64,000 nt of DNA from Macrostomum lignano. Lineage: Eukaryota. Position numbers and translations under genes: made by a program. The stretch spans positions 124,001 to 188,000 of the forward strand of contig NIVC01001984.1 in assembly GCA_002269645.1 (NCBI GenBank), given 5' to 3'. Each line of letters starts with the position of its first letter. Position 1 is the stretch's first letter. A model generated the notes under the pieces. The model did not search any database. It worked only from the letters and a program-made list of their open reading frames with translations, and was not told the origin of the DNA. Below, piece by piece: positions 1-64,000 of this stretch.

Positions 1-1
1 C

Positions 2-2523
2 CGCCTTCGCTGCCCGCTGGCTGCACTCTGGAATCTGACGGACAGCTCCGGCGAGGAAGACGATCATCGCTGCTCGCCTGCCGAACTCCTGGCTGTCTGC
101 AACGTGCCTGACGGAGTTCGCTGCCTGTTCGAATGCCTCGCTTCACCCGACGTCGATGTTGTGGAGTCGAGCGGCGGCGTGCTGCGCAACCTGACGCCGG
201 CGCTGTTGCGTCAGTGGGACCAGCTTGCTCCATCAGTTCTGCCGGCGCTTCCGCTGCTGGTGAAGATGCTGGACATCGGCTCGGCGAACTCGGCGAGCTC
301 TACGACCCTCACCATGGCTGCCAATGCGTGCCGGCTCATAGCCTGCATCAGCGGCGCTGGTCGGCCTCGCGAACGACGTTTGCTGCTGTCTCTGGGCGCC
401 GAGCCCGGCCTCCGGTGGCTTCAGCGCCTGTGCCGGCACCGCAGCGTACGGGGGGACTGCCGGACCGCTCTGAGCAACCTGCTGGCCTCGTCAGGAGCGA
501 AGGCAGCTGCAGCCTCCGTCACATCGGCGCCTCTGTCGCCGTCGACTCCGTCAATGTTGCTGCGCCCATCGTCGTCGATTGCATCGGACCGCGAATTGTC
601 GCCTCTGGTTGAGGAGGACTCGGACCCGCTTGTCGGCGAGGACGCCAAAGAGGCTGGCGACCATCTGCAGCAGCCTCCACCGCAACCAATGTCGCTGCTT
701 CCTTCTCTGTTGAGTCGTCCGTCGGTGACTCGATCAGTGGCTGCAGCGTCTCGTCCTCTTGGAATCGTTGCCCCGATGCCAAAGGCTAAGCAGCAGCCGC
801 CGCAGGCGCAACAGCAACAACACCAGAAGCATGAGCAGCACCAGCACCAGCCGCAGCAGCACCAGCCGCAGCAGCACCAGCCGCAGAAGCACCAGTCGCA
901 GCAGCACCAGACGCAACAGCACCAGCCGCAGCAGCACCAGACGCAGAAGCACCAGTCGCAGCAGCACCAGACGCAACAGCACCAGACGCAGCAGCACCAG
1001 ACGCAGCAGCACCAGATGCAGCAGCAGCGGAAGAAGCAGCCGCAGCAGCAGCAGCAGCAACAGCAGCAGCACTTCCGACTGTCCTCCTCTCTGTCAAAGG
1101 ACTCCGGATACGCTGATGAAGTGTCTTCAACTATCAGCGCGAGTTTGTCACCTCAGTCGCCGCCGTCTCAATCGCTACAGCCGTCGCCAGCTTCAAGACA
1201 TCTGCCGATTCCAGCGTCGAATTCCAGTCGACTTCAACGGACGAAACTGGGACAGCCGACTTCCGGCCTTGCGGTGCCGCACAGTGCGACTGCCGCACCC
1301 ACTGGCATCCCGGGTGAGTCCTTGGTGTGCAGTTCGTCTGGCTTACTGGACCGCATTTACCATCCTCACATTTCCCATCCTCACATTGCCCATTGTCCAC
1401 ATTTCCCATTGCCCACATTTCCCATCCCCACATTTCGCATCCCCACATTTCCCAATCCCCACATTTCCCATCCCCACATTTCCCATCCCCACATTTCCAT
1501 CCCCACATTTCCATCCCCACATTTCCATCCCCACATTTCCATCCCCACATTTCCATCCCCACATTTCCATCCCATTTCCCAATCCCCACATTTCCCATTG
1601 CCCACATTTCCCATTGCCCACTTTTCCCATTGCCCACATTTCCATCCCCACATTTCCATCCCCACATTTCCATCCCCACATTTTCATGCCCACATTTCCA
1701 TCCTCACATTTCCCATCCCCTCATTTCCATCCCCACATGTCCCATCCCCTCATTTCCATCCCCACATGTCCCATCCTCACATTTCCCATCCCCTCATTTC
1801 CATCCCCACATGTCCCATCCCCTCATTTCCATCCCCACATGTCCCATCCTCACATTTCCATCCCCACATTTCCATCCCCACATTTCCATCCCCACATTTC
1901 CATCCCCACATTTCCATCCCCACATTTCCATCCCCACATTTCCATCCCCACATTTCCATCCCATTTCCCAATCCCCACATTTCCCATTGCCCACATTTCC
2001 CATTGCCCACTTTTCCCATTGCCCACATTTCCATCCCCACATTTCCATCCCCACATTTCCATTGTCCACATTTCCCAATCCCCACATTTCCCATTGTCCA
2101 CAGATCCCACATTTCCCATTGTCCACAGATCCCACATTTCCCATTGTCCACAGATCCCACATTTCCCAGACCCCACATTTCCCAAACCCCACATTTCCCA
2201 TACCCTACATTTCCCATACCCTACATTTCCTATCTATTCCTCATGCCTCATCATCCGTTTGCGAGTTTCTAATAAAATTTCACTCCATTTTTAAATTGTC
2301 AGTGAAATCCTCCTCTAGCGGCACTCCATCCGGTAGCCAGAAAAGTCCATCTCGATCTGCTTCCGGCATCCCTAGATCTAGCAGCGTCCGCGCCGCAGCA
2401 ACTGCGCAATCGAATATTCGACCGCCATCTTCGTTGGGAATTTATAAAAACGGAATCGCGCTGCGTCAGTCTACTATGAGTAGGCGTCAGGAGCAGAAGA
2501 GATGCTCAGCGCCGCCAAACTGA
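2..2523 (+). CDS. APC: APC-like (adenomatous polyposis coli family) armadillo-repeat protein, 3' part; exons <2-1313 and 2303-2523, 5' end outside window
   Basis: Reading frame from nt 2 gives LAALWNLT..VCNVPDGVRCLFECL..VVESSGGVLRNLT..TMAANACRLIACIS..LLSLGAEPGLRWL..TALSNLLA. This parallels the APC ARM repeats as recalled (LSALWNLSAH..ICAVDGALAFL..IIESGGGILRNVS..IVSNACGTLWNLS..WDMGAVSMLKNL..AALRNLMA). Donor G|GTGAGT at 1314 and acceptor TCAG| at 2302 join in phase 1 (G+TG=Val). TGA at 2521-2523; AATAAA near 2588. Confidence 0.72.
825..1070 (+). repeat. Coding 15-bp (QQHQT/P) and CAG polyglutamine repeat inside the APC-like exon
   Basis: Tandem cagcagcaccagacg/ccg units followed by a CAG/CAA run, in frame with the ARM exon. 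Confidence 0.9.
1356..2230. repeat. Intronic minisatellite, ~14-15 bp unit (CCCCACATTTCCAT / CCCCACATTTCCCAT)
   Basis: Direct tandem units within the 1314-2302 intron; explains the PHFHPHIS-type ORFs. Confidence 0.95.
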
Positions 2524-2726
2524 CCTGATTTTGTGATTTCTTAGAAAAATGAATTTGAATTATGGAAGAACTACTTGTTATTGATTTAATAAATAGTCAA
2601 AATTTCTTTACTTATTGAAATTATATTAATAAATATTAAATATCAAAAGATAATATAGAATAGCTTGAGTGGCCGATATGTTGTGTAAATAACTTTCTAA
2701 GGCTACTTTTTCAACACGATACCAGT

Positions 2727-5700
2727 TCAGCGATAATACCACGGCACTACAAAGGCTAGGCTTGCAGAGACTGCCACTGCAATTATCACAGTTTGAGAAG
2801 CAACCAAGAGTGCATTGCTGCTTTTAGTAGTGCCCAGAATAATTGTAGTGTTATCACCCGTGCCGTAGTAATATTGAATACGCAACATATCGGATTTGGT
2901 CAGCAGCACCGGATAGGGAATGATTGCCGATGACTTTGTTGTGATTGTGGCCGACCGGCTGTTGCAGGAGAAGGCCATGGAGTCGTAGTGCATGATGGAG
3001 CCGGTGTCGTAGGCTGGGTAGCCCCGAGCCGGGGGTGACCAGAATATGCCGAAGTTGCTGCACTTCTGCAAAATTGGCGAGTGCTGTCTTACACTTTCAG
3101 CGAAATTCTCCCAGTTGCAAATTTCAGTTCAAGTGAATCCCAACTTAGGAACCCGGAGGCGGATTCGAACCCGGGACTTCAGCTTGACCGCTGGTCTATT
3201 AATTGTGATGCGAATAATCAGATACTATAGATTTATGATGGCCCCCTGCTGTGTCAGAATTCTCATAAATGTGTCAGTAGTGTCAAAATTGTGTCAGGAG
3301 TGTCAATATTTGTGTCAGGTGTCAAAATTGTGTCAGGAGTGATAGTTGTGTCGTCAGTGTCAATAATTGTCAGGAGTGTCAATATTTGTGTCAGGTGTCA
3401 AAATTGTGTCAGGAGTGTCATTAATTGTCAGGAGTGTCAATAATTGTGTCAGTAGTGTCAATAATTGTGTCAATTATGTCAATAATTGTGTCAGTTATGT
3501 CAATAATTGTGTCAGTTATGTCAATAATTGTGTCAGTTATGTCAATAATTGTGTCAGTTATGTCAATAATTGTGTCAGTTATGTCAATAATTGTGTCAGT
3601 CATGTCAATAATTGTGTCAGTTATGTCAATAATTGTGTCAGTAGTGTCAATAATTGTGTCAGTTATGTCAATAATTGTGTCAGTCATGTCAATAATTGTG
3701 TCAGTTATGTCAATAATTGTGTCAGTTATGTCAATAACTGTGTCAGTTATGTCAATAATTGTGTCAGTTATGTCAATAATTGTGTCAGTTATGTCAATAA
3801 TTGTGTCAGTCATGTCAATAATTGTGTCAGTTATGTCAATAATTGTGTCAGTAGTGTCAATAATTGTGTCAGTTATGTCAATAATTGTGTCAGTAGTGTC
3901 AATAATTGTGTCAGTTATGTCAATAATTGTGTCAGTAGTGTCAATAATTGTGTCAGTTATGTCAATAACTGTGTCAGTTATGTCAATAATTGTGTCAGTT
4001 ATCTCAATAAATGCTTTAGGAGCGTCAATAATTGTGTCGGTAGTGTCAATATTTGTGTCAGGTGTCAAAATTGTGTCAGGAGTGATAGTTGTGTCGTCAG
4101 TGTCAATAATTGTCAGGAGTGTCAATATTTGTGTCAGGTGTCAAAATTGTGTCAGGAGTGTCATTAATTGTCAGGAGTGTCAATAATTGTGTCAGTAGTG
4201 TCAATAATTGTGTCAATTATGTCAATAATTGTGTCAGTTATGTCAATAATTGTGTCAGTTATGTCAATAATTGTGTCAGTTATGTCAATAACTGTGTCAG
4301 TTATGTCAATAATTGTGTCAGTTATGTCAATAATTGTGTCAGTTATGTCAATAATTGTGTCAGTCATGTCAATAATTGTGTCAGTTATGTCAATAATTGT
4401 GTCAGTAGTGTCAATAATTGTGTCAGTTATGTCAATAATTGTGTCAGTAGTGTCAATAATTGTGTCAGTTATGTCAATAATTGTGTCAGTAGTGTCAATA
4501 ATTGTGTCAGTTATGTCAATAACTGTGTCAGTTATGTCAATAATTGTGTCAGTTATCTCAATAAATGCTTTAGGAGCGTCAATAATTGTGTCGGTAGTGT
4601 CAATAATTGTGTCAGGTGTGTCACCCGGCAGGGAGCAGAGCACACGCAGGTGAATCTCACCCCAGAGTCGATGTTACTCCACCAGATAACGACACTGTGA
4701 TCCCTGTCAGCTCGGCTCTGCTCATGCCAGAAGCCCAGCGCGTGCATGAACTCATGCTGGATGATGTACTTCTGCAGGCAGACGCCTCTCTGAAGACTCA
4801 ACCATTGAGGCCCGGTCTGTCTGCCAACAAAGGAACTGCAGCCGGAGCCGCTGTACACTTCAATATAGTCGGCAGCCTCTCCCGGCGACACCCGCTTGAA
4901 CTGGACGGCACTTCCCACGTACAGTTGAAGCTCTTGCAGGCTCGATTCGATGTAATCGGCCTCGGATGCTGTGTAATCTACTGACAGACTGTAGTAGACT
5001 GTACCATTCGGCCAGTAGATTGATGCGGCAGAGGCTGCTGCTGCTTGGCCATTCAACATCTGCGATTGGTGAGTCTGGGAGATCATGATGTCGCCTTCAA
5101 TTATTTTTATGTTGTCTTCGGCTTGGCGGCTCGTGGCCATAGTCGGATCTGTTGCGGTCGTTGCTATGGCGCTGGCTTGGGCCTGCATCTGCAGTTTAAA
5201 TGACCTTAGTTTACTAAATACTAAGGTCAGCAGTTTTGAAGAAGTTTTCAAAAATTAGTGAAATGATCTAACAGTATATTTTTTAACGGATGTGTCAGTA
5301 GTGTCAATAAATGTGTCAGTAGTGTCAATAATTGTGCCAGTAGTATCAATATGTGTGTCAGCAGTGTCAATAAATGTGTCAGTAGTGTCAAAAAATGTGT
5401 CAGTAGCGTCAATAAATGTGTCAGTTGTATTAATAAATGTGTCAGTTGTATTAATAAATGTGTCAGTTGCGTTAATAAATGTGTCAGTTGTATTAATAAA
5501 TGTGTCAGTTGCGTTAATAAATCTGTGAGTTGTATTAATAAATGTGTCAGTAGCGTTAATGAATGTGTCAGTTGTATTAATAAATGTGTCAGTTGTATTA
5601 ATAAATGTGTTAGTTGTATTAATAAATGTGTCAGTTGTATTAATAAATGTGTCAGTTATATTAATAAATGTGTCAGTTGTATTAATAAATGTGTCAGTAG

Positions 5701-6123
5701 CGTTAATGAATGTGTCAGTTGTATTAATAAATGTGTCAGTTGTATTAATAAATGTGTCAGTTGTATTAATAAATGTGTCAGTTAAATTAATAAATGTGTC
5801 AGTTGTATTAATAAATGAGTCAGTTGTATTAATAAATGTGTCAGTAGCGTTAATGAATGTGTCAGTTGTATTAATAAATGTGTCAGTTGTATTAATAAAT
5901 GTGTCAGTAGTATAAATAAATGTGTCAGTAGTATAAATAAATGTGTCAGTAGCGTTAATAAATGTGTCAGGACTGTCGATGAAAGTGTTAGAAGCGTGTC
6001 AAACAGTATCTGATTATAAAACTTTGTCAGATGAGACTGAATACCCTGCCAGCAATGTCAGAGACTTACTGTGTCAGACGCAGCAGAGGTGCAACCGCAA
6101 GTAGCGGTGCAAACATTCTTATT
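2727..6123 (-). CDS. Astacin-family (M12A) zinc metalloprotease with hydrophobic C-terminus; exons 5188-4661 and 3065-2727, plus a tentative upstream exon 6123-6070; true start not found
   Basis: EGDI activation motif, WPNGTVYY, CSSFVG, zinc motif HEFMHALGFWHEQSRADRD, Met-turn SIMHY. Donor at 4660 and acceptor at 3066 join in phase 0 (NIDSG|KCSNF). The 54-nt exon 6123-6070 has AG and GTAAGT boundaries in phase 0 but is low confidence. Confidence 0.9.
3120..3215 (-). mobile_element. Possible tRNA-derived SINE head fragment in the astacin intron
   Basis: Minus strand reads AAGTCCCGGGTTCGAATCCGCC, a Pol III B-box/T-arm-like motif; no complete cloverleaf seen. Confidence 0.35.
3250..4620. repeat. 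21-bp minisatellite (TGTGTCAGTTATGTCAATAAT) with an internal block duplication
   Basis: Tandem units; the distinctive variant block AATGCTTTAGGAGCGTCAAT occurs at ~4010 and again at ~4564. Confidence 0.95.
5285..5975. repeat. 21-bp minisatellite (AATGTGTCAGTTGTATTAATA), related to the 3250-4620 array
   Basis: Tandem units sharing the TGTGTCAGT core. Confidence 0.93.
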
Positions 6124-6469
6124 CTGCCCAAAAATCAATGATAAACTAATTAGCAGGCTAATTATCGATTTAAATTGTTTCATTTCTCAAATTTTATGTA
6201 CTATTTCGATTCTAAACTACAATATGAACACACACACACACATCCATATACGAGTACTAAGTTCAACTCTTTAGTCGAAAATATTTCAGGGCGTGTGAAA
6301 AACTTTCTGAACTTTCTCACGGCTTTTGACGTTAATTCTCGTAAATGAAAATTAGTTCTTTTTTCATTCAAAATGCTTTGTTTGCTCAAAGTTGCAGCGT
6401 GTCAGTAAAATGCAATTCACACTTTTGGGGTGTGGCGTTATCGATAAAGTTTGGAAGCTGTGGGCTAGG

Positions 6470-6975
6470 TGTCAGGATGGCGCAAAATCGAGTTGTCAGG
6501 ATGGCGCCAAATCGAGTTGTCAGGATGGCGCCAAATCGAGTGTCAGGATGGTGCCAAATTGAGTTGTCAGGATGGCGCCAAATTGAGTCTCAGGATGGCG
6601 CCAAATCGAGTTGTCAGGATGGCGCCAAGTCAAGTTGTCAGGATGGCGCCAAATCAGGTGTAATATAGGCGCCAAATCAGGTGTAATATAGGCGCCAAAT
6701 CAAGGTGTAATATAGGCGCCGAATCAGGTGTAATAGGCGCCAAATCAAGTGTAATATAGGCGCCAAATTTGGTGTAATATGGGCGCCAAATCAGGTGTAA
6801 TATAGGCGCCAAATTTGGTGTAATACTGGCGCCAAATTTGGTGTAATACAGGCGCCAAATCAGGTGTAATGTAAGCGCCAAATCAGGTGTAAAACAGGCG
6901 CCAAATCAGGTGTAATGTAAGCGCCAAATCAGGTGTAATATAGGCGCCAAATCAGTTGTAATATAGGTGTCAAAT
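6470..6975. repeat. Two abutting GGCGCCAAATC-core minisatellites (~24 bp, then ~23 bp)
   Basis: GTCAGGATGGCGCCAAATCGAGTT units switch at ~6650 to GGCGCCAAATCAGGTGTAATATA units. Confidence 0.9.
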
Positions 6976-7693
6976 CAGGTAAAATGTCACCTACAAAAGG
7001 CTCCGCGAGCCCATGGACACCCTCCAGAGTCTGACCAACTTGCCTACGAAATCAGAGAATTCAAAGAAATATTCTTTTAAGCTACTTATTATTAACCACA
7101 GATTCAGTAGTATAACAATTTTCTAAATTTACTCATGTACGCCTAAATACGATGTTTTTTACATCTATTCAAAGCTCTCAGGCTGACAACAAGCAGAGCG
7201 GAAACTTCTCCAGCTCATGAGCAACTGCCAACTTGAATCTAGCGTGTATTATTAGCTAGTTTCACAATAACAATATAGTTATGAAAACTTCAGCATCATC
7301 ATTTTCCGATTAATAGAGCATAGCCGGAAGGTCAGCAGGGACTTCTAAAATTAGCAGTCATCTGGACTGGAAGCAATTAATTAATTAAGACTGCCGTTTA
7401 TGTTAATCCAGATCAGAGCCCTCCCCAGAAGTCCTTGGCCGGGATTTTTAGCTGCCATTGTTGTACTATAGTCATGAGGCTCAAGGGCTCTTTCTTAGAG
7501 TGAATGAATAACAACAGATCCTACACGTGTATGCTAAAATTGACTTTGTTATAAAATGGCTTCAAAATATTGATTTTTTTAGTTTGAACCAGCGTCACTC
7601 TTTCCGATTGACCTTTTTTATTCTCGGCCTCTCCAACACAGCTGTCAACAGACAGGGATTTGTGAATGTAAATATTTGTTACACGAACTTCTA

Positions 7694-8072
7694 AGATCAG
7701 CATAGACACAGAGTGACTAGATCAGCATAGACACAGAGTGACTAGATCAGCATAAAAAGACAGAGTGACTAGATCAGCATAGACACAGAGTGACTAGATC
7801 AGCATAAAAAGACAGAGTGACTAAATCAGTATAAAAAGACAGAGTGACTAGATCAGCATAGACACAGAGTGACTAGATCAGCACAGACACAGAGTGACTA
7901 GATCAGTATAAAAAGACAGAGTGACTAGATCAGCATAGACACAGAGTGACTAGATCAGCACAGACACAGAGTGACTAGATCAGCATAGACACAGAGTGAC
8001 TAGATCAGCATAGACACAGAGTGACTAGATCAGCATAGACACAGAGTGACTAGATCAGCACAGACACAGACA
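7694..8072. repeat. 25-bp minisatellite (AGATCAGCATAGACACAGAGTGACT)
   Basis: Tandem units starting just downstream of the calmodulin-like stop codon. Confidence 0.93.
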
Positions 8073-8093
8073 GATGCAAATTAAAGAGTCCCG

Positions 8094-10038
8094 TCACTCG
8101 CATTGGGTACAGTCGAACACCTTCATACTGGCAGCCAGGATGCTGAACTCTTCAAAGCTGATGACGCCATCGCGGTTGCTGTCGGCAGCCAGCATCATCT
8201 CCTCTAGCTCAGCCTCCGACATGCCCTCCTGCAGGATGTCATTCATGACAAAGCGCAACTCTGTGCGGGAGATCACGCCGTCCTGGTTCTGGTCGAGCAG
8301 CTCAAAGATTCGCTGCCTCTCGGAGTGCGGCTGGTGACCGCCTTTGGCTGCGAAGGCGGACATCATGGCGGAGAACTCCTGCGATGTGGAGTCGGGTGGA
8401 TGTGCAGACTGAGGATGCGGAATGCTGCGTGCTGTGCTTCTTTCTTGTCGAGAAGTTAAGACTACCTCACAAAAATCCTATATTGTCCAAGAAGCAGCCT
8501 CATGTCTAAGGGACATTCTTGAACGCAAACAACCTCTAAGGTCTAAGACAACTCATAACTTCATCATAACGACAGTCGATCGTCAATTCAGCAACCCCAC
8601 ATTAAAGATGAAAAGCCGTTGTCGCAAACTCAAAACCACCACTAAAACTGTTTTTCATCGACACAAACAATTTTGCACAGACAAAAAATTGTCTAAAGAC
8701 TCAAAACGTTTTCAAAGACACAAACCATTGTCTAAAGACGTCTGTAGTCTGTACAGACCATTCTCTAAAGACACAGGCCACTGTCTAATGACACAAACCA
8801 TTGTACAAAGACACAAACCATTGTCTAAAGAAACAGACACAACATCACGGTCAAGAAACGACAACCTAGACGAACTCAACAAGAACACAACACCACATTC
8901 AAAAAGACAACCCAGACAAAGTCAGCAAGAACACAACACAACATTCAAGAAACCACAACCCAGACAAAGTCAGCAAGAACACAACACCACATTTAAGAAA
9001 CCACAACCCAGACAAAGTCAGCAAGAACACAACACCACATTCAAGAAACCACAACCCAGACAAAGTCAACAAGAACACAACCCAGACAAAGTCAACAAGA
9101 ACACAACACAACATTTAAGAAACCACAACAAAAACAAAGTCAACGAGAACACAACACCACATTCAAAACCACAACCCAGACAAAGTCAACAAGAACACAA
9201 CACCACATTCAAAACCACAACCCAGACAAAGTCAGCAAGAACACAACACAACATTCAAAAAGACAACCCAGACAAAGTCAACAAGAACACAACACCACAT
9301 TTAAGAAACCACAACAAGAACAAAGTCAACAAGAACACAACACAACATTCAAGAAACCACAACAAGAACAAAGTCAACAAGAACACAACACCACATTCAA
9401 GAAACTACAACCCAGACTTGAAGTCAACAAGAACACAACACCACATTTAAGAAACCACAACCCAGACAAAGTCAGCAAGAACACAACACCACATTCAAGA
9501 AACCACAACCCAGACAAAGTCAACAAGAACACAGCACCACATTCAAGAAACCACAACCCAGACAAAGTCAACAAGAACACAACACCACATTCAAGAAACC
9601 ACAACAAGAACAAAGTCAACAAGAACACAACACCACATTCAAGAAACCACAACAAGAACAAAGTCAACAAGAACACAACACACCACATTCAAGAAACCAC
9701 AACCCAGACAAAGTCAACAAGAGCACAACACCACATTCAAGAAACCACAACCCAGACAAAGTCAACAAGAACACAACAAAACATTCAACAAACCACAACA
9801 AGAACAAAGTCAACAAGAACACCCAGACAAGCAACTCAAATCGCACCTGGAAATCCAAGGTACCATTGGAATTCTTGTCGAACTCGTGAATCAGCGCTTC
9901 AGCCTCCGGCCGAATGACTGTTTGTCCCGCCGCTCGCATCAGTCCGACGAGCTCCTTCACGTCGATGGCGCCGCTGCCGTTGGTGTCGAAGCGAGCGAAG
10001 ACTTCGCGAAGCAGATCGAGGTTCTCGCAGTCGCACAT
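8094..10038 (-). CDS. Calmodulin-like protein with four EF-hands (~158 aa); exons 10038-9847 and 8378-8094
   Basis: EF loops DTNGSGAIDVKE, DKNSNGTLDFQE, DQNQDGVISRTE, DSNRDGVISFEE. The phase-0 join CAG|GTGCGA ... CGCAG|GAG restores GTLDFQ-EFSAMM (calmodulin: GTIDFPEFLTMM). Confidence 0.9.
8860..9835. repeat. 48-bp intronic minisatellite (AAGAAACCACAACCCAGACAAAGTCAACAAGAACACAACACCACATTC)
   Basis: Period of 48 nt; lies inside the calmodulin-like intron. Confidence 0.93.
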
Positions 10039-10244
10039 GGCGAGCCTTTGACCAAGTCGGACTTCTAGTCTGAGCTGGATGGATGCTCAGAGATCCGGGG
10101 GGATCTTAAGTAGGGCTTGCAGACGCTCTGAGATTGGCTTACCATTGTGATGGGATTCTGCTTTTGTAGTGAGCCGTGGAGTAGAGGAGAGGCAGAAGAG
10201 GCTGAGAGGCAACGCCCTTCTAGTTTCTAATAATTCCCCAGTAG

Positions 10245-11810
10245 GATACTTGATGTGTGGGACATTTGATCTGGGGGATACTTGATGTGTGTGGGACATT
10301 TGATCTGGGGGATACTTGATGTGTGTGAGACATTTGATCTGGGGGATACTTGATGTGTGTGAGACATTTGATCTGGGGGATACTTGATGTGTGTGAGACA
10401 TTTGATATGGGGATACTTGATGTGTGTGGGACATTTGATATGGGGGATACTTGATGTGTGTGAGACATTTGATATGGGGATACTTGATGTGTGTGGGACA
10501 TTTGATATGGGGGATACTTGATGTGTGTGAGACATTTGATATGGGGATACTTGATGTGTGTGGGACATTTGATATGGGGATACTTGATGTGTGTGGGACA
10601 TTTGATATGGGGGATACTTGATGTGTGTGAGACATTTGATATGGGGATACTTGATGTGTGTGGGACATTTGATATGGGGGATACTTGATGTGTGTGGGAC
10701 ATTTGATATGGGGGATACTTGATGTGTGTGAGACATTTGATCTGGGGGATACTTGATGTGTGTGGGACATTTTATATGGGGTGATACTTGATGTGTGTGG
10801 GACATTTGATATGGGGTGATACTTGATGTGTGTGGGACATTTGATCTGGGGGATCTTTGATGTGTGTGGGACATTTGATCTGGGGGATCTTTGATGTGTG
10901 TGGGACATTTGATATGGGGGATCTTTGATGTGTGTGGGACATTTGATATGGGGATACTTTATGTGTGTGGGAAATTTGATATGGGGGATCTTTGATGTGT
11001 GTGGGACATTTGATCTGGGGGATACTTGATGTGTGTGGGACATTTGATATAGGGGATTTTTGATGTGTGTGGGACATTTGATATGGGGGATCTTTGATGT
11101 GTGTGGGACATTTGATCTGGGGGATACTTGATGTGTGTGGGACATTTGATATGGGGGATCTTTGATATGTGTGGGACATTTGATCTGGGGGATACTTGAT
11201 GTGTGTGGGACATTTGATATAGGGGATATTTGGTGTGTGTGGGACATTTGATATAGGGGATCTTTGATGTGTGTGGGACATTTGATATGGGGATACTTGA
11301 TGTGTGTGGGACATTTGATATGGGGATACTTGATGTGTGTGGGACATTTGATATGGGGATACTTGATGTGTGTGGGACATTTGATATGGGGATACTTGAT
11401 GTGTGTGGGACATTTGATATGGGGGATATTTGACGTTTGTGGGACATTTAATATGGGGGATACTTGATGTGTGTGGGACATTTGATATGGGGATATTTGA
11501 TGTGTGTGGGACATTTGATATGGGGGATAGATGTGTGTGGGACATTTGATATGTTGATAGATGTGTGTGGGACATTTGATATGGGGATATTTGATGTGTG
11601 TGGGACATTTGATATGGGGATTGTTGATATGTGTGGGACATTTAATATGGGGGATATTTGATGTGTGTGGGACATTTGATATGGGGATACTTGATTTGTG
11701 TGGGACATTTGATATGGGGGATACTTGATGTGTGTGGGACATTTGATATGGGGGATAGATGTGTGTGGGACATTTGATATGGGGGATAGATGTGTGTGGG
11801 ACATTTGATC
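10245..11810. repeat. ~35-36 bp minisatellite (GATACTTGATGTGTGTGGGACATTTGATATGGGG)
   Basis: About 1.5 kb of tandem units with variable G-run length. Confidence 0.95.
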
Positions 11811-12094
11811 GGGCGGATATTCGATCTAAAATATTTATGGATGTACAACTTCTTTTCCGTCGAAATTCATGAAGCATATTTCAGCCATTGCTTCTCTAAG
11901 ACGAAAGTTTTCTGTAACTTTAGGCTACACGACTATTTTGACTAAATTCCATGATAATCGTTAACTTTGCTTAGTTATAGGGTGAACTATAATTTCCAAC
12001 TATTTGAGCCTGACATAGATATAATTTACGGTCATGTACGCCCTATATTTTTATAATTTTAGGTACCCAACTTCTTTCCTAATCTTCGAGTTCA

Positions 12095-12350
12095 TAAAAC
12101 CAAAGACTTGAGCTGTGCCATGCATTTTTATGATTTTAAGGTACAGAGGAAATGTACGTAGAATAAAAAATTAACATATAATCCTAATTTTTTGAAGGAA
12201 AAGCTTTATGAATATCAAAGGAGCTATAAGAAAGGCACAACATATCAAAATAGGAACATTGGGTCTGCCTCCCATCGAAAGCAATAACATTTTTGTGTTG
12301 AAAAATGAAAACTTCCAATCTCCGTAGCTAGTGTATTTTTGGAAAATCCT
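12095..12350 (+). mobile_element. Dispersed AT-rich repeat (possible non-autonomous DNA element); further copies at ~21715-21906 (inverted) and ~22040-22243
   Basis: Shared blocks AAATGTACGTAGAATAAAAAATT, AAAGCTTTATGAATATCAA, AAGAAAGGCACAACATATCAAAA and AAGCAATAACATTTTTGT at three loci. Confidence 0.7.
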
Positions 12351-13078
12351 GTCTACTAAAAGTTTCCAAGATTTTTGTTATTATTTCAGTTTTTTAATCA
12401 TACATTAAAACTTTATTCTGTAATGAAATTTAAAAATTGAATCATATTTCTGACTTTTTTAAGTTAAGGACAGTACAGGATTTTTCTGTATTACTAGGAG
12501 CAATCCATGTAATAAGTACTCAGGTGCTCAGTGCTCAAACCACGTATCACAAGTTATATTTTCAGCAAGTTTTAAATTTGCACAGGTACCAGAATTCAAT
12601 ACAAACTTCGAACTAGATTTATAGAGATTGAACAAGCGCTTTAAACAGTTTATCACGTGATAATGATAATTTTCTGCAAGTACTGCAAGGCAGCTACATG
12701 TTTCTGTGTGCATTCAAAGGTCGATCAAGTTAGTTTACGATCAAGCTCTTTTACATGTATATCTGAATAGAATTCTGTTTTAGCTGTGACGCAGAGATAG
12801 AAAATTATAAGTACACCCAGAGTTGTAAAGACTATACAACTATGGACTAGCAAACTAATTCTAGTACAGTACCATTATTCCAGCATTGGAACTACAAAAA
12901 AGCATTTACAATCTTAGCTTAGCTACTGACGTTCCAATTGAAGCTAATTATAAAAACTTTTATCAAGAGAACCTCATATAATTTCAAATTAACAAAGCCT
13001 GCATTTAAATACTGTATTTAGGTGATCGTTTATGTCCATGAAAATTCTCTAAGATAGCCTTATGCTTTACCAAAGACG

Positions 13079-14324
<1,246 letters not shown>

Positions 14325-14899
14325 TGCATGTATGTCCTCTGCGTCAATGCCTGCGATATTACCTTAACTTAAACTATTATGCAGTTAAAGGTGTGTTAAA
14401 GGGACTCGATATATACGGCTATAAGATGCTGCTGACAGACCGCACTCATGGTGCCCGCCGGCAGTTTGAGGGCGAGCGGATCGAACGGTAGAGGAGAGCG
14501 GAGAGGAAGAAGCGGATTGGGAAGAATGCTTGGCGGCACTCGTTGCCGAGGTCGTGTGGGGAGAAAGGAAAACCAAACAGTCTGGGGGAGGAGGCCGAGC
14601 TGAGTACAGTACTGTATACTGTGAGCTCTGTGGTACGCTGAAGGCAATGTGCGTGCATCTAGTCTCGCAGCTTTTCTATCCCCTCCTACAGTTGCCCTCT
14701 ACTCTATCCTTCATATTCGCGGGTACAGCGCTTCTGCTCATGCATGAATCATTGTGAAGCAGCTCACTCTGAAAGTCGCTAGTGACTAAATGTGACACAC
14801 GGTGTATTTGTTTCCCCATATCCGCATGCTCTATCATCTCAATCCCTAACTCTATTTTCAGGCGCCCTGCACAGTTCTTCTAGGATACGTTCGTAGAAG

Positions 14900-16370
14900 T
14901 TCATCCGGATCCGTGTCCCAAAAGCCCTTAGTTTTATTTAAATGACTCTTAAGTCCTGATCCCTAACTATACGCTATCTGTATAATCTTATCTGTACACA
15001 GCCGAGCACTGCATGAATACAGGAGCTGAAGCCCATAAAATGAGCCTAAATAAAGCTTTGCGCACTGACCAATAGAGAAGAGCAAAACTTTAGGGATAGT
15101 GGCCTGCGTTATTCATCAGCATTGCTGATCATGCTCAACAGGAACCGCTCTGCAAAGCTTAGGCTTAAAAGCTAATAAACGGCAGTACAAATCATGAAAG
15201 AATGTAGGGATACGTATGTCCCTTTTCCAACAGAAATTGCAATTCTATAAACTGAAGCCGTTACGCTGACGCTAAACTATGAAGCCGCTCACCCTCTATG
15301 GAAGGGACATTTCCATGAAGAAGCAGATCTGACGCCTAGCTGGGCTTCACTCCGGACCACAAGCTTCACTGGACTCCCCACATGCCCTAAAGCCAAAAAG
15401 CCATAAACTAAGTGGCCGTCCTGGCTCAGATCAAGCGCTCCGGTGGGAACTACCTGGGGGCTCACCCCTTGAAAGCTGTGGTGGATTTACACTGTAGTTA
15501 TTCATATCCGATCAGTTACGTCAGACTCGTGTGGGCCAGCGGCCTGAGTGTCAAGGGTGACCTCGACGCTCTCTATTGAGTCCAGGGCAGAGCTTGGCGC
15601 ATGACTATGCAAGAATGCCTGATCGTCAGTGCCCCTCCTCTGGATATTCAGATCAAAGGAGAGGCTCCAAAGAGCACCCGACGTTTCTTAGATGTTGGGG
15701 TGGCATTAAAAATGCGGGCCTTTAAAAAAGCATTCGCTGCCCCGCACTCTGACAGCTCTGCCTTAAAACTCGGGGAGTGTGGCGGGGCTCAAAGTCCTCA
15801 CGGAGGTACAAAAGGTCACCATTCAGCCTTGACATGAGGCGAGTGACAGCTGGAGCGATTCCAAAGTCCAATGTTGCAGTGACGGCTCAATGAGGCATGG
15901 TATTTCTGGCTTCGGTGCATGCGTACTCATCAAAGTGAGAAGCGGTGTGGAGCTACCCTGCATGGTTTCCTTGGCAACGAGTGCGTTGACTTGCTGGGCC
16001 GCAGACTCCGCCGTATTTAGTTCCGTTGGTAAGGAGGAGGCGAGGCCGACGGGTCCCCCTTGAGCGACATCACTTCGATGAAAACTACTGTATTGGTGGA
16101 ATGCGGAATGGGTGCATGGTCGATGTCTCCTGAAACAAAGTCAAGTAAGCCTGTAAGGGCACAGACAGTTCTTATAAAACCCTATGAACTCCGATGCCCA
16201 GCCACGCTGACCATAAACACTTTCTACTGTACCAGACAGATAGTTTGTGGCCCTACCGGCTGGTTCTCGGCTTGCACCCAGAGTCTAGACTCCATTGTTG
16301 TTTTAAACTTGGCCACAATATTAATAATTTCCGCTCCGAAACCAGTGGTAAATAAGTGGCAGTTTTAGCG
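14900..16370 (+). mobile_element. Decayed non-LTR retrotransposon with RNase H (I/Loa-like clade), frameshifted
   Basis: Plus-strand fragments WGLTP*KLWWIYTVVI (family motif WGLSPxxxxWLYTAIVRP), CLIVSAPPLDIQIKGEA (LPPLDxxIxxEA), RNase H CCSDGSMRHGISGFG and HGFLGNECVDLLG (GHxGIxGNExADxLA). Multiple stops. Confidence 0.7.
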
Positions 16371-17930
16371 AATCCAGCTCTAGCCATAACTCTCCACTCT
16401 CTCCTCACCAGCCTAAGCTAAAGTATTGTGTTGTGAAGAAAATTACATCATCTACAGTTGAGATGAATTGCGTCACCTGGGGCTGTGATATTTTCGGGTG
16501 GAAACTTTAACATGTCGCTGGATGTAAATGTGTCTATTTAACATTTTACTTCGTCTGTACATGCAAAAAGCCAAAGTCATATTAGGTAGACAACTATATA
16601 GCTCCATACGCAGCATCTATACTCTTATTTTAGTTGATTCGAGATGAAGTTTTGTTTAGATATGGTTCCGCTTAAATTATGAAAACAGTGACTGAAAGTT
16701 CAACAAAGCAACAAACTATTAACAGTAGAAAGACCACGCTATTCTTCCCCAATATGGGCAAACATTTTTCCCCATAATATGCAGACATGCCTGGTTTGGT
16801 GCCTCGATAGAAAAATCACGATGTTGGCGGTGTCAGCTCGTCGGGGCTGCGTGGTGGCACTCGGTTGAAGGTCCCGAAGGTCGCCTGTATGTCTACAGGT
16901 CAGCCTAGAGGGTTGCCATCGTGCATTTCATTCACCGATTATGTCTGCTGACTGAATGCTGCATTCAGAAGAGGATTCTTCCATTTCAGTTTTGGGAACG
17001 CAGCCGTCTCTGAGATGCCGATCGGGTGCTTTTGTTGAAGGTCCTGACGGTCGCCGCCGATGCTCCAGACGGTGATGAAGGGGACCCTTTTGCCTGGGAT
17101 GCTGAGAACAAAGGCCTCTACGACAGATGGACCCAGATTATTGAGCCAATTCCGATTCACCATAAAGATTTATTAAGTGTAGTGTTGGTTGTCCTTACCA
17201 CCAGTGTCTTCAACAAAAATCGTTGAATATCTCGACGCTGCTGACGTCGGATGACTTTGAAAGTTAGTTCGTCGGAAAGGGCGGAAAATTTTGATCCACA
17301 TGGTGAACTTTTACGAAAATCGGTAAATCGGTTTGCGAGCTATCGTGAAATGGGTCGTGTGTTTTTGTAATACACCCCGTGGTCTTTCCCCATGGGGAAA
17401 AATCGTGGTCTTTCTACTGTTAACACGGAGCTACTTCTTGTCCATAATATAATTTTGGTATTGACAAAAAGTCAGCCCGTGTTCTGGATTTTCGTGTGTC
17501 TGCGTGGCTCCGTGAAAAATATTTTTTTTTTTAAAAAGAAAAGAAAGTTGCGCAGCCGTAAAGTCGTTTTTTGGTGTTGCCAGTCACTGTAAGGCATCCA
17601 TGCAAGCCTTCTTGGAAAGTAGCATGAATTATTGAAAAAAAAACTTTAAAAAAATTGATCAGAAGAAATGATCTTTAACTATTTTTGTGAGTCTACGCCA
17701 TATTCAGAAACCCAGAAAAACTTTAGACAATTTCCCTGTAGGTTTGAAGTTCTGCAACAAAAATTTAAACTATTTAAAAATGCAAATTTACACGTGGCAA
17801 AAAACTTTTTTGTATTTAAAGCTGCAAGTCTCTTTCTACTTGAATGTTCGACATACGAAGGATTTATACTCCGAATTCATTCTCCGAGGACCGAAGCGAT
17901 TATTAGATTATTAACTCCGGTATTCAAGCC

Positions 17931-19287
17931 ATGCAAAAGCGCTGCGTGCTTCTCTTCCTTGTCCTCTGCGTGTCGCTGGTTCCGTACGCCTCTGCTGCAG
18001 AGTTTCAGGTGAACTTCTTGAAGAAGCCTCCTAGCATCATGTACAACCTGTTCTATGAGAAGTACGAGCTCGATCTGGCCCTCAAAATCACTGAGGTCGC
18101 CTCGCAGAGTCCTGACGGGAAGCGGAAAGTCACCGGACTAAAAGTGATACCTGAAAATGGAATGCAAAAGCAGGACTTCGGTGCCACCGTGCTGGCTCGA
18201 GTGTCCAGCGATGGAACTTCGGGCAAACTTGTCTTCGTGTGCAGAACCTTGCACAGGTGCATGAGTATTAGGAAAAAAATCTCTGATCATCCTCTCTTCA
18301 TCCAGCAGGCTGTGCAGTTCGCGCCCTTCGGTACGCAGGGCCCCATTCCCACTCAGTTTGGTGCCGTCCGCTCTGCATCCGGCCCTGCACCCGTCCCTGC
18401 TGAGGTGGTCTTCCAGAGGCACCTGGACAACAGCCTCTCGTTCGCCCAGAACTGGCACGGCTACGTGAAAGGATTCGGAGATCCCAGCGGCAATTACTGG
18501 ATGGGTGAGTAGTTAATTATGTTTACATCGGCTCACTATAAATCTGTACGTCAATAATAGCTGAAAACTTAGCTATAAGTCGCGTATCGCTCCCAGACTT
18601 TGGCATCTCAGCTCAAGCTCAATACTCGAATGTGGTCCCTAAGCAACCAATGAATGAATCAGACTGGGAATCAAGTAACAATGATAACCAATAGCATTCG
18701 GCCACCAGAGAGAGAAGGGTATTCGATTTAGAGTGTCACTTGTATTGGCTAACAAGTGATGCATGGGTATCTTTAGCTGAAAAATCTGTATACTACAGGG
18801 GTAAAAATCAAATCAAAAAAGTTACAAACAGTTTTTATTTGAACTCCTCAATCCGACAGGTTTAGAGCAGCTTTTAGCCATGACAAAAGACCGTCATTGC
18901 CAGCTCATCTATGAGGGAGTTCGGATCGATAACGGTAAACTTATGCGTGGGACTTTCAAGCGCTTTGGGCTGCACGGAGCGGACGAGAACTACAAGCTGG
19001 TGCTCGAAGATCAGGAGCCGGGTGGTGACCTCTGGAAAGGTACCGCCGAGTATTTCAACGCAATGCAGTTCAGCACCTTTGATGCGGATAATGATAAATA
19101 TAAAGGAGAATGCACAAAGGAGCAAGGACACAATGCTGGCTGGTGGTATAAAGACTGTCATCGCTTAAATCCAAATAGTTGGATCACCACTTCTCCGAGT
19201 TTCTGCTGGAATTGGTGCTCAGCAGTTGATGTAAACAAAATAGACATTTGCATTAAGAGTACGAAGCTGTCCTTCAGCTGCAGCTGA
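17931..19287 (+). CDS. Secreted fibrinogen-related domain protein (FReD/FREP-like); exons 17931-18504 and 18860-19287
   Basis: Signal peptide; VFQRHLDNSLSFAQNWHGYVKGFGDPSGNYWMG|GLEQL; FSTFDADND, C..GWWYKDCHRLNPN. Phase-1 intron with GTGAGT and ACAG boundaries. Confidence 0.9.
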
Positions 19288-19769
19288 GACAAACGTCTGC
19301 AAGACCGGCTCCTGTTGGGGACTGCGAGATTCAACTAAAGCTTTCTGGTCTCAGTAAATAAATGAATAATAAATGACTGTTGTACCAGCCTTAACTATAG
19401 TATTCCACTGTTTCTCCGTGTTTCTTTTTGGCTATTGAAGGCGGGAGGGGGGTATGGGAGTGAAAAATCGACATAACATTTAGAAGTCCGGAAGTCTCTA
19501 TACGAATATAGGCCCATATCACGGCGCAAGTCCATCCTCAAGTTAAATCAAGTCTACGACGTAGAACATTACAGATCTAAACTTGTAGTCAACCACGAAT
19601 TATGTTAAAATTGACGGCGTGCCGTTATTGGCACAGAAATCGAAGTCAGGACAGAACCGATTGCAAGAAACTATCTACAGTAATAGCAATCGAAGCTGAA
19701 AACTTTACGCTCGTAGAAGCTTTTTCTTTGTACAATTTTGCTTTTGATGTGTACATGTAGTATTTGAAG

Positions 19770-19773
<4 letters not shown>

Positions 19774-19818
<45 letters not shown>
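19774..19818. repeat. (GT)n microsatellite
   Basis: About 22 dinucleotide units. Confidence 0.97.
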
Positions 19819-19820
<2 letters not shown>

Positions 19821-20129
19821 AGGGATGAAAGTGTTTCAGGCTCAAAGAAATGTGTCAGTGAGGAAGGAAGGTATATTTTGTAAGACCGTGGGTTGAATTG
19901 CAGAGAATAACAAAACGTGAGGAGACCTCACTGGCTCACGCCAATATATTTAATGTCAAAGTTGGGGTGGGTTTAACCACCCTAAGCACGCACACGCCGC
20001 AGCACTAAACCCCAACCCCCAAACCAGCCAGACGTGCACATCTAAGTGCACGCGCACCAACAAGCCAGACTACAATTTATTCGGAAGAAACTAATGCGTC
20101 AGGAGTGAATGAACGCCTCAGCGATGAAG

Positions 20130-20915
20130 TAACAACAACAACAACAACAAAGAACTCCTTCCACCGACCACACGAAGTGGCCAGAAGGAGGAGGAGTCAG
20201 ATGGCACTCCGATGGGCCAGGTCCCTCAGAAAGTCACACCCGCCCGCCTGGTCAAGGGCCTTTCGCCCTTGGCCTCGCCTGCGCGGTCCCTGCAGCTGAA
20301 GCAGCAGCACGTCATGCAGCGGCTCCCGGCAGCGAGCTTCCGACAGGATGACGTGGCCAGCCAGTCGGCGTCGTCGCCCGCGCAGCAGGTCAGAAGGCCG
20401 CGTCAGGCTTGCCCTCTCATAGAGCGCGGCGTTCGTCTCGGTGCCTGGGCCGCAACGAACTCTAAAAGCAGCACACAGCATGGCCGCATGCGCAGCGTCC
20501 AGCTGCCCCTCTAAGGGCGTCCGTCAGGGTCCAGGTCTCTGCGTTGTACAACAGGATAGTCTCAACGACTGCCTGGAACAGCTGAGACCTGAGCCATCCA
20601 GGGCCCCAGAGTGCAGCACAGCGCACAGTGCGGAGAGCAGCCCAGGCCAGTCTGCGCCGTCTCGCCAGGTCGCCGGCGTCATCTGGAACGAGGCCGTCGA
20701 GGAACACGAAGTGCCTGCTGCGGGGTAGCGAAGTCACTGGGCAGCGGTTCCTCATGAGTAGATGATCTCGGCCGGCAAGTCCGAAGGGACCGTGAATACT
20801 TTGGTCTTCTGCGCAATCGGCGTGAGTCCGAACCGCGCCGCTGTCACCGTCAGACCAACCAGCAGCCGTTGGGCGCCTTCGGTCGTCGATCGGACAGCAG
20901 CGTGAGGTCGTCCGT
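20130..20915 (-). mobile_element. 5'-truncated, decayed RTE-type LINE (RT thumb/C-terminal region) with a short (GTT)n 3' tail
   Basis: Minus-strand peptides DLARRRRLAWAAL..LFQAVVETILLYNAETWTLT..TNAALY..RPSDLLRGRRRRLAGHV match RTE-clade motifs (ESVLLYGSETWTL, TNxELY, RRLRxAGH). AAC repeat at 20130-20150 lies at the 3' end. Confidence 0.78.
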
Positions 20916-20916
20916 G

Positions 20917-21037
20917 TAGACAGACAGACACTAAGACAGACAGACAGACAGACAGACACTAAGACAGACAGACACTAAGACAGACAGACAGACAGACAGA
21001 CAGACACTAAGACAGACAGACAGATAGACAGACAGAC

Positions 21038-21094
<57 letters not shown>

Positions 21095-21124
21095 GGAGAC
21101 AGACAGACAGACAGACAGACAGAC
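20917..21124. repeat. (CAGA)n microsatellite with CACTAA interruptions
   Basis: Direct reading of the sequence. Confidence 0.97.
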
Positions 21125-21129
21125 ATCAT

Positions 21130-21620
21130 CAGAGAAGTCAGGGCATCCACTGCTTCACTGACAGTCTGTCTATGTGCGAAGGCAAGGGTGTGGGGATCCT
21201 GCAAGAGTCTTCATCTTAGTGTAAATGGCTTGGTTTTTCTATCCGAAGTCATGGCCATCAGCCAATGTGCTGAGCAACTACACAATGCTAACATCATGGT
21301 AGCTTTGACATAAATTTATACTCTGACAGTCAGACCGCTATAAGGCCTTGTTCTCTACCAAGCTGTCAGCTGTCTCTTTAAGTAATATTGACCTCAGAGG
21401 ACATACTCGTACATGTATCTCACTACAAAGCTGTTTTTTCTCCTATTTGCCCCTATTGTGGCTTAGAGAAGGAAAATCCAACGCACCACGTCACCTCGGC
21501 TGTCCCGGTAAGGTTAAACGAATCTGCGGTCTGCCTGCGCGGATTCTTCCGGGATTTCTGCTGCTGGCGAGGATAGGAGCAGTCCCAAGGCTAATAACGC
21601 CTTTCTGTTTTTTTTAGCTT
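21130..21620 (+). mobile_element. Decayed LINE fragment: RNase H and C-terminal zinc-knuckle region (I/Loa-like)
   Basis: Plus-strand EVMAISQCAEQL, NLYSDSQTAI (RNase H SDSQAAI motif) and ICPYCGLEKENPTHH (CxxC..ETxxH). Confidence 0.6.
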
Positions 21621-23282
21621 GGGGTTGAGATCAAGGACGACTCAAGCTTTCCGTTATTTCCGTTGAAGGACGGAAAACCTTGTTTCTTAGAAAATTGAAG
21701 AAAGGTTTTTTTTCTCCGAAAAAATACACTACGGAGATAGGAAGTTTTCATTTTTTCAGCACAAAAATTGTTATTGCTTTTGATAGGAGGCAGATCCAGT
21801 GTTCATCTTTTGATATGTTGTGCCTTTTTATTGCTCTATTGATATTCATCAAGCTTTTCGTTCAAAGAGTTAGGACTTTATGTGAATTTTTTATTCTACG
21901 TACATTTGCATGTACATGTATCTTGTGCCTAAAAAACCATTAAAATGGCACAGCTCAGCTCTTTGGTTTCATGAGTCTATTTTATCATTCTTAGCTGACT
22001 GTATAACAAATATTTGTAACAGAGATGATAAAATAGATTTATAAAACCAAAGATTCGAGCTGCGGCATGCATTTTTATGATTTTTAGGTACAGAAAATGT
22101 ACGTAGAATAAAAAATTCACATAGAATCCTAACTCGTTGAACAAAAAGCTTTATGAATATCAATAGAGCAATAAGAAAGGCACAACATATCAAAAGATGA
22201 ACACTGGATCCGCCTCCCATCAAAAGCAATAACATTTTTTGTTAGCAGAGATTGGGGCCTAATGTACTAAAATCTTTAAAAGGATTATGGAAGAAAACAG
22301 CTTTCCAGGAAACCGACGACAGAATTCAAAGACGCATCTAATTAAGATTTATAAATTAGATAAAATGCATCGATCAAGTAAGTGTTTTTCTGTATTGAAT
22401 AAAAAAATAATAAGACTAACTTAACCTGCCGCTGATGAAAAATTCAAGTAAAAAATAATAAAATGTGTTTTTTTAATTCTAACGTACATGCATGCCATTA
22501 TATATGGTCATTTGAAAAATCATTTTCGAATTATAATCGGTCGGTATCCAATATTGAGTAGTTTACTAGTTTCCATTGGTTTTCTTCGCTTTGTATGGCG
22601 ATAGCTGATTTTCTGAAATTAAAAGTTTAATGTAAATTCCTTTTAGTTGACTATATGCAGTTACTTTATTGTAAAATAATTTATAGCAAACTTGCAGTGC
22701 CGTAAACAATTTAAGTAAAACACGAAACTTTATTTTCCAAATTGTACTGCTCATAAAACACAAATCGCTTTTGTTTAAATTAGCTATATTAATTATTCAG
22801 TTTAGTTAAAACAAAAATCATGACTATACAAAACTGTTTTGTTCATAATTGTATCTATTAAAATGGTAAAATATTTTTGTGTGCAACAGGATGGAATTTA
22901 ATAAATCATCATTTTAAACAAAGAATCATGTAAACGATTTCAATTATTAAATTCATTCCAATTAGCTAAAGTCAGCGTCTTTGAAGTCTGTCAAATAGTG
23001 AAAGGCAACCTGCAAATTTAAAGAGGGCGCTGTACTTTGGCCGAATTGAGGAGAACATTTTTATGTAGCAAGTCATGCTTTTAAATAAAAAAATACTTTG
23101 TTTAGGTTTTTTAGAAAATATAACTTACCTGACAACTAAAAAAGCTAGTGTCGACAACAAATCAAATTAAGCTTGAAATTGCCACTCGCTTCACCAGTGA
23201 GCGTCCCAGATGTTCCTGTGCCGGTTCGATGCGGTTAAAAATATCCTTTATTAATAGGATAGGACTGTGATCAAATACTCGT

Positions 23283-23700
23283 AGCAGGATCTGGGAGGTT
23301 GGCCCAGCAAATGAGGATCTGGGAGGTTGGCCCAGCAACTGAGGATCTGGGAGGCTGGCCCAGCAACTGAGGATCTGGGAGGCTGGCCCTGCAACTGAGG
23401 ATCTGGGAGGCTGGCCCAGCAACTGAGGATCTGGGAGGCTGGCCAAGCAACTGAGGATCTGGGAGGCTGGCCCTGCAACTGAGAATCTGGGAGGCTGGCC
23501 CAGCAACTGAGGATCTGGGAGGCTGGTTGCCCAGCAACTGAGGATCTGGTAGGCTGGTTTATCAGCAACTGAGAATCTGGGAGGCTGGCCCAGCAACTGA
23601 GGATCTGGGAGGCTGGTTGCCCAGCAACTGAGGATCTGGGAGGCTGGCCCAGCAACTGGGGACCTGGAAGGTTGGCCGAGCAACTGACACTTGGAGGCTG
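23283..23700. repeat. 28-bp minisatellite (GGCTGGCCCAGCAACTGAGGATCTGGGA)
   Basis: Tandem units directly downstream of the FAIM stop codon. Confidence 0.93.
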
Positions 23701-23716
23701 GCCCAAAAACTTCGAC

Positions 23717-24965
23717 TCACATCTGATCCACGGCAGCCTCGGGTACTTCATTGTTCCCATAGTACATGGTGTACTTTAATAGCTTTCGACGACCAGCAGC
23801 AGAGGTTGCGCTGTTGGTCACTCGAATCATACAGGGCGTTCCTCGAAGCTCAAAGTGGGTCTCAGATCCTTCATCTGTGAATTCACCCTGAAAGGAAACG
23901 TAACGTACGAGAGTTGGACTGTAAATCAACTTAATCATTGTTCATTGAAGTATTCTCAAACATAATGTTGTAAACATGCAGTATGATAATAGGTTAAAGC
24001 AGAATCCAAAACAAGAGCTCACCATGCTATCCAACTGCTCCCCATTCGAGTAAACTTCCATGCTGTCAAGCCGCAGCACCACGCGAAGAGACTCTCCATC
24101 CACAGGCAGAATCCAGCATTTCAACTGTTTCGCCTGATTCGCCAGGAACTGTTCAAATGGCAGACCGTTCACCAGGAGAAAATATCCATAATCCATAGAG
24201 CTCACAGTCTTAATTTGAACTGTGCAGTGGGCCTCGCTGCCAACTTTGAAATGTTCCTCGCCAATTAGCGCGAATTTGAATTCTTGCCGACGAATGCACT
24301 AGTGATTTTAAACAAATAAATAAATAAATCATTTAGATGGAAATTTTTACTCTTAAATGCAAAGTCTAGTCAAAATTTAACCTGATTATAGCTGAGAAAA
24401 TCAGGGGCAGAGTCATAGTCAGAAATAATGTCGCGCAACCTTAACTAAAATGGCGCCCCCTCAGCTGAAATGGCGTCCCCTTCGACTGAAATGGCGCCCT
24501 TCAACTGAAATGGCGCCTTCTCGAGAGAAATGGCGTCCCACTCAACTAAAATGGCGCCCCTCAACTGAAATGGCGTCCCTTTCGACTGAAATGCGCCCCT
24601 CTCGACTGAAATGGCGCCCCTTAACTGAAATGGCGCCCCTTAACTGAAATGGCGCCCCTTAACTGAAATGGCGAGCTCCTTAACTGAAATGGCGCTCCTT
24701 AACTGAAATGGCGCTCCTTAACTGAAATGGCGCCTCGCCATTTTAAAACAGCGCCCCTTTAACTAAAATAGCGCCACTTCAACTAAAATGGCGTCACTGT
24801 AGAAAAAAAACAGTCTGTACCTAGCCAACCTACCTTTCCATTAATGAAAATGGCGCGCGTTCCCGAGGCAGTGCCATGCTCAAACTCAACTGTGTACACT
24901 CCATCGCTAAGTGGAATCTCCCACTTGGCCACTATTGATGGTGTGGATAATTGGCCTGATGACAT
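23717..24965 (-). CDS. FAIM: Fas apoptotic inhibitory molecule homolog; exons 24965-24834, 24298-24023, 23887-23717
   Basis: VAKWEIPLSDGVYTVEFEHGTASGTRAIFINGK|CIRRQEFKFALIGEEHF..WILPVDGESLRVVL..MEVYSNGEQLDSM|GEFTDEGSETHF matches the recalled FAIM signature (WDVALSDGVHKIEFEHGTTSGKR..GEFVDDGTETHF). Both introns are GT-AG, phase 0. Confidence 0.93.
24445..24795. repeat. ~20-bp AACTGAAATGGCGCC-core minisatellite in FAIM intron 1
   Basis: Same family as the 34335-35762 array. Confidence 0.9.
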
Positions 24966-25913
24966 TGGGTTAAACTGGAAAGAAAAATTTTTAATACGAT
25001 TTTTTGCTATTCAGATAAAATACAATTTTAGTTTGTTATAAAGTTTGTTAAATATAAAATGCTTTAAGTTTACTAATATAATATTTTATATTATGATATT
25101 ATTACCAACTATCTAAATTAACTTGTTAAGATTGTAAAAAACAAAAACTATCCAAGCAGAAGTCAATATTTGGAAAAGTAGCTGCAGCAAATAAAAAAAA
25201 GCATGTATGTAAAAAACAAAGACACATTTTGCACCTAGTCAAAGTCTCTGAAAGCCAACTGCTTAGATAAAAGATCCCAAGATGTTGAAGGCCCTTCTTA
25301 TTATAGTAATTGAGGCATTAAAAGAGGGTAGTATATTAGAACAGTCTACATATAATTTAGAAAAATGCTTAGGAAAAAACATTGTAATCTGCAATTTAAA
25401 TCGCCTAAATAAAATACTGCCCGGCAGAGAAAGTTATAGCAGCATAATTTTCGAGTGATTCTCGAGGAGATTGAAAATAAAGAAATTTATAGTTTAGCTA
25501 CTGATTTATTATAGATTTTACAGATTTTAAATACTCACAGAAGCAGATGTGTTTGAGTGAATTCCCAGCAGATAGTGTTTGGCTGGTGCTACATTGCAAG
25601 TGCAAATTAAATTAATATAATAAAATGAACTTGTTCAAACTAAGCAAGCGCCTCATTTCATATCTAATTTTCCGTCTAGTTAAAAAGTACTTAGGCTTTA
25701 TAAAAATAAGATTCACAGATGAAAACAGAGTTCATAAATATTTTCATTTATAACTAAAAATCAAATGTTTATATATTGTTTATCTGACAGCTGCGAAAAA
25801 ATAAATTGGCGCTAATTTAAGAAGCGTAATAAACCGATTCAATTCTCATTTTGGAAAAAGAACGCCTCACTATAGTTGTCCTTTACTGAAGCTATTTTAG
25901 ATATTCGAATCAA

Positions 25914-28900
25914 ATGGACCTACCGTCGCATATTAAAAAGCCGAAGCTGTGCTCGTTAAGGAAATGGGAAAACTACGCCGGCTACGGCTTTAATCTGCAT
26001 TCCGAGAAAGGCAAAAAAGGCCAATTTATCGGCAAAGTAGATCCTAACTCGCCTGCAGATTTGGGCGGACTAAATATTTACGATGTGCTAATCGAGGTTA
26101 ACGGCATCAATGTCGGTAAGAAAGCTACACGTTTGTGAGGATGTTTTAAATGAGACTGTGGAGTTTTAAAATTACGATCAATGCTCCGTTTTTTAGAGGA
26201 CGCGTCGCACAATATTGTGGTTGGCCGGGTCAAATCGATTCCTGACCGAGTCGATCTATTTGTCTGCGACAAGGAGACCTATTCGTACTGCAAGGAGAAC
26301 GACATCAAGCTGAGCTCGGCTATGCATAATATCGACGAGCACAGCACGCCCGCCAGGCAACCGCCAGTTGAGGAACGGGTGCGTACATGTAACACATCCT
26401 ATGACTAAGCTTGCATTAGAACAGTGCTTGCTTTGTATTTAAGTCCCATGCCAGTATAAGTTCAGTACAGTTCACTCAACACAACTCTCAAGAAGAAGTC
26501 CTCGTCGCCAGAGGCTGCATCATCGACATCAGTTGACGCGGCTGCTTCGCTGCGAGCGGCCGTCGAACAGTCAGGCGGAGTCGACTATATGTACGAAGAA
26601 GTGAAACCGAGTGACCTGCCCCAGCGGTTTCGGTCTGAAGAGCCGAATGGACAGGTACTGCAGCGATTCAGCACTGACGCATGCATGATCCATCCGCCCA
26701 TTCTCACAAATAGCATACTGTTCTTAGTTCTGTTTTTTTCAGAATTGGAGGCCTTCACTTGCATTTGTTTTTTACACCTCTTCTTTACATCTCTTGGGCT
26801 TTTTTGGCGCCCCCTTTTTGGCGCCCTTTTCTTGGCGCCTCCTTCTTAGCGCCCCTTCTTGGCGCCCCCTTCTTGGCGCCTGCTTCTCTGCGCCCTCTTC
26901 TTGATGACCCCATCTCGGCCGACACCTCCAACCACCGCAAAGCCAATGTAGGCACCCAACTAACGACACGCTAAATAGCTACACTAATTTTATCTCAGTT
27001 CACTTGCTATACTTGCAAGTTCAATTCAACCTCTGTCCACCGACAGCATTCGCCGAGCTCATGCAGTTAAACTATGCATGTAATTCGCTATCGCAGACAA
27101 CGACGACGCCCAAGTGAAATCAGTGAGGACAGCAGGGCCAACTAACTGGCAGCTAATAAGTTTGTGTTGTTGCGCTCCGAGCAAAAACCAAACAGGCTTA
27201 TCGGTTCTATTTGAATTTGTTCCAGTAAGAAGTTATGCCGCTTCTCAGCCTTCTTCTTTTTCTTCTTCGACCTGGTTGGCAATCGGATTGCTCTTTCTGT
27301 AGCCAAGGCTCTGCTTCTTTCTTATCTTATCGAAGTATAAACTCTCCCCCATCGCTTATACGAGCAATTTTCTCTAGCTTGAAATGCGGGCATTCTGAAA
27401 CTTTTCGGGCCCTAACGTCATTTGAATTATTAATTATTGACTGCCTTTAAACTGTTGGGGGCCGGCCAAGCACAGATTGTGTAGGGAGGGGGGTCAGCAA
27501 CCACAGATTGTGTAGGGAGGGGGTCAGCAACCACAGATTGTGTAGGGAGGGGCTCAGCAACCACAGATTGTGTAGGGAGGGGCTCAGCAACCACAGATTG
27601 TGTAGGGAGGGGCTCAGCAACCACAGATTGTGTAGGGAGGGGGTCAGCAACCACAGATTGTGTAGGGAGGGGGTCAGCAACCACAGATTGTGTAGGGAGG
27701 GGGTCAGCAACCACAGATTGTGTAGGGAGAGGGGTCAGCAACCACAGGCTGTGTAGCCATTGATTGTGTTGGCAGTTTATTTCAATTTCAAATGTCTCCA
27801 AATTTTCAAAGGCTGTCGCATATTGTCGTGAAAAGCTTGAAAAACTTTTGAGTTCAACACAGCACTGGCAACAACGAAAGATAACGGAAGACACAGCTAT
27901 ACTCTGCCTCTGTGCAATGCCATATAAGCTTAATGCCCTCTTGTTGAAGACGCAGTCAAATGACATAATTTTTACCAAGAGTCAACCGTTGTCCATTCTC
28001 CTTTGTTAAGTTTTCGACTTTTTGCTGGAAAAAGTTGTTGCCATGGCTAAGATAAGCTTGATTATAAGCATATACCTACATGTATTTTAGGTATAAATTG
28101 TTAAATTTGCTACTTATAAACGTTTATGAGTAGGATATTTTGATTAGAGACGGAATAATTGATAATGTATATTATTACGAGTTTGCATAAATTAGAACAT
28201 TACATCATTCCATGCATGGTAGACAGTAACATGGATATTAACTGTTAAATAACTAATGTGACCCAGACATCCTGGGTGATACCTGTTAGACATCCTGGAT
28301 GATACCTGTCAGACATCCAGGGTGATACCTGTTAGACATCCTGGATGATACCTGTCAGACATCCAGGGTGATACCTGTTAGACATCCTGGATGATACCTG
28401 TCAGACACCCAGGGTGATACCTGTTAGACATCCTGGATGATACCTGTCAGACACCCAGGGTGATACCTGTTAGACATCCAGGGTGATACCTGTTAGACAT
28501 CCAGGGTGATACCTGTTCGACTTTGCGGGTGGCATCTGCTACACATCAAAGGTGATACCCCATAGATGCAAAGGTTGGCACCTGTTTGAAATTAAAAGCA
28601 ATAACTATTAATCATCAATGTTGTGTATTCGTAAAACGTACAACGTTCAGCAGCAGTTTCTGGCTACCGCTTCTCCCCTCTCAATTAAATTTCATTCAGC
28701 GCGAATCCGACCGGAGCTCAAAAACGGCTACTCCGCCGCCTTCGTTCTCCGCTGCTGCGGCTCCAGTCGCTGCTGCCGCGGCCGTCGCCGCCCCTGCCGC
28801 TGCCGCTGCTCCAACTTCTTCGGCCAGTCCACCCGCTTATCCGACCCCTCAGCAGCAGCAGCAGCAACAACCGAAGTCGCAGCCACCGCCGAAGGAGCAG

Positions 28901-29056
28901 CAGCAACAACAGAAGCAGAAGAGCAACGGCGGCGATCCAGTTGGCGACGTTAGCCTTGAAGAAGTTCGCAGCCGAATCGGTCAAAACAAGCGCAACCAAG
29001 TGAAGATGAATAGCGGCACCTTCTCGGAGAAGTATAGCATGTTCGAGTCGCTCTAA
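25914..29056 (+). CDS. NHERF/EBP50-like single-PDZ adaptor; predicted exons 25914-26115, 26197-26378, 26466-26654 (less certain), 28700-29056
   Basis: PDZ KLCSLRKW..GYGFNLHSEKGKKGQFIGKVDPNSPADLGGL..LIEVNGINV|EDASHNIVVGRVK..VDLFVCDKET. The C-terminus KRNQVKMNSGTFSEKYSMFESL* resembles the EBP50 ERM-binding tail (KRAPQMDWSKKNELFSNL). All intron phases are compatible. Confidence 0.85.
27470..27750. repeat. 30-bp minisatellite (CAACCACAGATTGTGTAGGGAGGGGGTCAG)
   Basis: About 9 tandem units in the NHERF-like intron. Confidence 0.95.
28262..28520. repeat. 23-bp minisatellite with alternating A/B units (GACATCCTGGATGATACCTGTCA / GACATCCAGGGTGATACCTGTTA)
   Basis: Alternation produces a 46-bp dimer period. 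Confidence 0.92.
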
Positions 29057-29124
29057 CTGTCTAGATTGATATTATTTGAACAACCTAACACCGACTTCAC
29101 AATTGGGTTGGAGTTTTATTGCAA

Positions 29125-29430
29125 ATGGAGTGGGGTGGTTGTGCGTGCGCGAGGGTTTTATAGCCAGGGGAGTGGGGTGGTTGTGCGTGCGCGAGGGTTT
29201 TATAGTCAGGGGAGTGGGGTGGCTGTGCGTGCGCGAGGGTTTTATAGCCAGGGGAGTGGGGTGGTTGTGCGTGCGCGAGGGTTTTATAGCCAGGGAGTGG
29301 GGTGGCTGTGCGTGCGCGAGGGTTTTATAGCCAGGGAGTGAGGTGTCTGTGCGTGCGCAGGGAGTTTTATAGTCACGGGAGTGGGGTGTTTGTAACGTCC
29401 AGAGGAGGTTTTACAGCCAGGGAAGTGGGG
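29125..29430. repeat. 42-bp G-rich minisatellite (GGGGAGTGGGGTGGTTGTGCGTGCGCGAGGGTTTTATAGCCA)
   Basis: About 5 good units, decaying 3'. Confidence 0.92.
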
Positions 29431-29995
29431 TGGTACCCACAACAACCGTTCGTGGGGGAGGGGTATTATGGGAGTAGGTTTTTTAAGTGTGCTCGAGGGG
29501 GGTTTATGCCCAATTCTTTTGTCCATGTGCTACTTTTGAAACTCGTTTATTAATTAATAGCTATTACTAAAAAGCCGATATGCTACACGATAATTACTCT
29601 AAATGTATCCGATAAGTCTGGCAAAGCACATTTTATAACTGTATTCAAAGTCTTTGATGATATTTCACTACACAACTTGAAGTTCTGCAATCAAAGTACT
29701 GCAGCTTTTGCCCTAGTTTCCGAACGCTTTGGAAAGCCATGTACTTTTCTTTGTTGTTTCGAGTTACCGTTCCAACTCTGGATGTATTGACTGCAACGTA
29801 ACTAGACTAAATATTGTGCCAATTAAAGAACAAAAAAATCGAACCTAATAATGCATATAAATTTTCCATTAAAACTATTCTGCTGCAAAATGACTACTAA
29901 AGCACTTGTAAAACATTATTTTCAGCAATATAAACACTTCAATTGATTGTCGAGGCCGCTTAAATGTGAACGAAACATGGATTGGTTAATAAAGA

Positions 29996-30219
<224 letters not shown>

Positions 30220-30879
30220 CACAAATTAGCTCATAACAATCAGAGAAGAACTTATACCTTTTTACTCTGGCTTCTCTCCATCTACTTACCGCAGAGAACG
30301 CACGGCTCGCAAGCAGATTAAACCCACGCCATCTCAGGTGCTAGAAGCTGTACATGTAGCATTTTAGCCAGCCTGGTGGCAACAAGCGGAGGAAAGCAGT
30401 TAAAAAGTAGCTGCAAAGCAGGTGCACCGCGCAGCTGTCCAAATTCTTCCCCGGGAATATTTGCTCTGCCATATTGCACCGCTGCATCGAGTGTTTCCAG
30501 CCTCACAGCTCTCCACTCTGCATCCCTTCCTAACAAGACTCATCAGGCGGGTCGTCTGTCGCAGAAACCCCCCCCCCCTGACTCAAACTAGCCCTTCTAG
30601 GTGCCTTCTCACGTCTCACTCAGTTATCCCCTGTCATCATCTCTCTTCCCTCTTATTTTTCCTTTTGCGATTCAATCTGCTTCTAGCTTTGAAGGCCGAA
30701 GACGTTTCATTGGTCAGGAGGCCTTTGCCCCTCCGCTCCCCTTCAATATCTTTTCTGTATGCAGCACGCAAGCAGTTTTCTGTTTAAAGACACACAAGAT
30801 CGACTCTTTAACGAACTCGGCAACAAAGGAGACTTGTCAGTCCAAGCATTTCGACCGCATTCACAGCTAGTAAAACACA

Positions 30880-32235
30880 ATGAGCAACGAGACTGGCTGC
30901 ATCACCATGGAGTACCTCACCTCACCTCACTTCATCGCTCAGACCTGCAGTCTCGGCATTGTCAACATCATCATCATATTCGGGAACATCCTGGTTGTGC
31001 TGGCCGCCTGCACATCGGCGAAGCTGCAGACCGCTCTGACCAGCACGTTCGTGGTGAGTTTGGCCACCAGCGACCTTCTGCTGGGCCTCCTGGTACTGCC
31101 GTTCTCCATCGCCTACCAGGTGCTTCTGAAGCATTGGATCTTCAGCAGATGGTGGTGTCAAATCTGGTTGGCCGTAGACGTGTGGACCTGCACTGCCTCG
31201 ATCCTGAACCTGGTTGTCATCAGCCTAGACCGCTACCTGAGCCTGCGTCACCCGCTGAAGTATCCGAAGCTGATGAACCGGCGTCGAGCACGACTTCTAG
31301 TTGCTAGCGTCTGGATTCTGGCCTTCGCCATCAGCCTGCCAACCCTGTTCAAACTGTTCCTGCAGAACTCCTCACTGACTGATGAAAGCTCCGATTCCAG
31401 CAGCAACAGCAGCAGCAGCAATGAAAGCTTGCTGTGCCTAGACTTGGGTCAGCAGTGCACCATCGCGCACAGCACGCCTCTGTACATCGTCTACTCCGCC
31501 CTGGGCTCCTTCTTCCTTCCCCTGCTGGTCATGATCTACTTCTACTTGCACATCTTCGCCTCAGTGCACCGGACTCTCAAAGCCGGACGCAGGGGCGTCT
31601 TGGCCAGCCGAGAGAGCGCCGCTCAACACGGAGAGCTGCGAATCCACCGAGGCGGCGGCGGCGGAGGCACCTCGTCCGGAGCAGCGAACTACAGCGGAGG
31701 CGCTGGAGTCTCCATCGTCAGTCGACGGGTCCGCTTGGTAAAGAACTCGCAGCAGCAGCAGCAGCAGCAGCAGCAGAATCTGCAGGTGCCTCCGGCCGCC
31801 AACACCAGCCGCAAGGCTTCATGGAACACCCTGATCAACGTGGCCACAAAGTACGCCCCGTTCTCCGGTCGCTACGGACGCGAACTGAAAGCGGCTCGAA
31901 TGCTGGCAATCATCTGTGTCACGTTCATTGGCTGCTGGGCCCCGTTCTTCTCGGTGTACTTGTTCGGCGCCTTCTGCCAGGACTGCGTTGCTCCACTGAC
32001 CTTTGATGTCTGCTTCTGGTTGGGCTACGTCAATAGCGCGCTGAATCCGTTTATCTACGCGCTGTTCTCGGCGGATTACCGGCGAGCGTTCAAGACGCTG
32101 GTGCTGCGAAGGCAGCGCAGAGCCTATCAAACCATCCGCCAACTGGCTCGGGGCGGCCTGCGAGGCATCGAGGTGGTGACGGCTGCTCAGGCCACGGCGA
32201 CAGCCTCGTTTAGCCTGGCTGGGAAAAGTAGTTAA
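30880..32235 (+). CDS. Intronless class A aminergic GPCR, octopamine (OAMB/alpha-like) or invertebrate dopamine (INDR)-type, 451 aa
   Basis: Seven hydrophobic segments; GNILV, SLATSDLLLGLLVLPFS, TM3 amine-binding Asp in DVWTCTASILNLVVISLDRY, TM5 SALGSFFLP, LRIHRGG in ICL3, CWAPFF, FWLGYVNSALNPFIYA. Confidence 0.93.
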   Translation: MSNETGCITMEYLTSPHFIAQTCSLGIVNIIIIFGNILVVLAACTSAKLQTALTSTFVVSLATSDLLLGLLVLPFSIAYQVLLKHWIFSRWWCQIWLAVDVWTCTASILNLVVISLDRYLSLRHPLKYPKLMNRRRARLLVASVWILAFAISLPTLFKLFLQNSSLTDESSDSSSNSSSSNESLLCLDLGQQCTIAHSTPLYIVYSALGSFFLPLLVMIYFYLHIFASVHRTLKAGRRGVLASRESAAQHGELRIHRGGGGGGTSSGAANYSGGAGVSIVSRRVRLVKNSQQQQQQQQQNLQVPPAANTSRKASWNTLINVATKYAPFSGRYGRELKAARMLAIICVTFIGCWAPFFSVYLFGAFCQDCVAPLTFDVCFWLGYVNSALNPFIYALFSADYRRAFKTLVLRRQRRAYQTIRQLARGGLRGIEVVTAAQATATASFSLAGKSS

Positions 32236-32387
32236 GCAGATCAGTGGCGTACGCAGCAGGGGAGGGTCAGCGGTCCGCGGCCCTCCCCCCATAAAAACTC
32301 ACTCCCCCGAAACTACCATTAATGAAAAAGGCAACCAAACTGAACGACTGACAGTCGTAGGTCAACTTCGACCAACTCTTGGGCCTG

Positions 32388-32815
32388 GCCTCCATGAGAC
32401 AGGGATGCCTCCATGAGACAGGGATGCCTCCATGAGACAGGGATGCCTCCATGAGACAGGGATGCCTCCATGAGACAGGGATGCCTCCATGAGACAGGGA
32501 TGCCTCCAAGAGACAGGGATGCCTCCATGAGACAGGAATGCCTCCATGAGACAGGGATGCCTCCATGAGACAGGGATGCCTCCATGAGACAGGGATACCT
32601 CCAAGAGACAGGGATACCTCCATGAGACAGCGATGCCCACCAAGAGACAGGGATGCCTTCATGAGACAGGGATGCCTCCATGAGACAGGGATGCCTCCAA
32701 GAGACAGGGATGCCTCCATGAGACAGGGATGCCTCCAAGAGACAGGGATGCCTCCATGAGACAGGGGTGCCCACCAAGAGACAGGGGCGCCCACCAAGAG
32801 ACAAGGGCGCCAACA
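32388..32815. repeat. 19-bp minisatellite (CCATGAGACAGGGATGCCT)
   Basis: About 22 tandem units. Confidence 0.95.
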
Positions 32816-33165
32816 ATGAGACATCAAATATTGTCACCACTTTGGGTTGCAGCCCCTCCAATTAAAATTTCTGCGTAAGCCACTAAGGGAGAAAGTTGCT
32901 AACAGAGTCTACTTGAGAAGTACTCAAACTTGTTGAGACAGTTCTTTTAAAACAAGACAAAATATTTTGATTTCAATTGACAAAGAAATCCGTTGTCTCG
33001 TATCGCACAAATTCTCTGAAATATGTAACTTTTTTACTTTGTTTTCCTGCACGCGAAATATGTCAATTGCTTGTACTTTTCTTGCTGTCGTCTTTAAACT
33101 TGACTCATTTTATCATCATGTTTAGTTGACTAATTTTAGTCTATCTTTGACTTATTCTCACCTAT

Positions 33166-33970
33166 CTAATGACTCATTCTCGTGTGTTCCTGACTCATTC
33201 TGATGTGTTCCTGACTCATTCTGATGTGTTCCTGACTCATTCTGATGTGTTCATGACTCATTCTGATGTGTTCCTGACTCATTCTGATGTGTTCCTGACT
33301 CATTCTGATGTGTTCCTGACTCATTCTGATGTGTTCCTGACTCATTCTCATGTGTTCCTGACTCATTCTGATGTGTTCATGACTCATTCTGATGTGTTCC
33401 TGACTCATTCTGATGTGTTCCTGACTCATTCTCGTGTGTTCCTGACTCATTCTGATGTGTTCCTGACTCATTCTCATGTGTTCCTGACTCATTCTCATGT
33501 GTTCCTGACTCATTCTCGTGTGTTCCTGACTCATTCTCATGTGTTCCTGACTCATTCTGATGTGTTCCTGACTCATTCTCATGTGTTCCTGACTCATTCT
33601 CGTGTGTTCCTGACTCATTCTGATGTGTTCCTGACTCATTCTCATGTGTTCCTGACTCATTCTCATGTGTTCCTGACTCATTCTGATGTGTTCCTGACTC
33701 ATTCTCATGTGTTCCTGACTCATTCTCGTGTGTTCCTGACTCATTCTGATGTGTTCCTGACTCATTCTGATGTGTTCCTGACTCATTCTGATGTGTTCAT
33801 GACTCATTCTCATGTGTTCCTGACTCATTCTCGTGTGTTCCTGACTCATTCTGATGTGTTCCTGACTCATTCTGATGTGTTCATGACTCATTCTCGTGTG
33901 TTCCTGACTCATTCTGATGTGTTCATGACTCATTCTCGTGTGTTCCTGACTCATTCTCGCCTGTTCCTGA
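33166..33970. repeat. 21-bp minisatellite (TGACTCATTCTGATGTGTTCC)
   Basis: About 38 units; the variant position alternates GAT/CAT/CGT. Confidence 0.97.
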
Positions 33971-34334
33971 CTCTTTATCACATGTTCTTGACTCATTCTC
34001 AATTTTGTTTTAAATCTTGTCTGACTCAAAATTTTGTATCAATATCTGTGAAGTTAAAAAATTTTTACCTTTTTTAAAAAATATTACTTTTCAAAAAAGA
34101 TTATTCAATTTTTTTGCACCACAACATCGATCTTTTTCGATCAACAAGCTAAAAATATTTACAAAAATTTCTATATAAAATGCACAAACCTACATTCTGC
34201 AGACACATAGCAATATACCATAATCGATCATTTTCGTTGTAAAGAAAAAATGTTTTGAAAAAATATCGAATTGGGATTAAAATTCGAGTTCTGCTGTTAT
34301 TTTCCGCAGATTGCGTCTAAACAACCGTCTCAAC

Positions 34335-35762
34335 TGGCGTCATGGCGCCACTCTCAACTGAAATGGCGCCCCTCTCAACTGAAATGGCGCCACTCTCAAC
34401 TGAAATGGCGTCACTCTCAACTGAAATGGCGCCACTCTCAACTGAAATGGCGTCACTCTCAACTAAAATGGCGCCACTCTCAACTGAAATGGCGTCACTC
34501 TCAACTAAAATGGCGCCACTCTCAACTGAAATGGCGCCACTCTCAACTGAAATGGCGTCACTCTCAACTGAAATGGCGCCACTCTCAACTGAAATGGCGT
34601 CACTCTCAACTAAAATGGCGCCACTCTCAACTGAAATGGCGCCACTCTCAACTGAAATGGCGCCACTCTCAACTGACATGGCGCCACTCTCAACTGACAT
34701 GGCGACACTCTCAACTGACATGGCGCCACTCTCAAATGACATGGCGCCACTCTCAACTGAAATGGCGCCACTCTCAACTGACATGGCGCCACTCTCAACT
34801 GACATGGCGCCACTCTCAACTGACATGGCGACACTCTCAACTGACATGGCGCCACTCTCAACTGAAATGGCGCCACTCTCAACTGACATGGCGCCACTCT
34901 CAACTGACATGGCGCCACTCTCAACTGAAATGGCGCCACTCTCAACTGACATGGCGCCACTCTCAACTGAAATGGCGCCACTCTCAACTGAAATGGCGCC
35001 ACTCTCAACTGACATGGCGCCACTCTCAACTGACATGGCGCCACTCTCAACTGACATGGCGCCACTCTCAACTGAAATGGCGCCACTCTCAACTGACATG
35101 GCGCCACTCTCAACTGAAATGGCGCCACTCTCAACTGAAATGGCGCCACTCTCAACTGACATGGCGCCACTCTCAACTGACATGGCGCCACTCTCAAATG
35201 ACATGGCGCCACTCTCAACTAAAATGGCGCCACTCTCAACTGACATGGCGCCACTCTCAACTGAAATGGCGCCACTCTCAACTGACATGGCGCCACCCAA
35301 AACTGAAATGGCGCCACTCTCAACTAAAATGGTGCCACTCTCAACTGACATGGCGCCACTCTTAAATGACATGGCGCCACTCTCAACTAAAATGGTGCCA
35401 CTCTCAACTGACATGGCGCCACTCTTAAATGACATGGCGCCACTCTCAACTAAAATGGTGCCACTCTCAACTGACATGGCGCCACTCTTAAATGACATGG
35501 TGCCACTCTCAACTGACATGGCGCCACTCTCAACTAAAATGGCGCCACTCTCAAATGACATGGTGCCACTCTCAACTGACATGGTGCCACTCTCAACTGA
35601 AATGGCGCCACTCTCAAATGACATGGCGCCACTCTCAACTGAAATGGCGCCACTCTCAACTGACATGGCGCCACTCTCAACTGAAATGGCGCCACTCTCA
35701 AATGACATGGCGCCACCCAAAACTGAAATGGCGCCACTCTCAACTAAAATGGCGCCACTCTT
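34335..35762. repeat. 21-bp minisatellite (ACTGAAATGGCGCCACTCTCA)
   Basis: About 68 units with polarised variants (AAATG at 5', ACATG in the middle, GGTGCC at 3'). Confidence 0.97.
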
Positions 35763-36289
35763 AACTTTCTGAATTTGAAATTTGAGATATTCTGAAATAT
35801 GACGAGACGGCAACGCCAGTTCTTTATGAAGTCGCATCTGCTGTTGCGCTGGCTATTTGGCAGAGAATTTCCGATTCGATCTGCCCAGGGTAACAGGATT
35901 CTCTCCTACGCTGACCAAGTAAGTTCGCGGTTAATCCCGACAAAACACTCCTCGACGATTACTGGAGCGTGTAAAAAGAGTTAGCAGGACCCGAGTCGGC
36001 CTCTCTTTGCCAAGAAACTCTGCGCTGGTCACTTCGTGCATTTGAGCAAGAATATCTCACCCTTGGGGGATCAGGGTGAGATGAGGAAGATGGGGAGAGA
36101 GGGAGAGAGAAAGACAGGCAGCTCGGCATAAAAATTAGCCTCATCCTTGTGAGCAGTCCAGCCTCCTCCCCCCCTCGACAGATGAGGCAGCTGACAGTGA
36201 GAACTGCAAAAAACAGTCCCATGTAGCTTAACTAATTTAGTGAGGGGTGAGGGGTTGGGTTTAGGAGATGAGGCCTAGCATCTTCCGTT

Positions 36290-36870
36290 ACTATGGAGAT
36301 GGAGCTTGAGACGGAGAAGGAGACAGAAGAGAGAGATAGAGAGTGAGACAGTGAGATGGAGAGGGAGACAAAAGGAAGAGATAGAGCGTGAGACGGTGAG
36401 ATGGGGAGAGAGAGGGAGAGATAGAGAGTGAGACAGTGAGATGGAGAGGGAGAGAGAGGGGGAGATAGAGAGTGAGACAGTGAGATGGAGAGGGAGAGAG
36501 AGGGGGAGATAGAGAGTGAGACAGTGAGATGGAGAGGGAGAGAGAGGGGGAGATAGAGAGTGAGACGATGAGATGGAGAGGGAGAGAGAGGGGGAGATAG
36601 AGAGTGAGACAGTGAGATGGAAAGGGAGACAAAAGGAAGAGATAGAGCGTGAGACGGTGAGATGGGGAGAGAGAGGGAGAGATAGAGAGTGAGACAGTGA
36701 GATGGAGAGGGAGAGAGAGGAGAGAGGAGAGAGTGAGATAGAGAGGGAGAGAGTGGAGAGAGGAGGAAGTGAGATGGAGAGGGAGAGAGGAGAGAGGAGA
36801 GAGTGAGATGGAGAGGGAGAGAGAGGAGAGAGGAGAGAATGAGATGGAGAGGGAGAGAGGAGAGACAATG
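36290..36870. repeat. Polypurine GA-rich repeat with a ~42-bp higher period
   Basis: Recurrent GAGATAGAGAGTGAGACAGTGAGATGGAGAGGGAGAGAGAGG units. Confidence 0.88.
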
Positions 36871-37264
36871 AGAGTGAGGTGCTCAGGCTTGAATATCCGT
36901 CAGTCAAGAAGCATATCACGACAAGAGTCTGTTTTACTTACACTGCAGTTGACAGTAAAAACTTTAGAAAAATAAAAGAGCTTCTAAGTGGTCTTCAAAA
37001 CAGAACAGAGCTAGCAGAACAGTAGAAGATTTCAGAGTGATTTGCTTGTTGAAACGATTCAAAATTACCCCTTTGAGCTGGTTCGCTTTGCTACCTTAAG
37101 TGTCTCTCAAGATATGCGGGCATTCTTGGATTTTCAGTAGGCATTTCTATGAAACTCATACTTTTTCTTTTAATCGTCAGCTTTAAGGCCAGTGGGTGAA
37201 CTTACTGCTGTTTATTTGTATAAGGTTAAAAACCCCTAGCTTTTCTAACAAGTTAAACACTCCT

Positions 37265-38030
37265 CTTTTATAACAGGCTAACTAACCCTCGTGTCTAACA
37301 GGTTAAACATCACTCATGTCTAACAGGTTAAACATCACTCATGTCTAACAGGTTAAACATCACTCATGTCTAACAGGTTAAACATCACTCATGTCTAACA
37401 GGTTAAACATCACTCATGTCTAACAGGTTAAACATCACTCATGTCTAACAGGTTAAACATCACTCATGTCTAACAGGTTAAACATCACTCATGTCTAACA
37501 GGTTAAACATCACTCATGTCTAACAGGTTAAACATCACTCATGTCTAACAGGTTAAACATCACTCATGTCTAACAGGTTAAACATCACTCATGTCTAACA
37601 GGTTAAACATCACTCATGTCTAACAGGTTAAACATCACTCATGTCTAACAGGTTAAACATCACTCATGTCTAACAGGTTAAACATCACTCATGTCTAACA
37701 GGTTAAACATCACTCATGTCTAACAGGTTAAACATCACTCATGTCTAACAGGTTAAACATAACTCATGTCTAACAGGTTAAACATAACTCATGTCTAACA
37801 GGTTAAACACCATCGTGTCTAACAGGTTAAACACCATCGTGTCTAACAGGTTAAACACCTCTCGTCTCTAACAGGTTTAACATCCCTCGTGTCTAAAAGA
37901 TTTAACACCACTCGTGTCAAACAGATTAAACAATCCTCGTATCTAACAGGCTAACTAACCCTCGTGTCTAACAGGTCAAACATCTCTCGTGTCTAACAGG
38001 TCAAACATCTCTCGTGTCTAACAGGTTAAA
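37265..38030. repeat. 25-bp minisatellite (GTCTAACAGGTTAAACATCACTCAT)
   Basis: About 18 identical units, with degenerate flanking units. Confidence 0.97.
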
Positions 38031-38509
38031 CACCGCCTCAAAGCAACGATAACATCCTAAAAAGCAGCATATACTCCATCCATCTATGCAAGACAGCAGA
38101 TGCAATGGGAAGTCTAATGGGAACATTGCGTGCCGCCCCTAGCCCGCCAGCCACTTTGTAATTAACGCTGCAAAATTAGCGTTGCTGACGCTGAGACTCA
38201 AGAGAGATCATTAGCAAAATTGATGTCGCTGAAGCGTGAGTTCAGGTGGAGAAAAACTATGACTTTCTGCAGCTGACGGACGGTTTTTGAGACTCAGGGA
38301 GAAAATGAGAAAAACAGAAGGCCATGTGCAACTCTTTCCAGTACTCACCTTTCCTTATTTTTTGCATGATAATTCCTGGAAAATGCTGACAGCTGGCTGT
38401 TCGACACACACGACTTGACTATGATAATAACTCAATAAGAGATGCTAGTGAAAGTAGACTTAAGAGAGGTAGACTCAAAAAAGAGAAAGGTAGACTAATA
38501 GGAGTGTGA

Positions 38510-38976
<467 letters not shown>

Positions 38977-39114
38977 GGAGAGAAAGAGTGAGAGAGAGAG
39001 AGAGAGAAAGAGAGAGACTCACAACTGAGAGAAGTAGACTCACAAGACAGACGTAGAATCAAGAAGAATATTCCAACTTTAGAACAAGCAAGTATAGTTT
39101 AAGGATTCTCATAT

Positions 39115-39560
39115 CAACCGGCTGTCTAGCATGTGCAACCGGCTGTCTAGCATGTGCAACCGGCTGTCTAGCATGTGCAACTGGCTGTCTAGCATGTGCA
39201 ACTGGCTGTCTAGCATGTGCAACTGGCTGTCTAGCATGTGCAACTGGCTGTCTAGCATGTGCAACTGGCTGTCTAGCATGTGCAACCGGCTGTCTAGCAT
39301 GTGCAACTGGCTGTCTAGCATGTGCAACCGGCTGTCTAGCATGTGCAACTGGCTGTCTAGCATGTGCAACCGGCTGTCTAGCATGTGCAACTGGCTGTCT
39401 AGCATGTGCAACCGGCTGTCTAGCATGTGCAACTGGCTGTCTAGCATGTGCAACCGGCTGTCTAGCATGTGCAACCGGCTGTCTAGCATGTGCAACCGGC
39501 TGTCTAGCATGTGCAACTGGCTGTCTAGCATGTGCAACTGGCTGTCTAGCATGTGCAACT
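39115..39560. repeat. 21-bp minisatellite (GGCTGTCTAGCATGTGCAACY)
   Basis: About 21 units differing only by C/T. Confidence 0.97.
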
Positions 39561-40002
39561 GACCAGCATGCCCACACTTAGGCAGAGCTGTCGGCTTTAT
39601 TATCACTGGATCAAAAAGCTAACAAGAGTGCAGCTGTCTCTCTTCTCTCCATCTGCAGAATCTGCTGAAGACTGCAATCATCATCCCTTCATTACTGTTA
39701 GCGTAACGCGAACCTACCTCACCTACACTGGGAGCTTATTAGCCTTAGTATCCCTGTGTTGCCTTTTCTTCTACAGCGGCTATCCTCTATATTATTCACG
39801 ACTCATCCGGCGCACGGTGCAACTGCCCTGACCCGGCTGAAGATATAAAGGATGCCGTCAGCTCATCAATTACCGAATTAGAGACTGTCGGAGAGGGGTT
39901 TGAAAGGCGGATGGGAGGAGAAGATAATAATAGGGGATGCCGGATTCTGTGATAGGGGCTCGGCTGCATGGGGATTGCTGAGGTCACGGTGACGGACTCA
40001 CT

Positions 40003-40281
<279 letters not shown>

Positions 40282-40924
40282 ATGGATTTCACAATCCAGT
40301 GCCTAGTAAAATTCTGGTGGCAACTCCATCACCAGATGTCTCGCTCTTAGTAAGCCACAAACAGCGCGCTATATGCGATTAAATCTTTAGCTGGATTCGA
40401 ATTACCGCCAAAAATTCAATCGATCCTATGTTATTCCGCCTTTATTCAGTATTTATCTAATTTCAATGATCGCTGATTTTTTTAATTTGAATACGAGGGT
40501 TTCCCTGTGAAAAATCCATTCTCGAGTTGCGATGCATATCACAGGGGCTGTGGTGTATTTCCTTTCAGATGACGGCTTCCATTGATGTAATTGACGGTGT
40601 AAAATTGCTTATTTAAAACTATCAGCTCAGAATCAGACAAATATCTGCATATAGTTCGAAATAAAATGTTAAAATTATTAAAGTAAAACAGAAAAAAATT
40701 ATTTTATTGATTTCCATGCAAAAAGGCAGACGGTTTCTTTTTTACTTATTCATTTACCCAGTCACGTATGGCTGGGGATTAATGGGGAAAAAACAAAAAA
40801 ATCATTCAGTTTTAAATCCAAAGAATCTTTTCTTAAATCCAGTTTCAGTAGGAAAAACTTCATCGCAATATTATTTTCTTCTTGAAGCCAGCCGCCGCTA
40901 CAGTCAGGGTTTCTTCGCGTCCGA

Positions 40925-43900
40925 CTACTGACTGACATCGACGGTGCTGGCAACTTGATTTTCAACTCCGGCCGTCACGCCATCCTTAGCTGGCCTAGAT
41001 TAAAGTTTTTCAATGTTAGGCGAAATCAAAATGAATGTACTGGTTTGAAAAAATGGTTAAATGGTAAAAAATTCGGAATCCTTGAAAGGCAGTCGGAGCT
41101 CTTGTACGTGACAAAGGTCACATAATAAATGTAAGCGCGTGACCTTGGGATCCTGTCGTGATGTGACGATTGACCTTGTAGGCACGCGTTGATTAGGTGG
41201 GAAAATGGGACTCTAAGGTATGACCCTAGACGCGTAGATCTCGTGCGTGAATTTAAGTGCAAGAGCGTGACCTTGAAATCACGCGCTGATTGCGTGTGAC
41301 TTAAATGTACACTGTAAGCACGTGACCTTGAAACCACATATAGACGGCGTGCTAGAATTCAATTACCAGCGCTTGACCTTGAGATCACGCGCTGATTGCG
41401 AGACCTTGCGAGTTAACGTGAAAACAGAAAATGCGACTGTTCTAGCACGTGACGTGGCCCGTACAGCTTCAAAAGCTTTGTTTTACTTACGTGTTCATCT
41501 GTTTTAGCTTTTCTCGATACTTGTCGCTTTCCAGCCAGAAGGCCTCCACAGGCGGGCCCCAGTCGGGCGTCTCCTTGAGAGCGGCCGTCAGTCCACCCCG
41601 ACGCCAGACCTCGTAGATTCCGCAGCAGGGGATGAAGAGCACAGAGCCAACCATCATTAGCCAGCACATCGCTTCGCCCCAAATGGTGAACGGCTCCGAG
41701 TTGTAGCTTGGCGATTGGTACTTGACCAGAGAGAAGATCGCAATGAACTGCGGGTTGGTTGACGTTTTTTAGTAGGCGCATCGGTGTAGGATCACATGAC
41801 AAAAAGATGATAAGGGATTTCTGCTTGCAACGCATCCACAATCTACGTCTCGTGGTTTACTTAGGCCCTACAAGAGATTGTCTCCCATTTTTAGCCAGAA
41901 TAGAAAATAGAACTTTGAACCAGCTTGTTAGGACTTAAAAATTCAGAAGTCCTAACTTCTTCAGGTTCTCAAATTAGCGGTTCCTTAACAGTTTGAAGTA
42001 GAAGTGATTGCAAAAAAACTTTTCGGTTTTAAAGTGACCTAGAATAACGCGTAGAATACTCGTACGTCTTTAACAAGCACGAGAGAAAAGTCACGTGACA
42101 AAAGATTAGATCAGCATCGGCAGAATCTTTAAGCAACCTTGCAGCGACCTTGGATCACGCAGTCAACGCGTGCTTTGACAAAAATTTATTAAAAACTTAC
42201 CAAAATGAGAGCCGGAGTGATCCCAAACCAACAGGCGATCCAGTAAGGCCCCGGACGGAATCCCAGCATCATCTGAATGTCGTTCAGAAAGTTTTTAATC
42301 CCGTACAGGTATGAGATTCCGAGCATCTCTACGAGAGCAACAACGAACAGGTTATAGTAAGCGCAGTAGTCGTTAAGCATTGAGAAATAGTAAATTCCTC
42401 CAGGACAGCACATTGGAATGCCAAGCAGAAACATGACAAGGCACACGACTGACTTGAATATTGCCTGCTTAGTGAAGTTCTCCTGCAACCAGGGCCACTC
42501 GTCCATGCAAGCGGTCAGCACAGTTTCAACCATGGCAAATTGCGAATCGACGCCCAGCGTTAGGATCATGATGAAGAACAGCACGCTCCAAAGCGGAGCG
42601 ACGGGCATGGCGGCGAGGCCCTCGGGATAGGCGACGAACGCCAGGCCCGGACCGCTCTTGGTCACCTCGGCCACCGGCAGGCCCGTCTTGTGCGCCATGA
42701 AACCGATCACCGAGAAGATGGCGAAACCGGCGAATATTGACGTGCCGCTGTTGATGCCCGCTACGATGAGGGCGTCTCTGCAATTGGTAAGTTTGCTTGG
42801 TTTTATAGTGCAGTTCGAACTGTGTGCCCCTTTTTTCAACACAATTTGTGCTGTCAACGCTATTGCGTTGTGTGCCCAAAACTTCCACAAAGTTCAGACC
42901 GGTTTTAGAGGTATTAGTGTAGTGTCAGGTGAGATTGTTGCCTTAATTTCTCGTTGTCCAACATGTACTCTCTGTGGCTTGGGGTTTGGCTTGTAAGCCC
43001 GGGCCGATTTCATGCACAAGTCCCAACACACACGTGGAGATTTAACCCAGGGATATTTTAGCGCGAAAGAGACTGATGAGTGACGCATTTACCACTGAAC
43101 TCATCTGCCTTTGTCTTCGGATCTTTAATCAAATATTTAAAGAGAATGCATTCAGTAAAATTACATCAAGGTGTTGCCATCATTATTAATTGTCGTTTTT
43201 ATAAGCGCCGTCATTTTAATAGTAGCAATGACTACTCGTATTTGTTGAAATAAGCGACTCACTTGTAGCAATTGTTCCGAAACTTGTTATAACTGGACAT
43301 GGTCGTCAGGCAGCCGAAGGCGACGCCAAGCGAGTAGAAAATCTGCACCGCCGCCGCAGACCAGATCTTGAAAACAAATTTCCAGGAATTGCGGCTTCTA
43401 AATAAACACTTAACACCTGCTGTTAAGCAGAGCCAAAACAGATTAATTACCTCAGATGTAAGTAGCAGGCTGAAGTCCGGTTTCAAGTAGAATATGATGC
43501 CCTCCTTGGCGCCCTCCAGCGTTGCGCCGCGGATGAGGAGAATCACCAGCACGAGATAGGGAAACGTGGCGGTGAAGTACACCACCTGGGGAGGTGAAGG
43601 CAGCGCTATATGCAGCGGTATGCATTAACGAGTCCGTCAGCTCAGTAGGGTATTTACAGAAACTTTCACGACTATAAGATCGGTGTTCCATGAGCTTCAC
43701 ATGTGATTCAGCCTGACAGGTTCTGTCAATCCAGCTATTAATCACGCATTCATCCTGTTAGATTAATGTGTCAGTATGGTCTCCTCTATCTATATAGTTA
43801 TATATATACATTTTAGTTGTTAGATAAACTTTCAGAAGATGTATCTAATAGGTAAAAAGTTTTTCTTAACACACTGTCTACCTGTTAGACACACTTTCTA

Positions 43901-46900
43901 CCTGTAAGATAAACCCACTACCTGTTACGCTCGTATATAACTCTTCTATCGGTTGGATACGTAATTATTTCGCCTGTCAGAGTCGTGACTTCAAGACTAT
44001 GACCTGACCAATGTAAACACAATTTCAGATGCATAGCTAAAGTACAAACCTTGACCTGACCACTGTAAACACAATTTCAGATGCATTGCTAAAGTACAAA
44101 TCTTGACTTGACCACTGTAAGCACAATTTCAGACGCATTGCTTAAGTACAAACCTTGACTTGACCACTGTAAGCACAATTTCAGATGCAATGCTAAAGTA
44201 CAAACCTAGACCTGACCACTGTAAACACAATTTCAGATAGATTGCTAAAGTACAAACCTTGACTTGACCACTGTAAACACAATTTCAGATGCATCGCTAA
44301 AGTACAAACCTTGACCTGACCACTGTAAACACAATTTCAGATAGATTGCTAAAGTACAAACCTTGACTTGACCACTGTAAACACAATTTCAGATGCATCG
44401 CTAAAGTACAAACCTTGACCTGACCACTGTAAACACAATTTCAGATAGATTGCTAAAGTGCAAACCTTGACTTGACCACTGTAAACACAATTTCAGATGC
44501 AATGCTAAAGTACAAACCTTGACCTGACCACTGTAAACACAATTTCAGATAGATTGCTAAAGTACAAGCCTTGACCTGACAACTGTAAACACAATTTCAG
44601 ATGCATCTCAAAAGCACAAACCTTCCCAGAAGTCTTGACTCCCTTGAGCAGGCACGCGTAGATGATGATCCAGGCCAACAGCAGGCACAAGGTCACGTGC
44701 CATTGCGGCGGTCCGATGGGGTCGGACATTTTCTTGATTGCTCCGTTTAAACTGGTGTAGCCCAGCATCACTCGTCTGCGCAAAGTTAAAAAGTTGAAAG
44801 GTTAAACATCAAGTTTCAGGAATGTCAGACAAGAAATTAAAACAAAAATACTGAATCAGTTTAATTGCACCTTCACTTACTCAAAGTACTGCTCGCTCGG
44901 AGTTTGATATTGAGTACAGTTGGTCTTTAAATCCTGGGAGCAGGCCTCCGGATTAGCTGTTATCGTTTAATCAAGAGTTTGGCTTAGTTTAGCTTGGAAA
45001 AGTTATTTACAGGCACTGAACAGTAGTTTGTGAGTAGCATCAGGTGCATATTGCCTTAGAAAGTAATTTTTCGTTGAAAATGGCGTCATTATCTTTAATG
45101 TTCATACCTAAGTCGCTTCTTGGGAAATTCTAAGGACGCCTCAAGATTTCGGTGCTTCCTTGACAACATCGTGGCACTTACCTGACTGATCTTGGCGCTA
45201 GTCTGACCTGATCTTGGCGCTAGTCTGACCTAATCTTGGCGCTAGCCTCACCTGATCTCGGCGCTACCCTGACCTGATCTTGGCGCCACCCTCACCTAAT
45301 CTTGCCGCTAGCCTCACCTGATCTTGGCGCTACCCTCACCTGATCTCGGCGCTACCCTCACCTGATCTTGGCGCTACCTTGATCTGATCTTGGCGCTACC
45401 CTCACCTGATCTCGGCGCTACCCTCACCTGATCTTGGCGCTAGCCTCACCTGATCTTGGCGCTAGCCTGACCTGATCTTGGCGCTACCCTGACCTTATCT
45501 TGGCGCTACTTTGACCTGATCTTGGCGCTACCCTCACCTGATCTTGGCGCTAGCCTCACCTGATCTTGGCGCTACCCTCACCTGATCTTGGCGCTAGCCT
45601 CACCTGATCTTGGCGCTACCTTGATCTGATCTTGGCGCTAGTCTGACATCCCAAATATCCAAAATCCAAGACGCTTACGATTGAAACCGGCTCTGAGATT
45701 CCCGGGCACATTGTGAGTGGCGTTGGTGGTGTTGACGCTGAGGTCCCGGCAGTGAAAGTCGTTCCAATAGTTGTTGCAATCCGCCCAGGGCACCTTGGAG
45801 TTGAATGAGGCGAACAGGTAGAACAGGGCCCAGGCTATGATCACGTTGTAGTAGATGGAGACCAGCGCTGAGATGCTGACCATCGCCCAGCCCGTGCCTG
45901 CGGGGTGGCGGTTGTTGAGCAGTGAAACTGAGTTTAGCTGAGAAATTGACTGAGTCTTCGGGATTCTTGGATAGCCAGGGAAGCACTTCGGTTCGCAACT
46001 TCCGGAGCAGGGACTTCAGGACTTCAGGAGCTGGGTAGTTGCAACTTCAAAAACAGGAGTGACCCAGATGAATAGCCTCAGACTAAGTACAACAGAACTT
46101 CAGGAACTGGGTAGTTGGAACTTCAGGAACAGGTGTGACCCAGGTGAATAACCCCAGCCTCAGTCAAACAGAACTTAAGGAACAGGTGTGACCCAGGTAA
46201 ATAACCCCAGCCTCAGTCAAACAGAACTTCAGGAACAGGTGTGACCCAGGTGAATAACCTCAGCCTCAGTCCAACAGAGCTTCAGGAACAGGTGTAAACC
46301 AGGTGAATAACCTCAGCCTCAGTCCAACAGAACTTCAGGAACAGGTGTGACCCAGGTGAATAACCTCAGCCTCAGTCAAACAGAACTTTCAGGAACAGGT
46401 GTGACCCAGGTGAATAACCTCAGCCGCAGTCCAACAGAACTTCAGGAACAGGTGTGACCCAGGTGAATAACCCCAGCCTCAGTCAAACAGAACTTCAGGA
46501 ACAGGTGTGACCCAGGTGAATAACCCCAGCCTCAGTCAAACAGAACTTCAGGAACAGGTGTGACCCAGGTGAATAACCCCAGCCTCAGTCAAACAGAACT
46601 TCAGGAACAGGTGTGACAGAGGTGAATAACCTCAGCCTCAGTCCAACAGAACTTCAGGAACAGGTGTGACAGAGGTGAATAACCTCAGCCTCAGTCAAAC
46701 AGAACATCAGGAACAGGTGTGACCCAGGTGAATAACCCCAGCCTCAGTCAAACAGAACTTCAGGAACAGGTGTGACCCAGGTCAATAACCTCAGCCTCAG
46801 TCCAACAGAACTTCAGGAACAGGTGTGACTCAGGTGAATAACCTCAGACGCAGTCCAACAGATACCTTTCAGCAGCGGGCACGCCTTCCAGATGGTGACG

Positions 46901-47791
46901 GGGCCGAGGTTGCCGAACTGACCAAACGCCACCTCCATGTAGAACAGCGGCAGGGCGGCGACACCCAGCATGATCAGGTAGGGGATCAGAAAGGCACCTC
47001 CGCCGTTCTTATAGCACAGGTAGGGGAAGCGCCACACGTTGCCGAGGCCCACGGCGTAGCCGATGCAGGACAGCAGGAAGTCGAACTGGCCGGTCCAGTT
47101 TCCGCGAGCCTCGTTCTCGTCAGCTGCCTCGCCTTCGCCCGCCTGCGGGGCCTCCGCGCTGTTGGATGCGTTCTGCCGGGTGGGGATAGTGTGGGGAGTG
47201 ACTTGTAGAGTGACTTGAGGAGTGACTTGTGGAGTGACTTGAGGAGTGACTTGTGGAGTGACTTGAGGAGTGACTTGTGGAGTGACTTGTGGAGTGACTT
47301 GTGGAGTGACTTGTGGGGTGACTTGTGGAGTGACTTTTAACTTGTGGAGTGACATGCTGAGTGACATGTGAAGTGACTTGTGGAGTAACTTTTGGAGTGA
47401 ATTGCGGAGTGACTTGTGGAGTGAACTGGGGAGTGACTTGTAGAGTGACTTGGGCTGTAAACTTGTCGAATGACATGTGGAGTGAATTGTGAAGTGACTT
47501 TTAGAGTGACATGTGGAGTGACTTGTAGAGTGACTTTTTTAGTGACATGTGGAGTGACTTGTAGTGTGAAAGCGGAAGATAGAGTGACTGAAAGATGAGA
47601 GTGACGGTTTTTCAAGTGCCACTTCCTTAGAGGGATAATGCTAAATGAGACTGACCATTTCGTTACTATAGTAAACCTATTTTGAAAGATTTTTTTATCG
47701 ATCAGCAAGTTGCAGGCACCGTATCAGAGTCTGGAGTGAATGTATCGAATTAGGAAGGAAAGACTTTTCAAGGTCAAATGGAACTCACCAT
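40925..47791 (-). CDS. SLC6 Na+/Cl- dependent amino-acid transporter (proline/glycine-type subfamily), copy A, ~633 aa; exons 47791-47789 (ATG), 47172-46866, 45897-45679, 44956-44881, 44775-44622, 43585-43451, 43366-43263, 42777-42201, 41747-41491, 40994-40925
   Basis: [100 protein letters not shown]. All introns are GT-AG and the exon lengths sum to 1902 nt, ending in TAG. TM1 has Gly where monoamine transporters have Asp. An in-frame upstream ATG near 47869 could extend the N-terminus. Confidence 0.93.
44000..44600. repeat. 52-bp intronic minisatellite of SLC6 copy A (~11 units); inverted paralogous array at 52740-53000 (~5 units)
   Basis: Unit on the gene strand AAGGTTTGTACTTTAGCAATGCATCTGAAATTGTGTTTACAGTGGTCAGGTC. 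Confidence 0.93.
45185..45640. repeat. 22-bp minisatellite (CCTGATCTTGGCGCTACCCTCA); inverted paralogous array at 51290-52160
   Basis: Tandem units in the homologous intron of both SLC6 copies. Confidence 0.93.
46070..46860. repeat. 53-bp minisatellite (TTCAGGAACAGGTGTGACCCAGGTGAATAACCTCAGCCTCAGTCCAACAGAAC); inverted paralog at 49962-50650
   Basis: Tandem units starting almost at the donor site in both copies. Confidence 0.93.
47195..47560. repeat. 12-bp minisatellite (GGAGTGACTTGT); inverted paralog at 49275-49635
   Basis: Lies in the first intron of each SLC6 copy; explains the VTPQ/SHST/SLHK ORFs. Confidence 0.92.
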
Positions 47792-49030
47792 CTGAATGTC
47801 GATCTGCTGAGTTCTGAAACGTTGCCCGCAGCTCAACAGACCCGTAAAAGTCTGTGCGACTCGTTTCATTTTAACAAAAACTGAAATCAATTTTTTCTTA
47901 AATCATTTTTGAACCAGTTTTTCAGCGGCTCTTTTTCTGAACCGGAAATTTCCGGATCTCAAGCAAAGTGGAAATTTTTTTTATTTTTTTGTTATACTCA
48001 GTTGCACTTTTGCAAAAGAAAATCAAAGAGCAACAGAACTAAAAATTAAGATACACTCTGAATGCCGGGTTTTACCATAGACTATTCGCACATAGGCTAA
48101 TGGAATGAAAAATTCGAATTATCTTCGAGTGTTGACTTCTTTATATTTATACCTTTTCATACATTGCTTTCAATTTGCATTCTGTGCATTCTTAATAATT
48201 ATTTCACCTTGACGATTCTATTAAAAAAGATCATAAATTATGAATGTTTGTTACCGAATTTACATATTTATGCGTCGGAAATTTGGTTGACTTCACGCAA
48301 GCAGACCAAGACCGGGTCTGTGTCGGTCAGCCATAGCCCCACATCGTTTCTCCACAACACTTTCCGTCTACACCTGACCTTAATTATCTTTAATAGAGGT
48401 TTTGCCATTAAAATATTTATTAGTCTACTTTACTCAATAGTTTATGCAAGTAAACTAAATTTTACATTAACAAGCGAGTTTTCATCTCCTTCTCACTTAC
48501 TCTTAGTAGGCTAGTTTAGCATTTTTCTTATTTATTTATTCTGTGGCCCAGCTGGTCTTTTTAATGGCTCAGAGTGTCGTTAAGGTTCAAGTTAGCCCTG
48601 GCGAAAGCATTTGACAGATTCATTAAAACTAATCTTCTTGAGATATGCTGGCTCTTGCAGTCATTGACAAAACTCGGTGGCTAAAGCTATCTGTATTCCA
48701 TATCTTCCGAATGATATGATATAAAATTATGAACGATATTTAAACTGGTTTGCTGCTAAATGTCTAGGGCGAAACTTCTTTTGAAATTTTGCTCTAATTT
48801 ATTTATTTATTTTGTTTTTCAAAAGTACAAATATGAACTCGGTTAAAACATCTCGTTCAATTCTGTTTTTCAGATTCTGAAAATTTAAGTTAAAAAAACC
48901 CGCATTTAATAAGTTGTTTGTGTTCTATGTTTTCTTCAACAAAATAAAGAAGAAGCAAGTTGCAGATTCTGTTACGGGGCTCTTCGGCTGCGTGCAAGGT
49001 TTCAGAACTCATTGTCAAGTCCAAATGCAT

Positions 49031-52000
49031 ATGGTGAGTCACCACTTATACTATAGCACATGATTTACCTGTCACTTCACCAAGTGTGAGAGACGGTCAG
49101 TAAATTTACCACACCTATGGTTTTTGCGAAACAGTTGTCACTCTTTAAAAACGGTCACTTCAAATCGGTCAATCAATACAGCGGATACTTTACAACTGTA
49201 CTTTACAACTGTCACTCTAGAGACAGTCACTGTTATCTACGAGTAAAAGTGTCACTTATTCCACAGGTTTCCCTCCACAAGTCACCCACAAATCACTCCA
49301 AAAGTCACTCCACAAGTCAAAATTCACTCCACAAGTCACTCCACAAGTCACTCCACAAGTCACTTAACAAGTCACTCCACAAGTCAAAAGTCACTCCACA
49401 AGTAACTCCACAAGTCACTTAACAAGTCACTCCACAAGTCAAAAGTCACTCCACAAGTAACTCCACAAGTCACTCTACGAGTCACTCCACAAGTCACTCC
49501 ACAAGTCACTCCACAAGTCACTCTACAAGTCACTCCACAAGTCACTCCACAAGTCACTCCTCAAGTCACTCCACAAGTCACTCCTCAAGTCACTCCACAA
49601 GTCACTCCTCAAGTCACTCTACAAGTCACTCCCCACACTATCCCCACCCGCCAGAACGCATCCAACAGCGCGGAGGCCCCGCAGGCGGGCGAAGGCGAGG
49701 CAGCTGACGAGAACGAGGCTCGCGGAAACTGGACCGGCCAGTTCGACTTCCTGCTGTCCTGCATCGGCTACGCCGTGGGCCTCGGCAACGTGTGGCGCTT
49801 CCCCTACCTGTGCTATAAGAACGGCGGAGGTGCCTTTCTGATCCCCTACCTGATCATGCTGGGTGTCGCCGCCCTGCCGCTGTTCTACATGGAGGTGGCG
49901 TTTGGTCAGTTCGGCAACCTCGGCCCCGTCACCATCTGGAAGGCGTGCCCGCTGCTGAAAGGTAACTGAAGTTCTGTTAGACTGAGGCTGAGGTTATTGA
50001 CCTGGGTCACACCTGTTCCTGAAGTTCTGTTAGACTGAGGCTGAGGTTATTGACCTGGGTCACACCTGTTCCTGAAGTTCTGTTGGACTGAGGCTGAGGT
50101 TATTCACCTGGTCAAACCTGTTCCTGAAGTTCTGTTGGACTGAGGCTGAGGTTATTGACCTGAGTCACACCTGTTCCTGAAGTTCTGTTGGACTGAGGCT
50201 GAGGTTATTCACCTGGGTCACACCTGTTCCTGAAGTTCTGTTGGACTGAGGCTGAGGTTATTCACCTGGGTCACACCTGTTCCTGAAGTTCTGTTGGACT
50301 GAGGCTGAGGTTATTCACCTGGGTCACACCTGTTCCTGAAGTTCTGTTTGACTGAGCCTGAGGTTATTCACCTGGGTCAAACCTGTTCCTGAAGTTCTGT
50401 TGCACTGAGGCTGAGGTTATTCACCTGGGTCACACCTGTTCCTGAAGTTCTGTTAGACTGAGGCTGAGGTCATTCACCTGGGTCACACCTGTTCCTGAAG
50501 TTCTGTTTGACTGAGGCTGAGGTCATTCACCTGGGTCACACCTGTTCCTGAAGTTCTGTTAGACTGAGGCTGAGGTTATTCACCTGGTCAAACCTGTTCC
50601 TGAAGTTCTGTTTGACTGAGTCTGAGGTTATTCACCTGGGTCACACCTGTTCCTGAAGCTCTAACTACCCTGTTCCCGTAGCGCCAACTACCCTGTTCCT
50701 GAAGCTCCAACTACCAGTTCCTGAAGCTCTAACTACCCTGTTCCTGAAGCTCCAACTACCCTGTTCCCGTAGCGCCAACTACCCTGTTCCTGAAGCTCTA
50801 ACTACCTGTTCCTGAAGCTCTAACTACCCTGTTCCTGAAGCTCTAACTACCTGTTCCTGAAGCTCCAACTACCCTGTTCCTGAAGTCCTGAAGTCCCTGC
50901 TCCGGAAGTTGCGAACCGAAGTGCTTCTCCGGCTGTCCAAGAATCCCGAAGCCTCAGTCAATTTCTCAGCTAAACTCAGTTTCACTGCTCAACAACCGCC
51001 ACCCCGCAGGCACGGGCTGGGCGATGGTCAGCATTTCAGCGCTGGTCTCCATCTACTACAACGTGATCATAGCCTGGGCCCTGTTCTACCTGTTCGCCTC
51101 ATTCAACTCCAAGGTGCCCTGGGCGGATTGCAACAACTATTGGAACGATTTTCACTGCCGGGACCTCAGCGTCAACATCACCAACGCCACTCACAATGTG
51201 CCCGGGAATCTCAGAGCCGGTTTCAATCGTAAGCGTCTTGGGTATTGGAAATTTAGGATATCAGACTAGCGACAAGACCAGTTCAAGGTAACGCCAAGAT
51301 AAAATCAGGGTAGCGCCAAGATCAAATGAGGCTAGCGCCAAGTTCAGGTGAGGCTAGCGCCAAGATCAGGTCAGGGTTGCGCCAAGATCAGGTGAGGCTA
51401 GCGCCAAGATCAGGTGAGGGTAGCGCCAAGATCAGGTGAGGCTAGCGCCAAGATCAGGTGAGGGTAGCGCCAAGATCAGATGAGGCTAGCGCCAAGATCA
51501 GGTGAGGGTAGCGCCAAGGTCAGGTGAGGCTAGCGCCAAGATCAGGTCAGGGTTGCGCCAAGATCAGGTGAGGGTAGCGCCAAGATCAGATCAAGGTAGT
51601 GCCAAGATCAGGTGAGGGTAGCGCCAAGTTCAGATCAAGGTAGTGCCAAGATCAGGTGAGGGTAGCGCCAAGATCAGATCAAGGTAGCGCCAAGATCAGA
51701 TCAAGGTAGAGCCAAGATCAGGTGAGGCTAGCGCCAAGATCAGATCAAGGTAGCGCCAAGATCAAGTGAGGCTAACGCCAAGATCAGGTGAGGGTAGCGC
51801 CAAGATCAGGTGAGGGTAGCGCCAAGATCAGGTGAGGGTAGCGCCAAGATCAGGTGAGGGTAGCGCCAAGATCAGGTGAGGCTAGCGCCAAGATAAAATC
51901 AGACTAGCGCCAAGATCAGATGAGGCTAGCGCCAAGTTCAGGTGAGGCTAGCGCCAAGATCAGGTGAGGGTAGCGCCAAGATCAGATCAAGGTAGCGCCA

Positions 52001-55000
52001 AGATCAGGTGAGGCTAGCGCCAAGATCAGATGAGGCTAGCGCCAAGATCAGATCAAGGTAGCGCCAAGATCAGGTGAGGCTAGCGCCAAGATCAGGTGAG
52101 GGTAGCGCCAAGATCAGATCAAGGTAGCGCCAAGATCAGGGTAAGGCTAGCGCCAAGATCAGTCAGGGAAGTGCAACGATGTTGTCAAGCAAGCACCGAA
52201 ATCTTGAGGCGTCCTTAGAATTTCCCAGCGAAGCGCTTTAGGTATGATTTTAAAGATAATGACGTCATTTTCAACGAAAAATTACTTTTTAAGGCAATAT
52301 GCAGCTGATGCTACTCACAAACTACTGTTCAGTGCCTGTAAATAACTTTTCTAAGCTAAACTAAGCCAAATTCTTGATTAAACGATAACAGCTAATCCGG
52401 AGGCCTGCTCCCAGGATTTAAAGACCAACTGTACTCAATATCAAACTCCGAGCGAGCAGTACTTTGAGTAAGTGAAGGTGCAATTAAAACTGATTCAGTA
52501 TTTTTGGGTCAATTTCTCGGCTGACATCCCTAAATCTTGATGTTTAACTTTTCAACTTTTTAACTTTTTAACTTTGCGCAGACGAGTGATGCTGGGCTAC
52601 ACCAGTTTAAACGGAGCAATCAAGAAAATGTCGGACCCCATCGGACCGCCGCAATGGCACGTGACCTTGTGCCTGCTGTTGGCCTGGATCATCATCTACG
52701 CGTGCCTGCTCAAGGGAGTCAAGACTTCTGGGAAGGTTTGTGCTTTTGAGATGCATCTGAAATTGTGTTTACAGTAGTCAGATCAAGGTTTGTACTTTAG
52801 CAATGCATCTGAAATTGTTTTTAAATTGGTCAGGTCAAGGTTTGTACTTTAGCATTGCATCTGAAATTGTGTTTACAGTGGTCAGGTCAAGGTTTGTACT
52901 TTAGCAATGCATCTGAAATTGTGTTTACAGTAGTCAGGTCAAGGTTTGTACTTTAGCAATGCATCTGAAATTGTGTTTACAGTTGTCAAGTCAAGGTTTG
53001 TGTGTTTGTGATGCACCTGATATTGTGTTTACAGGTCTGTGAGGTCGTGACTCTGACTTGTAAATAAACGGGTCTGACAGCTAGACGTGTTTGAAAACAC
53101 GTGTGTTAAAAGGTGACATTACAGATGACATTTGGTATTGATAATGCCGGTACTATCTGACGAATAAACGGACGCTGTCTTCACCTTCCCAGGTGGTGTA
53201 CTTCACCGCCACATTTCCCTATCTCGTGCTGGTGATTCTCCTCATTCGCGGCGTCACGCTGGAGGGCGCCAAGGACGGCATACTTTTTTACTTGAAACCG
53301 GACTTCAGCCTGTTACTTACATCTGAGGTGATCTGTTTTGGTTTTGCTAACAGCAGGTGTTAAGTGTTTATTTAGAAGCCGCAATTCCTGGAAATTTGTT
53401 TTCAAGATCTGGTCTGCGGCGGCGGTGCAGATTTTCTACTCGCTTGGCGTCGCCTTCGGCTGCCTGACGACCATGTCCAGTTATAACAAGTTTCGGAACA
53501 ATTGCTACAAGTGAGTCGCTTAGCTCAATGAGTCTGCTTCTTTTAGCGATCAATAAAGTAACGTTTATTGCTACGTAATCTCGCCACCAGTGATGGATGC
53601 AGTTCTAAAACTGGGGGGGGAGTGCCCTTGCGCACAAAATTGACCTCATGTTACGTCGTCTGACTCTCGAGAAACCGAGTGCTTACATGCCTGTCAATGA
53701 GAAACTCAGAGTCTCTGTACACCTTGAATGAGCATAACTTTTCATCCTCAACAAACCCAACGATCGTCACTGCAGAGATGTCCTCATCGTAGCGGGCATC
53801 AACAGCGGCACGTCAATATTCGCCGGTTTCGCCATCTTCTCGGTGATCGGTTTCATGGCGCACAAGACGGGCTTGCCGGTGGCCGAGGTGACCAAGAGCG
53901 GTCCGGGCCTGGCGTTCGTCGCCTATCCCGAGGGCCTCGCCGCCATGCCCGTCGCTCCGCTGTGGAGCGTGCTGTTCTTCATCATGATCATAACGCTGGG
54001 CGTCGATTCGCAGTTTGCTTTCGTTGAGAATGTGCTCACGACTTGCATGGACGAGTGGCCCTGGTTGCAGGAGAACTTCACTAAGCAGGCAATATTCAAG
54101 TCAGTCGTGTGCCTTGTCATGTTTCTGCTTGGCATTCCAATGTGCTGTCCTGGAGGAATTTACTATTTCTCAATGCTTAACGACTACTGCGCTTACTATA
54201 ACCTGTTCGTCGTGGCTATCGTAGAGATGCTCGGAATCTCATACCTGTACGGGATTAAAAACTTTCTGAACGACATTCAGATGATGCTGGGATTCCGTCC
54301 GGGGCCTTACTGGATCGCCTGTTGGCTTGGGATCACTCCGGCTCTCATTTTGGTAAGATTTCCTCAAACTAGAGTTGAAAGCAGACGTGGGGTGGATTCA
54401 AAATAATTTCAAGGTCACTTGAAGTTGCTGTTGTTATTTTCGTCGTTATAGTTAAAAGCTGTTGACACGTGACTTATCTTACGTTCAAGAAGCCTGAGTG
54501 AAAGTAGTTTTAAGGCTGTAACTTTTTGGCAACTTCTGCGGGTATGTCACGACCCAGTTATGATGATTGAACATGTACGCTCGTATGTCGGAACATGCAA
54601 TAAGCAAAAATTCAAATGTAGCCTTAGTCAGCTTAACTAAGGACCTCATCAATCGCGTGCGCACACGTTAGAAGCAGTCTTCTCGCGCACCGGATAAATT
54701 AAAGAGTACATGTAGCTTCATACTTTTCTGTCTCTGGCTTACTATAGTTAGTCGACATAAGATTTTTACGGTAGCGCATCTTAAAATCGATGTCAATCAA
54801 CCCGCAGTTCATTGCGATCTTCTCGCTGGTCAAGTACCAATCGCCAAGCTACAACTCGGAGCCGTTCACCATTTGGGGCGAAGCGATGTGCTGGCTGATG
54901 ATGGTTGGCTCTGTGCTCTTCATCCCCTGCTGCGGAATCTGCGAGGTCTGGCGTCGGGGTGGACTGACTGCCGCTCTCAAGGAGACGCCCGATTGGGGCC

Positions 55001-55732
55001 CGCCTGTGGAGGCCTTCTGGCTGGAAAGCGATAAGTATCGAGAAAAGCTGAAACAGATGAACACGTAAGTAAAACAAAGCTTTTGAAGCTGTACGGGCAT
55101 TGATTTTTTGTTCCAAGATAGCGTACATTGATTTCTGACATTCACGCGATCAACGCGTGATCTCAAGGTTTGCAAACCTACACAGTGTACATTTATTCCA
55201 AGCACGATTAACATTAAGGGCGTACGCTTGATTTCAAGGTCACAGCGCTTGAATCTAATTTTAACGCGCGATCAACGCGTGATTTCAAGGTCACCAGCCT
55301 ACGCTGTGCGGCACACATTTAATTGACACCACATACGCGTGATTTCTACGTAACACGCTTGGATGTACTTGAAATTCTCTCATGCAATCAACGGCGTGAT
55401 TCAAGGGTCAACCACTTAAACAAATTCTAACACGTGATCAACGTGTGGATTTATAGGCCTCAAGAAAGCGTATGTTACGAGCTATATCTAGATACACACC
55501 AATGCAAGGAACCACTTCAAAATTAAAATGATATATAAATTCAAGGAATGTTAAAATGTACCAGCAAACCCTCTTTAGTTATTTTCTGTGCATAATTTAC
55601 ATTCACGTCAATCTTCTCGACTATATTTAACTAACTGTCAGGCCAGCTACAGATCCCGTGACAGGACATGAAAACCGGCCGGGTGTTGACGATTTCAGCC
55701 AGCCCTCGAACACGAAGGAAACCAAAACGTAA
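49031..55732 (+). CDS. SLC6 amino-acid transporter, copy B (inverted paralog of copy A), ~640 aa; exons 49031-49033 (ATG), 49655-49961, 51010-51228, 52392-52467, 52582-52735, 53193-53327, 53407-53510, 53776-54352, 54808-55064, 55642-55732
   Basis: Internal exon lengths are identical to copy A (307, 219, 76, 154, 135, 104, 577, 257). GT-AG introns; total 1923 nt, ending in TAA at 55730-55732. Confidence 0.93.
50650..50885. repeat. ~23-bp minisatellite (CCTGTTCCTGAAGCTCTAACTAC), expanded only in SLC6 copy B
   Basis: About 10 units; copy A has only 2-3 degenerate units at ~46020-46130. Confidence 0.88.
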
Positions 55733-56699
55733 CAACAGATGCGTTTCGGAAAGAAGACTCAGAATCAACTTTGAAAAAGAAAACGTTGAATGCCACTAAT
55801 ATTACCTCACTGAAAACATTCCAGAAGCACGCGGGATTGATTTTTCCGGATTTGATGGGTTCCACACCCGCATTTTTACGTAAGCCACAGCCGTCCAAAT
55901 CGGTTTGTGAAAATTTCATTTAAAAACTCTAAAAATAAACTAACGGAAAAATGTGAATGCTTGTCCAACATCCGTTTAATGTGGACAAGCAATTTTTTGT
56001 TGCTTCTATCTCTCCAATTTCAAGCTTTTTTAGTCCTTGCAGATAGTTTAATTTAAATTGCAGTTTATTTTAGGCAACTACCATGTAGTTTTGTCACCTG
56101 TTATTGTCACATTGGCACACAACCGGCGAGAGGCATTGCTGTCCATTCAGCCGACTCCCCTGAGCAGGCACACAAGCGCGCGGATACGTACATGTACGCA
56201 GGCACACACTCACACAGGAGTGTACAGCGGCCCTATAACTTTATTATGGTTAGGCATGTACACTTTTCACTGCGCCTTGAGGGTTTGGCTATGCCTCGCA
56301 TGCATTGCATTCACCGACTTCTTCCTCATCATTTTCCCCTGATATTCAATCAGCAAGTTGTCTATGGTAAAAGCTTCCAAATCGATTATAAAAGCCAATT
56401 AATTGTGCATGATTAAAATTGTTATAACGTTAAGTTTTGCTCAGCATGCAGTCAATTAAATAGTTTTGCAGTTTTACCATTGTAGCCAAAATGAATGTCT
56501 GCAGCGCCAAAATGATCAACACCGATTCCCAAAATAATATAGTAAATTGGTCATGTACATGTAGAATTCTCGGCTTTGGCCCCCGGCCTCCCACAATAAA
56601 ATCCATACTGGAAAATTGCACCCCCGTTTTCATACATGTGCATGTATTTACGAGTATGTCAAATCATGTATATGTCAAAAATATGAAAAACTTAATTGT

Positions 56700-56960
56700 T
56701 CAAAGGGGGTCAGAGCGTCGGACTCACGACTTGAAAGTCGGAGGTTCGATTCCCGATCTCACTGGAACATGCAATTTGTGTCCTTGAGCAAGACACCTGA
56801 CTCTGCATGGGCTTCAGTCCACCCAGCTGTAAAATGGGTGCCAGCTTTAGCTGGGGTAATTGAGGGTGCGTGTGGCGACCCCCCAGTCCTTGGACTGAAC
56901 AGCCGTACGCAGCCTTCAGATGCGCCGCGCAATAGCTGCGGCTGAGCTGTCGGTTGCACA
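56700..56960 (+). mobile_element. tRNA-derived SINE with a CORE-like central domain
   Basis: tRNA-like head with B-box GGTTCGATTCCC, then GTGTCCTTGAGCAAGACAC..GTCCACCCAGCTGTAAAATGGGT, which resembles the conserved CORE-type SINE domain. Exact superfamily unverified. Confidence 0.72.
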
Positions 56961-57442
56961 TCTGGCCATTAGGCAGACTCTTGACTTGTTGTTGTTGGTT
57001 TCAATGTACATTACACATGTAACTCAAATCAGAAAAGTCAGAAAATTTTCATAATGCTTTAATTAAGAGATAAAATATGTTGTTTATTGAATATGTTGTA
57101 TTTATAGTGGATATAGGGTATATACAGAATAAATATGTCAGTTTTAATAATCGTTTTAAACAATTTTTTTGCAGCAACGTATGACAAAAAGTCTGACAGA
57201 GACGTATGACAGAGCACCTTCTATGGCGCGCGATGAATATTGTATTGTGGTTCGAATAAGTTCAACAAAAATTGAGCGATTTGTTAAAGAAAAAAATGTA
57301 CAGAAAATTAAAAAAAATACAAATAAGCAAATGTTTGTCTTTTTTATGCACAATCGCTGATTATAAGCTTTTATTCTTACTACTCTACTTAACTGAAATG
57401 TAAGTAGTGTAGTTTGCGTGTTTTCTGGAATTGATTTTTTCA

Positions 57443-60400
57443 TTAAACAAAGCTGGCTTCAGTGTACGGACTAAATGGAGCTCTCTGCTGCATCGCGTGC
57501 AACTGCTGTTGCTGCGTCTGCTGCAATGGAAATCCCGCGGATTTTCCGTCGACACTGAACCCGCCTCGGGGCAGAGTGTGGCTCTGCCGGCGCGGCTGGG
57601 GTGTCGATAAGACGGCGCGATTTCCGCCGACACCGCCGCGGCCCTCGATTTCGTAATAACGATGCGACATTGGCTGTTGCTGCTGTTGCAGAGTCTGCTT
57701 TTTCTGGCCTTGGCTGGGCTGATGCTGCTGTTGCGATGAAGAGTCCAGAGTCTGGTAGTGCTGAGACAGCGGCTGACGGCGGGACGAAACAGCGACAGTT
57801 GACTGGCGGGGAAGCTCCGAGTCAGTGGCACCGCCTGGAAGGTGAAATGATCGGGATCCACCCAGATTTGATTTGAGATCTACTCAGCACTGAATCGGGA
57901 TCTACTCAGCACTGAATCGGGATCTACTTAACACTGAATCGGGATCTACTCAACACTGAATTGGGATCTAATCAAAATTGAATTTGGATCTACTCAGGAT
58001 TATTGAATCAGGATCTACTCAGCACTGAATCGGGATCTACTCAACACTGAATCGGGATCTACTCAGCACTGAATCGGGATCTACTCAACACTGAATCGGG
58101 ATCTACTCAGCACTGAATCGGGATCTACTCAGCACTGAATCGGGATCTACTCAGCACTGAATCGGGATCTACTCAACACTGAATCGGGATCTATTTAACA
58201 CTTAATTGGGATCTACTCAGCACTGAACCGGGATCTACTCAGCACTGAATCGGGATCTACTCAGCACTGAATCGGGATCTACTCAACACTTAATTGGGAT
58301 CTACTCAGCACTGAACCGGGATCTACTCAGCACTGAATCGGGATCTACTCAACACTGAATTGGGATTTACTCAACACTTAATTGGGATCTACTCAGCACT
58401 GAATTGGGATCTACTCAACACTGAATTGGGATTTACTCAACACTTAATTGGGATCTACTCAGCACTGAATTGGGATCTACTCAGCACTGAATCGGGATCT
58501 ACTCAACACTGAATTGGGATCTACTCAACACTGAATCGGGATCTACTCAGCACTGAATCGGGATCTACTCAACACTGAATTGGGATTTACTCAACACTTA
58601 ATTGGGATCTACTCAGCACTGAACCGGGATCTACTCAGCACTGAATCGGGATCTACTCAACACTGAATTGGGATTTACTCAACACTTAATTGGGATCTAC
58701 TCAGCACTGAATTGGGATCTACTCAGCACTGAATCGGGATCTACTCAACACTGAATTGGGATTTACTCAACACTTAATTGGGATCTACTCAGCACTGAAT
58801 TGGGATCTACTCAACACTGAATTGGGATTTACTCAACACTTAATTGGGATCTACTCAGCACTGAATTGGGATCTACTCAGCACTGAATCGGGATCTACTC
58901 AACACTGAATTGGGATCTACTCAACACTGAATCGGGATCTACTCAGCACTGAATCGGGATCTACTCAACACTGAATTGGGATCTACTCAACACTGAATTG
59001 GGATCTACTCAGCACTGAATTGGGATCTACTCAACACTGAATCGGGATCTACTCAACACTGAATCGGGATCTACTCAGCACTGAATCGGGATCTACTCAA
59101 CACTGAATCGGGATCTACTCAACACTGAATCGGGATCTACTCAGCACTGAATCGGGATCTACTCAACACTGAATCGGGATCTACTCAGCACTGAATCGGG
59201 ATCTACTCAGCACTGAATCGGGATCTACTCAGCACTGAATCGGGATCTACTCAGCACTGAATCGGGATCTACTCAGCACTGAATCGGGATCTACTTAGCA
59301 CTGAATTGGGATCTCAGGAACAATCCTGAGCAGCAATAACAGGTGTCACTCACCCAGACTCAGACTAGCTGAAGAGTACAGCCGATCCCGAGTGACAGTC
59401 GCGTGTTTGAGTTTGTTAAGCTGAAGCATCTGCTGCTGGTGCTGCAACTGCTGAGCGCTGCTGTAGGCTCCGTAATCATCCTGTGTTACAAATTGTGTTA
59501 CAATATTATTTTTCATGACAAACTGTGGCAGGTTCTAATGCGATTTAGCTGGCCAAGTTTTAATTGGGGATTTGGATTAGGGATCTCTTTTAGTGAATTC
59601 TATCTGATTTGTACTTCCCGACTGCGCTGTCTATCTTCTCTCCCTCTCCTCTCTGCCTTGCCTCCTCTTGCTCTCTTCTTTCCCTCTTTTCTCTCCCTCT
59701 TTTCTCTCCTCTCCCTCTCCTCTCTCCTTACTCTGCTCCCTATCCCCCTCTCTACCTCTCCCCTCTCCTCCTCTCTCCTCTCCCTCCCCTCTTCACCTCT
59801 TCTCTCCCTCTCCCCCTCCCCTTTTCCTCTCTCCTCTCCATCCCTCTCCCTCTCTTCTCTCCATTCTCCCTTCCCTTTTATCATTCTACTCCCCTTAATT
59901 ACACACTCAACACCGGCAACCTCATCTCACCCCATCCTCAACTTTCTTTCATGTTGATCGCAAACGTTTCCCATTTAGCAACCATTTTTTCCTACAACTA
60001 TCACCATCCTCCCCTTTATCTACATCACTAATCATTGATGCTCAAAGCTCCATTTCTTTCTCCTTTGCATTGGACACAAAGAACTGATTTTGAACTTGCA
60101 TACTTGCTCCAACCTAAAGCTAGACCTGCCCCAACTCAAACACTCATTAATAATAACCAGTTTAAAAAAATCAGTCATATCCAATCCATACGAAAAATAT
60201 ACCAACTAAAGTATAAAAAATATGAAGCTCATAAAATCTATACACAAGGGACTACGAGTATAAATATTCTCGTTAGGCGAGAGGATCCGACACAAAATTA
60301 ATACTCTCTCGTATCACCCCGGCGTCCCCAATAAAATCAGTCCGAGAGCTGCATCATTAATCTACTGGGCAACAAATTAGTTATAACAAAAAAGATAGCC

Positions 60401-63400
60401 AGTCCCCTCTGTATGCAGCAGTGGGTTCTGAGTCCGCTCGAGCGGTCAAGACTTTAATCAGGATGAACAAAAAGTACTCAAGGGTTACCCCCGCTACTTA
60501 CAGTTTATATCCCCTGTGACCCTGTCGCTTCAGTTTTTCCCAGACTCATACCCTTCATTTAACTTTACCTTGATTTATTAAGTTTACTATTTACAGAATT
60601 AATAAAATAAAATTTACCTCAACGTTGAAGTTTGTCTTATAAGTTGGCGGGCAGTAATAAGGACTTTGCTGGTCAATCATCTTTGCGTGCACACTGTCGG
60701 GATCTGAAGTTGAGCATTGTTTATTGGGATTTTTTACAAAATTAAATCCTTTTTATTTATGCTTTATTGGGATCAATGAGATTGGGATCTGTGAGATTGG
60801 GATCTGTGAGATTGGGATCTGTGAGATTGGGATCTGTGGGATTGGGATTTGTGAGATTGGGATCTGTGGGATTGGGATCTGTGAGATTGGGATCTATAGG
60901 ATTGGGATCTGTGGGATTTGGGATCTGTGGGATTGGGATCTGTGAGTGAGATTGGGATCAATGAGATTGAGATCTGTGAGATTGGGATCTGTGAGTGAGA
61001 TTGGGATCTGTGAGTGAGATTGGGATCAATGAGATTGAGATCTGTGAGATTGGGATCTGTGGGGTTGGGATCTGTGGGGTTGGGATCTGTGGGGTTGGGA
61101 TCTATGGGGTTGGGATCTGTGGGATTTGGATCTGTGAGATTGGGATCTGTGAGATTGGGATCTGTGAGATTGGGATCTATGAGATTGGGATCTGTGGGAT
61201 TTGTGGGATTGGGATCTGTGAGTGAGATTGGGATCTGAGGGGTTTGGGATCTATGAGATTGGGAGCTGTGAGATTGGGATCAATGAGATTGGGATCTGTG
61301 AGATTGGGATCTGTGGGGTTGGGATCTGTGGGGTTGGGATCTGTGAGATTGGGATCTGTGATGTTGGGATCTGTGGGATTGGGATCTGTGGGATTGGGAT
61401 CTGTGAGATTGGGATCTGTGAGATTGGGATCTGTGGGGTTGGGATCTGTGAGATTAGAATCTGTAGGATTGGGATATGTAAGATTTAATACTGTTTTCAG
61501 CTCCTCACCGACTTCAGTCGCCAGCCTCCCAGCTTGGAGGGTGCCAGTTCCGCAGGCGGCACCAGCAGCCCCAGCAGCAGCCGCTGTCCTGCTATTCAAT
61601 GCAGCGGCCGAGGCCCTTCGCCGGACAATGAGGCAGACGATAGCAAAACAAGCTGCAACCAGCAGCAGCAGTGTCACCACCAGGCAGATGATGACGGACT
61701 CGTTGCTGAACGCCAACAGCGACCCATTCCCGTAGTTATTGACATTGTGCGGCGATCGGCCATTTGTCAAGCTGGAGTCGCCTCCTCTGAAGGCAGCGTC
61801 GGCCGCAGTCTGGGCCGGGATCTCCGCTCGATATTCAACCGGTTGAGAGCACATACGGGGCTGGCCTAGGTCGCAGGCTCGAATGCTGAGAGGCAATTTG
61901 ATGCTGTGAGTAGATTGGCCAGGTAATTGTCGGATGTTGTGCAGAGGCTGGCTGACCAGGATGCTGCCCGTGTCCGAGTGAACGCCGAACCGCTGGTCTG
62001 AGCTGTTCAAGAGCTCGTACACCACCTGCGAGAGGGAGGTGGAGAAGGAGAGATGAGATAAAAATGGCACGGATTTAATTTTTTCTTAGCGACTTGGGAA
62101 TTTAGAAACTTGGATATTATAAATTATGGGTTCTGTGGGGTTGGGATTTGGGATCAATTGGATTGGGATCTGTGAGATTGGGATCTGTGGGATTGGAATC
62201 TGTGGGGTTGGGAGCTGTGTTATTGGAATCTGTGAGATTGGGATCTGTGGGATTGGGATCTGTGGGATTGGGATCTGTGGGATTGAGATCTGTGAGATTG
62301 GGATCTGTGGGATTGGGATCTGTGGGATTGGGATCTGTGGGGTTGGGAGCTGTAAGATTGGGATCTGTGGGATTGGGATCTGTGGGATTGGGATCTGTGG
62401 GATTGGGATCTGTGGGATTGGGATCTGTGGGGTTGGGAGCTGTGTTATTGGAATCTGTTAGATTGGGATCTGTGAGGTTGGGAGCTGTGTTATTGGAATC
62501 TGTGAGATTGGGATCTGTGAGGTAGGGATCTGTGGGATTGGGATCTGTGGGGTTGGGAGCTGTGTTATTGGAATCTGTGAGATTAGAATTTGTGGGAATG
62601 GGATCTGTGAGGTAGGGATCTGTGGGATTAGGATCTGTGAGGTAGGGATCTGTGAGATTGGGATGTGGGATTGGGAACTGTGGGGTTGGGATCTGTGTTA
62701 TTGGAATCTGTGAGATTGGGATCTGTGGGATTGGGATCTGTGGGATTGGGATCTGTGGGATTGGGATCTGTGAGATTGAGATCTGTGGGATTGGGATCTG
62801 TGGGGTTGGGAGCTGTGAGATTGGGATCTGTGGGATTGGGATCTGTGGGATTGGGATCTGTGGGATTGGGATCTGTGGGGTTGGGAGCTGTAAGATTGGG
62901 ATCTGTGGGATTGGGATCTGTGGGATTGGGATCTGTGGGGTTGGGAGCTGTGTTATTGGAATCTGTGAGATTGGGATCTGTGAGGTTGGGAGCTGTGTTA
63001 TTGGAATCTGTGAGATTGGGATCTGTGAGGTTGGGAGCTGTGTTATTGGAATCTGTGAGATTGGGATCTGTGAGGTAGGGATCTGTGGGATTGGGATCTG
63101 TAGGGTTGGGGGAGCTGTGTTATTGGAATCTGTGAGATTAGAATTTGTGGGATTGGGATCTGTGAGGTAGGGATCGGTGGGATTGGGATCTGTGAGGTAG
63201 GGATCTGTGAGATTAGGATGTGGGATTGGGAACTGTGGGGTTGGGATCTGAGGGGTTGGGATCTAAAGGATTAGGATCTATAGTATCTATAGGATCCTGG
63301 TCTGGGATCTCTGTGATTTTCAGTTTACAGCTAAGGTATTTACAGCTGAGCACACAGAGCTCAGTGTCCCGAACCTTCTGGTTAATTCCCTCATCCGGGT

Positions 63401-63630
63401 CATCGGCCACCACATGGCCGATCCGGTGTCCGGGCTCCAGTTGATTGACAACAAACTCGGCTGGAAACTCTGGCGGATCAATTCGCAGCGAAGGCGCATT
63501 GTCGTTGACGTCGTCCACAGTGATGGTCACGTGACAGGTGCCGGTGAGTTGCAGACCTCGTTGCTGAGGCTGGTCCTCCGCCAGGACGCGAAAGGAATAG
63601 TGGGATCGGAGCTCGCGGTCCAGGGCCGCT
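57443..63630 (-). CDS. Protocadherin-like cadherin-superfamily protein, 3' part; exons 63630-63375, 62025-61509, 60703-60618, 59480-59354, 57834-57443; 5' exons outside window
   Basis: Cadherin motifs LDRE, DVNDNAP, ADDPDEGINQK|VVYEL, ACDLGQP; TM segment VIICLVVTLLLLVAACFAIVCLIV followed by RRR. Intron phases 0,1,0,1 are all compatible. C-terminus TEASFV* looks like a PDZ ligand. Confidence 0.88.
57880..59310. repeat. 22-bp minisatellite (GGATCTACTCAGCACTGAATCG)
   Basis: About 64 units in the last protocadherin intron. Confidence 0.97.
59620..59940. repeat. CT-rich polypyrimidine low-complexity tract
   Basis: Direct reading of the sequence. Confidence 0.85.
60765..61480. repeat. 15-bp minisatellite (ATTGGGATCTGTGAG/GGG)
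   Basis: Tandem units in a protocadherin intron. Confidence 0.95.
62125..63320. repeat. 15-bp minisatellite, same family as 60765-61480
   Basis: Tandem units in the neighbouring upstream intron. Confidence 0.95.
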
Positions 63631-63689
63631 CTGGGTGCGATGGCAAGATGTATAATTGTAAATACATTTAACTAACCAGCTAAGGCATG

Positions 63690-64000
63690 TATCAAATAAT
63701 CTGTCAGATCAATTTATCAAATACATTAGATTATTTATTAATACGAGTAAATCAATCAATCAATCAGATTAATCAATAAATTCGATCAATCAATCAATAC
63801 ATTTGATCAGCCAATCAGATCAACCAATCAATCAAAAACTTAATCAATCAGAGCAATCAATCAATCAGATCAATTGTTCAATCAATCAGAGCAATCAATC
63901 AATCAATCAATGAATCAATCAATCAATCGTATCAAACAATGAATGAATGAATGAATGAATCAATCAATTAATCGTATCAAACAATGAATGAATGAATCAA
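63690..64000. repeat. Degenerate (AATC)n/(AATG)n microsatellite
   Basis: Direct reading of the sequence. Confidence 0.85.

What the first reader, a model, noticed from the sequence alone, without database searches (positions are those of the whole stretch)
42510..54043. 33-nt divergence island at the TM8 substrate-pocket residue in otherwise near-identical SLC6 paralogs
Seen in sequence: copy A (42542-42510, minus) reads CAA TTT GCC ATG GTT GAA ACT GTG CTG ACC GCT ([11 protein letters not shown]). Copy B (54011-54043) reads CAG TTT GCT TTC GTT GAG AAT GTG CTC ACG ACT ([11 protein letters not shown]). That is 9 differences in 33 nt, 5 of them synonymous, against about 9 in the other ~544 nt of the same exon (by-eye count). 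Established knowledge: in the LGxDSxFxxxE motif of TM8, the M/F position aligns with LeuT Ile359 (hDAT Gly426), a known S1 substrate-selectivity residue; from memory the proline transporter SLC6A7 has FAFLE here. Inference: high synonymous divergence confined to this patch is what gene conversion would leave if selection rejected conversion tracts covering a functional difference. The copies may therefore transport different amino acids while sharing an essentially identical scaffold.
Basis: partly seen in the sequence, partly recalled or inferred. Interest (0 to 1): 0.85.

Follow-up and report, generated by a model that had tools for sequence, protein, structure and literature searches.

The report
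Conversion-resistant TM8 patch in flatworm SLC6 twins
Two head-to-head amino-acid transporter genes of the flatworm Macrostomum lignano are kept almost identical by copying sequence from one another, except for a few tiny patches, and the largest patch changes a residue that touches the substrate; this is a clean new example of a known evolutionary pattern, and no functional difference has been shown.

Summary
The two 33-nt strings sit exactly where stated and differ at 9 positions: 5 synonymous, and 4 nonsynonymous in 3 codons. The other 544 nt of the same 577-nt exon also hold 9 differences.

The window is Macrostomum lignano contig NIVC01001984.1. The copies are the annotated genes Mlig012780 (A, minus) and Mlig012133 (B, plus). 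They lie head to head and belong to the GlyT/PROT branch of SLC6.

Interlocus gene conversion is well supported:
- Introns 7 and 8 are saturated (p about 0.5), yet the exon between them is 97% identical.
- The 5' half, introns included, shows no A/B distinction.
- Seven polymorphisms are shared between A and B across three assembled copies of the locus.

Seven of the 9 patch differences are fixed between A and B in all three loci, so the patch is not an assembly artefact.

Residue 415 (M in A, F in B) aligns with human PROT F403, which contacts proline in the cryo-EM structure.

- The patch is not unique. A second island lies in exon 6, and there are several mini-islands.
- The N- and C-terminal tails differ.
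- Significance is only marginal if tight sub-clusters count as single mutational events.
- PROT F403L changes kinetics, not specificity.

This is a new member of a known kind.

The parts
40925..47869 (-). Copy A: SLC6 gene Mlig012780.g2 (PAA61967.1, 659 aa), 10 coding exons. It keeps the ancestral-like TM8 motif [13 protein letters not shown].
   Evidence: Gene model built. It is identical to the annotated gene in L004. The protein is 100% identical to P0071/P0195.
49025..55732 (+). Copy B: SLC6 gene Mlig012133.g2 (PAA61968.1, 642 aa), 10 coding exons. It has the derived TM8 motif [13 protein letters not shown].
   Evidence: the protein equals P0194.
47870..49024 (.). Unique spacer of about 1.15 kb between the two divergently transcribed start codons. 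It is the centre of the imperfect palindrome and the presumed promoter region of both genes.
   Evidence: No A/B similarity inside about 47,872-48,947; similarity starts in exon 1 on each side.
42201..42777 (-). Copy A exon 8 (577 nt; TM6b/IL3 to TM10). It is 96.9% identical to B exon 8 although both flanking introns are unalignable.
53776..54352 (+). Copy B exon 8 (577 nt).
42510..42542 (-). TM8 patch in copy A (codons 412-422, [11 protein letters not shown]). The core that is fixed between gene types in all three loci is 42512-42534 (cds 1242-1264, 7 sites).
54011..54043 (+). TM8 patch in copy B ([11 protein letters not shown]). The type-fixed core is 54019-54041. F415 aligns with hPROT F403 (S1 pocket). 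N418 and T422 lie on the same helix face.
43490..43524 (-). Second divergence island, copy A exon 6 (cds 821-855; extracellular loop 3; A274, E281, I284). It holds 6 type-fixed sites in 35 nt.
53254..53288 (+). Second divergence island, copy B exon 6 (V274, D281, L284).
42335..42339 (-). Mini-island in copy A (cds 1437 synonymous plus cds 1441, L481 in A and I in B). The counterpart in B is 54214-54218.
42778..43262 (-). Copy A intron 7 (485 nt). It is saturated against B intron 7 (53511-53775, 265 nt): p = 0.47, with 117 type-fixed sites in 261 ungapped columns. Divergence within each type is only 0.7%.
41748..42200 (-). Copy A intron 8 (453 nt). It is saturated against B intron 8 (54353-54807): p = 0.50, 191 type-fixed sites.
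44622..47172 (-). Fully homogenised 5' block of copy A (exon 2 to exon 5, with introns 2-4 and their 53-nt and 22-nt minisatellites). The counterpart in B is 49655-52735. There are no type-fixed exon differences, A-B distance is about equal to within-type distance, and many polymorphisms are shared.
40925..40994 (-). Copy A last coding exon (tail [22 protein letters not shown]). It is strongly diverged from the B last exon at 55642-55732 (tail [29 protein letters not shown]).

Best explanation
Copies A and B are old, head-to-head duplicates of a PROT/GlyT-type SLC6 amino-acid transporter in Macrostomum lignano. They evolve in concert through interlocus, inverted-repeat gene conversion.

Near the centre of the palindrome, conversion sweeps exons and introns alike. 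In the 3' half the introns have diverged beyond recognition and only the exons, still similar enough to pair, are homogenised by short tracts.

The TM8 patch is the largest of about ten small stretches that stay type-specific. Almost every such stretch contains an amino-acid replacement with one or two neighbouring synonymous differences. The most likely reason is that conversion tracts overwriting the B-specific residues (or the A-specific ones) are removed by selection. Only tracts that stop short of those residues survive, so tightly linked silent differences are sheltered.

Copy B is the derived protein. It acquired F415, the residue that contacts the substrate ring in human PROT, together with N418 and T422 on the same face of TM8. 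Copy A keeps the Met/Thr/Ala state common in invertebrate relatives.

Shown: the gene conversion, the type fixation, and the homology of residue 415 to an S1 residue. Inferred: that selection maintains the patch, and that the two transporters differ in substrate handling, more probably in affinity or turnover than in substrate identity.
For: Old duplicates homogenised by conversion:
- Exon 8 is 96.9% identical, while the flanking introns 7 and 8 have p = 0.47-0.50 and every difference is type-fixed. The last exons and tails are diverged.
- Introns 2-4 and 6 and exons 2-5 and 7 show no A/B structure. In exons 2-5 the A-B distance within a locus is 3.3, against 5.3 within a type.
- Seven polymorphisms with the same two alleles segregate in both A and B among the three loci. 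About 0.13-0.4 would be expected from independent hits (P = 1e-10 to 2e-7).
- Individual copies carry the other type's alleles right up to the islands. g3A is B-like at cds 780, 870 and 877 but A-type at 821-855. g2B is A-like at 867-877 and 1092-1132 but B-type from 1213.

Patch real and stable:
- Seven of the 9 differences are fixed between A and B on three separate contigs (NIVC01001671, NIVC01001984, NIVC01000702).

Selection signal:
- Fixed N:S is 11:9 against polymorphic N:S of 11:37 (Fisher P = 0.021).
- Eight of 9 fixed synonymous sites lie within 5 nt of a fixed replacement (permutation P < 1e-5), against 2 of 37 polymorphic synonymous sites within 6 nt.
- The fixed synonymous sites polarise symmetrically: 3 A-like, 3 B-like, 3 neither. 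This fits old neutral divergence sheltered next to selected sites.

Functional position:
- Residue 415 aligns without gaps to hPROT F403, GAT1 T400 and the GlyT2 Thr.
- hPROT F403 lines the proline pocket, and F403A and F403L impair transport.
- The other five pocket residues (Y40, Y120, Y309, G312, F315) are identical in A, B and hPROT.
- Residues 415, 418 and 422 fall within a 60-degree arc of the helix.

Direction of change:
- Eight of 11 fixed replacement sites are derived in B relative to the paralog Mlig024770. Met is the commonest residue at this position in invertebrate homologs.
Against: - The three loci are only about 1-2% diverged and come from one inbred line and one assembly. Type fixation across them is largely shared ancestry and only a weak test of long-term resistance to conversion.
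- Most fixed replacements are conservative (A/V, E/D, I/L, L/I), which makes selection for each of them questionable.
- The MK-like test is modest (P = 0.02), and one mini-island (cds 1002/1004) simply abuts the diverged intron 7.
- Single copies show their own triplet-spaced clusters (g3B 1473/1476/1479; g1A 1377/1380/1401). Clustered mutation therefore occurs here, and at the event level the TM8 clustering is marginal.
- Within the TM8 patch every polarisable change, silent ones included, is on the B lineage. This also fits a single B-lineage event.
- pN/pS in the patch is below 1.
- hPROT F403L did not change specificity.
- There are no expression or transport data.
Confidence: 0.55

Rival explanations
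1. Neutral mosaic. The patch and the other mini-islands are leftovers of the original, old divergence that short, randomly placed conversion tracts have not yet covered. Alternatively, dense mismatches locally block heteroduplex extension or are restored by patchy mismatch repair. No selection or functional difference is involved.
For: - Patch pS (0.625 in this locus, 3 of about 8 silent sites fixed) is comparable to the saturated introns on either side.
- A second island in loop EL3 carries only conservative replacements.
- Fixed synonymous sites polarise symmetrically.
- The three loci are too similar (about 1-2%) to show that the patch has survived many conversion events.
Against: - Old neutral remnants should mostly be purely synonymous, because silent sites are saturated while replacements are rare. 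Instead 10 of 11 fixed clusters contain a replacement.
- Fixed N:S (11:9) exceeds polymorphic N:S (11:37), P = 0.021.
- Recent tracts in g3A and g2B stop at the island edges.
Confidence: 0.2
2. Recent clustered change on the B lineage. The B patch arose after homogenisation, either as one or a few multi-nucleotide mutations or as a micro-conversion of about 25 nt from an unlinked third SLC6 paralog. It was inherited by all three loci at the recent whole-genome duplication. The silent differences then say nothing about age.
For: - In the patch, 6 of 7 fixed sites are derived in B, none in A, and one is unresolved; these include 2 of the 3 silent sites.
- The differences form three tight sub-clusters with adjacent-base changes.
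- Copy-specific triplet-spaced clusters elsewhere show that such events happen on the 1% divergence timescale.
- Event-level clustering is only marginal.
Against: - No donor was found. Mlig024770 has the A-like sequence, and none of about 350 retrieved SLC6 proteins has [10 protein letters not shown].
- In the EL3 island, adjacent differences polarise to different lineages (821 changed in B, 822 in A), which is not what single events give.
- Persistence of a neutral novelty in an exon that is otherwise being converted would still need explaining.
Confidence: 0.2
3. Artefact. The patch is an assembly, polishing or haplotype chimera, or the 'paralogs' are mis-assembled alleles.
For: The genome is a repeat-rich neopolyploid assembled from long reads, and the window is from that single assembly.
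Against: - The same inverted gene pair, with the same patch in the same gene type, is present on three different contigs that differ from one another by about 1-2%.
- A and B have unalignable introns 7 and 8 and different terminal exons, so they are not alleles.
- UniProt entries from another annotation show both motifs.
Confidence: 0.02

Closest known systems
Peaks of divergence in duplicated genes under gene conversion (Innan 2003, RHCE/RHD; Teshima & Innan 2008, primate red/green opsin exon 5; Tigriopus GOT1 paralogs, PMC3728101; reviewed in PMC3924837)
   Same: The paralogs are kept near-identical by ongoing interlocus conversion. A narrow peak of divergence, including silent sites, is centred on amino-acid differences at a functionally critical position. 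The differences are fixed between the paralogs while the flanks share polymorphisms.
   Different: - In opsins the functional effect of the sheltered residues is measured. Here it is only inferred by homology.
- Here the pair is an inverted, head-to-head repeat with a gradient: the 5' half is homogenised with its introns, the 3' half in exons only.
- The peak is very narrow (23-29 nt).
- Three WGD or allelic replicates of the locus are available, but no population sample.
Human proline transporter PROT/SLC6A7 (cryo-EM structures 9wml etc.; PMC13402342)
   Same: It is among the best PDB matches (E = 2.7e-175). All six residues forming the pyrrolidine pocket are identical in copy B (Y, Y, Y, G, F, F). 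Five of the six are identical in copy A, which has Met at the F403 position.
   Different: - Overall identity is only about 50%, and GlyT2 scores slightly higher. Orthology to PROT was not tested by phylogeny.
- Copy B also has Asn where PROT, GlyT1/2 and nearly all relatives have Thr (the ET motif).
- The substrate is unknown.
TM8 S1 position in other SLC6 transporters (LeuT I359, hSERT G442, hDAT G426, hNET G423, GAT1 T400, GlyT1 L422 in the numbering of PMC13402342)
   Same: It is the same alignment column, four residues after the Na2-site Ser of the D-S motif, with no gaps. The hNET and GlyT1 equivalences are stated in PMC13402342. The LeuT, SERT and DAT equivalences rest on established knowledge and were not recomputed here.
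   Different: In those proteins the residue differs between subfamilies that separated hundreds of millions of years ago. Here it differs between two genes that are otherwise 98% identical in coding sequence.
Arm-to-arm gene conversion in palindromes and inverted repeats (e.g. primate Y-chromosome palindromes)
   Same: The structure is an inverted duplication with a short unique spacer. The arms are homogenised without regard to coding sequence close to the centre.
   Different: The arms are only about 7 kb long and are not uniformly identical. The distal half is homogenised only in exons and contains type-fixed islands.

Membership tests
SLC6 / NSS (Pfam PF00209, SNF) | Significant match to the SNF profile and to solved SLC6 structures over the whole 12-TM core | tested here: met
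   PF00209 is precomputed for the identical protein P0071. phmmer against the PDB gives GlyT2 at E = 1.3e-178 over residues 12-593.
SLC6 / NSS (Pfam PF00209, SNF) | Conserved TM1 [10 protein letters not shown] motif and TM8 D-S Na2-site motif | tested here: met
   Both copies have [29 protein letters not shown] and LGVDSQF.
GlyT/PROT/ATB0,+ amino-acid branch of SLC6 | Best matches are GlyT2, PROT and GlyT1 rather than monoamine or GABA-type transporters | tested here: met
   PDB ranking: GlyT2 598 bits, PROT 587, GlyT1 551, DAT 520, BGT1 511, GAT1 498. Named homologs are of GlyT, PROT or ATB0,+ type.
PROT (SLC6A7) orthologs | Proline pocket residues Y53, Y133, Y297, G300, F303, F403 (hPROT numbering) | tested here: inconclusive
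   Copy B has all six. Copy A has five plus Met at the F403 position. The pocket match is by alignment only.
PROT (SLC6A7) orthologs | Orthology by phylogeny, and proline transport | not tested
   No tree was built. GlyT2 scores marginally higher than PROT. Transport cannot be tested with these tools.
Selection-maintained divergence peak under gene conversion (Innan / Teshima-Innan model) | Ongoing interlocus gene conversion between the paralogs | tested here: met
   There are 7 shared polymorphisms (P <= 2e-7), no type structure in the 5' exons and introns, and 97% identical exons between saturated introns.
Selection-maintained divergence peak under gene conversion (Innan / Teshima-Innan model) | Local peak of divergence that includes synonymous sites | tested here: met
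   pS is 0.625 in the patch against 0.051 elsewhere. The scan statistic gives P <= 1e-5 at the nucleotide level but only 0.02-0.13 at the event level.
Selection-maintained divergence peak under gene conversion (Innan / Teshima-Innan model) | Differences fixed between paralogs while the flanks exchange | tested here: met
   Seven patch sites are fixed in 3 of 3 loci, and flanking sites show A/B exchange. Caveat: the three loci come from one inbred line and are only about 1-2% apart.
Selection-maintained divergence peak under gene conversion (Innan / Teshima-Innan model) | Peak centred on residues whose difference changes function | not testable with these tools
   Only homology to hPROT F403 is available. 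The MK-like excess of fixed replacements (P = 0.021) is indirect.

The most novel reading that the evidence does not exclude
The three B-specific residues on one face of TM8 (F415, N418, T422) are a selected, conversion-protected switch. They would give copy B a different substrate profile or transport kinetics from copy A and independently recreate the vertebrate PROT Phe in a flatworm. The pair would then be a natural minimal swap experiment defining how this TM8 face tunes SLC6 amino-acid transporters.
Probability: 0.2. Interest if true: 0.65.

Novelty: new member of a known kind. Interest (0 to 1): 0.45.

Why it matters
If selection maintains the patch, the locus pinpoints, without any mutagenesis screen, a three-residue face of TM8 that tunes a PROT/GlyT-type transporter. 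The other 598 core residues act as an almost perfect isogenic control.

It also offers a compact system for the theory of neofunctionalisation under gene conversion. The inverted pair has a visible gradient from whole-arm to exon-only homogenisation, and it is replicated three times by the recent whole-genome duplication of M. lignano.

Practically, it warns that near-identical paralogs in this model organism are not necessarily redundant. RNAi or CRISPR reagents against one copy will hit the other unless they target the islands or the terminal exons.

Tried and rejected
- The first protein search, with the exon-8 peptide, returned only fragments of 51% identity or less and missed the source species. 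The full-length query identified Macrostomum lignano.
- The exhaustive representative search gave no relative above about 60% identity and no annotation. It was useful only to show that [10 protein letters not shown] is not seen elsewhere.
- A search with the B-type patch peptide, meant to find a possible donor paralog, failed: the 36-aa query was too short and the 42-aa query returned no candidates. The third-paralog donor hypothesis therefore could not be tested genome-wide.
- Mlig024770 (69% identity, L003) was tested as donor and rejected. It carries the A-like patch and does not match the copy-specific clusters.
- Assembly or haplotype chimera was rejected.
- Purifying selection alone cannot explain 97% exon identity, because silent sites are as conserved as replacement sites while the flanking introns are saturated.
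- No structure prediction was run. The tool returns no coordinates from which pocket contacts could be measured, and the published hPROT structure answers the question by homology.
- No literature on gene conversion or SLC6 paralogs in Macrostomum was found.

Full report
**What is at the coordinates.** I reconstructed both genes from splice sites and homology.
- Copy A runs from 47869 to 40925 (minus) and copy B from 49025 to 55732 (plus). Each has ten coding exons with canonical GT-AG introns.
- The window is 100% identical to GenBank contig NIVC01001984.1 of the Macrostomum lignano assembly GCA_002269645.1. My models coincide with the annotated genes Mlig012780.g2 (A, 659 aa) and Mlig012133.g2 (B, 642 aa).
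- The genes lie head to head across a unique spacer of about 1.15 kb, forming an imperfect palindrome of about 14.8 kb.

**The count and its significance.**
- Exon 8 is 577 nt in both copies and carries 18 differences. Nine lie within 29 nt (cds 1236-1264, codons 412-422) and nine in the remaining 544 nt, exactly as reported.
- Five patch differences are synonymous. Four are nonsynonymous, in three codons: M415F, T418N and A422T.
- Over the shared 1836-nt coding sequence there are 39 differences and 13 amino-acid differences.
- Random placement of 39 differences never gave 9 in 29 nt in 200,000 trials.
- pS is 0.625 in the patch against 0.051 elsewhere.
- The patch is not unique. Exon 6 has 10 differences in 135 nt, and there is a 3-in-8 cluster at cds 1434-1441.

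**Evidence that the copies are old duplicates homogenised by gene conversion.**
- In this locus, introns 7 and 8, which flank exon 8, align no better than shuffled sequence. Introns 1-4 and 6 are 81-96% identical, and intron 5 is half and half.
- The last exons encode different C-terminal tails, and exon 1 gives A a 26-residue N-terminal extension.
- The assembly contains the same inverted pair on two further contigs (L001 = NIVC01001671, L002 = NIVC01000702). These copies are plausibly products of the recent whole-genome duplication and/or alleles of this hidden polyploid (PMC5704211, PMC10733133).
- In a six-sequence alignment, introns 7 and 8 differ between A and B at p = 0.47-0.50, with essentially every difference fixed by gene type and only 0.7-2% divergence within a type.
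- By contrast, introns 2, 3, 4 and 6 and exons 2-5 and 7 show no type structure at all. A-B distance equals within-type distance, there are almost no fixed differences, and there are dozens of shared polymorphisms.
- In the coding sequence, seven sites carry the same two alleles in both A and B. Independent mutation would give 0.13-0.4 such sites (P between 1e-10 and 2e-7).
- Individual copies carry the other type's alleles up to the edges of the islands. g3A is B-like at 780, 870 and 877 but A-type at 821-855. g2B, the window's copy B, is A-like at 867-877 and 1092-1132 but B-type from 1213 onward.
- Purifying selection alone cannot explain this, because silent sites in the exons are conserved while the adjacent introns are saturated.

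**The patch across loci.**
- Seven of the nine differences (cds 1242, 1243, 1245, 1251, 1253, 1263, 1264) are fixed between A and B in all three loci. Site 1236 is private to this locus's B copy. At 1260 the difference arose in two of the A copies.
- All three B proteins read [11 protein letters not shown] and all full-length A proteins read [11 protein letters not shown]. An assembly or haplotype chimera is therefore excluded.
- Altogether there are 20 type-fixed sites: none in the first 820 nt, six in exon 6 (821-855), twelve in exon 8 and two in exon 9.
- They form about eleven tight clusters, ten of which contain a replacement.
- Fixed N:S is 11:9 against 11:37 for polymorphic sites (Fisher P = 0.021).
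- Eight of nine fixed silent sites lie within 5 nt of a fixed replacement (P < 1e-5), against 2 of 37 polymorphic silent sites within 6 nt.
- This is the pattern predicted when conversion erases neutral differences except those tightly linked to selected ones (Innan 2003; Teshima and Innan 2008; summarised in PMC3924837).

**Caveats on the selection inference.**
- The three loci are only about 1-2% apart and come from one inbred line, so fixation across them is mostly shared ancestry.
- Most fixed replacements are conservative.
- One mini-island (1002/1004) merely continues the diverged intron 7.
- Individual copies carry private, triplet-spaced clusters (g3B 1473/1476/1479; g1A 1377/1380/1401), so clustered mutation or micro-conversion occurs on a short timescale.
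- If each tight sub-cluster is one event, the TM8 concentration is only marginally significant (P = 0.02-0.13).
- I polarised the changes with the 69%-identical paralog Mlig024770 (L003). Replacements are mostly derived in B (8 B-derived, 1 A-derived, 2 unresolved), while silent sites are symmetric overall (3/3/3). Within the TM8 patch, however, every polarisable change is on the B lineage.
- A B-lineage burst or a micro-conversion from an unsampled third SLC6 gene therefore remains possible. Mlig024770 is not that donor, and none of about 350 retrieved homologs has the B motif. A genome-wide search could not be run.

**What the residue does.**
- The proteins belong to the GlyT/PROT/ATB0,+ branch of SLC6. 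The best PDB matches are GlyT2, PROT and GlyT1.
- TM8 aligns without gaps to human PROT (LTLGLDSQFAFLETIVTA), GlyT2 (DTMFATIET) and GAT1 (DSQFCTVEG). Residue 415 therefore corresponds to PROT F403, the GlyT2 Thr and GAT1 T400.
- In the 2026 cryo-EM study of human PROT, the pyrrolidine ring of proline sits in a pocket formed by Y53, Y133, Y297, G300, F303 and F403. F403 is stated to be equivalent to hNET G423 and GlyT1 L422.
- In that study F403L kept strict proline specificity but raised Km from 64 to 357 uM and reduced Vmax to about 20%. F303, not F403, was the specificity filter (PMC13402342).
- Both flatworm copies have the five other pocket residues. B has the Phe and A has Met, which is the commonest residue in invertebrate relatives.
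- Residues 415, 418 and 422 lie within a 60-degree arc of the helix. By inference they continue from S1 down the cytoplasmic pathway.
- Asn at 418 replaces a Thr that is nearly invariant in this branch.
The experimental precedent, however, points to a difference in affinity or turnover rather than a different substrate.

**Verdict.**
Gene conversion and a type-fixed, conversion-resistant patch at an S1 residue are well founded. Selection as the cause is favoured but not proven, and a functional difference is untested.
- The phenomenon is a known kind (opsins, RHCE/RHD, Tigriopus GOT1). This is a new, tidy member with useful extras: the inverted arrangement, the gradient from whole-arm to exon-only homogenisation, and three replicate loci.

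Noticed in passing
L002:2292-2867 (copy A of locus g3, exon 8, cds 1150): A 1-nt deletion shifts the frame of copy A in one of the three loci, which is why GenBank PAA78200.1 is truncated at 428 aa. It is either an incipient pseudogene in one homeolog or allele, or a long-read indel error.
   Followed up: partly
window 44000-44624, 45186-45640, 46118-46862, 47195-47562 (copy A) and 49273-49632, 49966-50662, 51267-52162, 52733-53034 (copy B): Introns 1, 2, 3 and 5 of both genes are largely made of minisatellites with periods of 12, 53, 22 and 52 nt. The same arrays sit in mirror positions in A and B, but copy numbers differ between the copies and among the three loci.
   Followed up: partly
cds 1473/1476/1479 in L002 copy B; cds 1377/1380/1401 in L001 copy A; cds 1131/1132 in the B copies of L001 and L002: Clusters of two or three silent changes spaced 1-3 nt apart are private to single copies or shared by two copies. 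They do not match the paralog Mlig024770. This suggests multi-nucleotide mutation, micro-conversion from unknown donors, or polishing errors.
   Followed up: partly
window 47789-47791 and 49031-49033: In both genes the shared start codon is the last three bases of exon 1 (ATG|GTGAGT), so exon 2 begins directly with codon 2. Copy A has an additional in-frame ATG 78 nt upstream, and copy B reads MHM.
   Followed up: no
window 57443-64000 (minus strand): An annotated multi-cadherin-repeat gene (more than 1118 aa) lies tail to tail with copy B in all three loci. A 65-copy 22-nt array (57877-59314) and two 15-nt arrays (60766-61485, 62142-63279) lie within its span.
   Followed up: no
window 1-40300: The rest of the window is unusually rich in tandem arrays. 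More than 20 arrays have periods of 14-48 nt. Long tetranucleotide runs are (CTAA)116 at 13381-13843, (AGAT)116 at 38511-38976, (AGAC)69 at 40004-40280 and its complement (TCTG)56 at 29996-30219. Gene content here was not examined.
   Followed up: no
window 43367-43450 / 53328-53406: The 84-nt intron 6 is 96% identical between A and B and is homogenised together with exon 7 and the 3' end of exon 6. Conversion tracts in the 3' half are therefore not strictly exon-limited; they are limited by where similarity survives.
   Followed up: yes

Follow-up and report, generated by a model that had tools for sequence, protein, structure and literature searches.

Two adjacent SLC6 transporter genes of the flatworm Macrostomum lignano, lying within the 64,000-nt stretch of scaffold NIVC01001984.1 analyzed here (the window), are a mosaic of nearly identical and strongly diverged segments, and the best explanation is that gene conversion has very probably acted repeatedly on an old duplication. 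The mosaic has sharp boundaries and includes neutral sites, in both introns and synonymous positions. The segments that appear to be converted contain shared polymorphisms and no fixed differences between the two genes, and the reverse is found in the segments that appear to be unconverted; both features are marks of gene conversion.

Both genes (A and B; Table 1) are intact, with 10 exons, internal exons of the same sizes (307, 219, 76, 154, 135, 104, 577, and 257 nt), and GT-AG boundaries at all introns. When spliced coding sequence models were built from the window, their translations were exactly the same as GenBank PAA61967.1 (A) and PAA61968.1 (B), and the two proteins shared 608 of 635 aligned residues. 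The genes are oriented head-to-head, that is, their 5′ ends lie toward each other at the center and transcription runs outward in both directions. The start codon of gene B is shifted, giving the N-terminus MHM, and the exon 1 homologue of B reaches upstream to ~48950, where it is noncoding. The spacer between the start codons is presumed to be the divergent promoter region of both genes; no inverted homology between its halves was detected above shuffled sequences (local alignment score, z = 2.7), and the two further subgenome copies described below carry a colinear spacer. A search for tRNA genes in the window found none, and a literature search found no mention of Mlig012133 or Mlig012780. 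An initial reading of the sequence alone (the sequence-only reading) had claimed an inverted duplication of a whole SLC6 gene, with both copies intact and alike in exon structure, and had placed its outer ends exactly at the two stop codons, all of which agreed with our models and with the arm-to-arm blastn high-scoring pairs (E = 0). Its two ~7-kb arms are indeed inverted gene copies, but they are not uniformly alignable: the longest arm-to-arm pair was 86.6% identical over 2.5 kb, and only ~3.6 kb plus a few exon-sized patches could be aligned.

Table 1. Positions of the two SLC6 genes and their segments in the window
Feature	Position	Counterpart in B	Strand	Description
Gene A (Mlig012780g2, PAA61967.1)	40925–47869		minus	SLC6 transporter (predicted), 10 exons, 659 aa, intact
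Gene B (Mlig012133g2, PAA61968.1)	49025–55732		plus	SLC6 transporter (predicted), 10 exons, 642 aa, intact
Spacer	47870–49024			1155 nt, unique, AT-rich, between both start codons
Exon 1 of A	47789–47869	48950–49033	minus	Apparently old and unconverted; 22 fixed A/B differences in 78 aligned nt
Putative conversion tract 1, A side	44000–47571		minus	From intron 1 12-bp minisatellite through exons 2–5 to end of intron 5 52-bp minisatellite
Putative conversion tract 1, B side	49268–53034		plus	Same basis as A side: high-scoring pairs, intron identity, fixed/shared counts
3′ part of intron 5 of A	43586–43999	53035–53192	minus	Unalignable with B (z = 2.4)
First 100 nt of exon 6	43486–43585	53193–53292	minus	Apparently old island; 6 fixed A/B differences
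Putative conversion tract 2	43245–43485	53293–53528	minus	3′ end of exon 6, intron 6, exon 7, 18 nt of intron 7
Intron 7 of A	42778–43262	53511–53775	minus	Unalignable A/B; 0–0.6% between same-paralog subgenome copies
Exon 8 of A	42201–42777	53776–54352	minus	Internal mosaic; 12 fixed A/B differences
Putative unconverted island in exon 8	42512–42563	53990–54041	minus	Encodes TM8, 18 residues, differing A/B
Intron 8 of A	41748–42200	54353–54807	minus	Essentially unalignable; ~50% mismatches when alignment forced
Exon 9 of A	41491–41747	54808–55064	minus	7 differences, 2 fixed A/B
Exon 10 of A	40925–40994	55642–55732	minus	C-terminal tails diverged

The differences between A and B were spread non-randomly among the exons (chi-square 33.2, permutation P = 1.4e-4). 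Exons 2, 4, and 7 were identical (0/307, 0/76, and 0/104 nt), and the counts were 3/219 in exon 3, 1/154 in exon 5, and 7/257 in exon 9; exons 6 (10/135) and 8 (18/577) also differed. The first exons were 70–78% identical, depending on the alignment (~30% diverged), and the last exons encode different tails. The sequence-only reading had counted differences by eye in six of these exons (all but 6 and 8, which it did not list), and every count matched; its estimate of about 75% similarity for the first exons, its description of the last exons as very divergent, and its claim of a mosaic rather than uniform divergence were also confirmed. Synonymous divergence followed the same partition: dS between A and B was 0.015 for exons 2–5 and 7 combined vs 0.11 for exons 6, 8, and 9 (Fisher P = 1.5e-4), with values of 0.23, 0.08, and 0.12 for exons 6, 8, and 9, respectively. 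Between subgenomes, dS was 0.02–0.06.

The neutral sequence of the pair fell into two classes. Exon 1, introns 7–8, the 5′ part of intron 1, and the 3′ part of intron 5 were either unalignable or ~30% diverged, and the unique parts of introns 2, 3, 4, and 6 were highly identical (87–97% A/B identity). A stretch of ~3.6 kb that begins with exon 2 and ends with the minisatellite of intron 5, introns included, was 91–100% identical. In the 3′ half of the gene, A/B similarity ended within a few to ~35 nt of the exon edges. Although no A/B alignment was possible for introns 7 and 8 or for the 3′ part of intron 5, the subgenome copies of each paralog differed there by only 0–3%. Local alignment scores did not exceed those of shuffled sequences downstream of the stop codons (z = 1.5), in the 3′ part of intron 5 (z = 2.4), or in intron 7 (z = 2.4), so that the intron before the 577-nt exon is unalignable, as had been noted by eye; intron 8 (z = 6.8) and the 5′ part of intron 1 (z = 4.1) showed weak residual similarity. 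Separately, intron 9 of both genes contains a common degenerate repeat (z = 35). Minisatellite copy numbers were unequal between the arms, and six-way MAFFT alignments over the arrays in introns 1, 2, 3, and 5 gave unstable distances; for example, intron 5 was 8% diverged in the pairwise alignment vs 17–21% in the six-way alignment. Therefore, only unique intron segments were used, and the comparisons within tract 1, much of which is minisatellite of ambiguous register, are based on only ~1.24 kb of unique sequence.

The same gene pair was found on three scaffolds, NIVC01001671, NIVC01001984, and NIVC01000702, which represent three subgenome copies. The gene order on all three is A (minus), B (plus), and a cadherin gene (minus), and a gene model of the older assembly ML2 runs through antisense A exons into B, indicating that the arrangement is not a local misassembly. 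With these three subgenome scaffolds of a polished assembly taken as the alleles of each gene, the 1236 unique nt of tract 1 (exons 2–5) contained 17 polymorphisms common to A and B and not a single fixed A/B difference across the six genes, vs 14 fixed differences and 1 shared polymorphism in exons 8 and 9 (P = 3e-8). Similarly, there were 0 fixed differences and 2 shared polymorphisms in 218 nt of tract 2, in which intron 6 was 95% identical. The chance that 20 random fixed coding sites would all avoid exons 2–5 and 7 was 3e-6. Together with the two classes of neutral divergence, this contrast supports the earlier proposition that an old duplication has been homogenized in patches.

The sequence-only reading had further attributed the homogenization to intrachromosomal exchange between the arms, for which clustering within the locus would be expected, and this proposal fared less well. 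Per ~1240 nt, A and B on the same scaffold differed at 30, 35, and 32 positions, equal to the 29–37 between scaffolds, a comparison that is weakened by scaffold chimerism. Since the within-scaffold distances were not below the between-scaffold distances, there is no direct sign of recent arm-to-arm events private to one locus, and within-locus clustering was absent at this resolution. An inversion polymorphism of the spacer, for which a check had been suggested, was not found among the three copies. Where the unique 3′ part of intron 3 begins, an apparent haplotype block of 17–20 differences separates B1 and B3 from A1 and B2; it lies at the edge of the 22-bp array and beside a 26-nt insertion, may be an artifact of register, and was not taken as evidence for independent events. 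In a protein database search, no orthologue from a Macrostomum species other than M. lignano was found, and the next match was a 66% identical paralog.

We propose the following history. An SLC6 amino acid transporter gene, putatively of the GlyT/PROT/ATB0,+ type, would have given rise to an inverted, head-to-head duplicate well before M. lignano underwent its recent whole-genome duplication. Non-reciprocal interlocus gene conversion would then have repeatedly overwritten parts of one paralog with the other. One long tract of ~3.6 kb, with the minisatellites of introns 1 and 5 at its ends, probably carried its introns along and erased all paralog-specific differences. Shorter patches of ~130–240 nt probably homogenized exon 9, most of exon 8, and a segment reaching from the 3′ end of exon 6 to exon 7. 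The patches in the 3′ half probably begin and end inside exons because conversion depends on homologous sequence at each end, which the old introns are too diverged to supply. Exon 1 and the tails would have retained their old divergence, as would nt 1–100 of exon 6 and, within exon 8, an island of 52 nt. Selection for differing transport properties is a plausible reason why this island has stayed distinct.

Other explanations of the mosaic were weighed against repeated conversion. If the pair were simply old and its exons had remained alike through protein constraint, with purifying selection and no conversion, the low dN/dS in all parts of the gene (0.04–0.23) and the end of 3′-half similarity close to the exon edges would be expected. 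However, purifying selection alone does not explain the lack of any synonymous difference in exon 2, the range of dS from 0.015 to 0.11–0.23 among exons of the same gene, the 87–97% identity of the unique parts of introns 2–4 and 6 vs the unalignable introns 7–8, or the 17 polymorphisms common to both paralogs. The data on introns and synonymous sites contradict it, and we regard it as extremely improbable. The homogeneity might instead have been introduced by consensus building and by Pilon polishing with multi-mapping reads. The Mlig_3_7 assembly was generated with Canu at an errorRate of 0.04 and polished by Pilon with Illumina and RNA-seq reads (PMC5730564); chimerism between subgenomes affects 36% of the scaffold length, and 93% of read pairs map to multiple sites (PMC10733133). 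Consistent with such effects, the scaffolds that are most alike change from one end of the gene to the other, with A1 near A3 at the 5′ end and A2 near A3 at the 3′ end, and some of the shared polymorphisms and some of the zero-difference exons could be consensus artifacts. The caveat about polishing raised by the sequence-only reading thus holds to the extent that a few true differences could have been removed from near-identical exons, but polishing cannot create a mosaic at the level of introns, rendering kilobases alignable in one part and random in another. Furthermore, fixed A/B differences of 3–8% in exons 6 and 8 persist on all three scaffolds, and therefore differences of this size were not erased; the near-identity around exon 2, 99% over 478 nt, reaches ~160 nt beyond the exon into intron 1; and the independently assembled ML2 proteins show the same copy-specific residues. 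An artifact of assembly or polishing is accordingly a quite improbable source of the pattern.

A single replacement, by one long conversion or a partial re-duplication of exons 2–5 shortly before the subgenomes split, fits the tract 1 distances, which are 2.4–2.8% between A and B and comparable to the 1.6–4.1% between subgenomes, as well as the finding that A and B are no closer within scaffolds than between them. On the other hand, such an event predicts private polymorphisms only, whereas 17 sites carry the same two bases in both paralogs. In addition, nt 108–118 of exon 6 are in an A-like or a B-like state depending on the copy, and there are at least four patches (tract 1, exons 6–7, segments of exon 8, and exon 9) with distinct boundaries and residual divergence. 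We therefore consider a single event unlikely and favor repeated conversion.

From their sequences, A and B belong to the SLC6/neurotransmitter:sodium symporter family and are predicted to be transporters. A scan with a draft, partly mis-spliced concatenate of gene B exons matched Pfam SNF (PF00209) at E = 6e-193 (642.7 bits vs a cut-off of 27) over profile positions 1–522 of 524, and gene A was assigned through its identity to B. A full-length SNF domain is a feature that the M. lignano genes have in common with the SLC6A5/7/9/14 branch (GlyT1/GlyT2, PROT/SLC6A7, and ATB0,+/SLC6A14). There were 98 SLC6 chains in the PDB matching at E < 1e-20, with human PROT as the best solved relative (E = 5e-172); ranked by match, the solved structures ran in the order PROT, GlyT2, GlyT1, and then DAT, BGT1, and GAT. 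The named database neighbors were GlyT-like or PROT-like, and related vertebrate proline transporter entries were ~51% identical in a protein search. The 10-residue TM1 motif is present, as in the SLC6 amino acid transporter branch, and both A and B have the TM6 Phe aligned with PROT F303.

Within exon 8, 8 of the 12 fixed sites fall in nt 215–266, a 52-nt island (P = 8e-5), and they include third-codon positions. In an alignment to 9wml, Met441 of A and Phe417 of B correspond to F403 of human PROT, a substrate-pocket residue (PMC13402342); B therefore has the same residue as PROT, and A has Met. A further difference, T444 in A and N420 in B, lies three residues beyond. It is possible, although we hold this only tentatively, that selection holds the island apart as a substrate-pocket switch or, as a separate possibility, that the intronic minisatellites at both ends of the 3.6-kb tract serve as start or stop points of conversion. 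If the island is read in this way, the locus would encode two transporters with different substrate preferences and distinct N- and C-terminal tails under one common divergent promoter region; conversion would keep the remaining protein identical, and selection would block it at the specificity-determining helix.

The pair offers an example of how conversion and divergence may partition a duplicated gene, with exon homology confining the tracts once introns have diverged and a small island at a substrate-pocket residue remaining distinct amid conversion. There is also a practical consequence: Mlig012780 and Mlig012133 are indistinguishable at exons 2–5 and 7 for RNAi, in situ probes, CRISPR guides, and RNA-seq quantification. 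Reagents against these exons cannot separate the genes because exon 2 consists of 307 identical nt, exons 3–5 and 7 are near-identical, and each gene has three subgenome copies. The regions that discriminate between the genes are exon 1, exon 6, nt 215–266 of exon 8, and exon 10.

The likeness to Y-chromosome palindromes drawn by the sequence-only reading is a loose analogy only. An inverted geometry permits non-reciprocal exchange without loss of a copy, and the M. lignano pair has the inverted arms and short unique spacer of Y and X palindromes. However, the arms of Y palindromes extend from tens of kb to Mb and are >99.9% identical over their whole length, whereas those of M. lignano are ~7 kb and form a mosaic of unalignable and 86–100% identical sequence. 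Moreover, both the inner and outer ends are old in M. lignano, and arms of the same copy are not more alike than those of different copies. A closer parallel is found in mosaic conversion between adjacent paralogs, which is well documented, head-to-head pairs included (PMC3966223). The C. elegans pairs hsp16-1/hsp16-48 and hsp70-7/hsp70-8 are likewise adjacent head-to-head duplicates with a short unique spacer and a sharp contrast between homogenized and diverged sequence, some of their tracts containing introns; there, too, diverged introns impede the tracts, and conversion-free segments have been read as functional divergence (PMC3966223). Unlike these pairs, the M. lignano pair is present in three neopolyploid subgenomes, allowing fixed and shared differences to be compared without population data, and its long tract ends at the outer ends of intronic minisatellites on both sides. 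The M. lignano pair represents no new class of mechanism and is best regarded as a clear example of a familiar process, gene conversion between neighboring paralogs.

The sequence under study matched NIVC01001984.1 124001–188000 of assembly Mlig_3_7 (GCA_002269645.1) exactly; positions in L002, the NIVC01001984 record, were converted to window positions by adding 39024. It contains two SLC6 transporter genes, A and B, transcribed divergently in a head-to-head arrangement with start codons 1155 nt apart. The CDSs rebuilt from the window, with GT-AG at every intron and no internal stop in either gene, reproduced the deposited proteins exactly upon translation, and the two proteins were identical at 608 of 635 aligned residues. 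Exon 1 of B lacks the upstream ATG; because of this loss, B begins with MHM where A has 27 residues. A draft concatenate of gene B exon translations gave a full-length match to the Pfam SNF domain (E = 6e−193), and its nearest solved structures were human PROT (SLC6A7), followed by GlyT2 and GlyT1. The 1155-nt spacer between the genes was rich in AT and unique; its sequence showed no inverted homology. A cadherin gene on the minus strand lies next after B, and no annotated gene was found within 10 kb past the 3′ end of A.

Coordinates (window positions) of the gene pair and surrounding repeats, with A/B comparison and sites sorted over six gene copies as fixed A/B or shared
Feature	A, or outside the pair	B	A versus B	Fixed	Shared
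Gene A, Mlig012780g2, PAA61967.1 (659 aa, ten exons)	47869–40925, minus				
Gene B, Mlig012133g2, PAA61968.1 (642 aa, ten exons)		49025–55732, plus			
Exon 1 + 5′ part of intron 1			~30% diverged	22 (exon 1)	0 (exon 1)
Tract 1 (sites from 1236 nt unique sequence)	47571–44000	49268–53034	alignable over whole length	0	17
Intron 1, 12-bp minisatellite	47195–47562	49273–49632			
Exon 2			0/307		
Intron 2, 53-bp minisatellite	46017–46862	49966–50662			
Exon 3			3/219		
Intron 3, 22-bp minisatellite	45186–45640	51267–52162	20.7 vs 40.7 copies		
Exon 4			0/76		
Intron 4, B copy		52468–52581			
Exon 5			1/154		
Intron 5, 52-bp minisatellite	44000–44624	52733–53034	12 vs 5.8 copies		
Intron 5, 3′ part	43586–43999		unalignable		
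Exon 6			10/135; dS 0.23		
Exon 6, nt 1–100				6	0
Exon 6 last 35 nt + intron 6 + exon 7 + 18 nt intron 7			homogenised again; exon 7 0/104	0 (exon 6 3′ end to exon 7)	2
Introns 7, 8			unalignable		
Exon 8			18/577; 97% identical	12	1
Exon 9			7/257; 97% identical	2	0
Intron 9, CGCGTGATTTCAAGGTCAC repeat	41183–41391	55225–55447	only a degenerate repeat in common		
Cadherin-domain gene (~1118 aa, extends past window)	57443–64000, minus				
GC-rich region	803–2234				
34-bp unit ×47	10244–11809				
21-bp unit ×68	34342–35766				
(AGAT)116	38511–38976				
(AGAC)69	40004–40280				

The sequence-only reading had proposed an old inverted duplication, and its description of the pair held up well: the inverted similarity was recovered (blastn E = 0), its difference counts for exons 2, 3, 4, 5, 7, and 9 were all correct, the first exons, put at about 75% similar, were ~70–78% identical, the last exons, called very divergent, encode different tails, and intron 7 could not be aligned. 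The heterogeneity among exons was significant (chi-square 33.2, permutation P = 1.4e−4). Within tract 1, the long homogenised stretch from the intron 1 minisatellite to the intron 5 minisatellite, exons 2–5 carried four differences in 756 nt, and introns 2, 3, and 4 were 87–97% identical in their unique parts. Synonymous divergence was 0.015 in exons 2–5 and 7 versus 0.11 in exons 6, 8, and 9 (Fisher P = 1.5e−4). Exon 8 was itself mosaic, with 8 of its 12 A/B-fixed sites falling within nt 215–266 (P = 8e−5); this cluster includes third-codon positions and is therefore more than a cluster of amino acid changes. In the 3′ half of the genes, A/B similarity stopped between a few and ~35 nt past the exon edges. 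The intron 9 repeat was ~65–70% similar between A and B (z = 35 vs shuffles) and is either an old common minisatellite or a dispersed repeat.

The order A(−) B(+) cadherin(−) occurs on three assembly scaffolds that are mutually 93–98% identical, introns and spacer included, and this pattern matches the three subgenome copies (S, L1, and L2; ~2.2% SNP divergence) of the DV1 assembly (PMC10733133). The cadherin-domain gene adjoins B in all three. Introns 7 and 8 differed by 0–3% among same-paralog copies and were random between A and B, indicating that the A/B duplication is far older than the subgenome split. When the variable sites were sorted over the six genes, the fixed/shared contrast between tract 1 and exons 8 and 9 was strong (Fisher P = 3e−8), and if 20 fixed coding sites were placed at random, the probability of every one missing exons 2–5 and 7 would be 3e−6. 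The closest-scaffold relations switched along the gene: the A copy on NIVC01000702 (A3) was near that on NIVC01001671 in introns 1–2 and, from intron 7 through intron 8, near that of this window. Recombination among the subgenome copies would fit this switching, as would the chimerism published for Mlig_3_7 scaffolds. A 1-nt deletion at exon 8 nt 152 shortens the annotated product of the A copy on NIVC01000702.1 (PAA78200.1) to 428 aa; either this subgenome copy is decaying or the deletion is an indel error of PacBio sequencing. Within 105 nt of intron 4, the B copy of this window carries nine substitutions seen in no other copy, plus an insertion of 9 nt; there the remaining five copies are 0–2 nt apart, and the neighbouring exons 4 and 5 are identical or almost identical. 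This intron may be a remnant of older B-type sequence missed by the latest conversion.

These results are best explained by an old inverted duplication on which interlocus gene conversion has acted repeatedly. The patchwise homogenisation suggested from sequence alone is supported by the mosaic of introns and synonymous sites and by the site classes in tract 1. Purifying selection alone cannot account for the similarity, as it could not leave introns and synonymous sites homogenised in one segment of a gene but saturated in another, and a single early replacement of tract 1 does not predict polymorphisms common to both paralogs. A polishing or consensus artefact is a caveat: Mlig_3_7 is a Canu assembly of PacBio reads, polished by Pilon with Illumina and RNA-seq reads (PMC5730564); 36% of its scaffold length is chimeric between subgenomes, and multi-mapping affects 93% of read pairs (PMC10733133). 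Such an artefact could delete a small number of genuine differences where exons are nearly identical, generate some shared polymorphisms, and blur scaffold-to-chromosome assignment, and scaffold relationships do change along the gene. However, polishing cannot produce the pattern of alignable and unalignable introns; fixed A/B differences of 3–8% survive in exons 6 and 8, and the near-identity of exon 2 runs into intron 1 (478 nt at 99%). Furthermore, the separately assembled ML2 proteins have the same copy-specific residues, and one ML2 model covers antisense A exons together with B, so the arrangement is present in ML2 as well.

Repeated conversion would have proceeded by tracts that start and stop in homologous sequence, which in the 3′ half only the exons would still have offered. 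If tracts need homology at both ends, similarity ending near exon edges is expected, and such putative exon-bounded tracts agree with the report that diverged introns impede conversion (PMC3966223). Tract 1 begins and ends where the minisatellite arrays of introns 1 and 5 have their outer ends; the intronic minisatellites agree between A and B in unit and position, and differ in copy number. The expected within-locus clustering was not seen: A–B distances within scaffolds were 30, 35, and 32 per ~1240 nt versus 29–37 between scaffolds, so that neither intrachromosomal nor still-ongoing exchange in each copy can be claimed. Nor was a spacer inversion found in the three copies, whose spacers were colinear, with A-type exon 1 always joined to an A-type body. 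Beyond the 3′ end of A, window positions 1–40300 hold at least 20 minisatellite or microsatellite arrays, which agrees with the tandem-repeat content of 15% reported for the M. lignano genome; the GC-rich region (59% GC) includes a CAG/CAC-rich repeat of 60 bp as well as a 14-bp CATTTCCCATCCCCA array with strong C over G skew.

From exon 2 to exon 9 the proteins differ at only 12 residues, in addition to the N-terminus and C-terminal tail, and 4 of the 12 lie in the exon 8 island (nt 215–266), which encodes part of TM8. In an alignment to human PROT, one island position, Met in A and Phe in B, corresponds to F403, and the position of F303 (TM6) is Phe in both. A 2026 structural study reported that PROT F403 touches the proline pyrrolidine ring and stacks on Y133, that its equivalent in GlyT1 is Leu, and that its change to Ala or Leu substantially diminishes activity (PMC13402342). 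The pocket is therefore PROT-like at both positions in B and not in A, and we hypothesize that selection holds the island unconverted. For M. lignano genetics, reagents against exons 2–5 or 7 cannot tell A from B.

The proposed likeness to Y-chromosome palindromes is only a loose one, since the arms of those palindromes are >99.9% identical, whereas the A and B arms are far from that. Mosaic conversion of adjacent paralogs, head-to-head pairs included, has long been documented in C. elegans, Drosophila, yeast, and mammals (PMC3966223), and the A/B pair is a new, well-resolved example of this known process.
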